From: Octopus bimaculoides
Lineage: Eukaryota
Assembly (NCBI RefSeq): GCF_001194135.2
Contig: NC_069010.1
Location: 2,428,597 to 2,492,596 of the forward strand
Reading direction: 5' to 3'
Length of the DNA: 64,000 nt
The position numbers and the translations under genes were made by a program. This document shows positions 1 through 64,000 of the stretch, piece after piece. The stretch's first letter is position 1, and each line of letters begins with the position of its first letter. The notes below the pieces were generated by a model, which worked only from the letters and a program-made list of their open reading frames with translations, searched no databases and was not told the DNA's origin.

Positions 1-779
1 AATGTTAGACCAGTTCAAATATGTTTGGGATATTCTTGACCAGTAAGGTATGGGTGCATTAATGCAGCACCAGTATAGGTGTTTTTATGTGGCACCAGTA
101 CATGTGCTTTTTACATGGCACCAGCACCCACAAGCCCATGAGAGTAGGAGCACTCAGCTGGAGAGGGATGCAGGAGACATGCCTGTATGCATGGACGACC
201 ACAATTTTACTTAGCTTGATGTGTGTTCTCAAGCACAGCAAACTGCCAGGAGTCTCGGTGCCCTGTCATCCCCTCTGTGAGGCCCAATATCTGAAGATCC
301 TTTCGCACCACTTTATCCCACATATTCCCTCCATAATTAGAAATCAGCATCTCTTGATGCAATTGTCTTCATTCATATGTGTTACATGGCTGTACCAGGG
401 ATTTGAGAGAAACTGTCCTCGTGTATTTAAATATATACACTCATGTTCACACTCACTAAATTACCCCTCCTGTCTATCTCCCACTCCCCTATCACACTCT
501 TATGGACTCAATGCTCACTCATCTTCAACCCTCTATACCACTCCACTTACATTTACCTCCCTGCATCCAGAGGGGAAATCCTTACACATCTTCACTACCT
601 CTCTCTCACCTCTCTGCCAACTGGGGTAGCTTTGTATCTTCTCTATGGCATGACATCTATTTCTGTCCCTCCCTCTCATAGATTATTCTCTCATCTTCTG
701 GCACAAAGCCACCATCCTCGATACTACTCCCATATCTCAGTTGAGTAGTCTTTGTCTTGCAAGTTCCTGGGTGACCTCA

Positions 780-1170
780 CCCATGCTGATGCCTTGTAAA
801 ATACACCCAGGACACTCTGTAAAGTGGTTGGTGTTTAGGAAGGGCATCTAGCCATAAAAACTGTGCCAAACATACCTTGCACATGCTGGTGCCATGTAAA
901 AAGCACCTGGTACACTCTGTAAAGTGGTTGGTGTTAAGAAGGGCATCTAGTCATAAAAACTGTGTCAAACAGACCTCACCCATGCTGGTGCTATGTAAAA
1001 AGTACCCAGTACATTCCGTAAAGTGGCTGGTGTTAGGAAGGGCACCCAGCTGTAGAAACCTTGCTAAAGCAGACAGTAGAGTTTGGCGCAGTTCTCTGAC
1101 TCACCAGCTCCTAGCAAACTATTCAACGCATACTAGCATGAAAAACAGATGTTAAATGATGATGATGATG
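780..1170 (+). mobile_element. Retroposon family B ((GAT)n tail), diverged, internal block repeated about three times
   Basis: Repeated CACTCTGTAAAGTGGTTGGTGTT...AAGGGCATC blocks ending GTTAAATGATGATGATG. Confidence 0.75.
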
Positions 1171-1486
1171 AGCATCCACAGTGTTTCTAACAACCAAATC
1201 CACTCACAAATCATCCAAACCATGTGAACATGCAAAATAAATTTTAAATGTTGATGAGAGGATGATGACATTGATGATGATGATGGTGGCTGTGTGCAGT
1301 TAAGAAACTCACTTTGCTATCATGTGGTTTTTATTTCAGTTCCACAGTGCAGTCCCTGGTTCTGGTAGTGATTCAGCTGAAACTTCTGAATATAAAAGTA
1401 TCATATATATATATATATAGATTGGTAAGTGCCAACACATGAAATTTCTGAACCTTGAGTTACTCTGTTAAGAAACAAGGCATAAT

Positions 1487-1642
1487 TGTGGCTGGGTGGT
1501 AAGAGGTTTGCTTCTCAACCACATGGTTCTATCTTCAGTCCCACTACATGACACCTTCAGCTAGTTTCTTCTACTATAGCCTCAGGCTGATTAAAGCCTT
1601 GGGAGTGGATTTGGTAGATAGAAACTGAAAGAAGCCTGTCAT

Positions 1643-1728
<86 letters not shown>

Positions 1729-2040
1729 GTCTGTCTGTCTATGCATGTATGTATGTATGTATGTATCCATTTATATATGTGTGTGTGTGTGTAAGTATGT
1801 ATCTATGTGTGTGTCATTGTGCTTGTGTCTGTTCCTGCCATCACTGCTTGACAACTGGTGTTGGTGTGTCTTATGCCTCCATAATTTAGTGGTTCAGCGA
1901 AAAAAAAAAAAAAAACTGATAGAATAAGTACAGGGCTTTAAAAAATGTTTTTGGGTTGATTTGTTTGACTAAAGACCCTTCAAGGTGGTGTTCCAGCATG
2001 GCCACAGTCAAATGACTGAAGCGAGTAAAAGAATAAAAGA
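1487..2040 (+). mobile_element. tRNA-headed SINE family A, older copy with expanded internal (TCTA)n
   Basis: Diverged match to the 6349 and 52548 copies. Confidence 0.8.
1645..1730. repeat. (TCTA)n microsatellite; many other (TA)n, (CA)n and mononucleotide runs occur (for example 2914-2976, 6722-6771, 28399-28443, 50659-50723)
   Basis: Directly visible. Confidence 0.95.
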
Positions 2041-2054
2041 AAATATATATACCA

Positions 2055-2900
2055 CCATCATCATCATCATCGTTTAACATCCGCCTTCCATGCTGGCATG
2101 GGTTGGATGGTTTAACAGGAACCGGCAAGGGAGAAGACTACATCAGGCTACTGTGTCTACTTTGACATGGTTTTTATGGCTGGATTCCTTTCCTAACACC
2201 AACCATTCTGCAGAGTGGACTGAGTGCTTTTTACATGGTACCAGCTTAGTCAAGGTCAGTTTTGGCATGGTTTTTTTACAGCTGGATGCTCTTCCAAATG
2301 CCAACCACTTCACAGTGTAGACTGGATGCTTTTTATGTGGCACCAGCATTAACACACACATATATCTATACGCACACACACTCTAGCTGTAATGAATACA
2401 CTAATATCCTCTCCTCCTCCTCATTTAATGTCTGTTGTCCATGCTGGCATGGGTTGGATGGTTTCACCAGGGCTGACAAGCTGGAAGGCTATACCAGACT
2501 CCAGTCTGATTTGGCTTGGTTTCTATGGCTGGATGCCCTTCCTAATGCCAACCACTCCGAGAGTGTAATGGGTACCTTTACATGTCACTGGCATGGGTGC
2601 CATTTGTGTGAAACCAGTATCTGTCATAACTGCAATTTTACTTGGCTTGATGGGTCTTCTTCTCAAGCACAACATAATGCTAAAGGTCTCGCTCATTTGT
2701 CATTGCCTATGTGAAGCTGAACACTTGAAAGGAGCTTTTCATGTGCCACCGACACTGGCCTCTTTGTCTATGTGAGGTCGAACACTTGAAAGGTGCTTTT
2801 ATCAGCCACTTTGCCTCCGTGAGGCCCAACGCTTGAAAGGTGCTTTTTCTGTGCCAGTGGCATGGGTGACAGTTATGTAACACCAGCATCAGCTGCAACT
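2055..2900 (-). mobile_element. Family B, two adjacent diverged reverse copies
   Basis: CATCATCGTTTAAC...CCATGCTGGCATGGGTTGG at about 2065 and 2425. Confidence 0.75.
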
Positions 2901-2911
2901 ACAATTTCACT

Positions 2912-2981
<70 letters not shown>

Positions 2982-2995
2982 TATCAAAACAGAAG

Positions 2996-3152
2996 ACTGC
3001 ATTATTTATTCTCTTTAGGAAGGGCATCCAGCTGTAGAAACTCTGCCAAATTGGATTGGAGCCTGGTGTAGCCATCCGGTTGCACCAGTCCTCAGTCAAA
3101 TCGTCCAACCCATGCTAGCATGGAAAGCGGACGTTAAACGATGATGATGATG
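2996..3152 (+). mobile_element. Family B, 5'-truncated
   Basis: AGGAAGGGCATCCAGCTG...GGACGTTAAACGATGATGATG. Confidence 0.85.
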
Positions 3153-3304
3153 ACATATGTTTCACTGCTTAATAGAAGTTACATAGATATACATGTTGAA
3201 AATCATGTAAGACATCTTGAAGAATTACTAATTGGCAATGTCTTACATGGTTTTCTACATATATATCTATGTAATTTCTATTAAGCAGTGAAACAAATGT
3301 AATG

Positions 3305-3525
3305 GGGAATAAATAATCTTTTCTACTCTAGGCACAAGGACTGAAATTTGGGAGAAGGGAAAAGTTGATTACATCAATCCCAGTGTGTAACTGATACTTA
3401 TTTTATTAACCCTGAAAGGATGAAAGGCAAAGTCGACCTTGGTGAAATTTGAACTCAGAATGTAGCGACAAATGAAATACCGCTAAGTATTTCACTCGGT
3501 GTGCTAATGATTCTGCCACCTGAAT
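3305..3525 (-). mobile_element. tRNA-derived SINE with Nin-like domain
   Basis: Reverse tRNA head and a GGGTTAATAAAATAAGTATCAGTT-type domain; a related 3' part is on + at about 38560-38680. Confidence 0.55.
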
Positions 3526-3637
3526 GATAATAATATCAGATTTTCCTGTTTTCTATTTTGATATGTAATTACTCTGCAAAATGTATTCTCTAGCATTTTC
3601 TAGTATTTTTAACACTCATATAAAATATAACATTTAC

Positions 3638-3780
3638 AAATATACTGGAATATGCAGTTATGCCTGATGAGGACACAGCTTGGATTATAACCCAATCTAC
3701 ATATTTATATCTGTGTGTGTGTGTAGGTTCCTCTTCTCCACCTGACAAGCTGGTGTCCCAGTATGGCTGCAGTCTAAAGA
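3638..3780 (-). CDS. Candidate internal exon of the divergent gene (xFRLQPYWDTSLSGGEEEPTHTHRYKYVDWVIIQAVSSSGITAYSSIF)
   Basis: Strong minus-strand tract TCTTTTTTTTTTCTTACCTCTTATTATTTCAG, 47 open codons after 2 nt, donor TTT|GTAAAT at 3637; lies within track ORF 3590..3877(-). Confidence 0.35.
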
Positions 3781-4212
3781 CTGAAATAATAAGAGGTAAG
3801 AAAAAAAAAAGATACATCTGTGAACACACACACAATGTAAAGTTACTAACACACACACACTTTAGCCACAGCAACACACCAGTGTTGCAAAGACAGGCAC
3901 ATACACACTAGTTACAAAGACAAACAAGTACATACATATACATACTAAGGTCACCAACACACATATACTGATAGAAACACACACATACACATACTAAAAG
4001 CACAATCATACATTTGCATACACACTAACATTCCAAACTTAATGCATACACATGCATACATTTATACATACATTTACTAGTCATAAATGCACACGCACAT
4101 GTACTTGAATACATGCAGAGAAATAGTCAACAAATTCACCCTTTCCTACATATTACAATTACAAACACATGACACTAAACTCTCACACACACATAAATAC
4201 ACTTTTTGATGT

Positions 4213-4820
4213 CCCACCTGACTGGCCTTCGTAGGATTTTCGAGCGAGATCATTGCCAGTGCCCCTGGACTGGCTCTTGTGCGGGTGGCACATAAAAGAC
4301 ACCATTTCGAGCGTGGCCGTTGCCAGTACCGCCTGACTGGCCTTCGTAGGATTTTCGAGCGAGATCATTGCCAGTGCCCCTGGACTGGCTCTTGTGCGGG
4401 TGGCACATNNNNNNNNNNNNNNNNNNNNNNNNNNNNNNNNNNNNNNNNNNNNNNNNNNNNNNNNNNNNNNNNNNNNNNNNNNNNNNNNNNNNNNNNNNNN
4501 NNNCCCACCTGACTGGCCTTCGTAGGATTTTCGAGCGAGATCATTGCCAGTGCCCCTGGACTGGCTCTTGTGCGGGTGGCACATAAAAGACACCATTTCG
4601 AGCGTGGCCGTTGCCAGTATCGCCTGACTGGCCTTCGTGCGGGTGACACGTAAAAGCACCTACTACACTCTCTGAGTGGTTGTTGTTAGGAAGGGCATCC
4701 AGCTGTAGAAACTCTGCCAAATTTAGATTGGAGCCTGGTGTTGCCATCCGGTTTCACCAGTCCTCAGTCAAATCTTCCAACCCATGCTAGCATGGAAAGC
4801 GGACGTTAAACGATGATGAA
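4213..4820 (+). mobile_element. Family B with 115-bp internal tandem units spanning a gap
   Basis: CCTGACTGGCC at 4217 and 4332; tail at about 4810. Confidence 0.8.
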
Positions 4821-5506
4821 CACCTGCACATACGAAAGACTTTAAGACATGCACACACTTATAAGCACACATTTATGACATACACAAAACATACGACTTA
4901 CAAACATATACATCTACTTATCATGGATGTCTTAGTGGCATTATAAGATCCCTGGCCCCTCTGATATCTCTTTATTGACTGCAACCCAAAACAGATAAAG
5001 ATTAGAATTGGGTCCTTAGTAATACACACACACTTAAGTCGTTATCATATATATTTATACATACACTAGTCACAAATATAAGAAACAACATACATGCTCT
5101 TACAGAACCACAACACAGTCATACATTAAATTCACAAACACATACACTAGCACAGAACACATACAACAGACTCACCTCTCTACACACATTAAAGTTCCAA
5201 ACACACTAAAACCACAAAGACATGCACACATACTAGTCACAAACACACATGCATTTAGAGAAACCCCCAAACATATACACACACACACACTAATAGAAGC
5301 GCAATACACACATGTACAGTAATAGAAGCACGATATACATGCACTAATAGAAGTACAGTACACATACACTAAAGTCACAAACACATATATATATATATAT
5401 ATATATAAACGTACACAGAATCAACAAACACATACATTCAGTCGACAAAGCTGCATACACACAATCACACAAACATAAGAGAACTATCCACCACGTGAGG
5501 AATTAC

Positions 5507-5569
5507 TTCCCTTGACAAACCACCTCTCCATGATTTACAATGTGTAAACCCCTCAGCCAGCTCCGCCAT
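5507..5569 (-). CDS. Candidate first coding exon of an unidentified divergent gene (MAELAEGFTHCKSWRGGLSRE)
   Basis: AAAAATGGCGG start context (strong Kozak, YY1-like) in unique sequence. Possible donors GAA|GTAATT at 5506 (phase 0) or GAG|GTGGTT at 5523 (phase 1). Confidence 0.45.
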
Positions 5570-6348
5570 TTTTGGTAAACAGCTTGCGTATGTATGTATC
5601 ACGCCTTTCTCCCTCTCTATTCGTCTATATGTGTATGTGTGCGTGTTTTCTCCTCTATATTCCTATACGTATGCGCGTATGTGACACCTTCTCGGTATAT
5701 GTGTGTATGTATGTATGTGTGTGTGCACTCTGATTCTCTCTTTATGTGTATGTGTGCGTGTTTCCTCTCACTTTTCAGCCATTTGTTCATTCTTCTCTGT
5801 ATACACGCAGGACGCGCATAGGTATATATATATATGTACGTATATATACTATAATATATGTATGTATGTGTAAGAATATATTTATATATATGTTGACCAC
5901 GACTGAATAATAAGGCCATTACAATATTTTACTGAGGTAAGAAGAATTATACGTACATGTGTATTATATATAGTATTTAATAACCCATGTATGCATTATA
6001 TATATATATATATATATATATAATACAAAGAATATATATGCATATATACACACATATGTACATACATCTACATGTGTATATAGATGCATATCATCGTACA
6101 GCTTTTGAATTTATGAAAAGGAAGAATATGTGTGTGTGTATATATATATGTATGTGTATATATATATATGTGTGTGTGTGTATGTGTATATATATATAAA
6201 GTACTTGATATGTTTAAAGTAGTTTTGTATATGATGTCTGAAATTAACCGAAGCTTCCTTTTTCGTATTGTTGGTCGCTACTCAGAGTAGCAGATCATAG
6301 ATAAAAAAGCCCTCTCCTCCCTTCTACTCCATGTGTATATAATATATA

Positions 6349-6720
6349 GGCGTAGGAGTGGCTGTGTGGTAAGTAGCTTGCTTACTGACCACATGATTCC
6401 GGGTTCAGTCCCACTGCGTGACACCTTGGGTAAGTGTCTTCTACCATAGCCTCGGGCCGACCAAAGCCTTGTGAGTGGATTTGGTAGACGGAAACTGAAA
6501 GAAGCCCGTCGTATATATGTATGTATCTGTGTTTGTTCCCACAACATCGCTTGACAACCGATGCTGGTGTGTTTACGTCCCCGTAAATTAGCGGTTCGGC
6601 AAAAAGACCGATAGAATAAGTACTAGGCTTCCAAAGAATAAGTCCTGGGGTCGATTAGCTCGACTGAAAAAGGCGGTACTCCATCATGGCCGCAGTCAAA
6701 TGACTGAAACAAGTAAAAGA

Positions 6721-6722
<2 letters not shown>
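6349..6722 (+). mobile_element. tRNA-headed SINE family A, full length
   Basis: A box TGGCTGTGTGG, B box GGTTCAGTCCC, central CCTTGGG(C/T)AAG, internal microsatellite, tail GAAACAAGTAAAAGAG. Confidence 0.9.
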
Positions 6723-6774
<52 letters not shown>

Positions 6775-6830
6775 TGGTTTATATGTAACGAAGAAAAGAA
6801 GGGATCGTTAGGACACGCGTTCGTCTGCCT

Positions 6831-7587
6831 CTACACATGGCGACGGTGAGGATTCCTTCTTGTCTTTCGGCATCTGATTCCTTATGTATGTTTTCTCTTT
6901 AATTTTACGATAAAACTTTGCTGAATTTCACTGAGCTATGTCGATTATGGTTGAATACATGTTATACATCCATTTACGTGTGTGTATATATATGTATATA
7001 TTGTTAAAAACTTTTAGGAACATGTCTTTCCAATGTCGGTTAAGACCTAGATCTTTCGAAGTCGTGCATCTTCGTTATTATTTTAATCACTTCAACAATT
7101 AAAACATTGTAGGAATTTCGTTGAAAAATGTCGTTTAAACTTATGTATATACAGATGTGTATAGAAATAGTATATTTTGGAGGATTTCTACACATGGCGA
7201 CGGTGAGGATTCCTTCTAGTCTTTCGGCATCTGATTCCTTTATGTATGTTTTCTCTTTAATTTTTCGATACAACTTTGTTGAATTTCTCTGAGTTATGTC
7301 GATTATGGTTGAATACATGTTATAAATAGATTTACGTGTGTGTATATATATGTATATATTGTTAAAAATTTTTAGGAACTTGTGTTGTGTTAAGACCTGT
7401 CTTTCCAATGTCGGTTAGTTAAGACCTAGATCTTTCGATGTCGTACCTATTCGTTATTACTTTAATCACCTCAACAATTAAAACATTGTCGGAATTTCGT
7501 TGAAAAATGTCGTTTAAACTTTTGTATATACAGATGTGTATATATTTATTGGAAATACATAGAGAAATAATATGTTTTGGAGGATTT
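6831..7587. repeat. Tandem duplication, units of 357 and 400 bp
   Basis: CTACACATGGCGACGGTGAGGATTCCTTCT at 6831 and 7188; TTTTGGAGGATTT at 7175 and 7575. Confidence 0.9.
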
Positions 7588-8339
7588 ATTATTTTTTTTA
7601 CGAGAGGTGTTTCGATATTTCCTTCCGCCAATATATTATTCGTGCGTGTGTGTATACATATATATATAAAATACTTTGTGCTGGAAGTGTGTAGAGTATA
7701 TATATGAAGCGTGTATATACACACAGTAGCAGTTTATCTCCTAGGTGCCCCCCCCCCCCCTCGTTTGAGCNNNNNNNNNNAGGTGCCCCCCCCCCCCCTC
7801 GTTTGAGCAGAAGTTAATCAAATGGCGTTCCAGCCATGACCTTTCATCTATCTACCTATTTATATCTTTGTAGGTATTCCCTCTATCAGTATATACTCCA
7901 ATCTATCCTACGTTTCAAAAGACAATAGGGAAGGGTGGTTTTTAAGGGGAATTTGGCTGCTATTTCTGAATAGGTTGGTAGATCGCTCGCTGCTACATTT
8001 GTGTGGGATTACACATACATGTTTGTGTGCATATTGTTTTTAGTCGTTTTTATATGCGAATCAACTGAATTTTCATTGAAAATCTCAGGGTTTATTGAAT
8101 TTAAATTTATCAAAAAAAAAAAAAAAAAGAAAAATACAAAAAACTCAAAAGAGCTAAAATTATGTTTGAAGTATGATAGTTCTTCCCACTTGATATGTCT
8201 TGTTTCTTCTAGTTATATATCTAAACATATGAATTCGTTTCATGAATCTCATTTAAAATTTTTTTACTGGAAATAATGTAGCTAATTGGAAGTGTTTAGA
8301 GTGGTTTGTTTCGCTTTTGACCGGATTCTCGTTTCTAAA

Positions 8340-9160
8340 CAACCAGGCATGTAAACATCACTATCACTGTCATCTTATATATTTTTATATTTCTTTCTAT
8401 TCCCGTTGGAAATTATTTAAGAATTTCATTGAAATATGTCACTTAAAGTTTATGAAATATATATCCACTGAAAAATACATAGAAAATTGTATGTTTTTCA
8501 AGTGTATTTTGTTCTTTATTATCGTCTGCAGACAGACTGTGAACATCACTGTCGTTACATTATATATTTTTTCGTTAGTTTGCCCTATTTCTGTCCTAAA
8601 TTGTCTAAAACTGTAATTGAGAAATGTCATTTAGGATTCATTTAATTTCCTGACCAATAAAGAAAATTATGAATTTTAAAAGTATTTTGTTCTATTGTCA
8701 TCCATAGACATGTAAACAATCCCCATCAATTCGTTTTATATATATATATTTCGGTAAATTTTGGTATTATTTACCTGTATTTCTCTATTTCTGTCCTGAA
8801 TTTCGTTGAAAAGTGTCGTTTAAGGTGTATTAGTTACATATTTCCCGAAAAATATTGAAACTTTTAAAGTGTATTATCATTTCCAGACAAATCGGACAGT
8901 AAACATCACCATCAGTTCATCTTATATTTTGTTATATTTCTCTGTTTCTATTGTTAACCTTACATAAATTTCATGGAAAAATGTTGAATGTTTATTAAAT
9001 GTATATGCAGTGGAAAAATAATATCGAAAATTGCAAAGTTTTAAGTGTTCTTTCTATTATCATCCATCGACGGATTTAAACATCAACCACCATTGGTCGT
9101 TTTATATATAAAAATTCTCTAATTTCATGCTTCATTGAAAAATGTCGTTTAAGGGTTGAT
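8340..9160. repeat. Degenerate satellite, about 180-bp period, about 5 copies
   Basis: AAACATCA-like anchors at about 8353, 8541, 8714, 8901 and 9078; recurring GAAAAATGTCGTTTAAG-like motif. Confidence 0.7.
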
Positions 9161-9738
9161 ATATATTTACAGGGGTGGGGGGAGATCAAAATGTTATTTT
9201 TTCGTTCATTTTTAGCCGAGCGCAGAAAACATACAGGCAAGCATGGCGGTCAGGCTGTCGGTGTTGTAAACATCGTTTTCTTGTTATAAATATATTCTCT
9301 TCAAGTCTGCCATTAAATGCGGACCACCTTTGATCATAGGTCTGACCTGGCCTACACAACAATCGTATGTGACAAACGAGGAAGAGAGTGCTCAATACAT
9401 GGACAGTATATTCTTTTTGTTAGAAATTGGTGATTTAGCCCGTCACTACTGTCAGGTGACGATGGACATATCTTTGCGCGCGCGCGCGCGCGTGTATGTA
9501 TATATTGCTTGTTTTTATGTCTAGTTCCATTGAAACTATATCAAGCATTAACTAAAGGTTCACTCCACATTGTGGTATCAAAGTTAATTTAAAAAAGAGC
9601 TTGACCGTTTCCTTGTTTATATATATATATATATATATATATAATGTGCATGCACACACATACATAGCCTTTGTGTATAATTGAGTATATATATAAATAT
9701 ATATATATATATAAACACATATATACACACTGTATGAT

Positions 9739-9777
<39 letters not shown>

Positions 9778-10649
9778 AAGATAGGCTTAAATAATGAACA
9801 ATGCTAAAGATTACTATGGATAGTTTATTGAAACACGGGAGAATAATTTTGCCGCAAATATTTTAAGGTGTTCTGTTGTTACATAATGAAACAAGTATTT
9901 ATGCTTACATGCATAATATCTTTTGATTTTAAATTGTAATGCAAAGACGACGCGATGACCACTCTTATCTTTTATGATGAGATCTATGACGACCGTATAG
10001 TCCTTTCTTGGACCTGCAAACTATTGCAAGGGAGGGTCATGGCTGTGCGCGCGCGCAGTCACACTATGTAATGAGGTTAACATGAAGAAGGTCATCCAAC
10101 TGTTGAAATCCTGCCAAAAGTGGAACGGTCGAGTGGGACGTCCTCGACCCTTCAGACGAGGGTCGCAACTGTGAATAACTGGCCTGGTGCGTGACAACAC
10201 CTTTATTCCATGGCAGCATGGATATAGGACATAAAACGATGTCACACGCACGTTCCTCCCTCCACATATTCCTTGTCATAGACGTTTTAAATAAATACAC
10301 CGTCCCCCTGTCTTTGTTTCATTTCACCTAATTTGTGAATCTTTATTATAAACCTTATCTAGATTTCAGTTCACAAACGTACAGTTGTGTCTATTATATA
10401 TATATATACATACACAAGTATATATATATNNNNNNNNNNNNNNNNNNNNNNNNNNNNNNNNNNNNNNNNNNNNNNNNNNNNNNNNNNNNNNNNNNNNNNN
10501 NNNNNNNNNNNNNNNNNNNNNNNNNNNNNNNNNNNNNNNNNNNNNNNNNNNNNNNNNNNNNNNNNNNNNNNNNNNNNNNNNNNNNNNNNNNNNNNNNNNN
10601 NNNNNNNNNNNNNNNNNNNNNNNNNNNNNNNNNNNNNNNNNNNNNNNNN

Positions 10650-10688
10650 AGTTAAGTCATTGCTATATCCGGCTTGCTAATTTGGCGG
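10650..10688 (+). promoter_or_regulatory. Possible 3' end of the non-coding first exon of RBM39
   Basis: Good donor CGG|GTGAGG at 10689, overlapping an E2F-like TTTGGCGGG, near the edge of the CpG-retaining zone and directly after an N gap (10430-10649) that may hide the TSS. Confidence 0.3.
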
Positions 10689-10745
10689 GTGAGGCTGATA
10701 TATTTGTCTGTCTTATGTACCTCTCTACTTAACAGATCGTCCACC

Positions 10746-10777
<32 letters not shown>

Positions 10778-10883
10778 TTCATACGAGTATATATATATAT
10801 TTTATCTACTTTCTTGCCTACATATATCTCTTCTCTCTATACATGTATTTATTACACATCTGTGTCGAGCCATTAATCTCTGC

Positions 10884-10916
<33 letters not shown>

Positions 10917-11430
10917 ACAATTAGATGTTTTTTTGGTCAGACCCGTCTCTGTCTACCTCTGTCCATCTGATTACCTGCCTGACCGTGTCTACCCGTTTGT
11001 CTGCTTGATCATCTGTTTTCAATTCTGGACGCCACGGGGTTCCAATTCTATTTTCAAATTGCTTACATTGCTACTATATATATGAGTATATACACTGGCG
11101 TACATACATACATACACACACATTCTGTGCATGGTGTATTTGTGTGTATAATATATATTGTAGAATGAGCTCATTGTTGACTAACCTTAGTTTTTTAATT
11201 TATTACTTGCGTAAAGCATATGCTATATAAGGCGCCTGTGGTTGTAGGCATCCTCCCGGTATTATTGTTAAACATAAATTAATGTAATTGACATCAGACA
11301 TTTGTAGCCCAAAAGTTGTTGATGTAAAAAAAAAAAAACAAATTCGAATTTTTTCTTTGAAGAGAATCAGTTTTACATACCATGCGTACTGATATCTGTG
11401 TTTGTAGTGTTTATATTGCTTGTGTGCATG

Positions 11431-11467
<37 letters not shown>

Positions 11468-11503
11468 ACATACATTTACACCTGGTGTGTTATATATAAC
11501 GTC

Positions 11504-11705
11504 ATCATTTAACGTCCGCTTTCCATGCTAGCATGGGTTGGACGATTTGACTGAAGACTGGTGAAACCAGATGGCTACATCAGGCTCCAATCTGATTTGG
11601 CAGAGTTTCTACAGCTGGATGCCCTTCCTAACGCCAACCACTCAGAGAGTGTAGTGGGTGCTTTTACGTGCCACCGGCACGAAGGCCAGTCAGGCGGTAC
11701 TGGCA
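11504..11705 (-). mobile_element. Family B, young reverse copy
   Basis: CATCATTTAACGTCCGCTTTCCATGCTAGCATGGG onward. Confidence 0.9.
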
Positions 11706-11838
11706 ACACACACACACACANNNNNNNNNNCACACACATACAGGCACGGCTATTCAGATGCATGAATTGATAGTAATGCACACAGATGTTCAGTCATTAT
11801 TCATAAACATGAAATTTACACTATCCTCAGATACACAT

Positions 11839-11869
<31 letters not shown>

Positions 11870-12209
11870 AGAACAGTATCAATATTTATATGTAGTCAGT
11901 ACACAACTAGTTGTTAGGACAGTTTGTGTTTGTGCAATAAGAGAAGGTAGACTTATTTTTTAGCTATTGTTCATCTTATACGAGTGTGTATAGTTGTGGA
12001 TGTTAAGGACTTTGTTTATAACATGATGTAGCTGGGTGTTTGGACCTGTATGTGTATTTGATATCGGGATATTGTGTATGTTAAGGGTTGTATGCTTGTG
12101 TGGTATAATTGTGCATATTTGTGTGTATGACATGATTTAGCTGTGTATGTTCGACACTCTTAATAGATATGTATGTATGTATGAAAATGTGTGTGTATGT
12201 ATATATATA

Positions 12210-12545
12210 TATATTGCCTTTCTGGCACTTGTACGCACAGCTGTGTAAGGAATTTCGAGCGAGATCGTTGCCAGTGCCCCTGGACTGGCTCTTGTGTGGG
12301 TGGCACATAAAATACACCATTTTGAGCGTGGCCGTTGCCAGTACTGCCTGACTGGCCCTCGTGCTGGTGACACGTAAAAGCACCCGCTACACTCTCGGAG
12401 TGGTTGGCGTTAGGAAGGGCATCCAGCTGTAGAAACTCTGCCAGATCAGATTGGAGCCTGGTGTAGCCATCTGGTTTCACCAGTCCTCAGTCAAATCGTC
12501 CAACCCATGCTAGCATGGAAAGCGGACGTTAAACGATGATGATGC
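12210..12545 (+). mobile_element. Family B, young copy
   Basis: Full 3' region with (GAT)n tail. Confidence 0.9.
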
Positions 12546-12546
12546 T

Positions 12547-12579
<33 letters not shown>

Positions 12580-12688
12580 CTCAAAAATTAAAAGAAGCAG
12601 GCTAGAACAAAAGTCAGTTAGATGTGCACAATGAATATATTAGGTTGATGCTCAGTGAAAGTTTTAGATGGAAGAAAGGAGTGGATAT

Positions 12689-12715
12689 GACGTTTCGAGT
12701 GTGGCCCTTCATCAG
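12689..12715 (-). other. Degenerate minimal hammerhead ribozyme core, typical of Penelope-like terminal repeats
   Basis: Minus strand CTGATGAAGGGCCACACTCGAAACGTC: CUGAUGA, 3-bp stem II, GAAA, palindromic ACGU and a GUC triplet. Stem I pairs poorly. Confidence 0.45.
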
Positions 12716-13189
12716 AAAATGGAAAAAAAGACTAGAGAGAAGAGGAGGAAAAAGCAGATAGTTCAGAGAAAAGCACGCATGTTGTTACATGACTTTTGTT
12801 GCTTTTTTATTTTTGATTTGCCTATTATCGCACACTTCTATCTACTGGTGACAATGATCTTGAGTATTTAATTCTTAGATTACATTATACCTTTGAATTC
12901 CCTTGGAGTATATCTATTCTGTAATATTGATTATATCTATATATATATAACCTCACATACACACATTGAATCTTTTGTATGTACCTACTCAGCTTTATGA
13001 ATGTAACATCTAGTGTGTATAGATGTTATATTGCCATAGCTACTGTTATGTGTATATAGTTTGTATTATGATAGTAGATATGTGTGTGCATGTGTCTTTT
13101 ATATACTCCTGTTGAAGTGTGTACAATACTGTATTATATTCTATTGAATTGGTTGAATATTATTGACTTGTAAGCTTCTAGTGTAGGTT

Positions 13190-13625
13190 AATAGTTATGT
13201 ACAATGTAGGTAGTGGTGGAGGTTAATAGTGATGGGTGATGTGGGTAGTGGTGGAGGTTAAAAGTTATGGGCAATGTGGGTAGTGGTGGAGGTTAATAGC
13301 TATGGGTAATGTGGGCAGTGGTGGAAGTAATAACTGGGTTGTGTGGGTAGCTGTGGTGGAAGTGTGGGCAGTGATAAGGCATCCATGGGTGGTAAAGGTA
13401 ATGGCTATAAGTAGTGGAGGTAATAGTTGTGGGTAGCAAGGGCAGTTAGGCTGGTAATAGCAGTAATTTGTGTAGACAGTGGGGATAGAAGTTAGTGGTG
13501 GAGGTAATAGCAGTGGGTAGTGTGGACAGCAATGTTGAAAGTAAAAACTGTGATAATAGTAATGCAGCTACTTTGGATAGTGTGTTAGTGGCAATGCTAC
13601 TGCTGTGGGTAGTGTGGTAGTGATG
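13190..13625. repeat. G-rich minisatellite, about 35-36 bp unit, decaying rightward
   Basis: GTAGTGGTGGAGGTTAATAG(T/C)(G/T)ATGGG(T/C)(G/A)ATGTGG repeated. Confidence 0.8.
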
Positions 13626-15794
13626 GATGGCATCGAAATGAAATGGAAATTGTGGAACTTTGTGGGCAGTCAAACCATGTGTCACAGACCTCATGACTAT
13701 GTTTTATAGTGGAGGTTGGGACTCCTGTCTCAGTTAAGTATTGTGAGACTGGAGGGTTTTATTTTTGATTTTTTTACTTTTGGTTTCTTTTATTGGTTCA
13801 GTAGCAAAGTTGAGGTCCCAGCTTCATGGCTTTTTCCTTGTTTCTCTGGACTCGGGCATTTTGTCAGCTGCATATTTTGTTGATCCTGTATGAGACATAG
13901 AGGGACACAAATTTCAGTGGAACTAAATATTTTGTTTATTCATTTCATACTGATAGCCTGGTGTAGCCATTTGGTTTCACCAGACCTCAGTCAAATCGTC
14001 TAACCCATGCTAGCATGGAAAGCGGATGTTAAACGACGACGACAATGATGATGATGATATCATCATCCTATATTATATTGTCCAATTTTCCATACTCATA
14101 TGGGTTGGACAGTGTTTTCCTGAGATAGATTTTCTTTGGTCAGCCTGGAGCTGTAGTAGAAGACACTTGCCCTGGATGCCATGCAGTGGGACTAAACTCA
14201 ATACTTCAGTTGGGAAGCAAACTTCCTAATTATACAGCCACACCTGCGTCTATTTTTTATTTCTTGTTTTGATCATTGGACTGTAGTGTCCACTGTCTTG
14301 TAGTGTTTAGTCAAATTAAACTCAGAACTTTTTTAAGGCTGGTATTCATTCTGTCAGCTCCATTTTGTTGAACTGCTAAATTACAAGGATGTAAATAAAC
14401 CAACACCAGTTATCAGGTGGTGGTGGTGGAGGACAAACACAGATGCACACAGAAATATATATATATATATACAATAGCTTCTTTCAGTTTCCATTTACTA
14501 AATCTTCTCAAGGCTTTAATCAGTCCAGGGCTGTAGTAGAAGACACTTGTCTAAGGTGCCATGCAGTGGATTAAACCTGTAACCATGTTGGGAAGCAAAC
14601 TTCTTAACCACATACACATGCAAACATATTTGCCATGACACAATGTGAGGTTTGGTTAATTATTGTGCTTGCACTATCAGGTTAAAGTAAGCTCCTTCAA
14701 CTAGTACTTTAATAAGGTCCCATACAGTTGGGATCACACCTAGGATCTTGTGATTGCAAAGTAGACTTTGTAGACATTCAGCTACACACGTGTGTGAATA
14801 GAGTGCCTGCTCAGTTTTTGTCTAGCTAATTTCACTCATAAGGATTTGGTTGACTTAGGGCATGGTAGAAGTTGCCACAGAATGGGATAGAATCTGGAGC
14901 CATGTGGTTGGTCATGGAGTAAACTTCTTAACTATAAAACCATATTGACAAAGGAGGTTTTGGTATGAAATACTGGGGCATGATTTCATTTACATGAATG
15001 GGAATTGTGCATCCTTTCAAGCTTATTCCAAATATTGTTGTTTATCTCCAAGAGTCCCTACTGTGACTAACCCACTTTTAAAATAAAATTTTAGTGTGTG
15101 TCCTCTTTGTGAATTATAAGAGATTGGTTGCTGTCTAACTCCATGTTGAAGTTTTGGAGTTTCTTTTACTGCTGGGTAACCATCTCAAATATGAGTGAGC
15201 TAGACAGATGAAAGTGCTGCTGTATGGTTGCTGAACCTTTTAGCATAGCAACAGCAGCTGTCTATTTTCCCTTTGATTCACACTTCACCCTCTGGAGAAA
15301 GAAAAATAAAGAAGAAATATTGTGAATGTCAACTCTGTGGCAGTATGACTGAAAAAGGGGTGGGTTATCTTAGTTGGAGTATTGGTGAAATTAGAGAAAA
15401 TTTTGAAAGAATGGCCTATCCAAGGAGCTAGATATGGAGGTTTTCTGTAAGGTCTGTTTGATCAGAACTGAGCCACAATATTTGCATGATGTGAGACTAA
15501 TAATATATTCAGTAATATGGATTGGAGTATATAGCATTATATCCTCATCATCATTGTTTTATGTCTTCTTTCCATGCTGGCATAGTTGGACAGGTCATCA
15601 CTATCCATATTGGCTGCCACTTGACGATCTGTACAAACCGACATGAAGATATTGTCTTAAACAGCTTAGTGGACCATCTGTTGCTTGTAGATTTGATAAT
15701 TAGATTTGATCAAAGTTGTAATCTAACATCTTTCAACTTTGTATTCACGTGTTTCATTTTATGTTTTTGTTCTGTTTTGTTGAAGTAAGCTCTA

Positions 15795-16398
15795 AGCTAA
15801 CCCATGATTGAAGATATTTCAGCTGTGACTATCCTACTTTTTTTTATTTGGCTCGAAATCGAAATTGAACCAAATTTGACGACTGGCACCCATGCCAACC
15901 TTCCTTCATTGGACACTAAACTCAGCTTGCGATGACCTGTTGAGGCAAATGAGATCGAAACTGAACCAAATTTGATGACTGGCAAGGGTGGAGCACTAAC
16001 AGCACCATCCAAGCGGAATCACTGCCAGAGCAGCGGTCTGGCTCCCGTGCCAGTGGCACGTAAAAAGCACCATTTGAGAGTGATCATTTGCAGCTTCGGC
16101 TTACTGGCACTTGTGCCGGTGGCATGTGAACAAAACATTAGACTGACTCCTGTGCAGGTGGCACGTAAAAAACACCATTTTAGTGTGGCCGTTACCAGTA
16201 CCACCGGACTGGTCCTCGTGCCAGCGGCACATAAAAAGCACCCACTACACTCTTGAAGTGGTTGGCATTAGGAAGGGCATCCAGCTGTAAAAACTCTGCC
16301 AGATCAGATTGGAGTCTAGTGTAGCCATCTGGTTCGCCAGTCCCCATTCAAATCGTCCAACCCATGCTAGCATGGAAAGCGGACGTTAAATGATGATG
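15795..16398 (+). mobile_element. Family B, long copy
   Basis: Extended 5' region plus conserved 3' end. Confidence 0.85.
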
Positions 16399-17878
16399 TG
16401 TATTTAGGATGCATTTTCAAATCAAATATGTCCTTCCTTCTTAAGATTTTATAAAGTAGATTGTTAGTGGTTATTTGAGACTGTCTCTTTGGTTCTTGTT
16501 GGCAGTACTTGTTTGATCCTAGTCAATTCTGATTTGAGTAGCTTTATGATCAAAAACCTTTTGTACATTTTAATTAGACACACTATTCAATGTATTGGCA
16601 AACTATGATAAACATTCTGACTGTGACCATTCTGTCTTATTCAGACATTGTAGCTAGGTCACATTATGCAGTATATCCCCTTTTTTAACATTGTAGAGTA
16701 TAAATTAAGGTAGATTTGGCTGTTACTTCTAATAGTTTTAAGTAGTCAGTGTAAATAAGTTACATGTTCTCGTTGGCTTGTAAATGTTCCCTTTAATTTT
16801 TCCTAACAACTGAATGGAACCTTCAGTGATTTGAGCAAAAGTATTTCAAATCCTAGGCATTCAAACTTTTATGCACTTTAGCAAGCATATGCTTGTAAAT
16901 TTAAATGAGTGATAACATTTGAAGTGCGCAGCACCAATATAGTCACTTTTAGGCTGTGCATCCATATGGCTTGGATAACATGTTGCTTGCAGTTTATTTA
17001 TAATTGAGTAGGTAACTTGAGAAAATGCTTTTAACTGCTCACACACTATCATCATTATCATTTAATGTCTATATTCTATACTAGCAATGAGTTGGGCAGT
17101 TTAACAGGATCTGATGAGCCAGAGGGCTGCACTGAGCAAGGTTTCTGTGGTTGGATATCCTTCCTAATGCCAACTATTTTACAGAGTATACTGGCTGCTT
17201 TTTTCTTGTCACTTGCTTAAGTGAGGTTGCCAAGTAACTTGCAAGAAGACAAGACCCCCATTGATTGTGTGGGAACGGAGCAGTGTTGAAAGAGGTGGGC
17301 CAAGAAGCTGTCTGTAGGACCCTTGTCATCTTTACAGATGACTTGTATGGTGAAAAGTTGCACACTGTTAGCCATACTTGTTCATGACCATCTTCAATCC
17401 ATGGCAAGACTAGGTCAAGATGATTGGAGAAGGAGATGGATGCAGTGAGTGACCAAGATGTTTTATTTGCCTCATCTTGCTATCTGCACTCCACAATGTG
17501 TTGCTGCAGCTGCCTTCCCTTCCATTGAGCCATGAAGGTTTCTTTTGCAGAATCCACTGGATCTAGTCTTCATGTGTGTAGATAGACAAGCCCTAATATA
17601 CTAATGAACACATAGCTGGGACACAAGCAGGAAAAGCGGAAAGTGTAGTGGAGAATAAGTATCAGGGTGCACATTCTCAGGAAGGTGGATAAAGAGAAAA
17701 TTGGGACTGAGAATCAAAGATGGCTTAGTGGGTAGGGTTGCAAGTGTGTAAAAGGAGATTTGAACATGGATGGAAGATGGACAATGGTGAACCTCTGGAA
17801 GAATTTGACAAGTAGGGGTGTATCATGGAGGAGTATGTAATTGGTAATGAATAAATAAAAAAGTTACAGATATATATA

Positions 17879-17963
17879 GGCGCAGGAGTGGCTGTGTGGT
17901 AAGTAGCTTGCTTACCAACCACATGGTGCCGGGTTCAGTCCCACTGCGTGGCACCTTGGGCAA
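17879..17963 (+). mobile_element. SINE family A head, cut by N gap
   Basis: GGCGCAGGAGTGGCTGTGTGGTAAG...GGTTCAGTCCC. Confidence 0.85.
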
Positions 17964-18517
17964 NNNNNNNNNNNNNNNNNNNNNNNNNNNNNNNNNNNNN
18001 NNNNNNNNNNNNNNNNNNNNNNNNNNNNNNNNNNNNNNNNNNNNNNNNNNNNNNNNNNNNNNNNNNNNNNNNNNNNNNNNNNNNNNNNNNNNNNNNNNNN
18101 NNNNNNNNNNNNNNNNNNNNNNNNNNNNNNNNNNNNNNNNNNNNNNNNNNNNNNNNNNNNNNNNNNNNNNNNNNNNNNNNNNNNNNNNNNNNNNNNNNNN
18201 NNNNNNNNNNNNNNNNNNNNNNNNNNNNNNNNNNNNNNNNNNNNNNNNNNNNNNNNNNNNNNNNNNNNNNNNNNNNNNNNNNNNNNNNNNNNNNNNNNNN
18301 NNNNNNNNNNNNNNNNNNNNNNNNNNNNNNNNNNNNNNNNNNNNNNNNNNNNNNNNNNNNNNNNNNNNNNNNNNNNNNNNNNNNNNNNNNNNNNNNNNNN
18401 NNNNNNNNNNNNNNNNNNNNNNNNNNNNNNNNNNNNNNNNNNNNNNNNNNNNNNNNNNNNNNNNNNNNNNNNNNNNNNNNNNNNNNNNNNNNNNNNNNNN
18501 NNNNNNNNNNNNNNNNN

Positions 18518-18880
18518 TTTAACGTCCGCTTTCCATGCTAGCATGGGTTGGACGATTTGACTGAGGACTGGTGAAACCGGATGGTAACATAGCCTCCAAT
18601 CTGATTTGGCAGAGTTTCTACAGCTGGATGCCCTTCCTAACGCCAACCACTCAGAGAGTGTAGTGGGTGCTTTTACGTGTCACCTGCACGAAGGCCAGTC
18701 AGGCGGTACTGGCAATGGCCACGCTCAAAATGGTGTATTTTATGTGCCACCCGCACAAGAGCCAGTCCAGGGGCACTGGCAACGATCTCACTCGAAAATC
18801 CCTACACATGTCACGGGCACAAGTGCCAGAAAGGCAACGCTGGGCGCCATCCCGATTTTGCTACTCGCTTGCCCCAATAA
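18518..18880 (-). mobile_element. Family B, reverse copy
   Basis: Matches 26806-27315. Confidence 0.9.
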
Positions 18881-20589
18881 GTCTTTGTAAGCTGATAAGT
18901 CTTTCGACGTTGTAAACTAGATTATTTTTTAAAAATCATTGAGATATATGGGACAAGTATATAAAGCATTCATATTATTGGAAATATGTGAAATAGGCAA
19001 AGGAATCTTTGATTGTGTGAGGAGTAGGGGACATTTTTTTTGTGCCGACATATAGTTTATTCATGTGTGAACTGTATAGCTACATAGCTAAATGAATAAT
19101 TTCAATAACCGGATTGGATTAGTTTTATTGAAACAAGACAAATGTTCACTACCGTATGAGGTGGTGTTTGTCATCTTTTGTTAAGGTTTTAATGTTACTT
19201 GTATATTAATTTAAACATTTAGCTTTTAGATTACTGTGTCAAATGAATAAATAATGTATTATCTTGTAGCTTCAAGATTTCGATGATGTGATTATTTATT
19301 TTGAGAATGACATTGTAAGGTATGTGTAAGATGGTGAATCTATCCATTTTGAACATAAAACAGGTAAAATATTTTGCCCTCATATGGCTGGTTTAAATGC
19401 CAAAGGATTAAAGTAGCTCTTTGTCAGCCTTGATCACAGAGCCATCTATTTTTCAGATATAGTACAACTCATTGCATTACACAATGTGACCTTCCTCTTT
19501 TAATATTATACAATTACATTTGAGGGAATTTGGCTGTGATTTCTAGTAGTTTGATAAACCACCTAGAGATTATCCTTTTAGGAGTGAAGAATAACAAAAA
19601 AGAATATCCAGCTATGATCACCCCATTGCTTTTTCAGACACAATACACTTTGTTACATTATCCAATGCAACCTTTTAATATGGTAGGGTTACATTTGAAG
19701 GAGATTTGGCTGCTATTTCATGCGGATTGATAAATCATGTAGAGGTTCTTTTGTTCGGGATGAGGGACAGCTTTTTAATGAGATTTGAAATGTTTTTCTG
19801 CTTTCATTATTTAAATTTTAATGTTTCTTTCCAATTAGTATTTTTATGTAGGTGAGTTGCTTGACAACCCAGATGGAGTAAGACATAGGACCACATAGAG
19901 GGCTCAATTGTAATTAAATGGTTTACGTTAAGGATGGGGTAGTGGTGAAACTTCCTTACACAGCGTGATATCGATTGATAATTGAAGCCATTTCATTTCA
20001 CCTATGCTTCAAAAACATAATATTTGTCTAAAATATTGTTTATTACAACTTCAACATTGTTAATGGGTGTTTTTGTAGATAGAGAAGAAATTTATGACTA
20101 TTTGCCAGTTTGTGTGTAGTTTATTGATGTATAAAGTGGGATTTTGACCTTGATATATGTAGATTAGGAGGGTTGGCTTAAACTGCAGCTTCATTTCATC
20201 TGGCACGCTGACTTTATTGAATATGTTGCATACAAAGTTTTTGTTTTCTTTATTCTTGGTTAGTGAATAATAAAGTTGAGTATTGAAAGAGAGAGAAAAT
20301 GTCTCCTTTCTGTGATGACTTCAAATTATCATCATTGTTTTTGTTTGCATTTCCATGCTCAGATGGGTTGGACAGAATTTACTGAGGTAAACTTTCTATA
20401 GCTCTTGTTATTGCCGCACCTTAGTTCTTTCCAAGTGAGGCAGTATTTCTCCATGGCCAGGTATATTTTCATGGAAGATTGGAAACAGACATCGCTTGTA
20501 CTCCACCCGTACTCATTTATAAGTCTTTAGTGAAGTTGAGACAGGGTAATGACAACATATACACATAACTAGCTTTTTCCAGTTTCTGC

Positions 20590-21420
20590 CTACCAAAACC
20601 TTGAAGCCCTCACTCCTCAGTGACCTCTGGTATGATTTTCTTCAGAACCAGATCCACTGGTGACCTTATTGTATGTCACTCACTAGTGAGCTCTTACTTC
20701 AGATAAGTTTTGTGAAAGTAGTAGTGTTGTTGTTGTATTCCCCAGGGTTTAATTTTGTTCCTATTCTTTTCTTTCTATATATCAATGACTTGCTACTGTA
20801 TCCAACAATTCCCATTCTCACACAGTTAATGTAACCGTTTCTTTCCAATTTTACCCTGCCATGTCTTATCCACATACAGCCTTGACATATCAAACCAAAT
20901 TTACATTGATTCCATAAATGGAGATCTTGAAAATATCTTTCACTGGAGCTTTGCTAACCTGATTCTAACAACGAAACAGCTCAAGCACTACTCATATTAA
21001 AACTCCATCACATCACACCACCACTAAATATGAGTTTGCAGTTGGTCCAAAAGCTAGGTTTCACTATATTTGAGGATTTCTTGTGGTAAAAGCACATCCT
21101 TATCACAGGACTGCATCCCAAAGACTGGCCTTTCTCTTGAGGATTAGAAAATATTTTGACTTCCAACAGATGCTAACATTCTACAAGGTTCAAGTGAGGC
21201 TCACAATGGTGTCCTGTTCACACATTTCGGACAGTGCTACTGCTATGCACACAGACATTTCTGGACTGCCTTCAGAGAAGGGTTACTTGATTGACTGACA
21301 TTCAGTCACTAATGGATATACTCAAGTCTCTGGCCCATAAGTGTGCTATCGTGTCTGAGTTGGTACACAGTAGGTTAAACTCCTTGGCTACTATAGACTA
21401 TTGCCCTATTGGTACTCTTT
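20590..21420 (+). mobile_element. Decayed LINE reverse transcriptase C-terminal region (CR1/L2/Jockey-like)
   Basis: GIPQG-like motif near 20740; track ORF 21083..21298 (ASQRLAFLLRIRKYFDFQQMLTFYKVQVRLTMVSCSHI) resembles LINE RT C-termini. Confidence 0.7.
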
Positions 21421-23463
21421 TTGACCACTGGTACTCTTTTTTGGTACTTGACCACTGGTACTCTTTTTGTTCTTTTATTAGTTTCAGTCATTGATTTGTG
21501 TTCATGTTCGGATATCACAATTTTAAGTGTTTTACTTGATTTATGGCAATTCCTATATTTTTTGTTTGTACCCATTTTATTAATTGTTATTAACTACTTA
21601 ATTCTGCTATTCTCTGAAGTTATGCACAAACATGACAGGCTTCTGTACAGTTTCTGGGTACTAAATGTCAGCACAAGGATTTGAACCCTTGAGAGAAGAC
21701 ACTCCAAAGTACAGAGAGATTGAATGGGAAACCTCATGGCTGCGAAGTTAACCACTTTTAATTGACAATTTATTTTTAAATCGTTGTAATATTGATTACT
21801 TTTTCCACAAAATTTATTGTTGGCAACAGTAGATGTTTACATATCTGTAGGGTTTGTTTTCCTGTAAAATCCCATGAATATGGAGAAGTTCATTGCCAGA
21901 TGACACCAGTTTTGCCAACAGCTTATTTTTTAGCTGTTGCTGTTGTTTCTGTAGTTCATCATCATTAATTTAACCTTAGGAAAGTTTTATTATTTATGTT
22001 TAAATACACTGCTTTGGATTCAATTATTAAAGCTGGTATTTGTAGCATATGTTCATGCTGATATATAACATGACATTTTGATGGTTTAAATTTAGATTAC
22101 TTTAAACCAGGAAGTTTGTATTTTAGAAGCAGGGTTAGGCTCAGGTGAGTTGGAATCAAAAAAGTTAAAGGGACTAGCTGTAGTCTCAAGCAAGGTGGTA
22201 TTAAATGAAACTTAGTAGTTTTATTATACAGCTTTTCCCCTTACCATCCCTAACAACAAACATTTCTGTGGTTGGATATGTTTTTGTGGCTGATTGCAAA
22301 AACAGTGGTTTGTTTTTATGCAGACATTTTCAAGACAGTCGGTTAACATGCACAGTGGACTTTCTACATTTTCTACCTACAAGTTCTTATAAGGCATTGG
22401 TCAGTCTCAGGCAAAACAGAAGGCCCCTCTTCACACTGCAATAGAAACACCTGAAACCATGTGGTTGTGATTATGGTTATGATTATTAACACTTATTTTG
22501 CTAATGAAATTTTGCCTGCCATTAGTATCATTTGATGTCTGTTTTATGTTGGGTTGGACTAGTCTTCTCCAAGTAAGGCATCTCTCCACTTGTTGCTGTC
22601 TTTTCTGACCTCCTTTGTGGAGTTCAGCATCTTTAAGTCAGTCAGCTTTCCCCACTTCTTTGGTTTTCCTCTTTGCTTTTGTCCCCCCCCCCCTTTTTTT
22701 TTTCTGTATTGGCCAGCTGTCATATATATATTACATGTCTGTTACCAGCACATCTAATTTCTTTTGTGTGTGTGTGTTCCAATGAATTTTGAACTCTGTC
22801 TGAACGAAATACTGCAAAGTGACTAGCTTGAATTGTGCCAAAGGTTGTTGTAATTGTAGACCCACCCATCCAATAATTTGAATTTAAAAATAATTATAAA
22901 TGAGGCGAATAAAATGACTGAAATAGGATTCAACTTTCTTTTTTAATATTTCTATTGAATAACATAGCTTTTATTTTACTTAATGTTGAAAATAAGGAAT
23001 TCAGTAAAATAACCTTGTCATTATTAAGTTGGTGTTTGGAACATATTTTAACATGAAATTTTGGAAGGTGTATTTTTCTTTAATTTGTATCACTTTAAAA
23101 ACAGGAACTTTATATCTTAAAACCAAGGTGTCAAAAAGTTTATGATATGTAATAGAAGGATTTGGAAACTGTCATATGGCTAAAATATTTCTATTTGAAC
23201 AGAAATTAACATGAAATTTTCAGTTCACTTTAAAATTGGAATTTTACTTCATAGAAGTAGAGTCAGTATTAGGTGATGGTGATTAATTTTGGGGAAAACA
23301 ATTTAGTTAGAAATCTTATAATTCTGCCATTGCTCCCCATCTTCTTTCTCCCCACCCCTCTCACCTCTTTCTGTCTCATATGCCAACTTTATTGTTAGAA
23401 ATCTTAACTAATTTCTGTTTTTTCTTTTCTATTTCAGCTTGAAAAATATTGCAATAAGCAGTG

Positions 23464-23517
23464 ATGGCCGACGATTTTGATGTTGAAGCTATGCTGGAAG
23501 CTCCTTATAGGAAAGAA
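23464..23517 (+). CDS. RBM39: RBM39/Caper-family splicing factor, first coding exon (exon 23438-23517; CDS MADDFDVEAMLEAPYRKE)
   Basis: The translation closely matches the RBM39/RBM23 N-terminus as I recall it (human RBM39 MADDIDIEAMLEAPYKK). Polypyrimidine tract plus TTTCAG acceptor ends at 23437, ATG is at 23464, and a phase-0 donor GAA|GTAAGC is at 23518. Confidence 0.93.
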
Positions 23518-24148
23518 GTAAGCATAATAATAATAATAATAATATCAAAGTAACGTTATATGTTAAAGCATACAGCTTGATGGCAGAAACTTAAAACTAC
23601 TTAAACAACAGGATATCCTTTCAAATAATGTCACAATTTTATTTTTTTATTAAGTAAATGTGTGCTCCAAAATCTACCTACCCAGCCTATAACGTATACA
23701 TACACATGCACACCCATGAAGTTTGTCATTGAAAAATTAAAATTCGACCTTCTTATCAGATGGTGGTGAGGGTTGGGTGGAAGTTGGTAGGGTCAGTATT
23801 GAATGTTCTGCACTACTTAACATTTTAATGATTTACTGGTCCAAATATCTCGGTTTTATGATGTGCAACTAGTAACTTAAGCCTATTCATTTTATAGTTT
23901 CCCTCTGCCCCACTAACTTTGAGGTCCCTTTATTTAGCATGTGTTGATAGTGTTTTTGTTGAGAGATCTTGTGATGACTCCCTTGGCTCAATTATTCATT
24001 GGTCTCTGTCACCTCATTCTGGGTGGATTTCAGCCCAGCTGTAGTAAATTACAAAATAACACAGTTGCTTGTTACCCAATAATAATCTGCTGTTGTTTAC
24101 AGCTGTGAACTGTACCTCCTTAGGGTACTTGTTTACAATTAGATAAAC

Positions 24149-24531
24149 TTAAATTCAAATTACGACAAACGTAAATAAACAAACGAAGTTTGCTTTTAGA
24201 AGCGTTGAGATGTCTTAGAAAGTTAAAGAAGTGATTTTTTAAATTCTCAATCGCAGAATAATGCTAATAATATAGCCTGAACAGGATAAACTACCCCTAT
24301 TTTGCAGAGAAAAGTATAGATGGCTAGCTGTGGACATGAACTCGCATCCCCGTGATTACGTGTCACGATGCTTTGACCGATTAAGCTAAACTACCCACTA
24401 CAAATTCCTCTGCAAATTTAAGCTATATAAATCTCGCTTTATGAGACGCTCTCATATGTTAAATTCAAATTACGACAAACATAAATAAACAAACGAAGTT
24501 TGCTTTTAGAAGCGTTGAGATGTCTTAGAAA
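24149..24531. repeat. 73-bp direct repeat pair (24149-24221 and 24459-24531), period 310 bp
   Basis: TTAAATTCAAATTACGACAAAC[G/A]TAAATAAACAAACGAAGTTTGCTTTTAGAAGCGTTGAGATGTCTTAGAAA occurs twice with one mismatch. Confidence 0.95.
24321..24396 (-). pseudogene. tRNA-like gene, probably a tRNA-Thr(CGT) pseudogene
   Basis: Minus strand reads GGGTAGTTTAGCTTAATCGGTCAAAGCATCGTGACACGTAATCACGGGGATGCGAGTTCATGTCCACAGCTAGCCA. D stem GCTT/AAGC, anticodon stem CGTGA/TCACG around CACGTAA, 6 of 7 acceptor pairs, TTTT 7 nt downstream. T stem is broken and U33 is replaced by A. Confidence 0.55.
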
Positions 24532-25706
24532 CTTAATTGTTGAATATTAGGGTATCTTTGCAGTGAATACTGTTGGTGTTGGAACACGATCTGTAGACAT
24601 TCTTTGACTAATAAACCTGCAGTACACTAGGCTAGCATACCATTTGAACTAGGAATTCTTTAAAAATGTTCAGTCACACTTGAAGTTGTTTGTGTATGAT
24701 AGTAGGATGTACTTAGTGTCTTAGTTGAACCTACAAGATCCATACATACATATACACTAGTTATAACTGTCTAAATGTCTTTATATTTACCAACTTCCTC
24801 TATTAATTTGCCAAAACTTTGAAATACTTTGGTCCTGTTTGAATATTTGTTGATAAAAAAAAAAAATCAATATCTGAGAATAATAGTTTTCCTCACTAGC
24901 TCCCTCTTCCACTCCAATGTTACCTCTGTTGATTGCTATCCTCTGAGCAATAGCCATGTATTAGTATTTCACATTTCAATTCTCAGATTCTAGATGTTCG
25001 TGCTTACTGAAAATATTAAATATCTGTTTGTGTGTGTGTATGTATGTATGTATGTATAAAATCTCTTACTATACTCAATATTATATCATTGATATGAACA
25101 TTAATGTCATAATAGTGCTCTAAATACATTGAGATAGAAATAATTAAAATATGTATGCAGTTGAACACCTAAAGAGCTTCTTTTTTTTTATCCCTAGTAC
25201 TCTGGATAATATTCTGAAAGTGTTACGGCACACTATCAGCTTTTGTTATATAAATATAAAGATTCCCCTTTGGTATTAATACTGCTTGTGTCACTATTTT
25301 TCTTTCTAATAAGCCTGTTGGCCTTTGGCAATGTCAGTGCCTAAAAAAATACTGAAGTTCTATAGTTGACACTGAGATTCAGCTGTTATACAAACCACTG
25401 CTGAAGAGACTAGGTAGGCTGAAATCACATGATCTGGCAGTTCTGATGTGTGTAACAGATGATTCTTGTCTGCCAATGATATAAATATAAGTGCTTTTAT
25501 GCACCAGGTGTCCAAGAGAAGTCTTCTCAGGGTAAACAATGCAGTATTTGGTGTTCTAACAAAATATCCACATAAAGTTGGATATCAAAATTGCCTTTTG
25601 GCATTAATACTGCTTCTGTCACTATTAATTACTGTATTACAATTGTTTTAAATCAGATGTGCACACCCATTGCATTTAGCTATAAAGGAATATGCATGCT
25701 CTAATG

Positions 25707-25853
25707 TAGTGGTTCCCCACCTTTTCACTATCAAGGACCCCTTTTATTTAAATGAGTTTTCCCATGGACCCCAGGATATTAAAAGGTCCGTCAGCTTAAC
25801 ATGTTCACGGACCCCCAGTACTACTTTTGTGGACCACAGGTTGGAAACCCCTG
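25707..25853. mobile_element. hAT (Charlie-like) MITE, 147 bp
   Basis: Imperfect TIRs TAGTGGTTCCCCACCT / AGGTTGGAAACCCCTG and an exact 8-bp TSD CTCTAATG (25699-25706, 25854-25861). Confidence 0.85.
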
Positions 25854-26805
25854 CTCTAATGTATGTGGGGCATTTGGACAAGTTTTCTAAATGTTCTGAT
25901 ATTTCTGACTTCTCTCAAAAGTTGGTGGCATACTTGCAGGCCATACAGAGCATCCATGACCTGCTAGAAATGTTATTTTTAGCAGGTTGTGTACTCTATA
26001 GAAATCTTCTCCGAGCATATGGTGGTTATAGTTATATTTATCTTCAAGGTCTGCCTTGACTGATCAGATGATGAGACTAATTTTTAATGAGAGTGTGAGG
26101 TAGGTCTGTCATGAGTCCTAGGACCCATAGGGCTGGAGTTTAACCAGGTTTCCATAATGTAAAAAGGTGTTTGAAATTACTAAACTCTCCCACTGAATGG
26201 GACACTGGTTTGTTGTAGAGTCAACTTCCCAGCTATTACTGGAACTCATTTACAACTGAGTGGACTGGAGCAACATGAAATGAAGTGCTTTGCTCAAGAA
26301 CACAATGCATTATTCGAGAATTGAACCACAATCTTATGATCATGAGTGCAATACCTTAACCACTGGGTCATGCACTTTCACAACAAGAGTGTGGGTGAGA
26401 TGTAAAGGAAATTTGGTTGCTACTTCTAGCTAGTCAGAGAACCATGTAATGGATTGGGTTAACTGATGAGTGGCCATGGTTTTTGAGAATTCAGTGAATT
26501 TATGTGTGATAGCAAACAGTTGGGATCCAAGACATGTGCCATCATACCATTGTCTGATTTGTTCCACCCTGATCACTCAACCATAAGGTTAACTAAATTT
26601 ATATACATTATTGCTTATCTTTTTTTGTGCCTTTTAGAGCCAGACACCATAATGTATACTTAGGTCTCTTAACATGTATACTTGTAGTTCGTTATGTTGT
26701 TTGAGTGGATTCAGCTAAATGATTGTTTTTCTGGATGAACATAAATGGTTTCTGACACAGGTAGATTCCTCTGTTGCATTGTAGGTGAATATCTTCTATA
26801 GCCTC

Positions 26806-27315
26806 ATCATCATCATCGTTTAACGTCCGCTTTCCATGCTAGCATGGGTTAGATGATTTGACTGAGGACTGGTGAAACTGGATGGCAACACCAGGCTCCA
26901 ATCTGATTTGGCAGAGTTTCTACAGCTGGATGCCCTTCCTAATGCCAACCACTCAGAGAGTGTAGTGGGTGCTTTTACGTGTCACCCGCACGAAGGCCAG
27001 TCAGGCGGTACTGGCAACGGCCACACTCAAAATGGTGTATTTTATGTGCCACCCGCACAAGAGCCAGTCCAGGGGCACTGGCAACAACCTCGCTCGAAAG
27101 TCCTTACACATGCCGCGGGCACAAGTGCCAGAAAGGTGATGCTGGGCACAGGTGACATCACAATTTCGCTTTCGCTTGCCCCAATAAGTCTTCGCAAGCT
27201 GAGTTTCGTGTCTAATGAAGGAGACGATGTTGGCATGGGTGCCAGTCGTCAAATTTAACTCGATTTCGATTTCACTTGCCTCAACAGGTCTTCGCAAGTG
27301 GAGTTTAGTGTCCAA
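26806..27315 (-). mobile_element. Family B, long reverse copy
   Basis: Reverse complement of 44362-44860. The repeated flank TAGGTGAATATCTTCTATAGCCTCA at about 26782 and 27317 may be a target duplication. Confidence 0.9.
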
Positions 27316-27806
27316 GTAGGTGAATATCTTCTATAGCCTCAGGCTGACAAATATCATGTGCATGAAATTTAGTGAACAAAGGCTAATGTGGAAGTGTTTT
27401 GTGTATGATTTTAGTCTTTGGACCATGCACATGTACATACACACAGGCCTGAAACCTGTCTTTGTTTAAATATAGACACACCTTAATTAAATATTCAAAT
27501 GACTGCAGTTACATTTTAACTGTATACAGCTTGTCTATTAATTAATGAATACTAGCAGGATCTGTGAAAATTCTACAGTGCAAGTCTATATTTGAAAATA
27601 TGTTATTGTACAAGCAAAGAATTTCAAAAAGTTGTTCTGATATCCTGCCCTTTAATCAAAACTGTACTTTAAAATATAACTGAAATAGACTTAAAAGGTA
27701 TTGATTATTTTCCTTCTTTTAATATTTTGACAGATATTATGTACTTTTTAGTTTAAGGAAATAAAAGCTGAATTAAATTGATAAAACTTATTTGTATATT
27801 TGTATA

Positions 27807-27844
<38 letters not shown>

Positions 27845-28395
27845 GCTGCCCACCCAACACCAAAGCTCAGTTATTTACCAATTGAGATTATTTTCCTTTC
27901 TTTTCAGTTCAGTTCAGCTACATATCTACTTGTGTATTTATTAATGTATGTCTCTATCTGTTGACATATCTGTAGACTCACCTGTGTGCTTACCTGTCTA
28001 TCAAAAGAAAATGTAGATATGATAGTTATCTAACTAGCTCGTCAACTATCCTATCTGCATTCTCTTCTGTATTTGTCTACTCTCATAATACCAATAAATA
28101 TTTAAACTAAATAACACCAAAAAAAAAAAAAAAAAAAAAAGAAATGGTTACACCTCAGCATTTGGTTAGGAACATGTAAAAGATAAATTTGTAACATCCA
28201 CAGCTATTGGCTAAAGTTATTTCACTTTAACTATTTATCAATATATCTTGTGTGTGCGTAAATTAATAAATTTTCATGACATTGTTTTGCTATGTTAGAC
28301 ATTTTGACTGTACCTGCAATTTGAACACACAAATGTAGAATAATGGAAACCTTCTCTTCTGTTTGTTTCTCTGTCTCAGTTTCCCCCCTCTCTCT

Positions 28396-28447
<52 letters not shown>

Positions 28448-28544
28448 TCCTTCTTTACATCAACATTGTTATATGTATAGCATTATTGTCATTTTATGTC
28501 TGCTTTACTTGCTTGTTATGAATTGCCTTATTCAAAGTTAGTGG

Positions 28545-28765
28545 GAGTCATTTTGCCTTAACCGATGTTATCCAAGGGAGCGGTAAAGGCTGATACAGCT
28601 TGGCACCAGTGATGTCGCAACTCATTTCTACAGCTGAATGAACAAGAGCAATGTGAAATAAAATGTCTTGCTCGAGAACACAGCCCAGTCCATGAATTGA
28701 ACTCACTACCTCATGATTGTGAGCCTGACACTCTAACCACTGAGCCATGCATCTTCACCCATTAT
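28545..28765 (-). mobile_element. tRNA-headed SINE of a further family
   Basis: Minus strand GCATGGCTCAGTGGTTAGAGTGTCAGGCTCACAATCATGAGGTAGTGAGTTCAATTC followed by GAGCAAGACATTTTATTTCACATTGCTC. Confidence 0.7.
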
Positions 28766-30430
28766 ACTAAGCCCACTTTATTTTCCTATTTTATCTGCCT
28801 TGAGCCCTATAGACCCATAAAGTTGGAACTTATTCAAGTTTACTGTGTTTAGGTTGAGTGTATAAGACTTTCCCTCAAACAGGACACTAGGCCTTCACAG
28901 GATTAAGTCCTTGGTGCCACTGGTACTCATTATCAGCTGAGTATAATAGTGTGTAATGAAGTGTCTTTGTTAAGTACACAATGCACCATCTTTCCAAGAA
29001 TTGAACTCTTAACCTAATGATTGCGAGTTCAACACCCAAACTAGTAGGCCATACATTTTCATATTTTCTCTAGATAGCTTAAAATTAGAACTTATCATGG
29101 AAAAGCAAACAGCAGCTAAATTCATTTTCACATATATTACAGCTTAGTTTTCAATACAAAATAATAAATGCATAACAGTTACTATTTGTGTGTATTTCAG
29201 AATATTCCAGCCTCTGTTACAAATGCAGGAGGACAATGGGGATTTTTTTTGTTTTAAACTGCATTGGGTTTATGTTTATGAATCTTTTACATACATACAT
29301 ACATTTATATATATATATATATGAGAGAGAAAGAGAGAGAAATAATATATGTATGTGCATTAATATCCAGATCATTTTAAATTGTTGAGTTGCTTGTGAG
29401 ATCTTTGTAACCCTTTTGTTAACACATTTCTGTTGAAAAACAACCTTTGTTTCAATTAATTTTGGAACTAATGACAAATTTAGTAGACTATGCCATTGTT
29501 AAACTGGTATTGAAATTTTGATAGACAATTTTAGATCACTTTTAAATAAGGAATTTATAGAACAAAGGGCAGTTGTGTGTAGGTTAACATCAAAAGGATT
29601 AAATTGTTTTCAATGGAATCTAACCCGAGATAGTGTTGTTTAGTCCCAGATCAGCATGAATTAGTAGTAATGTTGGTGAATGGCATTCTAACTGTGATAT
29701 CCCATTCATTTTTGTATATCTACAACTATGTCTGCTATTTCTGGCAAGTTGAGTGATCACACAATGACTCTTGTTGAATTGTAATCTGTTTATTATAAAA
29801 AAAAAAAAAAAAAATTTTTTAAATGCTATGGAAGGAGCAAAATGATATAATTGTTGGTGTTTCTGAAGTTACATTAACATGATTATACATAGAGTATGTC
29901 AACATAATGTATGTAACCTAGATAGTGTGTGTACACATACACAACTTTTTCTAACCAACAACTTTTTTTCCCTCCTTCACTCGCCCTCTTCTACCTAGCT
30001 CCCACCACCATCATAATCCAGGGCTTGCCATGTAAATATACAGAAACCTGTAGTCACATGTGGTAGGCGTGATGGGGGGTAAACTAAACCCTTGAGGGTG
30101 TCACTTCAACATGGCCACAGTCCAGTGACTGAAACCAGTAAAAGAATAATCTCTCAAACATACATTGTTTTTCAGGGATGTAATGAACTTATATTGTTGA
30201 CCCTTAGAAGGAGAAAAAAAATAAAATCTTAACTGTATCAGTGTTGGAACTTCCAAGTGGGATATAAAATACTGCAAAGAATTAATTTCGTTTGTTTGTT
30301 GTATGATTTTGCTGGGTTGGATGTCGAGTAAGTTTTAATGGAAGCCAGTCTTTTTTTTATATATTTTATTATGGCTAAGAGGGCTTTCAAGATTGATGAG
30401 AAGAAGGGAATTGTTCATGGGAGGAAGGGC

Positions 30431-30997
30431 GGATCTTTTTTAAAACGGGGGCCACATTTTTCATTAATGTTTTACGTAGTGTTTTTGGTACTGAAAGACT
30501 TTCAAACTTCGTATACTTATCTATTTTGTGTTATAGAACAGAAAAATATTTTTGTATTCAAATTTATTTCATGTAAAAAATTGTCTTACTTCGATAATTT
30601 CAACCAATCACTGACAAGTATTCAGTTGTTTACATTTACTCCTTGGCTGATTAAGCGATGTAAAGCGTATTTAATCTCCATACCTTCGTTTTATTTGCTT
30701 TTTTCATTTTAAATTTGCTTTAACCCTAACCCTAACCCTAGAGTTAGGGTTAGGGTTAATTGTTTCAGAATCGTTTGTTTATGTAGTCGGCACTTAATGT
30801 ATATCGGCTGAATGGACGTCAGTGATTGATTGAAATTACAGAAATACGACAACTTTAACATGGAATAATTTATGGATTTCTTTTTTTTTTAAGAAGACTA
30901 AGAGAAAAAGATGTTTTATATGACACATTCTACCAGTGTTCCAAGTTTCAAAGTGTTTCGTTAATGAAAAATGTGGCCCCCGTTTTAAAAAAGATCC
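30431..30997. mobile_element. Non-autonomous DNA transposon, 567 bp, Merlin-like termini
   Basis: Perfect 37-bp TIR GGATCTTTTTTAAAACGGGGGCCACATTTTTCATTAA (30431-30467, 30961-30997) and 8-bp TSD GGAAGGGC/GGAAGGAC. The superfamily call rests only on the 5'-GG ends and TSD length. Confidence 0.8.
30720..30759. repeat. Inverted telomere-type repeat: (TAACCC)3 facing (TTAGGG)2
   Basis: 16-bp arms TTAACCCTAACCCTAA / TTAGGGTTAGGGTTAA with an 8-nt spacer. Confidence 0.9.
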
Positions 30998-31475
30998 GGA
31001 AGGACAGTACCAGTAGCCCTTTTCAAGGCCTCAAAAACTGATGGGAGGAAGGAAGTTATCAAACTGGAGATCTGGCATGAATGCATGCAAAATATTGGAC
31101 AGTGTTACAAGTACCAAAGAGCCAGGTGGCAAGAAACTGTCTCTTTGACAGACTTCCATACAGTTTCCCTTTTACTAGATTTTACTCATTAGACTTTGGG
31201 CTTTGCAGGAGATAGTTGCTGTGGAAGCAAACCTAAAGCTACATAGTTATAAAGCGAACAACTTAAATATACTTGAATTTATCCCAGTGTTCCCTCACGA
31301 TCACCCACTCTTTTTTGTTTTGTTTTTGTATACCTTGTCTGTTGAGGACTACATCTATATTCTTCCCCATTTTTGAAAGATGGCAGGGTGTGTTTTGGGA
31401 TATTTAGCTGTTATTTATAGCAGGTTGATGAACTGCTGTTACAGTCTTTCATTGAGTTAGTAATTAAGTAGACAT

Positions 31476-31754
31476 CAGTGGTTCCCAAAGTGGATGGTAC
31501 TTCCCCGCCCCTGGGGGTAGTGAACAGATTGGAGTGGGTTGAGTTGAAGAAAAGTGGAGTGATAATGGGGGTGGCCAAAAGGGGGCGATGGATGTAACAA
31601 CAACAAAATAATGGGTTAATTAGGTTATTTTATTTGTGAAAAACAGTTGTTGAATTTGCTGTGTCTGTGGTTGTCAGTGTGGGAGTGGATGTTCTCTAGG
31701 AATGTGTCTCGGGTGCTAAGGAGGAAGCAGCTTGTAAAAGTTTGGGAACCATTA
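31476..31754. mobile_element. Older hAT-type MITE
   Basis: TIRs CAGTGGTTCCCAAA / TTTGGGAACCATTA; degenerate 8-bp TSD GTAGACAT/GTATATAT. Confidence 0.7.
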
Positions 31755-32616
31755 GTATATATCTCTTAACCATATAATTTGTTAATTCTCCCCTTCTCAT
31801 TCTATACAAAGATGATAGTTAAACCTGACTCTGGTAAGGAATTTGAAACGGATAAAATTAAAAAGATACTAAAAGTGCATTTTAATCTTCTGTGTTCTCT
31901 TGGCCATCTTCACTGTTGTAGACTAATTAATAATGATAATGATGATAATAATGATAATAATAAATACAGTGACTGAAGTTCAAGTAATTTTTAATTCTTT
32001 TTTCAGATGTTATTCAACGTTGGAGTGTAGTTAATACTGCGAGTGATGATATTCACATACACAGCTCTTTACCACCAACTGCTTACTGTTTTTGTTTGAA
32101 ATTGCCCCATTCCCTTTTTTTTTTTTATCTATTTGTGTTCCTGTTTGTTTTCTATTCATTCAGATGACCCCCCCCCCATGTAATCCCATTGTTACATACA
32201 TGCATTCACACATGCAATCTATTTGCTTGTTTTAAACAATTTGGTTTAATTATATATATNNNNNNNNNNNNNNNNNNNNNNNNNNNNNNNNNNNNNNNNN
32301 NNNNNNNNNNNNNNNNNNNNNNNNNNNNNNNNNNNNNNNNNNNNTATATATATATATATAAAATGTACACACACACACACACACACACATATATTTATAT
32401 ATATATATATATATATAGTAATTAATGATAATGTGCTTTTGAAACAAAAATAAACAAAACTATAAAATAAAGAGACATAGAACTGTACCTTTTCAATTGA
32501 GGACCATTAGCTGCCAACCCAACCCTTTATTTTGGAACCATTAACCCCAGCTCTTCTGCCTCTCTCTCCTTTGTTCCTTCCATTTCACAAGTTGTTCAGT
32601 TTCTCTAATTTTGCAG

Positions 32617-32637
32617 ATGCAGGTAAAACAAAAAAAG
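32617..32637 (+). CDS. Candidate 21-nt in-frame microexon of RBM39 (MQVKQKK); an internal donor at 32623 would give a 6-nt form (MQ)
   Basis: CU-rich tract, CTAAT and TTTTGCAG acceptor; consensus donor AAG|GTAAGT at 32638; length divisible by 3 and open in phase 0. Confidence 0.55.
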
Positions 32638-32690
32638 GTAAGTATGTTACTAATAGCCAATCTGATATATTTGTTCCAATTATTTCTTAG

Positions 32691-32758
32691 CAGTTCTCTC
32701 TATTCACTGTCAAAGTTCTGCTTCTGCTTTGAGCAGGGCTGGTATCATAACCAATGAG
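32691..32758 (+). other. Candidate poison (stop-containing) cassette exon in RBM39 intron 2
   Basis: Branch-like TACTAAT at 32648-32654, TTTCTTAG|CAG tandem acceptor (32691 or 32694), in-frame TGA at 32730-32732, donor GAG|GTATAT at 32759. Confidence 0.4.
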
Positions 32759-33584
32759 GTATATCCGAGCTGTGCTTATTGCGATTAGTTACAGATGTTG
32801 ACATTTGTGCTGTAGGAGGTGTCTATTTATCCACTTCTTTCTTGATGTAATTGTCTTTAAATGTGTTACACTACAATCTGAAGTTGATAAATTAAGCTTT
32901 ATTATTTTGTCTTCAGAGTGAAGTCTTTGAAGAAAATTCTATCCTAGAATATAGTAAAAGTTAATTTGTTAGTTAAGTTTTAGCAGTTCTTATCTAGTTG
33001 GGAATGGTTGGTTTGTACAGATTTACCTTCAAGATAGAAACTTGTTACTTGTAACTTTGCAGTCTTTATCTTGCTTTTGGTTGTTTTAAATAGGTTATCC
33101 ATGTTGGATATCTTTGTCACTGTTATCTCCAGTATTGAGTTTCTGATAATTTTCTTCACATTGGATTTGATTCTATATCTTTTTTTTTTTTTATTATGTC
33201 TTATTTTCCATAGTTTCTCTTTTGATGTGATCTTAATGTAAATTTGAAATTTTTGTTATATTTCCTATCTGCTTCTGCTGTTAACTGTTTTTTTTTTTTT
33301 TGTTGTAAAACATTTTGTGTATATATGTATAAAGGAAACCGAAAGTCTTGCTACTGTTTAATATATTTGTGTGTATTAAGTGGTAGCATGACCTTTTGGA
33401 CTGTTCAGTCTATATATATGTGTGTGTGTGTATGGATACAGACATTCAGCAGCTGGATTTAGTTACTTCGGTACAATTTTAGTGGAGTAGGGAGTCCAAT
33501 TGATCCAACAACTGGAGTATTCTTTGTTGAAACTACTGGAGATCCATTTTGTGTGTTTGTTTATACACACACACACATATAGAC

Positions 33585-33740
33585 ATGGCTGTGTGGTAAA
33601 AAGTTTCCTTCCCAATCACACAGCTTCAGGTTTAGTTCCACTGTGTGGTGCCTTGGGTATGTGCCTATGTACCTTCTATAGCTCCAAGCCAACCAAAGAT
33701 CTATGTGGTCTTGGTAGAGGGAAACTGAAAAGAATCTATC

Positions 33741-33803
<63 letters not shown>

Positions 33804-33870
33804 CTGTTGGCGTGTGCACGTTTGTGCATGTTACTATCTCTTTGACTTGACGTTGTATGATAGTTGTAAA
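33585..33870 (+). mobile_element. SINE family A, diverged copy
   Basis: Degenerate head and central domain. Confidence 0.65.
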
Positions 33871-35454
33871 CAAGTATTACTGTCATACAAATGGTGCCCT
33901 TTATTTTCAATCTTCTTGAAAAACCTGTCTGGCCATGAAGAAATATTACTGTAGTTGGAAACAGGTGAGGGTTAGTAACAGGAAAGGTAGCTAGTCATAG
34001 AAAATCCACATCAATAAATTCTGTCCAACCAAGATGATCCTGGAAAAGTGGATGTTAAAATGATGGTGATAGACATTCTATTTCCATTTATCTGTTGCTG
34101 AACCACTGTAAGATGAAGTATCAGCTAGCCATTGCTGGTTAATCTATGTTGGTTGTTAGGCCTGTTTGTTCATGCTGGCTGGTCAGAACATTAGTCCTGG
34201 CTGTTGACAACTTGGTGGAATTTGGACCTAGAACACGAAGAGCTGCAACAGTTATTGTTCAGGTAACTGGTCTACTGCTCTGTCAAACCACTTTATTTTT
34301 CAACTGTGAGTGAATAAAAGATCTCAGTGAGTATAGAATTAAGAACATAGAGAATTGGAATGAATATTTTAAGGTGAGCCGTCCAGTGCTCCTGAAGACT
34401 CTGTCCATTCCCTATCTTGTTTGTGTGTGTGGTTGAGGTTAAGAAATTTGCTTTGAGACCATGTGGTTTTGGGTTGTAACTTACTACATGGTACCTTGGG
34501 CATGTCTTCTCTTATAACACTAGACTAACCTATGCTTTGTAACTAAGTTTGGAAAATGGAAACTGTATGGAAGCTGCCAGCATGTGTATGTCTTTCTGTA
34601 ACTTGTCTTATATTAACACCATTAGCCATTTGACACCTGGTGTTGATTTGTATAAGTCCTTGATACTGGAGTTGGACTTAAACTCTTTGAGGCCATACTC
34701 CAGCATGGCCATAGTCCAATAACTGAAAGCAGTAGAAATGTGTGTGTGTGTACTGGGCACAGGTGTGGCCAAGTGTTTTAAGAAGTTGGTTTTGTTGTCA
34801 TTAGGTTCCAGATTTGATGTCAGTGTGACATCTTGGCAAGGGTTTCTCACCATAGTTTGTAGTGTATCCCTAGCAAAAATCTGTATGGAAGCTTGTCAGA
34901 TGGACTATAATTGTAATTCATGGAGCCAGCCTCTGATTCCTCCATCTGATTTACTTCAAAGTCTTAAAATCCTGTGGAATACTTTGCCAGTTATAGACAT
35001 GATAGTTAAGATGATGGAACTGTTGAAATAAATGTCATTTCTCTTATATACCCTTGTTTAATATTTATATTCCAGTAAAATGTGGCTTAAAATGTGACCA
35101 TTTATTATGCTATGTATACTGAATGGTATGTTTTACCGGAATTTTTGCAACTTGGGGTTCAGTTCAACATTCCACTCTTATGTCCTTGTATTATCAAAGC
35201 AAGGACAGACACTATTATGAAAAAGAGTTGCATAATATCAAAATAAAGACAAAACCACATTTTGATATTTCAAATGTATTTAATACACTTGTTTCTGATA
35301 ATTATGCAAGATAATCCTTACAGAATATTATCTTCTTCAGTCAAATATTTCAAAATATTTTGAAATATTTTACTGAAGAAGGTAGTATTATGTAAGTATT
35401 AACTTCTGTAACTACTAGAAACTTGTATTAAATGTATTCCAAATATCAACATAT

Positions 35455-35494
<40 letters not shown>

Positions 35495-37463
35495 TTCGCA
35501 TTTAGCCTACTCAACTTGGAAGTCCTTGGTCGCTTTAGTATATATTAAATATAATTTTTCCTCTTCATAAGGTAGTTTTGTTTTTACTTGTTGTTGCTGT
35601 TTTTTTCACCCTCCCCCTTCAGTAAATTTTAGCGTCATAAATTCTAAAAGTCAAGATTTTCTACTTAAGATTTATCATCATAAACATCATTTAAATTGAT
35701 TATCTATAAGATAATTTAAATATCCAGGATTTAATATTTTCTAATTGTCTTCTAAGCTATTTTTTAATGCTTTCATTTCAATCATTTTGCTTAAAGACCA
35801 TATTAAAATATTTTGCTGTCTTGTGACAGTTTTTTTTTTTTATTTTTAGTTTTATTCCCTCCTCCCACCTTTTTTTGTGCGCATTCTATTATTGATAAAC
35901 ATTTACATTTCTTTTCATAGAATAATTGAATGAAACATGAATTCTGAAGTGACAGACCAAGGGAATTTCCAAATTGGTTTGATTAATTTATCTACTCAGT
36001 GTTCAGTAATATTTTAATCCTTGCTGTTTTTGCAATGCCAGCTCCGGCCATATTTCAATCTGAAACTGAATCTTACGTGCCTGCTCTCTCTCTTCATGTT
36101 GGGATTAAGAAACTGAATTGCAGAATTGATACCAGGAAAATAAATATGTTGAAAGCAAGCATTAGAGAGAAAATAAGATAAATCACTCAACAATCAAATG
36201 CTGGTTCCTTGATATTTAGTTAGTTTTTACTAATTAATTAATTCCCAGATATGATATCTAGAATTTGCCACTCTCTTGTGTGTGGTGCTAGCACCATCAG
36301 CAACAGAATGATGAAGTATTAGTGAAACACTAATGAAATATAATTATTCTGCTACATCTTGGTGTCTGACTGACCACCAGAATAAATCTGTTATTGGTTG
36401 TAGGCATGACTGGGAAAGAAGTTTTCCTTGGCAGCCACATCATTCTTGATTAGATCTCTCTGCTAGGTACTTTGGACTAGTGCCTTCTGTGGTCTTTGGA
36501 TGATCAGCCACTACCTTGTAAGTGAAATTTTGCAGAGGGTAACTCTGTGAAAGTTGTGTTAGTTTGTGTGTGATTGATGCAGATATTGCTGTGTGGTTTA
36601 CAACTTTTGGGTTCAGTCACCCTACAAAATACCTTGGGCAAATACCTTGTAGAACCTGAGTTGACCAAAGTCTTGGAAGATGTTAACTGAAAGATAGTTG
36701 TGTGTAAAATATGCACTCATATACACACATGTTGTCATATTGGCAGTGTTGTTCTCAGTTTTCCTGTCAAATTGTCTGCTTGCTTCATTCTTTTAAAGCC
36801 ATGTAGAATAAGGAATTTCAACAGTTAAAGTAGAACAAGAAGAAGGTCTTCTACTCTAAAACAACACCTCAATAATATGTTCATCTAACCCATGCAAGCA
36901 TGGAAAATGAAAGGCTGTGTGTGTGTGTGTGTTTATGCATGCATGCATGTTTCATGCATTTGTATAACTTTTGCTGATGTTGGTATACAATGGCAAGAAA
37001 ATTGAAGTGATAATTTTTGACCCATGTTCCTTGAGATATTTGTTCTCTACAGAGACAGTAAATCATTGAATGGCTTGTCGGAAATATGTAACCAGTGGCA
37101 TCATTGTTAACCACTTAATATAAAATAGGACTGTTGTCCAAACAGATCTAATTTGGTTGGTGGAGACATGTCTTAACAAAACTGACATGGGCCATTTGAA
37201 GAACAATCTGTTTCTTATTTAGCAGTCACTTAGGTCTAGTAGCTAATCTTTTGGCTATTTCTTCAATCTATTTTCATCTTTATTGTAGCACAGACTTGTT
37301 CTTGTGTGTAGTGTGTAAAAGAGATTTGTGAAGTGCACATGAGGTTAATAATCTGCAGAAATCTTACTGTTCTTATTAAATATTCTAGTCATTTCAAAAA
37401 CTGTCTAGGAGCCAGCATGTTATAATATAACATAGCATACATGCATGTCTGCGTGTGTGTCTA

Positions 37464-37529
<66 letters not shown>

Positions 37530-37870
37530 TACACGCATACATACATATATATATGTTTACAAATACACACACACACTCCCAACCACAAGCACTGATACAG
37601 GAGATTATAAGTTTCCAATGCTAGTTACAGAACACTTTACTCTCTCTCTCTCTCTCTCCCTCACTGTCTTTCCATCTTTCCAACTTCCCAAAGCCAGCTG
37701 TGATCAGCCAGAATGCAGCTCCAGATAACAACAAGGATATTCTTTTCAGCACTGTATAGCGTTTGTTTCCGAAGAACTAACAACCGTTCCTCTTTCATCT
37801 TTTTCAACTTGACCTAAGCTGAAGAATTTTTACTATTTTGGTCTTTTTTGTTTTGTTTCTGTTTTTCTAG

Positions 37871-37914
37871 GATGACGTCGTCAAAACTGATGGAAGAGCT
37901 GACAAAGAGAGAAG
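37871..37914 (+). CDS. RBM39: RBM39 second coding exon, 44 nt (DDVVKTDGRADKER + AG), phase 0 to phase 2
   Basis: Long T-rich tract ending TTTCTAG at 37870, donor AAG|GTAGGT at 37915, and open in the frame left by the 23517 donor. Size and phases match my recollection of the short exon after the ATG exon in vertebrate RBM39. Confidence 0.8.
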
Positions 37915-38111
37915 GTAGGTTTATCAGTATTGATTCTTTTTGGTGAATTGTTTTTAAAAATTATTTTTATTGATCTCTGTTTGTTAGATTTGAACTTGAT
38001 GGGAGGGAATGTTCTAGTGATAAATTTTTTTGTACTTTAGAGTTAGACACAATTTCTCTTACATATTTTTGTTGTCCAAAAAAGAAAAAAAGAAAAAAAA
38101 TCACAATCTTT

Positions 38112-38146
<35 letters not shown>

Positions 38147-39958
38147 CCTTTTACTGAAGCTAGATGTAAGATATTGTTATTTGAACCTTGATTGTTTGGT
38201 AACAATAGTACCTGGTGACAGGATTTTGGTTGAGAAAGTTAGGGTCTTGGGATTTGTGAAGTTTAATTTTTGGTTTTTGATACACCTTCCCTTGTTAACT
38301 TTGTAGAATCTGTAGGGACTGATCCTCAATGTATGGCACAAAATGATCTACTGGGGGCCAGTATTTAACATATTAGATGTAATGATCTACTGAAAGTTGT
38401 GCTCAATATATTGCTCAAGTCCACATGGCTCAGTGCTCAACATAGGGTTCATAATGAGGTCTATGGATCATTATGGCTCGTTATGATCCACTACTCAACA
38501 CATGGCCTCCCTGGGAAGTTTGTCCCTTGATCCTTTCAGTTGCACTTCTCTGTTACATGTAGCCCCGGGTCGATAAATTAAGTACCAGTTGTGTACTGGA
38601 GTCGATTTAATCGACTGACCCCTCCCCTTAAAATTTCAGGCCTTGTGCCTAGAATAGAAAAGAATATTATTGACAATGTTGATACAAGCAGTTTTATGGG
38701 GTCCGCATTGAAAACTATAACATTGAATTTTCTTAGTGGTTGAGATTGGATGTTGTTCTGTTGGATACCTTTCACAAGAACACAAGTGAAATGGTGTCAG
38801 GTGGGGAATGAAACCCAGTCAGAGCCTGGTTGAACAAGAATGTGCTTCCCTTAGAATTACTGAAGTATTTCTCATGGTAGCACCTCTGCTGAGTGCTTCT
38901 CCATTTACAAGCCAATGAGGGAGCCTCTGCGTGGGTGCTTGACTTGCTAGAAATAGTTGAAATATATCCCTCAAATCACACATAACTGGAAGAGGATATA
39001 TTAGATTATGACGTTCCTGATATACCCAGAAACAATAGTCATGACTGGAAAGCTTTTAATCATTCCATCAGGCTAAATTAGCTGTGTGGCTTCTGTAATT
39101 ACTTAATATATTTTAGATCTGGAAGGGATGTAAAGCTTTGAAGGGACACTTTGTATACACAGTGATTTAGGTTGGCTGTAACCTTAGAAATGGTCCTTCA
39201 ATGGGAAATGGGTACAAGAAGTGACCAGTGTGATCTTTAGAGGTAGATTTGTTAAGGGCAAACAAATTGTAACTAAATGGTATTGGTATTGAGGACAGTA
39301 TTGTTTCTGGTGGAGCCATAGTGGTTGTCTAACCTGAGGTCAGCTCTGACCCAGCAATTGTATCCCAGCCATGACCTCATCTTTTGAATTAAGACAGTAG
39401 GCTACATAATCCTGTGTAGTACATCAAAGAGAAATGTAGCTGCTATTTCTAGCTAATGGCTTCAGAAATAGTCCTTGTTATGTCCTCTGTTGTTTGGTTG
39501 GCAGTCAGCTGCTTTGTGGAATTGGCCTGATTCTAGTGAATGCCATTGAAACGGAAGTTGTGATGTTACCCTAGAGAAACTCAGCCAAGCTTAGGAGATA
39601 TTGGTTTTTATAGTTGGGTTTGAAAATTGAAAAGATTTTTTGCTCTAGACCTTTCACGACTGTATCTAATGAAATATGCTTGTTTTATGTTGCAATAAAT
39701 TTAGAAAATAGAAAATTTAAAGGGTTAGTAAAGTGACTGTTTTTTTTCATTATGAAGTTGGAGTGTGGAAAATACAGGTACTGTAAATTCCTCCATTAAG
39801 TTATAACACAAGGTTCTAAATAATGTATAAACATTTTAAGATAGACATTTTTGTATCATAGAAGCAGTGGTGATTTTGGATGGGCTGGTATCAAAAGAGT
39901 TGCAAAATATAAGCATAATAACAATTTAACAAAATTGAAGGTTTGGGGCTTGCAAAGG

Positions 39959-39995
<37 letters not shown>

Positions 39996-40879
39996 GTAAA
40001 GGGTCAGTTACTGGCATTGATGGTTTTTCACACTTTACAATCTCACTTTGACAGACTACAATACTATTGAGGCCAAGCAATTGAGGTTCAACTAATGGTT
40101 TAGCACAGGTTGGTCATTATATGTATAGTAGAGGCGTGTGTGTGTGTTTATATGGTATAGTTATGGCGATGGATATAGTGTAGAAGTTTGTGTATGTAAG
40201 TAGTGTTAAGTTAGATGCGTATCATGTGTTTGTGTTTTTGGTAGACTACACTAACATAAAGATATAGACAGGCTAGGAAAGGAGGGGGTGTAATTTGCAT
40301 ATGGACGTGGTATACTGAGCAGAGAAAAATAGGTGTTTAACATTCTGCATGCACTGAATATTACCGTTAAAAGACAATGGTTATTACTGTTGCACCCTGT
40401 GTATCTGCTTTCTTGGTTTTGCATGATCTTTAGATCTTAAGAAGATAATCCTACTTTGGCGATGTTAATGTGTGAGTGTATGTCTGTGCATACACATGGG
40501 TGTATGTTTGTGCATGTATGTGTATATGCATGTATTTTCTCTAAGGTAGTAGATGCTAACAAGGGCATCTAACTGCAGAAGCTAAGCCATAAATGAAATG
40601 CGAGATGTGATCCCCCCGATGCATTTAGAATAGCCCCAAATACATGCTATTCTTATTAAAGCAATTTGCTTAACCCATGCTGGCATAGAAAGCAGACATA
40701 AAACAATTGTGTGTGTGTTATTTTTATGTATGCATTTGTTTGCATTTTTATATATATGTATATAAATATATGTATTTATGTATAGCGGGGTGGTGAGTGT
40801 CTGCTCATACATGCAAACCTGGTGAAGTGTGCATTAAAATGGTGATACTGATGGCGGCGGGTGGAATGTATAATATACC

Positions 40880-41310
40880 TACATTTCAGTCTCTTGTTCC
40901 GTGTGCTTCTACTCAGCCTCAGTCTGCTACCTTCACTAATTTAATTTTCTCCCTCTCTTGCACACTGGCTCTTTCCCTTTGTATTATGCGATCTAATAAC
41001 AGTAGAATTGTGTCCACATTCACCTACATTCCTCTCTTTTATTACAATCCCTGTATAATGGGGAACTGCATCAACTCTTTTTATCTAGTATACCTCATTA
41101 TTAATATCCAGCATTATCTTACCAGTTAAACGCCACTCTCAGCACTCTTCCGTTTACTGGTGTTTTATCTTCTTCTGGTCATGTATTAACAATCGTCACT
41201 TTCTTGTATCACAGACCAACTCCTTCCCCCCTGCTATTACTCTCTTTGTTCCATTTCTCCTTCCAATACTGTCTCCTTCAATATTACCTTCTCTCCCTAC
41301 CTCTCTCCAA
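40880..41310 (+). mobile_element. Possible Penelope-like RT remnant
   Basis: LPFTGVL...LYHRPT resembles the PLE thumb motif (LPFLDV...YRKPT); heavily decayed. Confidence 0.35.
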
Positions 41311-41324
41311 TCACTCTAAAGTGG

Positions 41325-41592
41325 TTGGCCATCCAGTCCACACTGTAAAGTGGTTGACGTTTGGAAGGGCATCTGGCTGTAAAAACCTTGCCAAAACTGA
41401 TTTCGCTTGTGCTTGTGTCGCATAAAAAGCACTCAGTCCACTCTGCTGGGTGACTGGTGTTCAGAAGGGCATCCAGCTGTAAAAATCCTGTCAAAACAGT
41501 TACAGAACTCTGGTGCAGCCTTCTGCCTGGCTGGCTCCTGCCAGGCTGTCTCACCCATGCCAGCTTGGAAGGCGGATGTTAAATGATCATGA
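41325..41592 (+). mobile_element. Family B, diverged copy
   Basis: AAGGGCATC blocks and GATGTTAAATGATCATGAT end. Confidence 0.7.
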
Positions 41593-41842
41593 TACTGTTT
41601 CTTCACTTCTCTCTCTATTCAACCTCTTCCAATGAATGGAGTAGGCATGGAGAACTCAGGATATTTTAGTCTTGCAAGGTACCAGCAACCTCACTAATAT
41701 TAGTGCCTTAAAATTCACCTGGTTCAGTCAGTAAAGTAGTTAGTGAATAGGCACAGACAGTGTGGGGTTGGAGGACCTTTAATGTTGATTCTGTCCAACT
41801 CATGTCAGTATGGAAAAAAGGATATAAAAGGGGGATGATGGA

Positions 41843-41878
<36 letters not shown>

Positions 41879-43644
41879 TGAAATAGCAGTGTTATTCCTT
41901 GCTTTAGTTGTCTTGGCTTCACTCTTTTAGTTCAAATCCAACTGAAATCAATTTTGCATAGAGCAAATTGGATTGGTGGAGGTGTAAGAGCATCGGACAA
42001 GATGCCTTACAATATCTGTTGTAGATTTTTTGCATTCTGAGTTCAGAACAAGATAGCTAACTTCGGTGTGTCTGTATACGCCAAGAGAAGTTCTGTTGGG
42101 TAAAGGTATAGTGAAGATGAGTAGCAACAAAGGCTGGGGACAACCAGATGTGAGACAGTATGAAGATAACAAAGTCTATGAAAACATTTGTAAAACAAAA
42201 AATAGCAAAAATTATGTAGGACAGGATTGATTTTACAAAAAGAAAAACATGTGCAAGTTATTTAGGTGTGTTGCCTGAAACAAACAGTACATGAGATAAA
42301 GTATATTAAATGGATTGTGAAAGTCTTTTGACTGAAGTAAAACAAGACAAACTAGGGACAGTGTGCATAAAAGTAATGCTGAGAGAGGAATAAATGTCCA
42401 ATAGTTAGCTCATGAATGATGCAAAATGGAGAGAGAGAGATAGTGAAGAACAGTGATTTTAAGTGTGGGTAAGTTAAAAAAAAAATGGAGCATGTGTGAA
42501 CTGTTGGATTATGGAATATCAGAAAGGCACAAGAAAAGAGAACGAGAGATTGTGTGTGTGTGTGTGTACGTACGTACATGTTAAATGGCCTAAAAGTTTA
42601 TAGTCCCTGTAATAATAATGCAATACTTGTAATCTGCTATATATATTCTGGGTAAGTAATAATGCTGGTTTTTGTGGAGTAGGTATATTGCAAGGTAATG
42701 TTATAGAAGTGTGTTGAATATGTAACAGAACAATTAAGATAAGATTAGAATAGTTGTAAATAAAGCCACATCACCTATTATCTCTGCTTATCCCCAACAG
42801 TTGGGACTTAGCCCTGAGCAAAAAGACTGTTCTTATGAGGCCTTATTGCAAATCACTTTAACAAGTGACTGATGCAATCATTTGATTGGTGACTTAAGTG
42901 GACATATTGACATGATGGCTCCCCTGGTGTATGTATATAGTGACTATGGTTATAGTTCCAGGAATAGGGAGGAATCAGGGCTTCTGAAGTTTTGTGGTGT
43001 GAACAAACTGAAAATCTATATGAACTTCAGGAAACCAACAAGTCACTTGCTCGCCATCCAATCGAGCAAACATGCAAGCTACTTAGATTTCATTCTCACC
43101 GAATGTTTGTAAATACTAAAGCTATCTTTGAAGAATGTTCCATAAAGCATAGATTAGTGACTTGAGAATTCAAGCTTGATAAAACTGAGACAAAAATCTT
43201 TCAGGAGTTGGAGTTCTTGGGATACAAAGTATCCTTCTTTTTAAATTTTTAAGTATATATTCAGAACTATTTCTAGATGTTGCGTACAATGAAGAAGAAT
43301 AAGAGATAGAAAAACATAATGAAAAAAAACTGGGGTATTTTTGTGACAATCTATTGAAAGTTGGAGACTAGTCTTGTAACTGGAGCAAGGACCAGCCAGC
43401 CAGCCACAAGGTAATGATGGTGGAGTAGCACTGTGGTTATAATAATGATAAAAGCTAAAATACAGTTATGGAAAAATTGGATAAGAGAGAAGCTAGGTAA
43501 TAAGTGTGTATAACTCGGAGAGAGGTAGAAAGCATGAGCTTTGCCAGTGTTCAGCAATGAGAAGATCAGAAGTGTGATGAGTTTTGGATTGTGAAGCTGT
43601 ATGTCAGTAAATTGAGGCTTTGTTGGGGAAAAGTTTGGAGGAAG

Positions 43645-43996
43645 TAGGCTGTGTGGTAAGTAGCTTGCTTACCAACCACATGGTTCCAGGTTCAGTCTCA
43701 CTGCGTGGCACCTTGGGCAAGTCTCTTCTACTATAGCCTCGGGCCGATCAAAGCCTTGTGAGTGGATTTGGTAGACGGAAACTAAAAGAAGCCCGTCGTA
43801 TATATATATATATNNNNNNNNNNGCTTGACAACTGATGCTAGTGTGTTTATGTCCCCGTAACTTAGCGGTTTGGCAAAAGGGACCGATAGAATAAGTGCT
43901 AGGCTTCCAAAGAATAAGTCCCGGGGTCGATTTACTCAACTAAAGGCGGTGCTCCAGCATGGCCCGCAGTCAAATGACTGAAACAAGTAAAAGCGT
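43645..43996 (+). mobile_element. SINE family A, nested in RTE remnant
   Basis: Near-complete match to the family. Confidence 0.9.
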
Positions 43997-44361
43997 AGAG
44001 TAACACAACACACAGACATACTCATTAACAAATAAGTAAAAAGAGGCTTGGAAATGTTGTCACAGAAGGCTGAGTGTGGAAAATTTGTGGGTGGAACACG
44101 TACAGCTATTTGAAGTGGACAGTTATATGGTCAAAATGACCTTTAGATTTGAAGAGAAGAAAAGTGGCAGCAGGTCCATCTGGCAAAGCAAGTCTGAAGC
44201 TAGTCGCCTGCATATTTGACTATCCAATGACACTTAATGGCTGCTACAAAGGCAAAGGAGATATTTTGTAAAGAAGTAATTAGAGAGGTGTCAGATTCAA
44301 GGGTCAGGTTATGAAAGCAACGGAAAGAGTATGAGCACAATTGATTGAGAGGAGAATTAGC

Positions 44362-44860
44362 TTGACCTCGCTTGCGAAGACCTATTGAGGCAAGTGAAAT
44401 CGAAACCGAACTAAATTCGACGACTGGCACCCATTGCCAATGTCATCTCCTTCATTGGACACGAAACTCAGCTTGCGAAGATTTATTGGGGCAAGTGAAA
44501 GCGAAATCGGGATGGCACCTGTGCCCAGCGTCGCCTTTCTGGCACTCGTGCCTGTGGCATGTGTACGGACCTTCGAGTGAGTTCGTTGCCAGTGCCCCTG
44601 GACTGGCTCTTGTGCGGGTGGCACATAAAATACACCATTTTGAGCGTGGCCATTGCCAGTACCGCCTGACTGGCCTTTGTGCCGGTGACACGTAAAAGCA
44701 CCCACTACACTCTCTGAGTGGTTGGCGTTAGGAAGGGCATCGAGCTGTAGAAACTCTGCCAAATCAGATTGGAGCCTGGTGTTGCCATCTGGTTTCACCA
44801 GTCCTCAGTCAAATCGTCCAACCCATGCTAGCATGGAAAGCGGACGTTAAACGATGATTA
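44362..44860 (+). mobile_element. Family B, long young copy nested in RTE
   Basis: Intact with CpGs retained. Confidence 0.9.
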
Positions 44861-46779
44861 TGAGATATGGTTGGGATTTGTGAGAAGTTGGACTATATCT
44901 GATGGTGTCTTTGTGGGGCAACTGTAAGAAATGTTTAGCTAAGTGTAGCTTCTCTGCTTTCCATTTGTTAATCTGGAAATTGCAGCACCCTTTGACAGTG
45001 TACCACAATTTGTGGAGTGGTGATCTTTAAGAAAACTAGGTGTAGCTGGATGACTTGTAAGGGTAGTATGAGCCATGTACAAAGATACAGTCAGTAGAGT
45101 GAGAGTGGCAACACATTCAGCCACGAATTAGCATTCAGGTAAATATTCGCCAAGGTTTGGTTCTCAAGTTATAATAGGAATTTTCGCATGTGGAGGTAAA
45201 ATGTTGAATCAAGAAATTTCAGGATATACTCGAAGAGCAAAGTCTTAGTGAATAGTAAAAAGCAAGACTCTTTTTCTGTCAGGAATATGGTTGCACTTTG
45301 ATAAATGGTACTCCTTATGGCATTACATGATGTGAACTGTGAGTGCATAAAAACGTGTAGATTTTATATTTGGTAGATGTACAGGAGCAAATAACACTGG
45401 TAAAATAACTTCTGAATGCTTGGAAGGTTGTATAAAAGCAATTAGTAGCTTGTTATGTAGGTGACCTAAACATTTGTAGTGAAGTGCTCTGAAAGCATGG
45501 TAGCCACTTCTGTTGGCAACAAGGGCAATGTCTGCCCGAACAAAGAGTACATTGTACATTGCTTGTGTACAAAGTGCAATGCTGCATAGTAGTGAGATGT
45601 GGGCAGTGAAGACATGACGATGTGAAAAGGATGTAATGTTAGTAGGCATGAACAGTATGTTACAGATGAGCTGAGAGATAAATTTCAATATAAGTGGTAT
45701 CAGATGTGCAAGATATAAGTCTGCTTTGCTACAGACGAGCCTGACGATGGTAACAGATTGGCTAAAGAAGTGCCAGGAGATCCATATAAAAAGTAAAATG
45801 TGGCACATGACACTGAAGAAGGCATGTGGCAGAATTGGAGAAAGCTGATATTGAACATGAAAAAGAATAGAAGAGAGCAACAAATGGACAGAGATTATTT
45901 GGAAAGAACCCACCCAATCCATGAAAGCAAGAAAAAGTGAACTCGGAGAGGATAAAAATGATGTATGTTTGTGTCCTTACGTTCTCTTGTTTTATGTTGA
46001 TTTTTCTAGGATAGTATGGTTTAGATGGATACATATTATCAAGGCTTTACGTTAAAGCCAGATGTTCTTTTGTCCAGCCTATTTTTTAAGTAAGGGTGTT
46101 TACATTACACCTCTCTTCAAAAGTGCAAAAACACCTGATAATTTCTTGACAGGAAAATGTCAGTAACTGTATCTATATACATATATATTCCTATGTACAC
46201 AATGAATTTTGTACAATTTCCATCAACTAAAATCACTCGAGAAGCATTGATTAGAAGATACTTAAGGTTTCAGGCTCAGAGCCTGAAACCAAAAGTCTAT
46301 GGATACAGAGTGAATTTGTTAGCAACACAGCCTTATCTGAATCTTTGTTGTATATGTGTGTGTGTGTGTAGATGTGTGTGTATATATACCTGTATATATG
46401 AATATATATGCATATAGGTGAGTATGATTTGGTGGTAGGTACCATGTTTCTGCTAATTGCTTTAGGCATCCATGTAGTCATGAGCAGACCATAGGCACAT
46501 ACACTCTTGACCTTTCCACTTTTGATCCAGTGAAACATTGAAGATGAGACAGCTGAAGGGACACAGCACTTGGCTGGTACTCAATGTCAGTTGAGTTCAC
46601 TGGAGTAACACGAAATGTGGTGTCTTGTAAAAAACGAAATGCACCTTCACATATATGTGAAGGCACTTGCATGTGTATGTATGTAAATATATACATGTGT
46701 ATTTTTATATGTATATGTGTATTTCTGTATTTATATTTTTATGTGTATGAGTGTATAATATTTTATTCTTTTACTTCAG

Positions 46780-47118
46780 TCATTTGACTGTGGCCATGTT
46801 GGAGCACCACCTTGAAGGGTCGAACAAATCAATCCCAGGGCTTATTTCTCAAGCCTAGTACTTATTCTATTGGTTTCTTTGCCAAACTGCTAAGTTATGG
46901 GCACATAAACACACCAAACACTGGTTGTCAAATGATGATTGACACACATATGATGGGCTTCTTTCAGTTTCTCTCTACCAAATCCACTCCCAAGGCTTTG
47001 GTTGGCCTGAGGCTATAGTAGAAGACACTTGCCCAAGGTGCCATGCAATAGGACTGAACCCGGAACCATGTGGTTGGGAAGCAAGCTTCTTACCACACAG
47101 CCATGCCTGTGCCTGTAT
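46780..47118 (-). mobile_element. SINE family A, reverse copy
   Basis: Reverse complement of head and tail. Confidence 0.85.
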
Positions 47119-48725
47119 ATGAGGAAATGTGAATAAACAGTTAATCCATAATCGTTAGTTTGTCAAAAGATATTTTGTTGGATTAATGATTATAGATTAA
47201 ATGTTTATTCACTGTCAAACTTTTCTTTGAGTTCTTTATTCTAAGTAGCAGGACTTAGTTTTGAACCTGTTATCCTGCAGGAATATGTGTAAATTGTGTG
47301 TGTGTGTATCTATCTATGTGTATATGCATAAAATGGGTGTGTTTGTGTGCATGTTTGCTTAGGTGTATGTATGTCCTCATTCTATGTCCACTTTCCATGC
47401 TGGTATGGGTTGGTGTATTTACTTCTAATGTCCTAAATTTCCCTTGGTTTCTATGGTTGGGTGTCTTCCTAACACCAACCACCTTTTGAGTGTACTGGGT
47501 AACTTTTCTAATTTGCAAATCTAGAGAATCTCTTTTACTGAGAGGAAGACCCAAAGAGGTGGTGGTGAATTGAGGCAAGGTATTGAAAGTAAATATTGAG
47601 AAAATAGGTCCACGTGTATGGATTCATATTTGGATATGCATGTTGATGTCTATATGGATGTGTAAGTGTGTATATGCAGAGATGCATGTCTGTGTGTGTG
47701 TAGATGTGTATATAAGTTATGTATATATGTCTTGTGACAGGTGTATGTGTTTATATGTATATGCTTATAGATAAGTATATATGCCTATGTATGTGTTTGT
47801 ATATATTTTTATGTATTAGCATATTGGTATAATTGTGGGTGGGCATGTATGTAGTCAGTTTTCATTTGATATTGTTATTTTCTTAAAAGCAAACCAATTT
47901 TACAACTTAGTGATATACACACGTATTACTTTCATCCAGTGTATTCCCATAATATATTGTTACTTAGAAAAACATCAACAAAGTATTAGTTAAAGGCTGA
48001 AGGGACTTCTAAAATGAAACATTGAAATATATATGTCATTTGATATCCTCTCTAAATGAGCAGCAGAAAAAGAAATTGTTGCTAGAGAATGAAAAGTAAT
48101 GTGCTCTGCACATCTCAGGATGATCAAAGAGGGTGATTCTTCTGTAGAAGTATATTAATTTGTATCTTTTAATTACAACTCTGTGCTTTAAGGTTCTTTG
48201 TTTTAATTCATGTTTTAAGTATTATCATATCTGAAAAGTTACATCTCTATGAAGTAGGTGGTAGATATATAAAAATTGTGTCTTGGATGACATTTGTGAT
48301 TGAAAAAAAAGAACATTATCCATCATTATTTATCTTTTAATGAACTGAAAATGCAACAAATCAAAAAAAAAAATTCAGTTTGGGAGTCTCTATGCTGTGA
48401 ATATTTACAGTACTTGGTTTTGTGCTATTTCATATTTATATTATGAAATGATGTTGAGGACTGTGTGTGTGTGTGTGTGTATATATATATTCATTATAAA
48501 ACGTATGTATGTGTATATATGTTTGTGTTTATCCATGTGTATGTTATGTTTATGTATGTGCTTTTACATTTGGATATATATACAGATGTGTGTATGTACG
48601 TATTTTTAAATGTATCTACATAAAGACACTTTTATATACATCTGTATGTAAAAATATCTATATATGCCTATATATTTGTGTGTATAAGTAAACATGGATA
48701 TAGATGTGTAAATATGAGTGTGTAT

Positions 48726-49160
48726 ATATGCACCACCTCTCCTTGCCCTTAAAAAAGACAAGCACCTTGGATATCTAGTAAGATGCGCAGAACCCAGCCC
48801 CACACAACCAAGCACTTTTGAATGTGCTTGCTGTTGGTGCAATGTCTGTCCCTACATTAACAATACTACTACTCACTGGACCCAAGACACAGTATCATGT
48901 TATTCAGAATTTCTTTTGCTCAGTCATGTATGTTGCATCGTAGAAAAACTTTGCAATGCCCTTTACTTTGGGAAAACAGACTGACACCTTGATGATCATT
49001 TTCAGGAGCATACGTATACCAGGCCAACCTGCTACTAACACTACAGGCCATTCCATCGCTCACTTATCATTGTGTAACTTCGCTGCACATCATGAATCCT
49101 TATTCTCAAGGAACTGGAGGAACATTACATATTCAAGTTTGTCACCATGCCATTGACAGG
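48726..49160 (+). mobile_element. Penelope-like element GIY-YIG endonuclease remnant
   Basis: PPLLALKKDKHLGYLVR...CWCNVCPYI...CNALYFGKTD*HLDDHFQEH follows the PLE Cys motif plus YIGET..R..EH pattern. Confidence 0.75.
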
Positions 49161-49522
49161 TTTAAATGAACGTCTTTCCTTCTAGTCTTACACCTCGTTA
49201 AACCCTTTCTTATCCTTCAACTCTACTCTCCTCCCATATTTTCCCTTCACCTCATTCTAGACTTCTTGTTCCAATAATCTTTCCTTTTGCATTCTCACAC
49301 TGTTCTTCTTACCACTTCTCGTTCATGTGTGAAACTCACGTGGTCCTACATTCCTTATTAGTTGCAGCCATTCTTTTTTTTTTTAACTTGGAGTGTGTAA
49401 ATTTCTGCTGTCTCATTTATTTCTCTCCTTTCAAATTTTCCTTGAAGAAGGACTCTGTCCAAAACATTGGATTTTCCACTCATAGCAAGTTCATCTTGTG
49501 CTTTTTATTCATTTTACTACAT

Positions 49523-49566
<44 letters not shown>

Positions 49567-50655
49567 ATGTGTGTGTATGTATTTATATTTATATATATAT
49601 ATATATATATATAGATATATGTATATATGTATGTATGTATATATATATGTACATATTTATGTTTATATGTCCAAGTGTGTGTATATGCATGTGTTTATGT
49701 AGGTATAAATACATAAGTATCCATGTTTGCACGTATATATAAAGAGCACACCTACATTGCTTCTGATTGACTTTGCTTTTTATATTTATGAAAAGGAAAG
49801 TCAGTCAGAAGTAATGTAAGTGTCCTTTATATGCACATATAAAGTCTTTGAGATGAAATATTTCTTGAATCCTTTTTTCTTGTTTTTTTCTTTTGTGTTT
49901 TCTTGCGCAGACAAGTCAATCTTTGTCTCTGCTTGAAAATGGAGTTGTCACATTTTCTCATAGTTGGTTGTCTCTGACAAGTAATTGGAATCATGTTACA
50001 AGTGAAAATTATTAACCAAAATTAAGTTAAAGAATTTTGGCCTGAGAAATATTTTCATGCATAGTGTGTATATCTTTATGTATGCGTTTGTGTATGTGCA
50101 ACAGCAAAAATATCTAGAAAAATGTCCCCTCGTGAACTTTTGTAGTTTTTCATATGTTTTTGCAGTTGTGATTTCTCATGCAAAAGCAAGACACCACCCA
50201 GCCCTCTCTGCTCTGGAAGAGGTTTCTTAAAACATCTCAGTTCTTTCCCAAAAATCTGTGGAGAAGGCAACTATCATTGGCACAATGACTAAGCATTTTG
50301 GACAATTGTCAAGAATTCAGCCATCTGTAGCCAATTAATACCAGCTTACCTTAAAGAAGCCAGAGTTGTCAATACTTGAGAGAAACCATATCATCACCTT
50401 CAGCATTTAATGTCCATTTTTCCATGGGTTTGATGCGATTTATTGAGGCAAATTCTCTACAGCCCGATACACTCTTACATAGAAATATATATGACCAACT
50501 TCTTTCAGTTTCTGTTCACCAAACCCTTTTACAAGGCTGCAATTGGCCTGGGACTATAGTAGAAGACATTTGCCTGCACAGCGCAGTGGTACTAAATTCC
50601 AGACCACATGGTTTGGAAGCAAGCTATTTAACATGGCTATGCTTGTATCTATATC

Positions 50656-50723
<68 letters not shown>

Positions 50724-51132
50724 NNNNNNNNNNNNNNNNNNNNNNNNNNNNNNNNNNNNNNNNNNNNNNNNNNNNNNNNNNNNNNNNNNNNNNNNNNNNN
50801 NNNNNNNNNNNNNNNNNNNNNNNNNNNNNNNNNNNNNNNNNNNNNNNNNNNNNNNNNNNNNNNNNNNNNNNNNNNNNNNNNNNNNNNNNNNNNNNNNNNN
50901 NNNNNNNNNNNNNNNNNNNNNNNNNNNNNNNNNNNNNNNNNNNNNNNNNNNNNNNNNNNNNNNNNNNNNNNNNNNNNNNNNNNNNNNNNNNNNNNNNNNN
51001 NNNNNNNNNNNNNNNNNNNNNNNNNNNNNNNNNNNNNNNNNNNNNNNNNNNNNNNNNNNNNNNNNNNNNNNNNNNNNNNNNNNNNNNNNNNNNNNNNNNN
51101 NNNNNNNNNNNNNNNNNNNNNNNNNNNNNNNN

Positions 51133-51147
51133 GAAAGAAGCCCGTCG

Positions 51148-51184
<37 letters not shown>

Positions 51185-51380
51185 CTGTGTTTGTCCCCCT
51201 AGCATTACTTGACAACCGATGCTGGTGTGTTTATGTCCCTGTCACTTAGCGGTTTGGCAAAAGAGAGCGATAGAATAAGTACTAGGCTTCCAAAGAATAA
51301 GACCTGGGGTCGATTTGTTCGACTAAAGGCGGTGCTCCAGCATGGCCGCAGTCAAATGACTGAAACAAGTAAAAGAGTAA
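51133..51380 (+). mobile_element. SINE family A, 3' half after gap
   Basis: GAAAGAAGCCCGTCG through GAAACAAGTAAAAGAG. Confidence 0.85.
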
Positions 51381-52085
51381 ACTAAGTAAGGAATCATTCT
51401 AGAACTTACAATCCCTTGGGAAGAGTAAATCAACGAAGTTAATGACCGGAATCATGCAGTTAACTGGGGAAGAAGTGCTAGATCAGAGACAGGAAGGCAT
51501 TATGAGTCTATGGAGGTGGACTGGAACGAATTGGTTGAACATGATCATTCAGTCTGCATGTGAAATGGTTGAAGATACCACCCATGTGGTGGCTTTGGAT
51601 AAAGAGAGACTGATCTATGGAGTGATGGTGTTAGGATAAAAGTTTGGGATCTGTTGAACCTTTGCTGGGTGAGGGGGGGGGGGTCTCATGTTGAAAGACT
51701 TGAAACACCTAATGACCCCTTATGAGGTGTTACAGCTCATCCAGGAAATGAATCTTGCACATATGTGTATATGTATGTATATATGTTTGAGTATATACAT
51801 ATAATTGTGTATATGTTTGTATATATGTATATTATGTGTGTCTATATACACACATACATTGTTGCAATATAATATATATGTGCACAACACTTGTATTGTT
51901 TGTTTGTGTGGGTGTGTATACTTACACACGCACACATGTATCCACATATACACACACTGTGTGATATTGTGTGTTACATAGATAACTTGTGGGTACAATG
52001 GAGTTTGATGTGCACGCCTGTTCTGCCAGGATTTGTATGAATGCAAATATAGGTCATGCGTTTCTTTTTTCTCTCTTCTTCACAG

Positions 52086-52164
52086 AGACTATCAACATAT
52101 TGAATATTATGCTGCTGCTGCTGATTGTTGGCCCACAAACGTCGGGAGCTGCATGAAGCAGATG
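52086..52164 (+). other. Candidate frame-disrupting cassette exon in RBM39 intron 3
   Basis: Very strong acceptor (TTTCTTTTTTCTCTCTTCTTCACAG). 79 nt open in the phase-2 frame (RDYQHIEYYAAAADCWPTNVGSCMKQM). Weak donor ATG|GTATAG; in-frame TAG at 52168-52170 if read through. Confidence 0.4.
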
Positions 52165-52547
52165 GTATAGGATAAAGGATATAGGATAAAGAACCTAATT
52201 CTCACAATAACTATTGTTGTTATGTTCTTTTGTTTAGTGAGAATGTGCAAACACGCACACACACACATACAAATGTGAACAACATATTAGCAAATATCTA
52301 ATAGTATTTGTAATAGTTATGACTCCTGCTTCTTGAGATATTATTTTATTACTGAATTAGATAAAAATTAAAAAAAGAAACATTAGTTATAAGAATATAT
52401 AAATAATTGTTGAACTGAAATGGGGGTTTTTTTTTTTTTTTGGAAGTTTGAAGGATTTTAGATGGCTATTTCAGATGATCATGGTGGAACATCTTTTAAT
52501 GAGACACTGTATATAAGATGGTGTTTGGGATGTAGTAAACAAATATA

Positions 52548-52931
52548 GGCGCAGGAGTGGCTGTGTGGTTAGTAGCTTGCTTACCAACCACATGGTTCCG
52601 GGTTCAGTCCCACTGCGTGGCGTCTTGGGTAAGTGTCTTCTACTATATAGCCTCGGGCCGACCAAAGCCTTGTGAGTGGATTTGGTAGATGGAAACTGAA
52701 AGAAGCCCGTCGTATATATATGTATGTGTGTTTGTCCCCCTAGCATTGCTTGACAACCGATGCTGGTGTGTTTACGTCCCCCCCCGTTATTTAGCGGTTC
52801 GGCAAAAGAGACCGATAGAATAAGTACTAGGCTTACAAAGAATAAGTCCCGGGGTCGATTTGCTCGACTAAAGGCGGTGCTCCAGCATGGCCGCAGTCAA
52901 ATGACTGAAACAAATAAAAAAGAGTAAAGAG
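52548..52931 (+). mobile_element. SINE family A, young full-length copy
   Basis: Intact boxes and retained CpGs. Confidence 0.9.
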
Positions 52932-55279
52932 TATATATGTTGGTATATTTAGATCATCATCATCACCATCATCATCGTTTAACGATGTTTAGAATATGAA
53001 GAACAAATATATAGGTGTATTAAAATGGTACTTGGAACGTAGAGGACATTATAGGTGTATTAAGATGGTGTGTGATGCATAACAGCAAAAGATGAATGTA
53101 TATTGGTATCTTAAAATGACATATGGAACATAATTTAACGAAAGCTCTCTAAATGACCATTACAATGGGAAGTTTTTATTGGAATGAACCAATGTGTGAA
53201 ATCCTGAAACAGTCTGAGAAGTGTTAAACTTTGAACACGTATTCAAAACAAAAAAAAAAAACAAAACCCCTGTTTATTTTGATATCTGGTGATGAATGCT
53301 GATTAAGCAATTCTAGATATTAACATCAAGATCAATGAAACATTTAAATGCATGGAAATTTAAAATCAGATTACATATAATATGCGCAGGCATGCATGTA
53401 TACACACACACACACACACATATCAATTCTTATATGTTATAAACAGAGTTTTTTCTACTTTTAATCACTTCTAATGTGAATAACTTTGTTACATATTTCT
53501 AATGAAATATATCATTTTTTTTCTTTCTTTTTTTCTTTTTAAACTAATTTTGACAAAAATCAAGGATTTGGAGGGATTAACTAACTATTGTATGATTAAG
53601 GTGGTGTTTGGTCCATTTACATGAAAGTATAACAGAAATATGAACAAGAAGTTTTGTATGATGGAATGAGAGGCAGTTTGAGGTGGGCTGCTATCAAAAT
53701 GTGTGTTAAGTATTATTATATAGGTATAAATTCAACATTTTGATTAAAGGGGAATTAGAGGAATTGATGAGATGATAAAATAGGAGCCAGTGAAGTGTGA
53801 GTGAGGTTTTAAGTCAATTGTAATGCTTTGTAAATCTTGGGTATGTTAAGGACATTTGGGGTTTTTATTTAAACTTTGTTCATGACCATTTGAACCTGTT
53901 GCTTTCTCTTTTTTTTATACATATGTTCAGTAAATATTTCATTTTTATTTTTTAAATATTTAAAAAAAAAAAGGCTAAAATATGTAAGACTTTCAATTAT
54001 ATTTTTATAACAAATATATTTATATTCATAACAAATATAATATGAGAATTTTTATCATTTTTAGACTTTCTCCTCTACCACTTCCACCTGGGTGGCACTA
54101 AAGTTAAACACATATACTACAACAACAATGTTAAGCAAACAAATAAAAGGAAATAGAAAACAAACATGCAAAAAAAAAAAAAAAAAACCTAAAAAAATTT
54201 TCCAAAACAAAGCAAAGCAGAATGGCTGCTTTGTTGAGGCCATGGAACAATGTGACTTCTACTGACAAGTTGTGAGAAGGAAATGCCAATAATTTTNNNN
54301 NNNNNNNNNNNNNNNNNNNNNNNNNNNNNNNNNNNNNNNNNNNNNNNNNNNNNNNNNNNNNNNNNNNNNNNNNNNNNNNNNNNNNNNNNNNNNNNNNNNN
54401 NNNNNNNNNNNNNNNNNNNNNNNNNNNNNNNNNNNNNNNNNNNNNNNNNNNNNNNNNNNNNNNNNNNNNNNNNNNNNNNNNNNNNNNNATATATATATAT
54501 ATATATATATACATATATAAGCATTCACCATCTCCTTTGAGAGCATCTTGAAATTGAACTTGATTGCGTGTGTGTATGTGTGCATGCATGCATAAAGATG
54601 AAATATACAGAAGTCCACTGTTGCATGTATTCTTTTTCATATCTAAAGCTTTTTAGTTGTAACATTAAATCATTAACAACGCCACAATTGCTCTGTCTGT
54701 TTGACTATTAGAATTGACAGAGCACCCAGTCAGCATCATTGTTGCCACCTGTGTTGACTGCAGTAATCTGAAGTGACTTGTCTAAAGGCACATGTGCCTT
54801 CCTGATTGGGAATCAAACCCATGCCCTTATGAACAATAACATAGTGACCTAACCATAGGCTGTATTCCTTCTCATTTCTGTGTATGTAAGTTATATATTT
54901 GCAAATTCTTAATCCTTAATATTGTGTGTGTGTGTGTGTGCGTGCACCCCCTCCTCATACCCATGCACATGCATATACAGATTTTCTTATGGTTGTCCAT
55001 TGAATTGAGTGATGACTACCTTTTTCATTTGTGTGTCCTTCAGTGACTGTACAACCCAGTCTTTGATACATAGTTTTGATTACAAGTCTCACTTGTAAAT
55101 GTTTGATTGGAAATGCTTCTTTTCGTTAAAGGCATTTCTCTTCCATATTCTTCAGTCCCCTTACCAGCAGTAGAATCACCAGGGTGGACATTAAGTCATG
55201 GTCTTCTTTGTAATGGCTGTTGTTTCTCTGTTTAAAGTGGTATTCAGCTGATCTTTCAATCACTTTGTTGGTTGTATAG

Positions 55280-56450
<1,171 letters not shown>

Positions 56451-57546
56451 CTCCCTCTGTTTGAGCTGACCTATGATTAAAGGCATTCCAGTTGTGACTA
56501 CTTCAGCTTATTCAATGTGACCATGTATTCTAAATAGTGTTAATTTCAGGTTTGGGCTTTTGTTTCTAGCAGGTTGAACAGCTGCATTAAAGGATCCCCT
56601 GTTGGCTTGGCTTTCTTGTTTTTGTAGATGGTTTCCATACATCGAGTTCTATACTAAATAAAGGAAGTTGTATCTTTAAGCACTGTCCTTGTAAGGTACT
56701 ACTATATCTACAATTTACTATGTAATTGTTGTCTTCTGTTTTTTTTCTTTTAATCACATATGTTTAAAATAAGCAGTGTATCATGTTTACCAAAGTTTAG
56801 AGAACGGTGATGTTATGGGAAATCGTAGTCATAACATTGCATTTCAGGAATGGAGCCAAGAAGCACTGCCTCTGTTTAACAGAGAAATTCCACATGGTGT
56901 ATTGCATATCATAGCATTGATTGTTAACATGCCAGAGCTAATATTTACTTGGCATCATAGCCAAAAAAATTTTCACTGGTAACCAAAAATTTTTCACTGG
57001 TAACCATTGTTCAGCTATGATGCAATGAGAACATTATAATGTAGTTGACATCATATATATTCCATGACCTGTTGCTACTATTCATAACTCTGTTTTTGGT
57101 CCACTGAGGATCACTGGTATTTAATCACCTTAATCATGTAGTTTGAAGTAGATACCAAGTTACATAATTAAACATGCACATGCAAAGTATGGAGTATTTT
57201 AACGTTTATGCATATAGGTACACCTCTTTATATATGTTGTTGATCTCATAAAGCAAAGAATCAGTAGTTTGAGACTCTCTGTGTGGTTATGTGTTCACTA
57301 GAGGATGAATCTGCAATGCAACCATCCATGAAGTAAACAAAAATTGTTTGGATAAAGGTAGGAGAATCACATAGCAGTTTAGGTGTTTCAATAGATTTGT
57401 TTTTTCAATTTGATTTACTTGCAAAAAACTAATTTGTGTGGATGATTGGCTTTAGAAAGGACATTCACCTGCCAAACAACTTTTGCCGGTGAAAATATTT
57501 TCAAATCCACTCAGCTGATGCCAACAATTTTGTGTATGTGTGTGTA

Positions 57547-58382
57547 CGTGGTCTGATGAATAAGTATCTGGACTGTTATAATAACGAAGCTAAATCATAC
57601 AAAGTGAAACCACTTGGCACAGATTGACCTTGAACTCTGCTGTGCATGGGCACTGAGTTTTAACATTCTAGCTCACGTTCACTGTTTACTGCAGTGCTTG
57701 GAAGGAAGGTGTGTAGTGTGTGATCATTGCACTGACCATGACAGAGTTGAGTAGAGAATCTGCATTAAATTTTTCCAAAAGCTTGGCAATACCTGCTCAG
57801 AGACCTACGCAAAGTTTTTAAAAACTTTTTGTCATTCTTGACACAATCAAGGAGATCTTGTGCAAGTGAAACCTGATTGTCTTTTTGGTTTTCAGTGATA
57901 AATGGGCTGAACTGAACGGTAACTAATCTGCACATCCTCGGATAATTCATGGATAGGGAATTGATGATTTCCCCTCACAGCTGCATGTCCATCTGCAATG
58001 TTTTTTCTCAGTTCTGCTGGTTGCAGTTCTCCCAGAACATTTGTCCATATTGTCCATTTTTCGGCCATCTTGGAAACATCTGAACAACTCGTACACTTGT
58101 GTGCAGCTCATTCACTCCTCTCCATGCACTTTCTGCAACTTTGCGTAGGCCTCTGACCAGTTATTGCCATGACAACTTTCTCTGTCATGGCAAATACGAC
58201 GGTCACACACTACACTCCTTCCTTCCAAGCACTGCTGTAAACAGCAGAAGTGAGCTAGAGTGTTAAAACTTAGTGCGCATGCACAGCAGAGTTCAAGGTC
58301 AATCTTTGCCAAGCGGCTTCACTCTGCATGCTTCAGCTTCGTGACTGTGGCAACAATCCAGATATTTATTGATCAGACTTCG
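57547..58382. mobile_element. Mariner-derived element made of two inverted 5' ends
   Basis: TA on both sides. Ends CGTGGTCTGATGAATAAGTATCTGGA and (reverse) CGAAGTCTGATCAATAAATATCTGGA. The minus arm encodes decayed transposase N-terminal pieces (AYAKLQKVHGE; TENQKDNQVSLAQDLLDCVKNDKKFLKT) and the plus arm begins the same ORF. Confidence 0.85.
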
Positions 58383-59534
58383 TATATGCAAGTATATATG
58401 TGTAGAATTATGAGATGGCTGTTTTGAATTGTTTTTAATGTTATAAAAACCGATGCTTACATGAATGTTTTGCATGTAAGACATATTTGCTTGAATTGTG
58501 TGGTCAAGATGTTCACTTTTGGAGTCGTATGATGAGGGGTTTGGTTCCACCGCTTGTATACAGTTGGCTGGTGTCTTGCACTGTAGCTGTGAGTCAACCA
58601 ATACCTTGTGAGGGAAATTGGCCGATAGAAATTGAGGAACTCAGTCATGTTTGCGGGTATATGTATGTGTGCACAAGTTTGGGTGAATTGCTTGTAAACA
58701 AAAGGTCCATTCAGTGTTGTCTGTTTCCAGTTCACCTCATAACTATGTCTGGTCTGTTCATTGTTTGACAAACTGAGGGAAATATTTCCTTGTTTGGAAA
58801 CTGGTGAGGGTTAGCGTCAGAGAGGGCATTTCGTCACAGAAAACTCTGCTTCAACATAGTCTTCTTATTTAACTGATGCAACCATGGAAAAGTATACACT
58901 AAAAACAATGATGATGATAAAGATGAATCACTTTGTAAGACTATACTTTGATATTTTTCCTCCCATTTTGTGTAATGAATTTGCTAAGATAGTACAGATT
59001 TGTTCAGTAAATTTAAATAGCTATTTGTAAATTCTAGCATGTACTACATTAGTTTGATGCATTTCCCCTGTCAGTGAGATAAAAAGCTTAGCTATAAAAC
59101 ATGTTATCCAAATACAATATATTCCATTAGTTTGGCATGTTTTAATTAGATATTTATTGGAGAAAATTTATTTTTCAACTTGATTTGCATTTTCTGAATT
59201 ATTTTTTTGTAACCTTATTTAGTCCTCCAAGGCAATATTGGTATATTACCTTAGAGATGAGTAGTCTATTTTATTTCCAACCATTTAACCATTAACATTA
59301 GCATTGGGAAGGGATATATGTATATATATATAGGGAGATGTACTTGCATAGTAAGTGACTTGATCAGAAACTGTGTGTTGAAACAAAAACAATTGCAGTG
59401 TGGAAGCTGTTTGTAATCCATTTAAGAACACACAAAAAACTGTTTCACATCAACATTTAAATTTAATGCGTGTCAAAATATTTTCGTTGCTTTGAAAGTG
59501 CGACCTGCTCACTGACAAAACTTCATGCTGCATC

Positions 59535-59573
<39 letters not shown>

Positions 59574-61682
59574 TCCATCCTGTCAACGCCTCAAATGTAA
59601 AATTCTCCCCTGAAGATGGAGGCAGTATTATCCAATAATGGAACCAAATAACTACCATTATTCGGACCACTAAACCTCAAGAAACAACTGTCAAACTTGT
59701 AAAACTCAACCCATTTAACTCCTGATATCATTTATATTCTGTGTAAGTTGGATTAATTTACATGCATACATATGTACATTTTTTTGTATTAAATGTATTT
59801 AATATTCTATGTAAATCGACTTGCCTAACTTGCTTGTCCTTACATTTACTCCTCTACCTGCTCAAGTTCAAATCTCTTGAGCACTACGAAGTGTATTCTG
59901 TATAGAGCATACCTGTCTAATCTATAAACTATACATGTACTGATCTGTGATTGGTGGGATCAACAAAAGAAGAAGTACTCTATCCAAGAACAGCTAAATA
60001 TCATTTAAAAGACACAGGATTTCAGTGTGAACAATTATAAGTTTCATGCTTTGTTAGTTTGGTAATCATGTATTATCCTGCAGTCTTTCAGGCTCAAAAT
60101 GAAACTTGTTTTATTTTGAGGCTGAAAGGTTGCAGGAGAGAATATGAAACTTTATGTATCTCACATATTTAAATGATATATGACCATGGCTCTTTACATG
60201 GTCTCTGAGATAATGAAGAAGAGGGCATCCTCAAACCAAATACCCAGTGTGGATGCTTGCAAATAAGTAGACTGCCAAAAGATATCAAATTTTCCTGGTG
60301 GTGGTGGTGGTGGTAAACCAGGCAACAGATTATGTCCATTACCTAAGTAATGCATGGTGGGATTTCAACTGAAAACGCAAAGAAACCTGAACTAATGCAA
60401 GATGATGATGATTATACTGCTACTAGGATTGTGCAAGTTAGTGAATACGCATAAAATTTCACCAAAAAGTACAGTGTTGTACATATACTCAGTATTGCTG
60501 AACTTACAGTATAGGGCACCAGCCTTGGTACTGTGGTTGGTTTAACTTGGCTACAACTGTCTCTGAAATTTGAGGACTTGTAGGAGCATGCTGAGATTCT
60601 CCAGCTTGCGTTGTGTATGATGACTGGGGTCGTATTGATGCTTCTGTCTTTTCCTTGGATGGTTGAGGAAGGAGCAAGCAAAATGCAACTACTTATTTTT
60701 CATAAACATAGGGAATTCCCCCCCCCCTTATTTTTACGTTACCCATAACTGAATGATTGTTTTTTTTTTTTTTTCATTGAAAATCTTTGTCTTAGTCAGT
60801 CTTTTTAGGATCTGATGCAATACAAGTAAGGCTGACAAAGTTGAATAAGATTAAAATGTGTCTGGAATTGACACCTGGCTTGCCAAAGATGAGATATAAT
60901 CCTCACTGCATGCTCAGGGGTTTTGGAGTTTTCTCTTCCCTCGCTTTTCTTGACAATGATTATCTTAAACGTTAATGATTTTGCTCTTTGTTAGCAGTAT
61001 GGTTTTAACCTAATTTTTCTCACTATATTGTTAGCCTCCACTGCCGAGGCATCTCTGGATAATTTTCCCAAAGTCAGAAGGCATGATGACCAACCTGGTG
61101 ATAGGTTATGTAAACACTGACCAAGTTATGTGAGTGGTGTAGGAGTGAAATCTTCTGTGTATTTTCCCAGCACTCTCTCTTACTGATGTATAAACATTTG
61201 TGAGAGAAGATACACTATCTACACATATTCTTTTGAGGAGAGTTGCTTACTCTTTTGGTTTGAAAATTGGAGGGCAATATGTATGAACTATTAACTAGTG
61301 TCTTGTGAGTGAATTTAGTAGATGGAAAATTTACAAAACCCATTATCATCATTTAATCCTTGTTCCTGCTGGCATAAATTGAACTGTTTGACAGAACCCA
61401 ATGAGTCCAAGGACTACATTGTGCCCTAGTGCTTGTTTTTGCATGGTTTCTATGGCTGGATGTCCCTCCTAACATCAACCTTTTTTTTTTTTTTTTTTTT
61501 TGTGGCACCAGTATTAGTGAGGTCACCATGCAGCTTGCAAAACCCAAAGAGCCAGTTTTATACAAGATGAGGGGTTAAAATATGGAAGAATGAGCTAGAG
61601 CAGAACAGGTTTCTTGCTATAGACAAGCTACAATAACTACTCTCATTTTAGAATTGTGAGTAGGAGAGATCGGCTGGAGCTC

Positions 61683-61731
<49 letters not shown>

Positions 61732-61739
61732 ATATATAT

Positions 61740-62050
61740 TATCATCGTTTAAAGTCCGTCTTCTATGCATGCATGGATAGGATGGTTGACAGGAGCTGGC
61801 CAGTTAGAAAAACTAGCCTAGGCTACTGTGTCCGTTTTGGCAGAAATTTTATGGTTGGATGCCCTTCCTAACACCAACCACACCACAGAGTGGACTCTGT
61901 GCTTTTTACGTGGTACTAGCATGGGCAAGGTCAGTTTTGGCATGGTTTCTACAGCTGGATGTCCTTCCAAACACCAACCACTCAGCAGTGTGGGTAGCTG
62001 AGTGCTCTTTACATGGCACGGTCAGTTTTAGCATGATTTTTTTTATAGCT
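61740..62050 (-). mobile_element. Family B, diverged reverse copy
   Basis: ATCATCGTTTAAAGTCCG...GGATGCCCTTCCTAACACCAACC. Confidence 0.7.
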
Positions 62051-64000
62051 GTATGAATGTTTACATCCTGCATGTTTTTCAGGAAAATCCACTGAGCTGC
62101 ATGTGGTGAGGCTTGTTGTCATTTCCCTGTCAAGAAATCATTTGCTAGGTCTTCATTTTTGAAGATGCTTTGAATAAGAGATCTTTTACTTGAAAAACAG
62201 AGAAGAGTTAGCAACAAGAAGGCCGTCTGGCTGTAAAACAACACCTCAATAACATATGAATCCATGCTAACCTGGAAAAATAGATTTAAAAACAAATGAA
62301 CTCTTTGGTACTATGAACAAATGGGTAAACTTTGATCTGCTAGATATAGCAGCCATAAGTCTCTTTCATAGTATACTTTACTGCCTTAAAACCTGGATGG
62401 GCACATTAGATAATGGAGTTCTAGATATACCAGATAATGATGACAATGGTGTTAGGATGAAGTAATATTCAGAAACAAAAGAAAAGTAATCTGGACATGA
62501 ATTCGTCTTTTCACTTAAAACTCGATTTTATTTTATGTATGTGTGTATACATATGTAGGTGTGTACATTTGTATTTCTGTGTGTGTATGCATGCATCATT
62601 CTGTATGTATGCATACACCAGTGTTTTCTCATTGATATGTTATGCAGTTTTATTTGTTTTTCTGGTAAAAAAATTTCATGTAAGTTTGTGTATGTATGTA
62701 TGTATGTATGTATGTATGTGAGTGAATACATACATATATAATATATATAATATATATTTATATATACACGTGTGTGTGTGTGTATATATATTATATAATA
62801 TATGTATATAATACATAGGCATCACCTGTGTTACAGAATCACTGCATTTCTCAGTCTTGTAATGTGGAATCCCAAAATGCAAAGTGTATTTTCCCATTGA
62901 CTTCCATATTAAATGTTACACAACATGGAAGCCAGTAGAGAAGTATTTTTGGCATATTGGGATTCCTTGTTATGGCGGTATTTTGAGGAATGCAACACTT
63001 GCGTAATGCCGGAGGTGCCTGTATATAATACAGATGTCTATAAACTCTCATGCATAGAGATAATGTGCATAGTGTTGATGTACTTTGAATTTCTTGACAT
63101 TACACACACATCCACATCTATAGGTACACACATGCATACTACGCTTTCATTTCAGGTGTTTTAAAATTTTTTTTTTTACTTGGTAAGTATTAGGATTATT
63201 TTTAATGTTCATCGTTAAAATTGCTTGACCATCTTGATTAATGATGATGATAATAATCCAATGAGTAACTAGGGGATGTCCTTCTATAATAAAACTAATC
63301 AATTGACCACCAGGTCAGTTTGTTTTCCAAAATGATTTTTCTTTAGTGTTACTGGGACTGGCTGACATTGACACCCGCTAGCTTATTAAAACTGGACCAA
63401 ACGTTAATAAATACTGAGAATGAGATTTCTCATCAAAAATGTCTTGTAAAATGATTTCAAATTTCTGTTCGTTGCAGGCAAGTTCTTTCAAAAATTATAT
63501 AACCTTCCCCTTTTTTAACATTGTTTTTTTTTTGTCTCAACAGGCTGTCTCTTAGGAAGTTGTAAATCTTTTGTAATTTGGAAAGACTATACTTTAAATA
63601 CATAAAACTACCCGTTATCTATGTTTAAAGATGTTCTCTTGTAGATGACATAGTGGTATCTACCTTAATGGGAACTGTCTTGCTTGAAAATACCTGAAAA
63701 ATTTACAAAAAGAAAGAAAAAGTAAAAAAAAAAAAAAAATAAACCTCCAAATAAATAAGACTTGGTTTCATTTCCTTTCAGTGAGTCCTTTATTCTTTCG
63801 ATAGGTTCATTAGCAGCTAACTGTGAAAAACTACATACCATTTGTTGTCGTTATCGTCACCCTCAACTTCATTTTTGTGTCTCACACCGTTTTTTTTTTC
63901 CTGGCTTGATTTTTACAGGGGTCATGTAAATTGGATGGTTATCATGTCATTTATAATAATATTATCTTTGTAGGGATGCCCAGGGTCCAAGCTGGAGGCT

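What the first reader, a model, noticed from the sequence alone, without database searches (positions are those of the whole stretch)
32617..32637. Predicted 21-nt (or 6-nt) microexon inserting MQVKQKK after the conserved RBM39 N-terminal motif
Seen: consensus acceptor and donor, frame-preserving, preceded by a CU-rich tract (about 32550-32610) in repeat-poor DNA. Established: neural microexons in bilaterians are promoted by SRRM3/4-type eMIC proteins through UGC near the 3' splice site and repressed by PTBP on CU tracts. Inference: a tissue-regulated, lysine-rich insertion in a core splicing factor that I do not recall from vertebrate RBM39.
Basis: partly seen in the sequence, partly recalled or inferred. 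Interest (0 to 1): 0.7.

Follow-up and report, generated by a model that had tools for sequence, protein, structure and literature searches.

The report
Unverified candidate microexon in octopus RBM39
A 21-base stretch inside a 14-kb intron of the octopus RBM39 splicing-factor gene looks like a tiny in-frame exon, but no transcript or cross-species evidence could be found, so it remains a prediction and is more likely an unused look-alike than a real exon.

Summary
The window holds the 5' part of octopus (O. bimaculoides-type) RBM39. Coding exon A ends at 23517 (…EAPYRKE) and exon B starts at 37871 (DDVVKTDGRADKERR). At 32617-32637 an AG acceptor and a perfect AAG|GTAAGT donor flank 21 nt that would add MQVKQKK in frame. 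By home-made splice-site matrices it is the best short in-frame candidate in the intron and in the whole window. Chance expectation is about 0.003-0.02 per intron from simulations and about 0.05-0.15 from real DNA.

The O. bimaculoides UniRef fragment and one other cephalopod mRNA contig join exon A directly to exon B. No database protein carries the insertion. No octopod genomic or RNA contigs were reachable, so neither inclusion nor conservation could be checked.

The architecture only partly fits eMIC-type microexons. The UGC and the UCUC tract are present. However, two upstream AGs break the AG-exclusion zone and would give frame-breaking 38- or 46-nt exons.

Other molluscs do have alternative exons at this junction, but these are unrelated in sequence.

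My estimates: unused pseudo-exon about 0.55; genuine coding microexon about 0.28; stop-introducing variant about 0.1.

The parts
23438..23517 (+). RBM39 exon A. The acceptor is tttctatttcag|CTTGAA, the ATG is at 23464, it encodes MADDFDVEAMLEAPYRKE, and the donor is GAA|gtaagc.
   Evidence: sequence. (tblastn with human RBM39, 78% identity). (exact match to O. bimaculoides A0A0L8G0I0). (the 5'UTR of L001 shares cttgaa at the exon start). It ranks 3rd in the exon-like scan.
23518..37870 (+). The 14,353-nt intron between exon A and exon B that hosts the candidate. It lies at, or one codon from, the position of the human intron that carries poison exon 2b.
   Evidence: PMC10477243 places exon 2b between exons 2 and 3. 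The fish exon-A read-through ORFs end ...YRK|VG.
32551..32588 (+). CU-rich tract (34 of 38 pyrimidines) containing UCUU and CUCUCUC motifs.
   Evidence: Only 4 such tracts lie on the + strand and 1 on the - strand. Two of the others sit 60-240 nt upstream of exon A and exon B. With relaxed thresholds, further purely intronic tracts appear.
32590..32599 (+). Two competing upstream AGs: cacaAG at 32590-91 and ttcAG at 32598-99. Paired with the 32638 donor they would give a 46-nt (frameshift) or a 38-nt (in-frame TAA) exon.
32605..32609 (+). CTAAT, a branch-point-like CUAAY motif. Its A at 32608 is only 8 nt from the acceptor AG at 32615-16 and 14 nt from the AG at 32621-22.
   Evidence: This is a motif match only.
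32612..32616 (+). UGCAG: a UGC motif directly abutting the proposed acceptor AG.
   Evidence: The acceptor score of 8.4 is within the top 1.6% of AG sites. The bipartite UCUC..UGC arrangement occurs at 5% of AG sites by chance.
32617..32637 (+). Candidate 21-nt cassette ATGCAGGTAAAACAAAAAAAG (MQVKQKK). The sub-variants are 6 nt (32617-32622, MQ) and 15 nt (32623-32637, VKQKK).
   Evidence: There is no RNA evidence.
32638..32643 (+). GTAAGT donor, preceded by AAG. This is the only AGGTAAGT in the window.
   Evidence: The donor score of 12.1 places it among the top 6 of 7678 GT sites.
37871..37914 (+). RBM39 exon B, encoding DDVVKTDGRADKERR and ending 2 nt into a codon. The acceptor is ttttctag| and the donor is AG|gtaggt. 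The next exon (RRKSRSSS...) is not in the window.
   Evidence: It ranks 1st in the exon-like scan.

Best explanation
The 21-nt stretch is most likely an intronic pseudo-exon. It is a chance, though unusually good, pairing of a 3'-splice-site-like and a perfect 5'-splice-site-like sequence inside the 14.3-kb first coding intron of octopus RBM39. On this reading it is not spliced into mRNA at meaningful levels, and the normal mRNA joins 23517 directly to 37871.

Shown: the gene, the exon borders, the motif arrangement and how rare it is.

Inferred: non-use. The inference rests on four things. Real microexons are rare per intron. Very short exons are skipped by default unless they have a dedicated enhancer architecture. 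That architecture is only partly present here. The only available transcripts skip the stretch.
For: - The O. bimaculoides protein fragment P0001 and the cephalopod mRNA contig L001 join ...RKE directly to DD....
- Among the 42 proteins returned with the microexon-containing query, none has an insertion at this junction.
- Real-DNA null: about 0.05-0.15 equally good in-frame decoys are expected per 14 kb. With a prior of roughly 1-3% that a given intron holds an alternative microexon (my estimate from general knowledge), decoys are not outnumbered.
- AGs at 32590-91 and 32598-99 break the AG-exclusion zone, and the only CUAAY is 8 nt from the acceptor.
- There is no notable RNA structure (z = +0.9).
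- There is no similar candidate in the orthologous intron of four other invertebrate RBM39 loci.
Against: - It is the top-ranked short in-frame candidate of the whole window.
- Markov simulations give only 0.3-2%.
- In a general exon-like scan the two known exons rank 1st and 3rd and this candidate ranks 4th-5th.
- A rare CU-rich tract sits just upstream, as it does for exons A and B.
- UGC and UCUC motifs are present.
- The DNA is non-repetitive.
- Other molluscs do use alternative exons at exactly this junction, which raises the prior for this intron.
- Annotation pipelines and assemblers often miss microexons, so the skipping transcripts are weak evidence.
Confidence: 0.55

Rival explanations
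1. It is a genuine alternative coding microexon. In some cells, most plausibly neurons expressing the eMIC isoform of Srrm234, the UGC-bearing 3' splice site at 32616/32617 and the perfect 5' splice site at 32637/32638 are used. This inserts MQVKQKK (or MQ, or VKQKK) between the conserved N-terminal motif and the RS region of RBM39. Elsewhere the exon is skipped, possibly with help from PTB bound to the CU tract.
For: - Joint splice-site strength is rare.
- All three AG/GT combinations that use 32617 or 32623 are in frame and free of stops.
- It has a UGC next to the AG, UCUC motifs and a CU-rich tract. These match part of the cis code described for eMIC exons in flies and mammals (bioRxiv 10.1101/2021.02.24.432780; 10.1101/2024.09.17.613571).
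- Babylonia areolata isoform X2 (P0087) carries an in-frame 19-aa insertion at the same junction. The protein therefore tolerates insertions there.
Against: - There is no RNA or conservation evidence.
- The AG-exclusion zone is absent.
- The 3' splice site is not weak, unlike typical eMIC exons.
- The exon is A-rich low-complexity sequence.
- The bipartite motif occurs at 5% of AG sites by chance.
Confidence: 0.28
2. It is an unproductive (stop-introducing) cassette that uses the strong 32638 donor with an upstream acceptor. Using 32592 gives 46 nt and a frameshift. Using 32600 gives 38 nt and an in-frame TAA. A further option is the 32617 acceptor with the weak 32759 donor, giving 142 nt with a TGA at 32755-57. 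Any of these would act as an NMD-coupled autoregulatory exon like vertebrate RBM39 exon 2b.
For: - Human RBM39 has poison exon 2b in the equivalent intron, controlled at its 3' splice site by a UUUG-containing site (PMC10477243).
- A Mytilus-like bivalve mRNA (L009) carries a 144-nt stop-containing exon exactly at the exon A/exon B junction.
- L001 and L009 also carry frame-breaking inserts after exon B.
- The CU tract lies directly upstream of the 32592 and 32600 acceptors, and UUUG motifs lie at 32570 and 32610.
Against: - The upstream acceptors score lower (4.6 and 3.5) than 32617 (8.4).
- No N(G/U)NUUUG match lies within 32480-32660.
- The bivalve exon has no similarity to this region (within the null range) or to anything else in the intron.
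- The cephalopod contig L001 has its inserts in the next intron, not this one.
Confidence: 0.1
3. It is a recursive-splicing site in a long intron. The juxtaposed CAG|GTAAAA at 32622/32623 would act as a ratchet point, and the 32638 donor would define a transient 15-nt RS-exon.
For: An AG|GT juxtaposition is followed 15 nt later by a perfect donor, in a 14-kb intron.
Against: - The 5' splice site regenerated after joining exon A (GAA|GTAAAA) is weak, about 2 bits by my hand calculation with the same matrix.
- It would lose to the much stronger downstream donor, so the exon would be retained rather than removed.
- The pyrimidine tract directly before 32622 is interrupted.
Confidence: 0.03

Closest known systems
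eMIC (SRRM3/4, Srrm234)-dependent neural microexons of bilaterians
   Same: The length is 21 nt (27 nt or less, divisible by 3). It has a UGC adjacent to the 3' splice site, a UCUC-rich pyrimidine tract upstream and a very strong 5' splice site as in mammalian microexons. The inserted residues would be charged.
   Different: There is no AG-exclusion zone: AGs lie at -18 and -26. The CUAAY is too close to the AG. The host is a core splicing factor rather than a typical neuronal trafficking or signalling gene. No expression or conservation data exist.
Human RBM39 poison exon 2b (autoregulatory, NMD-coupled; PMC10477243)
   Same: It lies in the same, or a one-codon-shifted, intron after the MADD..EAPY exon. 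A UUUG lies immediately before the acceptor (UUUUG-CAG here, CUCUUUG-AG in human).
   Different: The 21-nt form has no stop and preserves the frame. No N(G/U)NUUUG consensus match is present. No inhibitory stem-loop is predicted. The human exon is longer.
Alternative exons at the exon A/exon B junction in other molluscs (L009 bivalve 144-nt exon; Babylonia areolata isoform X2 19-aa insert)
   Same: They sit at exactly the same junction, and all three begin with an ATG codon.
   Different: There is no detectable sequence similarity to the octopus region. The lengths differ (144 and 57 nt against 21 nt). The bivalve exon carries a stop.
Intronic pseudo-exons (decoy splice-site pairs)
   Same: It is an isolated pair of consensus-like sites deep in a long intron without transcript support.
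   Different: The site quality is better than any other decoy in the 128 kb scanned here, and a rare CU tract accompanies it.

Membership tests
eMIC-dependent neural microexon | Very short cassette (27 nt or less, or 51 nt or less) that preserves the reading frame | tested here: met
   21 nt, open frame, flanked by codon-boundary junctions.
eMIC-dependent neural microexon | UGC motif close upstream of the 3' splice site, with UCUC-rich pyrimidine tract | tested here: met
   UGC at 32612-14; UCUC at 32602-06 and 32560-68. The same arrangement occurs at 5% of all AG sites.
eMIC-dependent neural microexon | Long AG-exclusion zone with a distal strong branch point | tested here: not met
   AGs at 32549, 32590 and 32598 lie within 70 nt upstream. 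The only CUAAY (32605-09) is 8 nt from the AG.
eMIC-dependent neural microexon | Inclusion in neural tissue, dependent on Srrm234/eMIC | not testable with these tools
   No octopus RNA-seq was reachable. P0001 and L001 skip the stretch.
eMIC-dependent neural microexon | Conservation of the exon and flanking intron among related species | not testable with these tools
   No octopod genomic contigs were found. Four distant invertebrate loci have no comparable candidate.
RBM39 autoregulatory poison exon | Cassette in the intron after the N-terminal coding exon | tested here: met
   Position is as in human exon 2b (PMC10477243) and as in bivalve L009.
RBM39 autoregulatory poison exon | Introduces a premature stop or frameshift | tested here: not met
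   The 21-, 15- and 6-nt forms are in frame without a stop. Only the lower-scoring acceptors at 32592 and 32600 would break the frame.
RBM39 autoregulatory poison exon | RRM2 site N(G/U)NUUUG at the 3' splice site | tested here: not met
   No match lies within 32480-32660. AAUUUUG and UCCUUUG each miss at position 2.
Recursive splice site / RS-exon | Pyrimidine tract followed by AG|GTRAGU, regenerating a usable 5' splice site | tested here: inconclusive
   CAG|GTAAAA at 32622/23. The regenerated GAA|GTAAAA is weak, and the tract is interrupted.

The most novel reading that the evidence does not exclude
A cephalopod-lineage coding microexon, possibly neural and eMIC-dependent, adds a lysine-rich heptapeptide directly after the conserved N-terminal motif of the core splicing factor RBM39. 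It would lie in the same intron that carries NMD-coupled poison exons in vertebrates and a bivalve. That would make this intron a recurrent hotspot for alternative exons, used here for a protein variant rather than for dosage control.
Probability: 0.2. Interest if true: 0.5.

Novelty: not a real feature. Interest (0 to 1): 0.3.

Why it matters
If real, it would be a tissue-specific protein variant of an essential spliceosome-associated factor in an animal known for heavy neural RNA diversification. It would also show that the intron hosting RBM39's autoregulatory exon in vertebrates is reused for a different purpose in cephalopods.

If it is a decoy, as I think more likely, it is a useful caution: a perfect donor, a good acceptor, a CU tract and a UGC can coincide in a long AT-rich intron.

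Whichever reading holds, one side observation stands on its own. Mollusc RBM39 mRNAs carry frame-breaking inserts around the first coding exons, which suggests that unproductive splicing of this gene predates vertebrates.

Tried and rejected
1. Protein database search with the microexon-containing peptide found only exon-A read-through ORFs and three spliced forms, none with the insertion.
2. A search with concatenated intronic ORFs flanking the candidate, meant to fish out orthologous octopod contigs, scored nothing.
3. Exact look-ups of window ORFs were not on record.
4. A metagenome DNA scan for the 31-mer gave 0 hits.
5. A search with the C-terminal part of cephalopod RBM39 returned O. bimaculoides only as a split UniRef model, P0044. 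The one extra cephalopod contig, L008, starts inside an intron and is uninformative.
6. The look-up of Babylonia P0087 was not on record.
7. Homology between the bivalve 144-nt exon and the octopus region or intron was rejected: the alignment score lies within the shuffle null and there are no BLAST hits.
8. A homologue of the L001 77-nt insert was not found in the window.
9. No Rfam family was matched, no tandem or dispersed repeat covers the candidate, and there is no significant RNA structure.
10. The RBM39 RRM2 consensus at the acceptor is absent.
11. Literature searches (RBM39+microexon, octopus+microexon, RBM39+cephalopod, SRR5253657) found nothing on this exon. The one octopus tissue-splicing preprint has no supplements held.

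Full report
**What is in the window**

The + strand carries the 5' part of an octopus RBM39 (Caper) gene. Exon A runs from an acceptor at 23438 through the ATG at 23464 to 23517. It encodes MADDFDVEAMLEAPYRKE and is followed by gtaagc. A human RBM39 probe finds it at 78% identity. Exon B is 37871-37914 (DDVVKTDGRADKERR, donor gtaggt).

Exons A and B match the O. bimaculoides UniRef fragment A0A0L8G0I0 (P0001) residue for residue. The fragment's third exon (RRKSRSSSRSRSTSPVKHRR) is not in the window, so the following intron exceeds 26 kb. The many sized N gaps fit a scaffolded short-read assembly. That last point is my inference.

**The observation**

The coordinates are right. The sequence ttctctaattttgcag|ATGCAGGTAAAACAAAAAAAG|gtaagt places a 21-nt open frame (MQVKQKK) at 32617-32637, between two codon-boundary junctions. 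The internal CAG|gtaaaa gives the 6-nt alternative.

The CU-rich tract is real at 32551-32588 (34 of 38 pyrimidines). The 28 nt between it and the acceptor are mixed and contain AGs at 32590-91 and 32598-99.

The DNA around the candidate is unique within the window. The only repeats nearby are a (TA)n microsatellite and an assembly gap about 270 nt upstream.

**Is it more than chance?**

I scored sites with position matrices typed from general knowledge of metazoan splice sites. They were not trained on octopus, which is a caveat throughout.

- The donor (12.1 bits) is among the best 6 of 7678 GT sites in the window. The acceptor (8.4 bits) is among the best 116 of 7193 AG sites.
- Among 553 in-frame, stop-free AG..GT candidates of 3-51 nt in the intron it ranks first. 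Among 4612 in the window on both strands it is the only one reaching both scores.
- Markov simulations of the intron (orders 1-3, 1500 runs each) reach both scores in 0.3% of runs and the summed score in about 2%.
- Real DNA is less forgiving. In 289 kb of strand length (window plus four invertebrate RBM39 loci) one other candidate reaches a sum of 20.4 or more and three reach 20.0 or more. That gives about 0.05-0.15 expected per 14 kb.
- A perfect AGGTAAGT alone is expected 2.5 times per window.
- As a check on the matrices, a general exon-like scan of 20-64 kb ranks exon B first and exon A third. The candidate ranks fourth to fifth.
- CU tracts as strong as the one upstream occur only four times on the + strand. 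Two of the others lie 60-240 nt upstream of exons A and B. Relaxed thresholds add several purely intronic ones.

The pattern is therefore real and moderately unusual.

**Evidence on use**

None is positive.

- P0001 and the only cephalopod mRNA contig covering the junction both join ...RKE to DD... directly. That contig is L001, a Logan assembly of SRR5253657. Its exon A is 84% identical in DNA, so it is not an Octopus; it is probably a decapodiform, which is my inference.
- The search with the microexon-containing peptide returned 42 proteins, and none has an insertion there.
- I could not reach any octopod genomic or RNA contigs. Exact look-ups of three window ORFs, a search with concatenated flanking ORFs and a metagenome DNA scan all came back empty.
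- A search with the C-terminal half of the protein found O. bimaculoides only as a second, split UniRef model (P0044). It also found one more cephalopod contig, which starts inside an intron.
- In four invertebrate genomic loci with compact RBM39 genes, the orthologous intron holds no comparable candidate.

**Architecture compared with known microexons**

eMIC-dependent exons are described as having four features: UGC near the 3' splice site, UCUC-rich pyrimidine tracts, strong CUAAY branch points and long AG-exclusion zones (bioRxiv 10.1101/2021.02.24.432780). A bipartite UCUC..UGC enhancer is also described (bioRxiv 10.1101/2024.09.17.613571).

- The candidate has the UGC (32612-14) and the UCUC motifs. 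That combination occurs at 5% of all AG sites here.
- The AG-exclusion zone is absent.
- The only CUAAY (32605-09) is 8 nt from the acceptor AG.
- If the branch point lies upstream of the CU tract, the AGs at 32590-91 or 32598-99 would be met first. They would give 46-nt (frameshift) or 38-nt (TAA) exons.

Which acceptor would be used cannot be decided from sequence.

**Context that raises the prior**

This intron is a known site of alternative exons elsewhere.

- Human RBM39 autoregulates through poison exon 2b, which lies between exons 2 and 3. Its 3' splice site is selected by RRM2 binding to CUCUUUG (PMC10477243).
- A Mytilus-like bivalve mRNA (L009) carries a 144-nt stop-containing exon exactly between exon A and exon B, plus a 63-nt insert after exon B.
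- Babylonia areolata isoform X2 has a 19-aa in-frame insertion at the same junction, and Elysia has a 5-aa one.
- L001 has 77-nt and 44-nt frame-breaking inserts after exon B and the next exon.

None of these is similar in sequence to the octopus candidate or to anything else in its intron. No N(G/U)NUUUG match lies near it.

**Weighing**

I took a prior of about 1-3% that a given long intron holds an alternative microexon; this is my estimate. I raised it for this intron because of the points above. Decoy expectations are 0.003-0.15 depending on the null. The CU tract and UGC give modest extra support, and the skipping transcripts are weakly negative.

My estimates are:
- about 0.55 that the stretch is not meaningfully used;
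- about 0.28 that it is a real in-frame microexon;
- about 0.1 that the locus yields a stop-introducing exon through another acceptor or donor;
- a few percent for recursive splicing.

These are judgments, not computed posteriors.

**Verdict**

The interpretation cannot be decided with the data reachable here. If real, it would be a new member of a known kind (a lineage-specific microexon) and of moderate interest because of its host gene and position. As it stands it is a well-formed prediction without support. Microexon-aware junction mapping of existing O. bimaculoides RNA-seq and an alignment of Octopus genomes would settle it.

Noticed in passing
L001 175-251 and 313-356; L009 138-281 and 332-394: Mollusc RBM39 mRNA contigs carry frame-breaking inserts near the 5' end. 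L001 (cephalopod) has 77 nt after exon B and 44 nt after the next exon. L009 (Mytilus-like bivalve) has a 144-nt stop-containing exon between exons A and B and 63 nt after exon B. The post-exon-B inserts both start with GTG and end with CAG, as expected for use of a downstream alternative 5' splice site. This suggests NMD-coupled unproductive splicing of RBM39 outside vertebrates.
   Followed up: partly
P0087 (Babylonia areolata isoform X2), P0081 (Elysia marginata), P0068 (Aplysia X2): Babylonia has a 19-aa in-frame insertion (MSTVTCTVYQHPGLTTMKE) and Elysia a 5-aa one (VHSSR), both exactly after ...EAPY(K/M)KE. The Babylonia insert and the L009 insert both start with Met and share a loose C-T-x-[YF]-x-H-P pattern; I did not test this statistically. 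The Aplysia X2 N-terminus (MNLMLKLCLRLH...) looks like a +1-frame reading of the conserved first coding exon, which is my inference.
   Followed up: no
window 37915-64000: The next RBM39 exon (RRKSRSSSRSRSTSPVKHRR) is absent from the window, so the intron after exon B is longer than 26 kb. Read-through of exon B's donor hits a stop at once (AGA AGG TAG).
   Followed up: yes
window 56054-56168, 38640-38800, 21955-22144, 25198-25413: These are other exon-like AG..GT pairs with summed scores (19-22) close to those of the known exons. The pair at 21955-22144 ends in CAG|GTGAGT and lies upstream of exon A, so it could be a 5'UTR exon. The others could be alternative or poison exons, or decoys.
   Followed up: no
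window 2262-2714 (+), 26872-27258 (+), 44382-44798 (-): A dispersed repeat family whose copies share an ORF beginning M(K/A)..DGNTRLQSDLAEFLQLDALPNANHSESV.... It is probably an octopus interspersed element. One copy lies in the intron studied.
   Followed up: no
window 4409-4503, 10430-10649, 17964-18517, 32260-32344, 50724-51132, 54297-54488 and three 10-N gaps: Assembly gaps of estimated size, often flanked by microsatellites. The gap at 32260-32344 is about 270 nt upstream of the candidate, so sequence there is missing.
   Followed up: no
window 23330-23379 and 37633-37682: Strong CU-rich tracts lie 60-110 nt upstream of exon A and 190-240 nt upstream of exon B. Together with the tracts at 32551-32588 and 22655-22710, they are the only four of that strength on the + strand.
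   Followed up: partly
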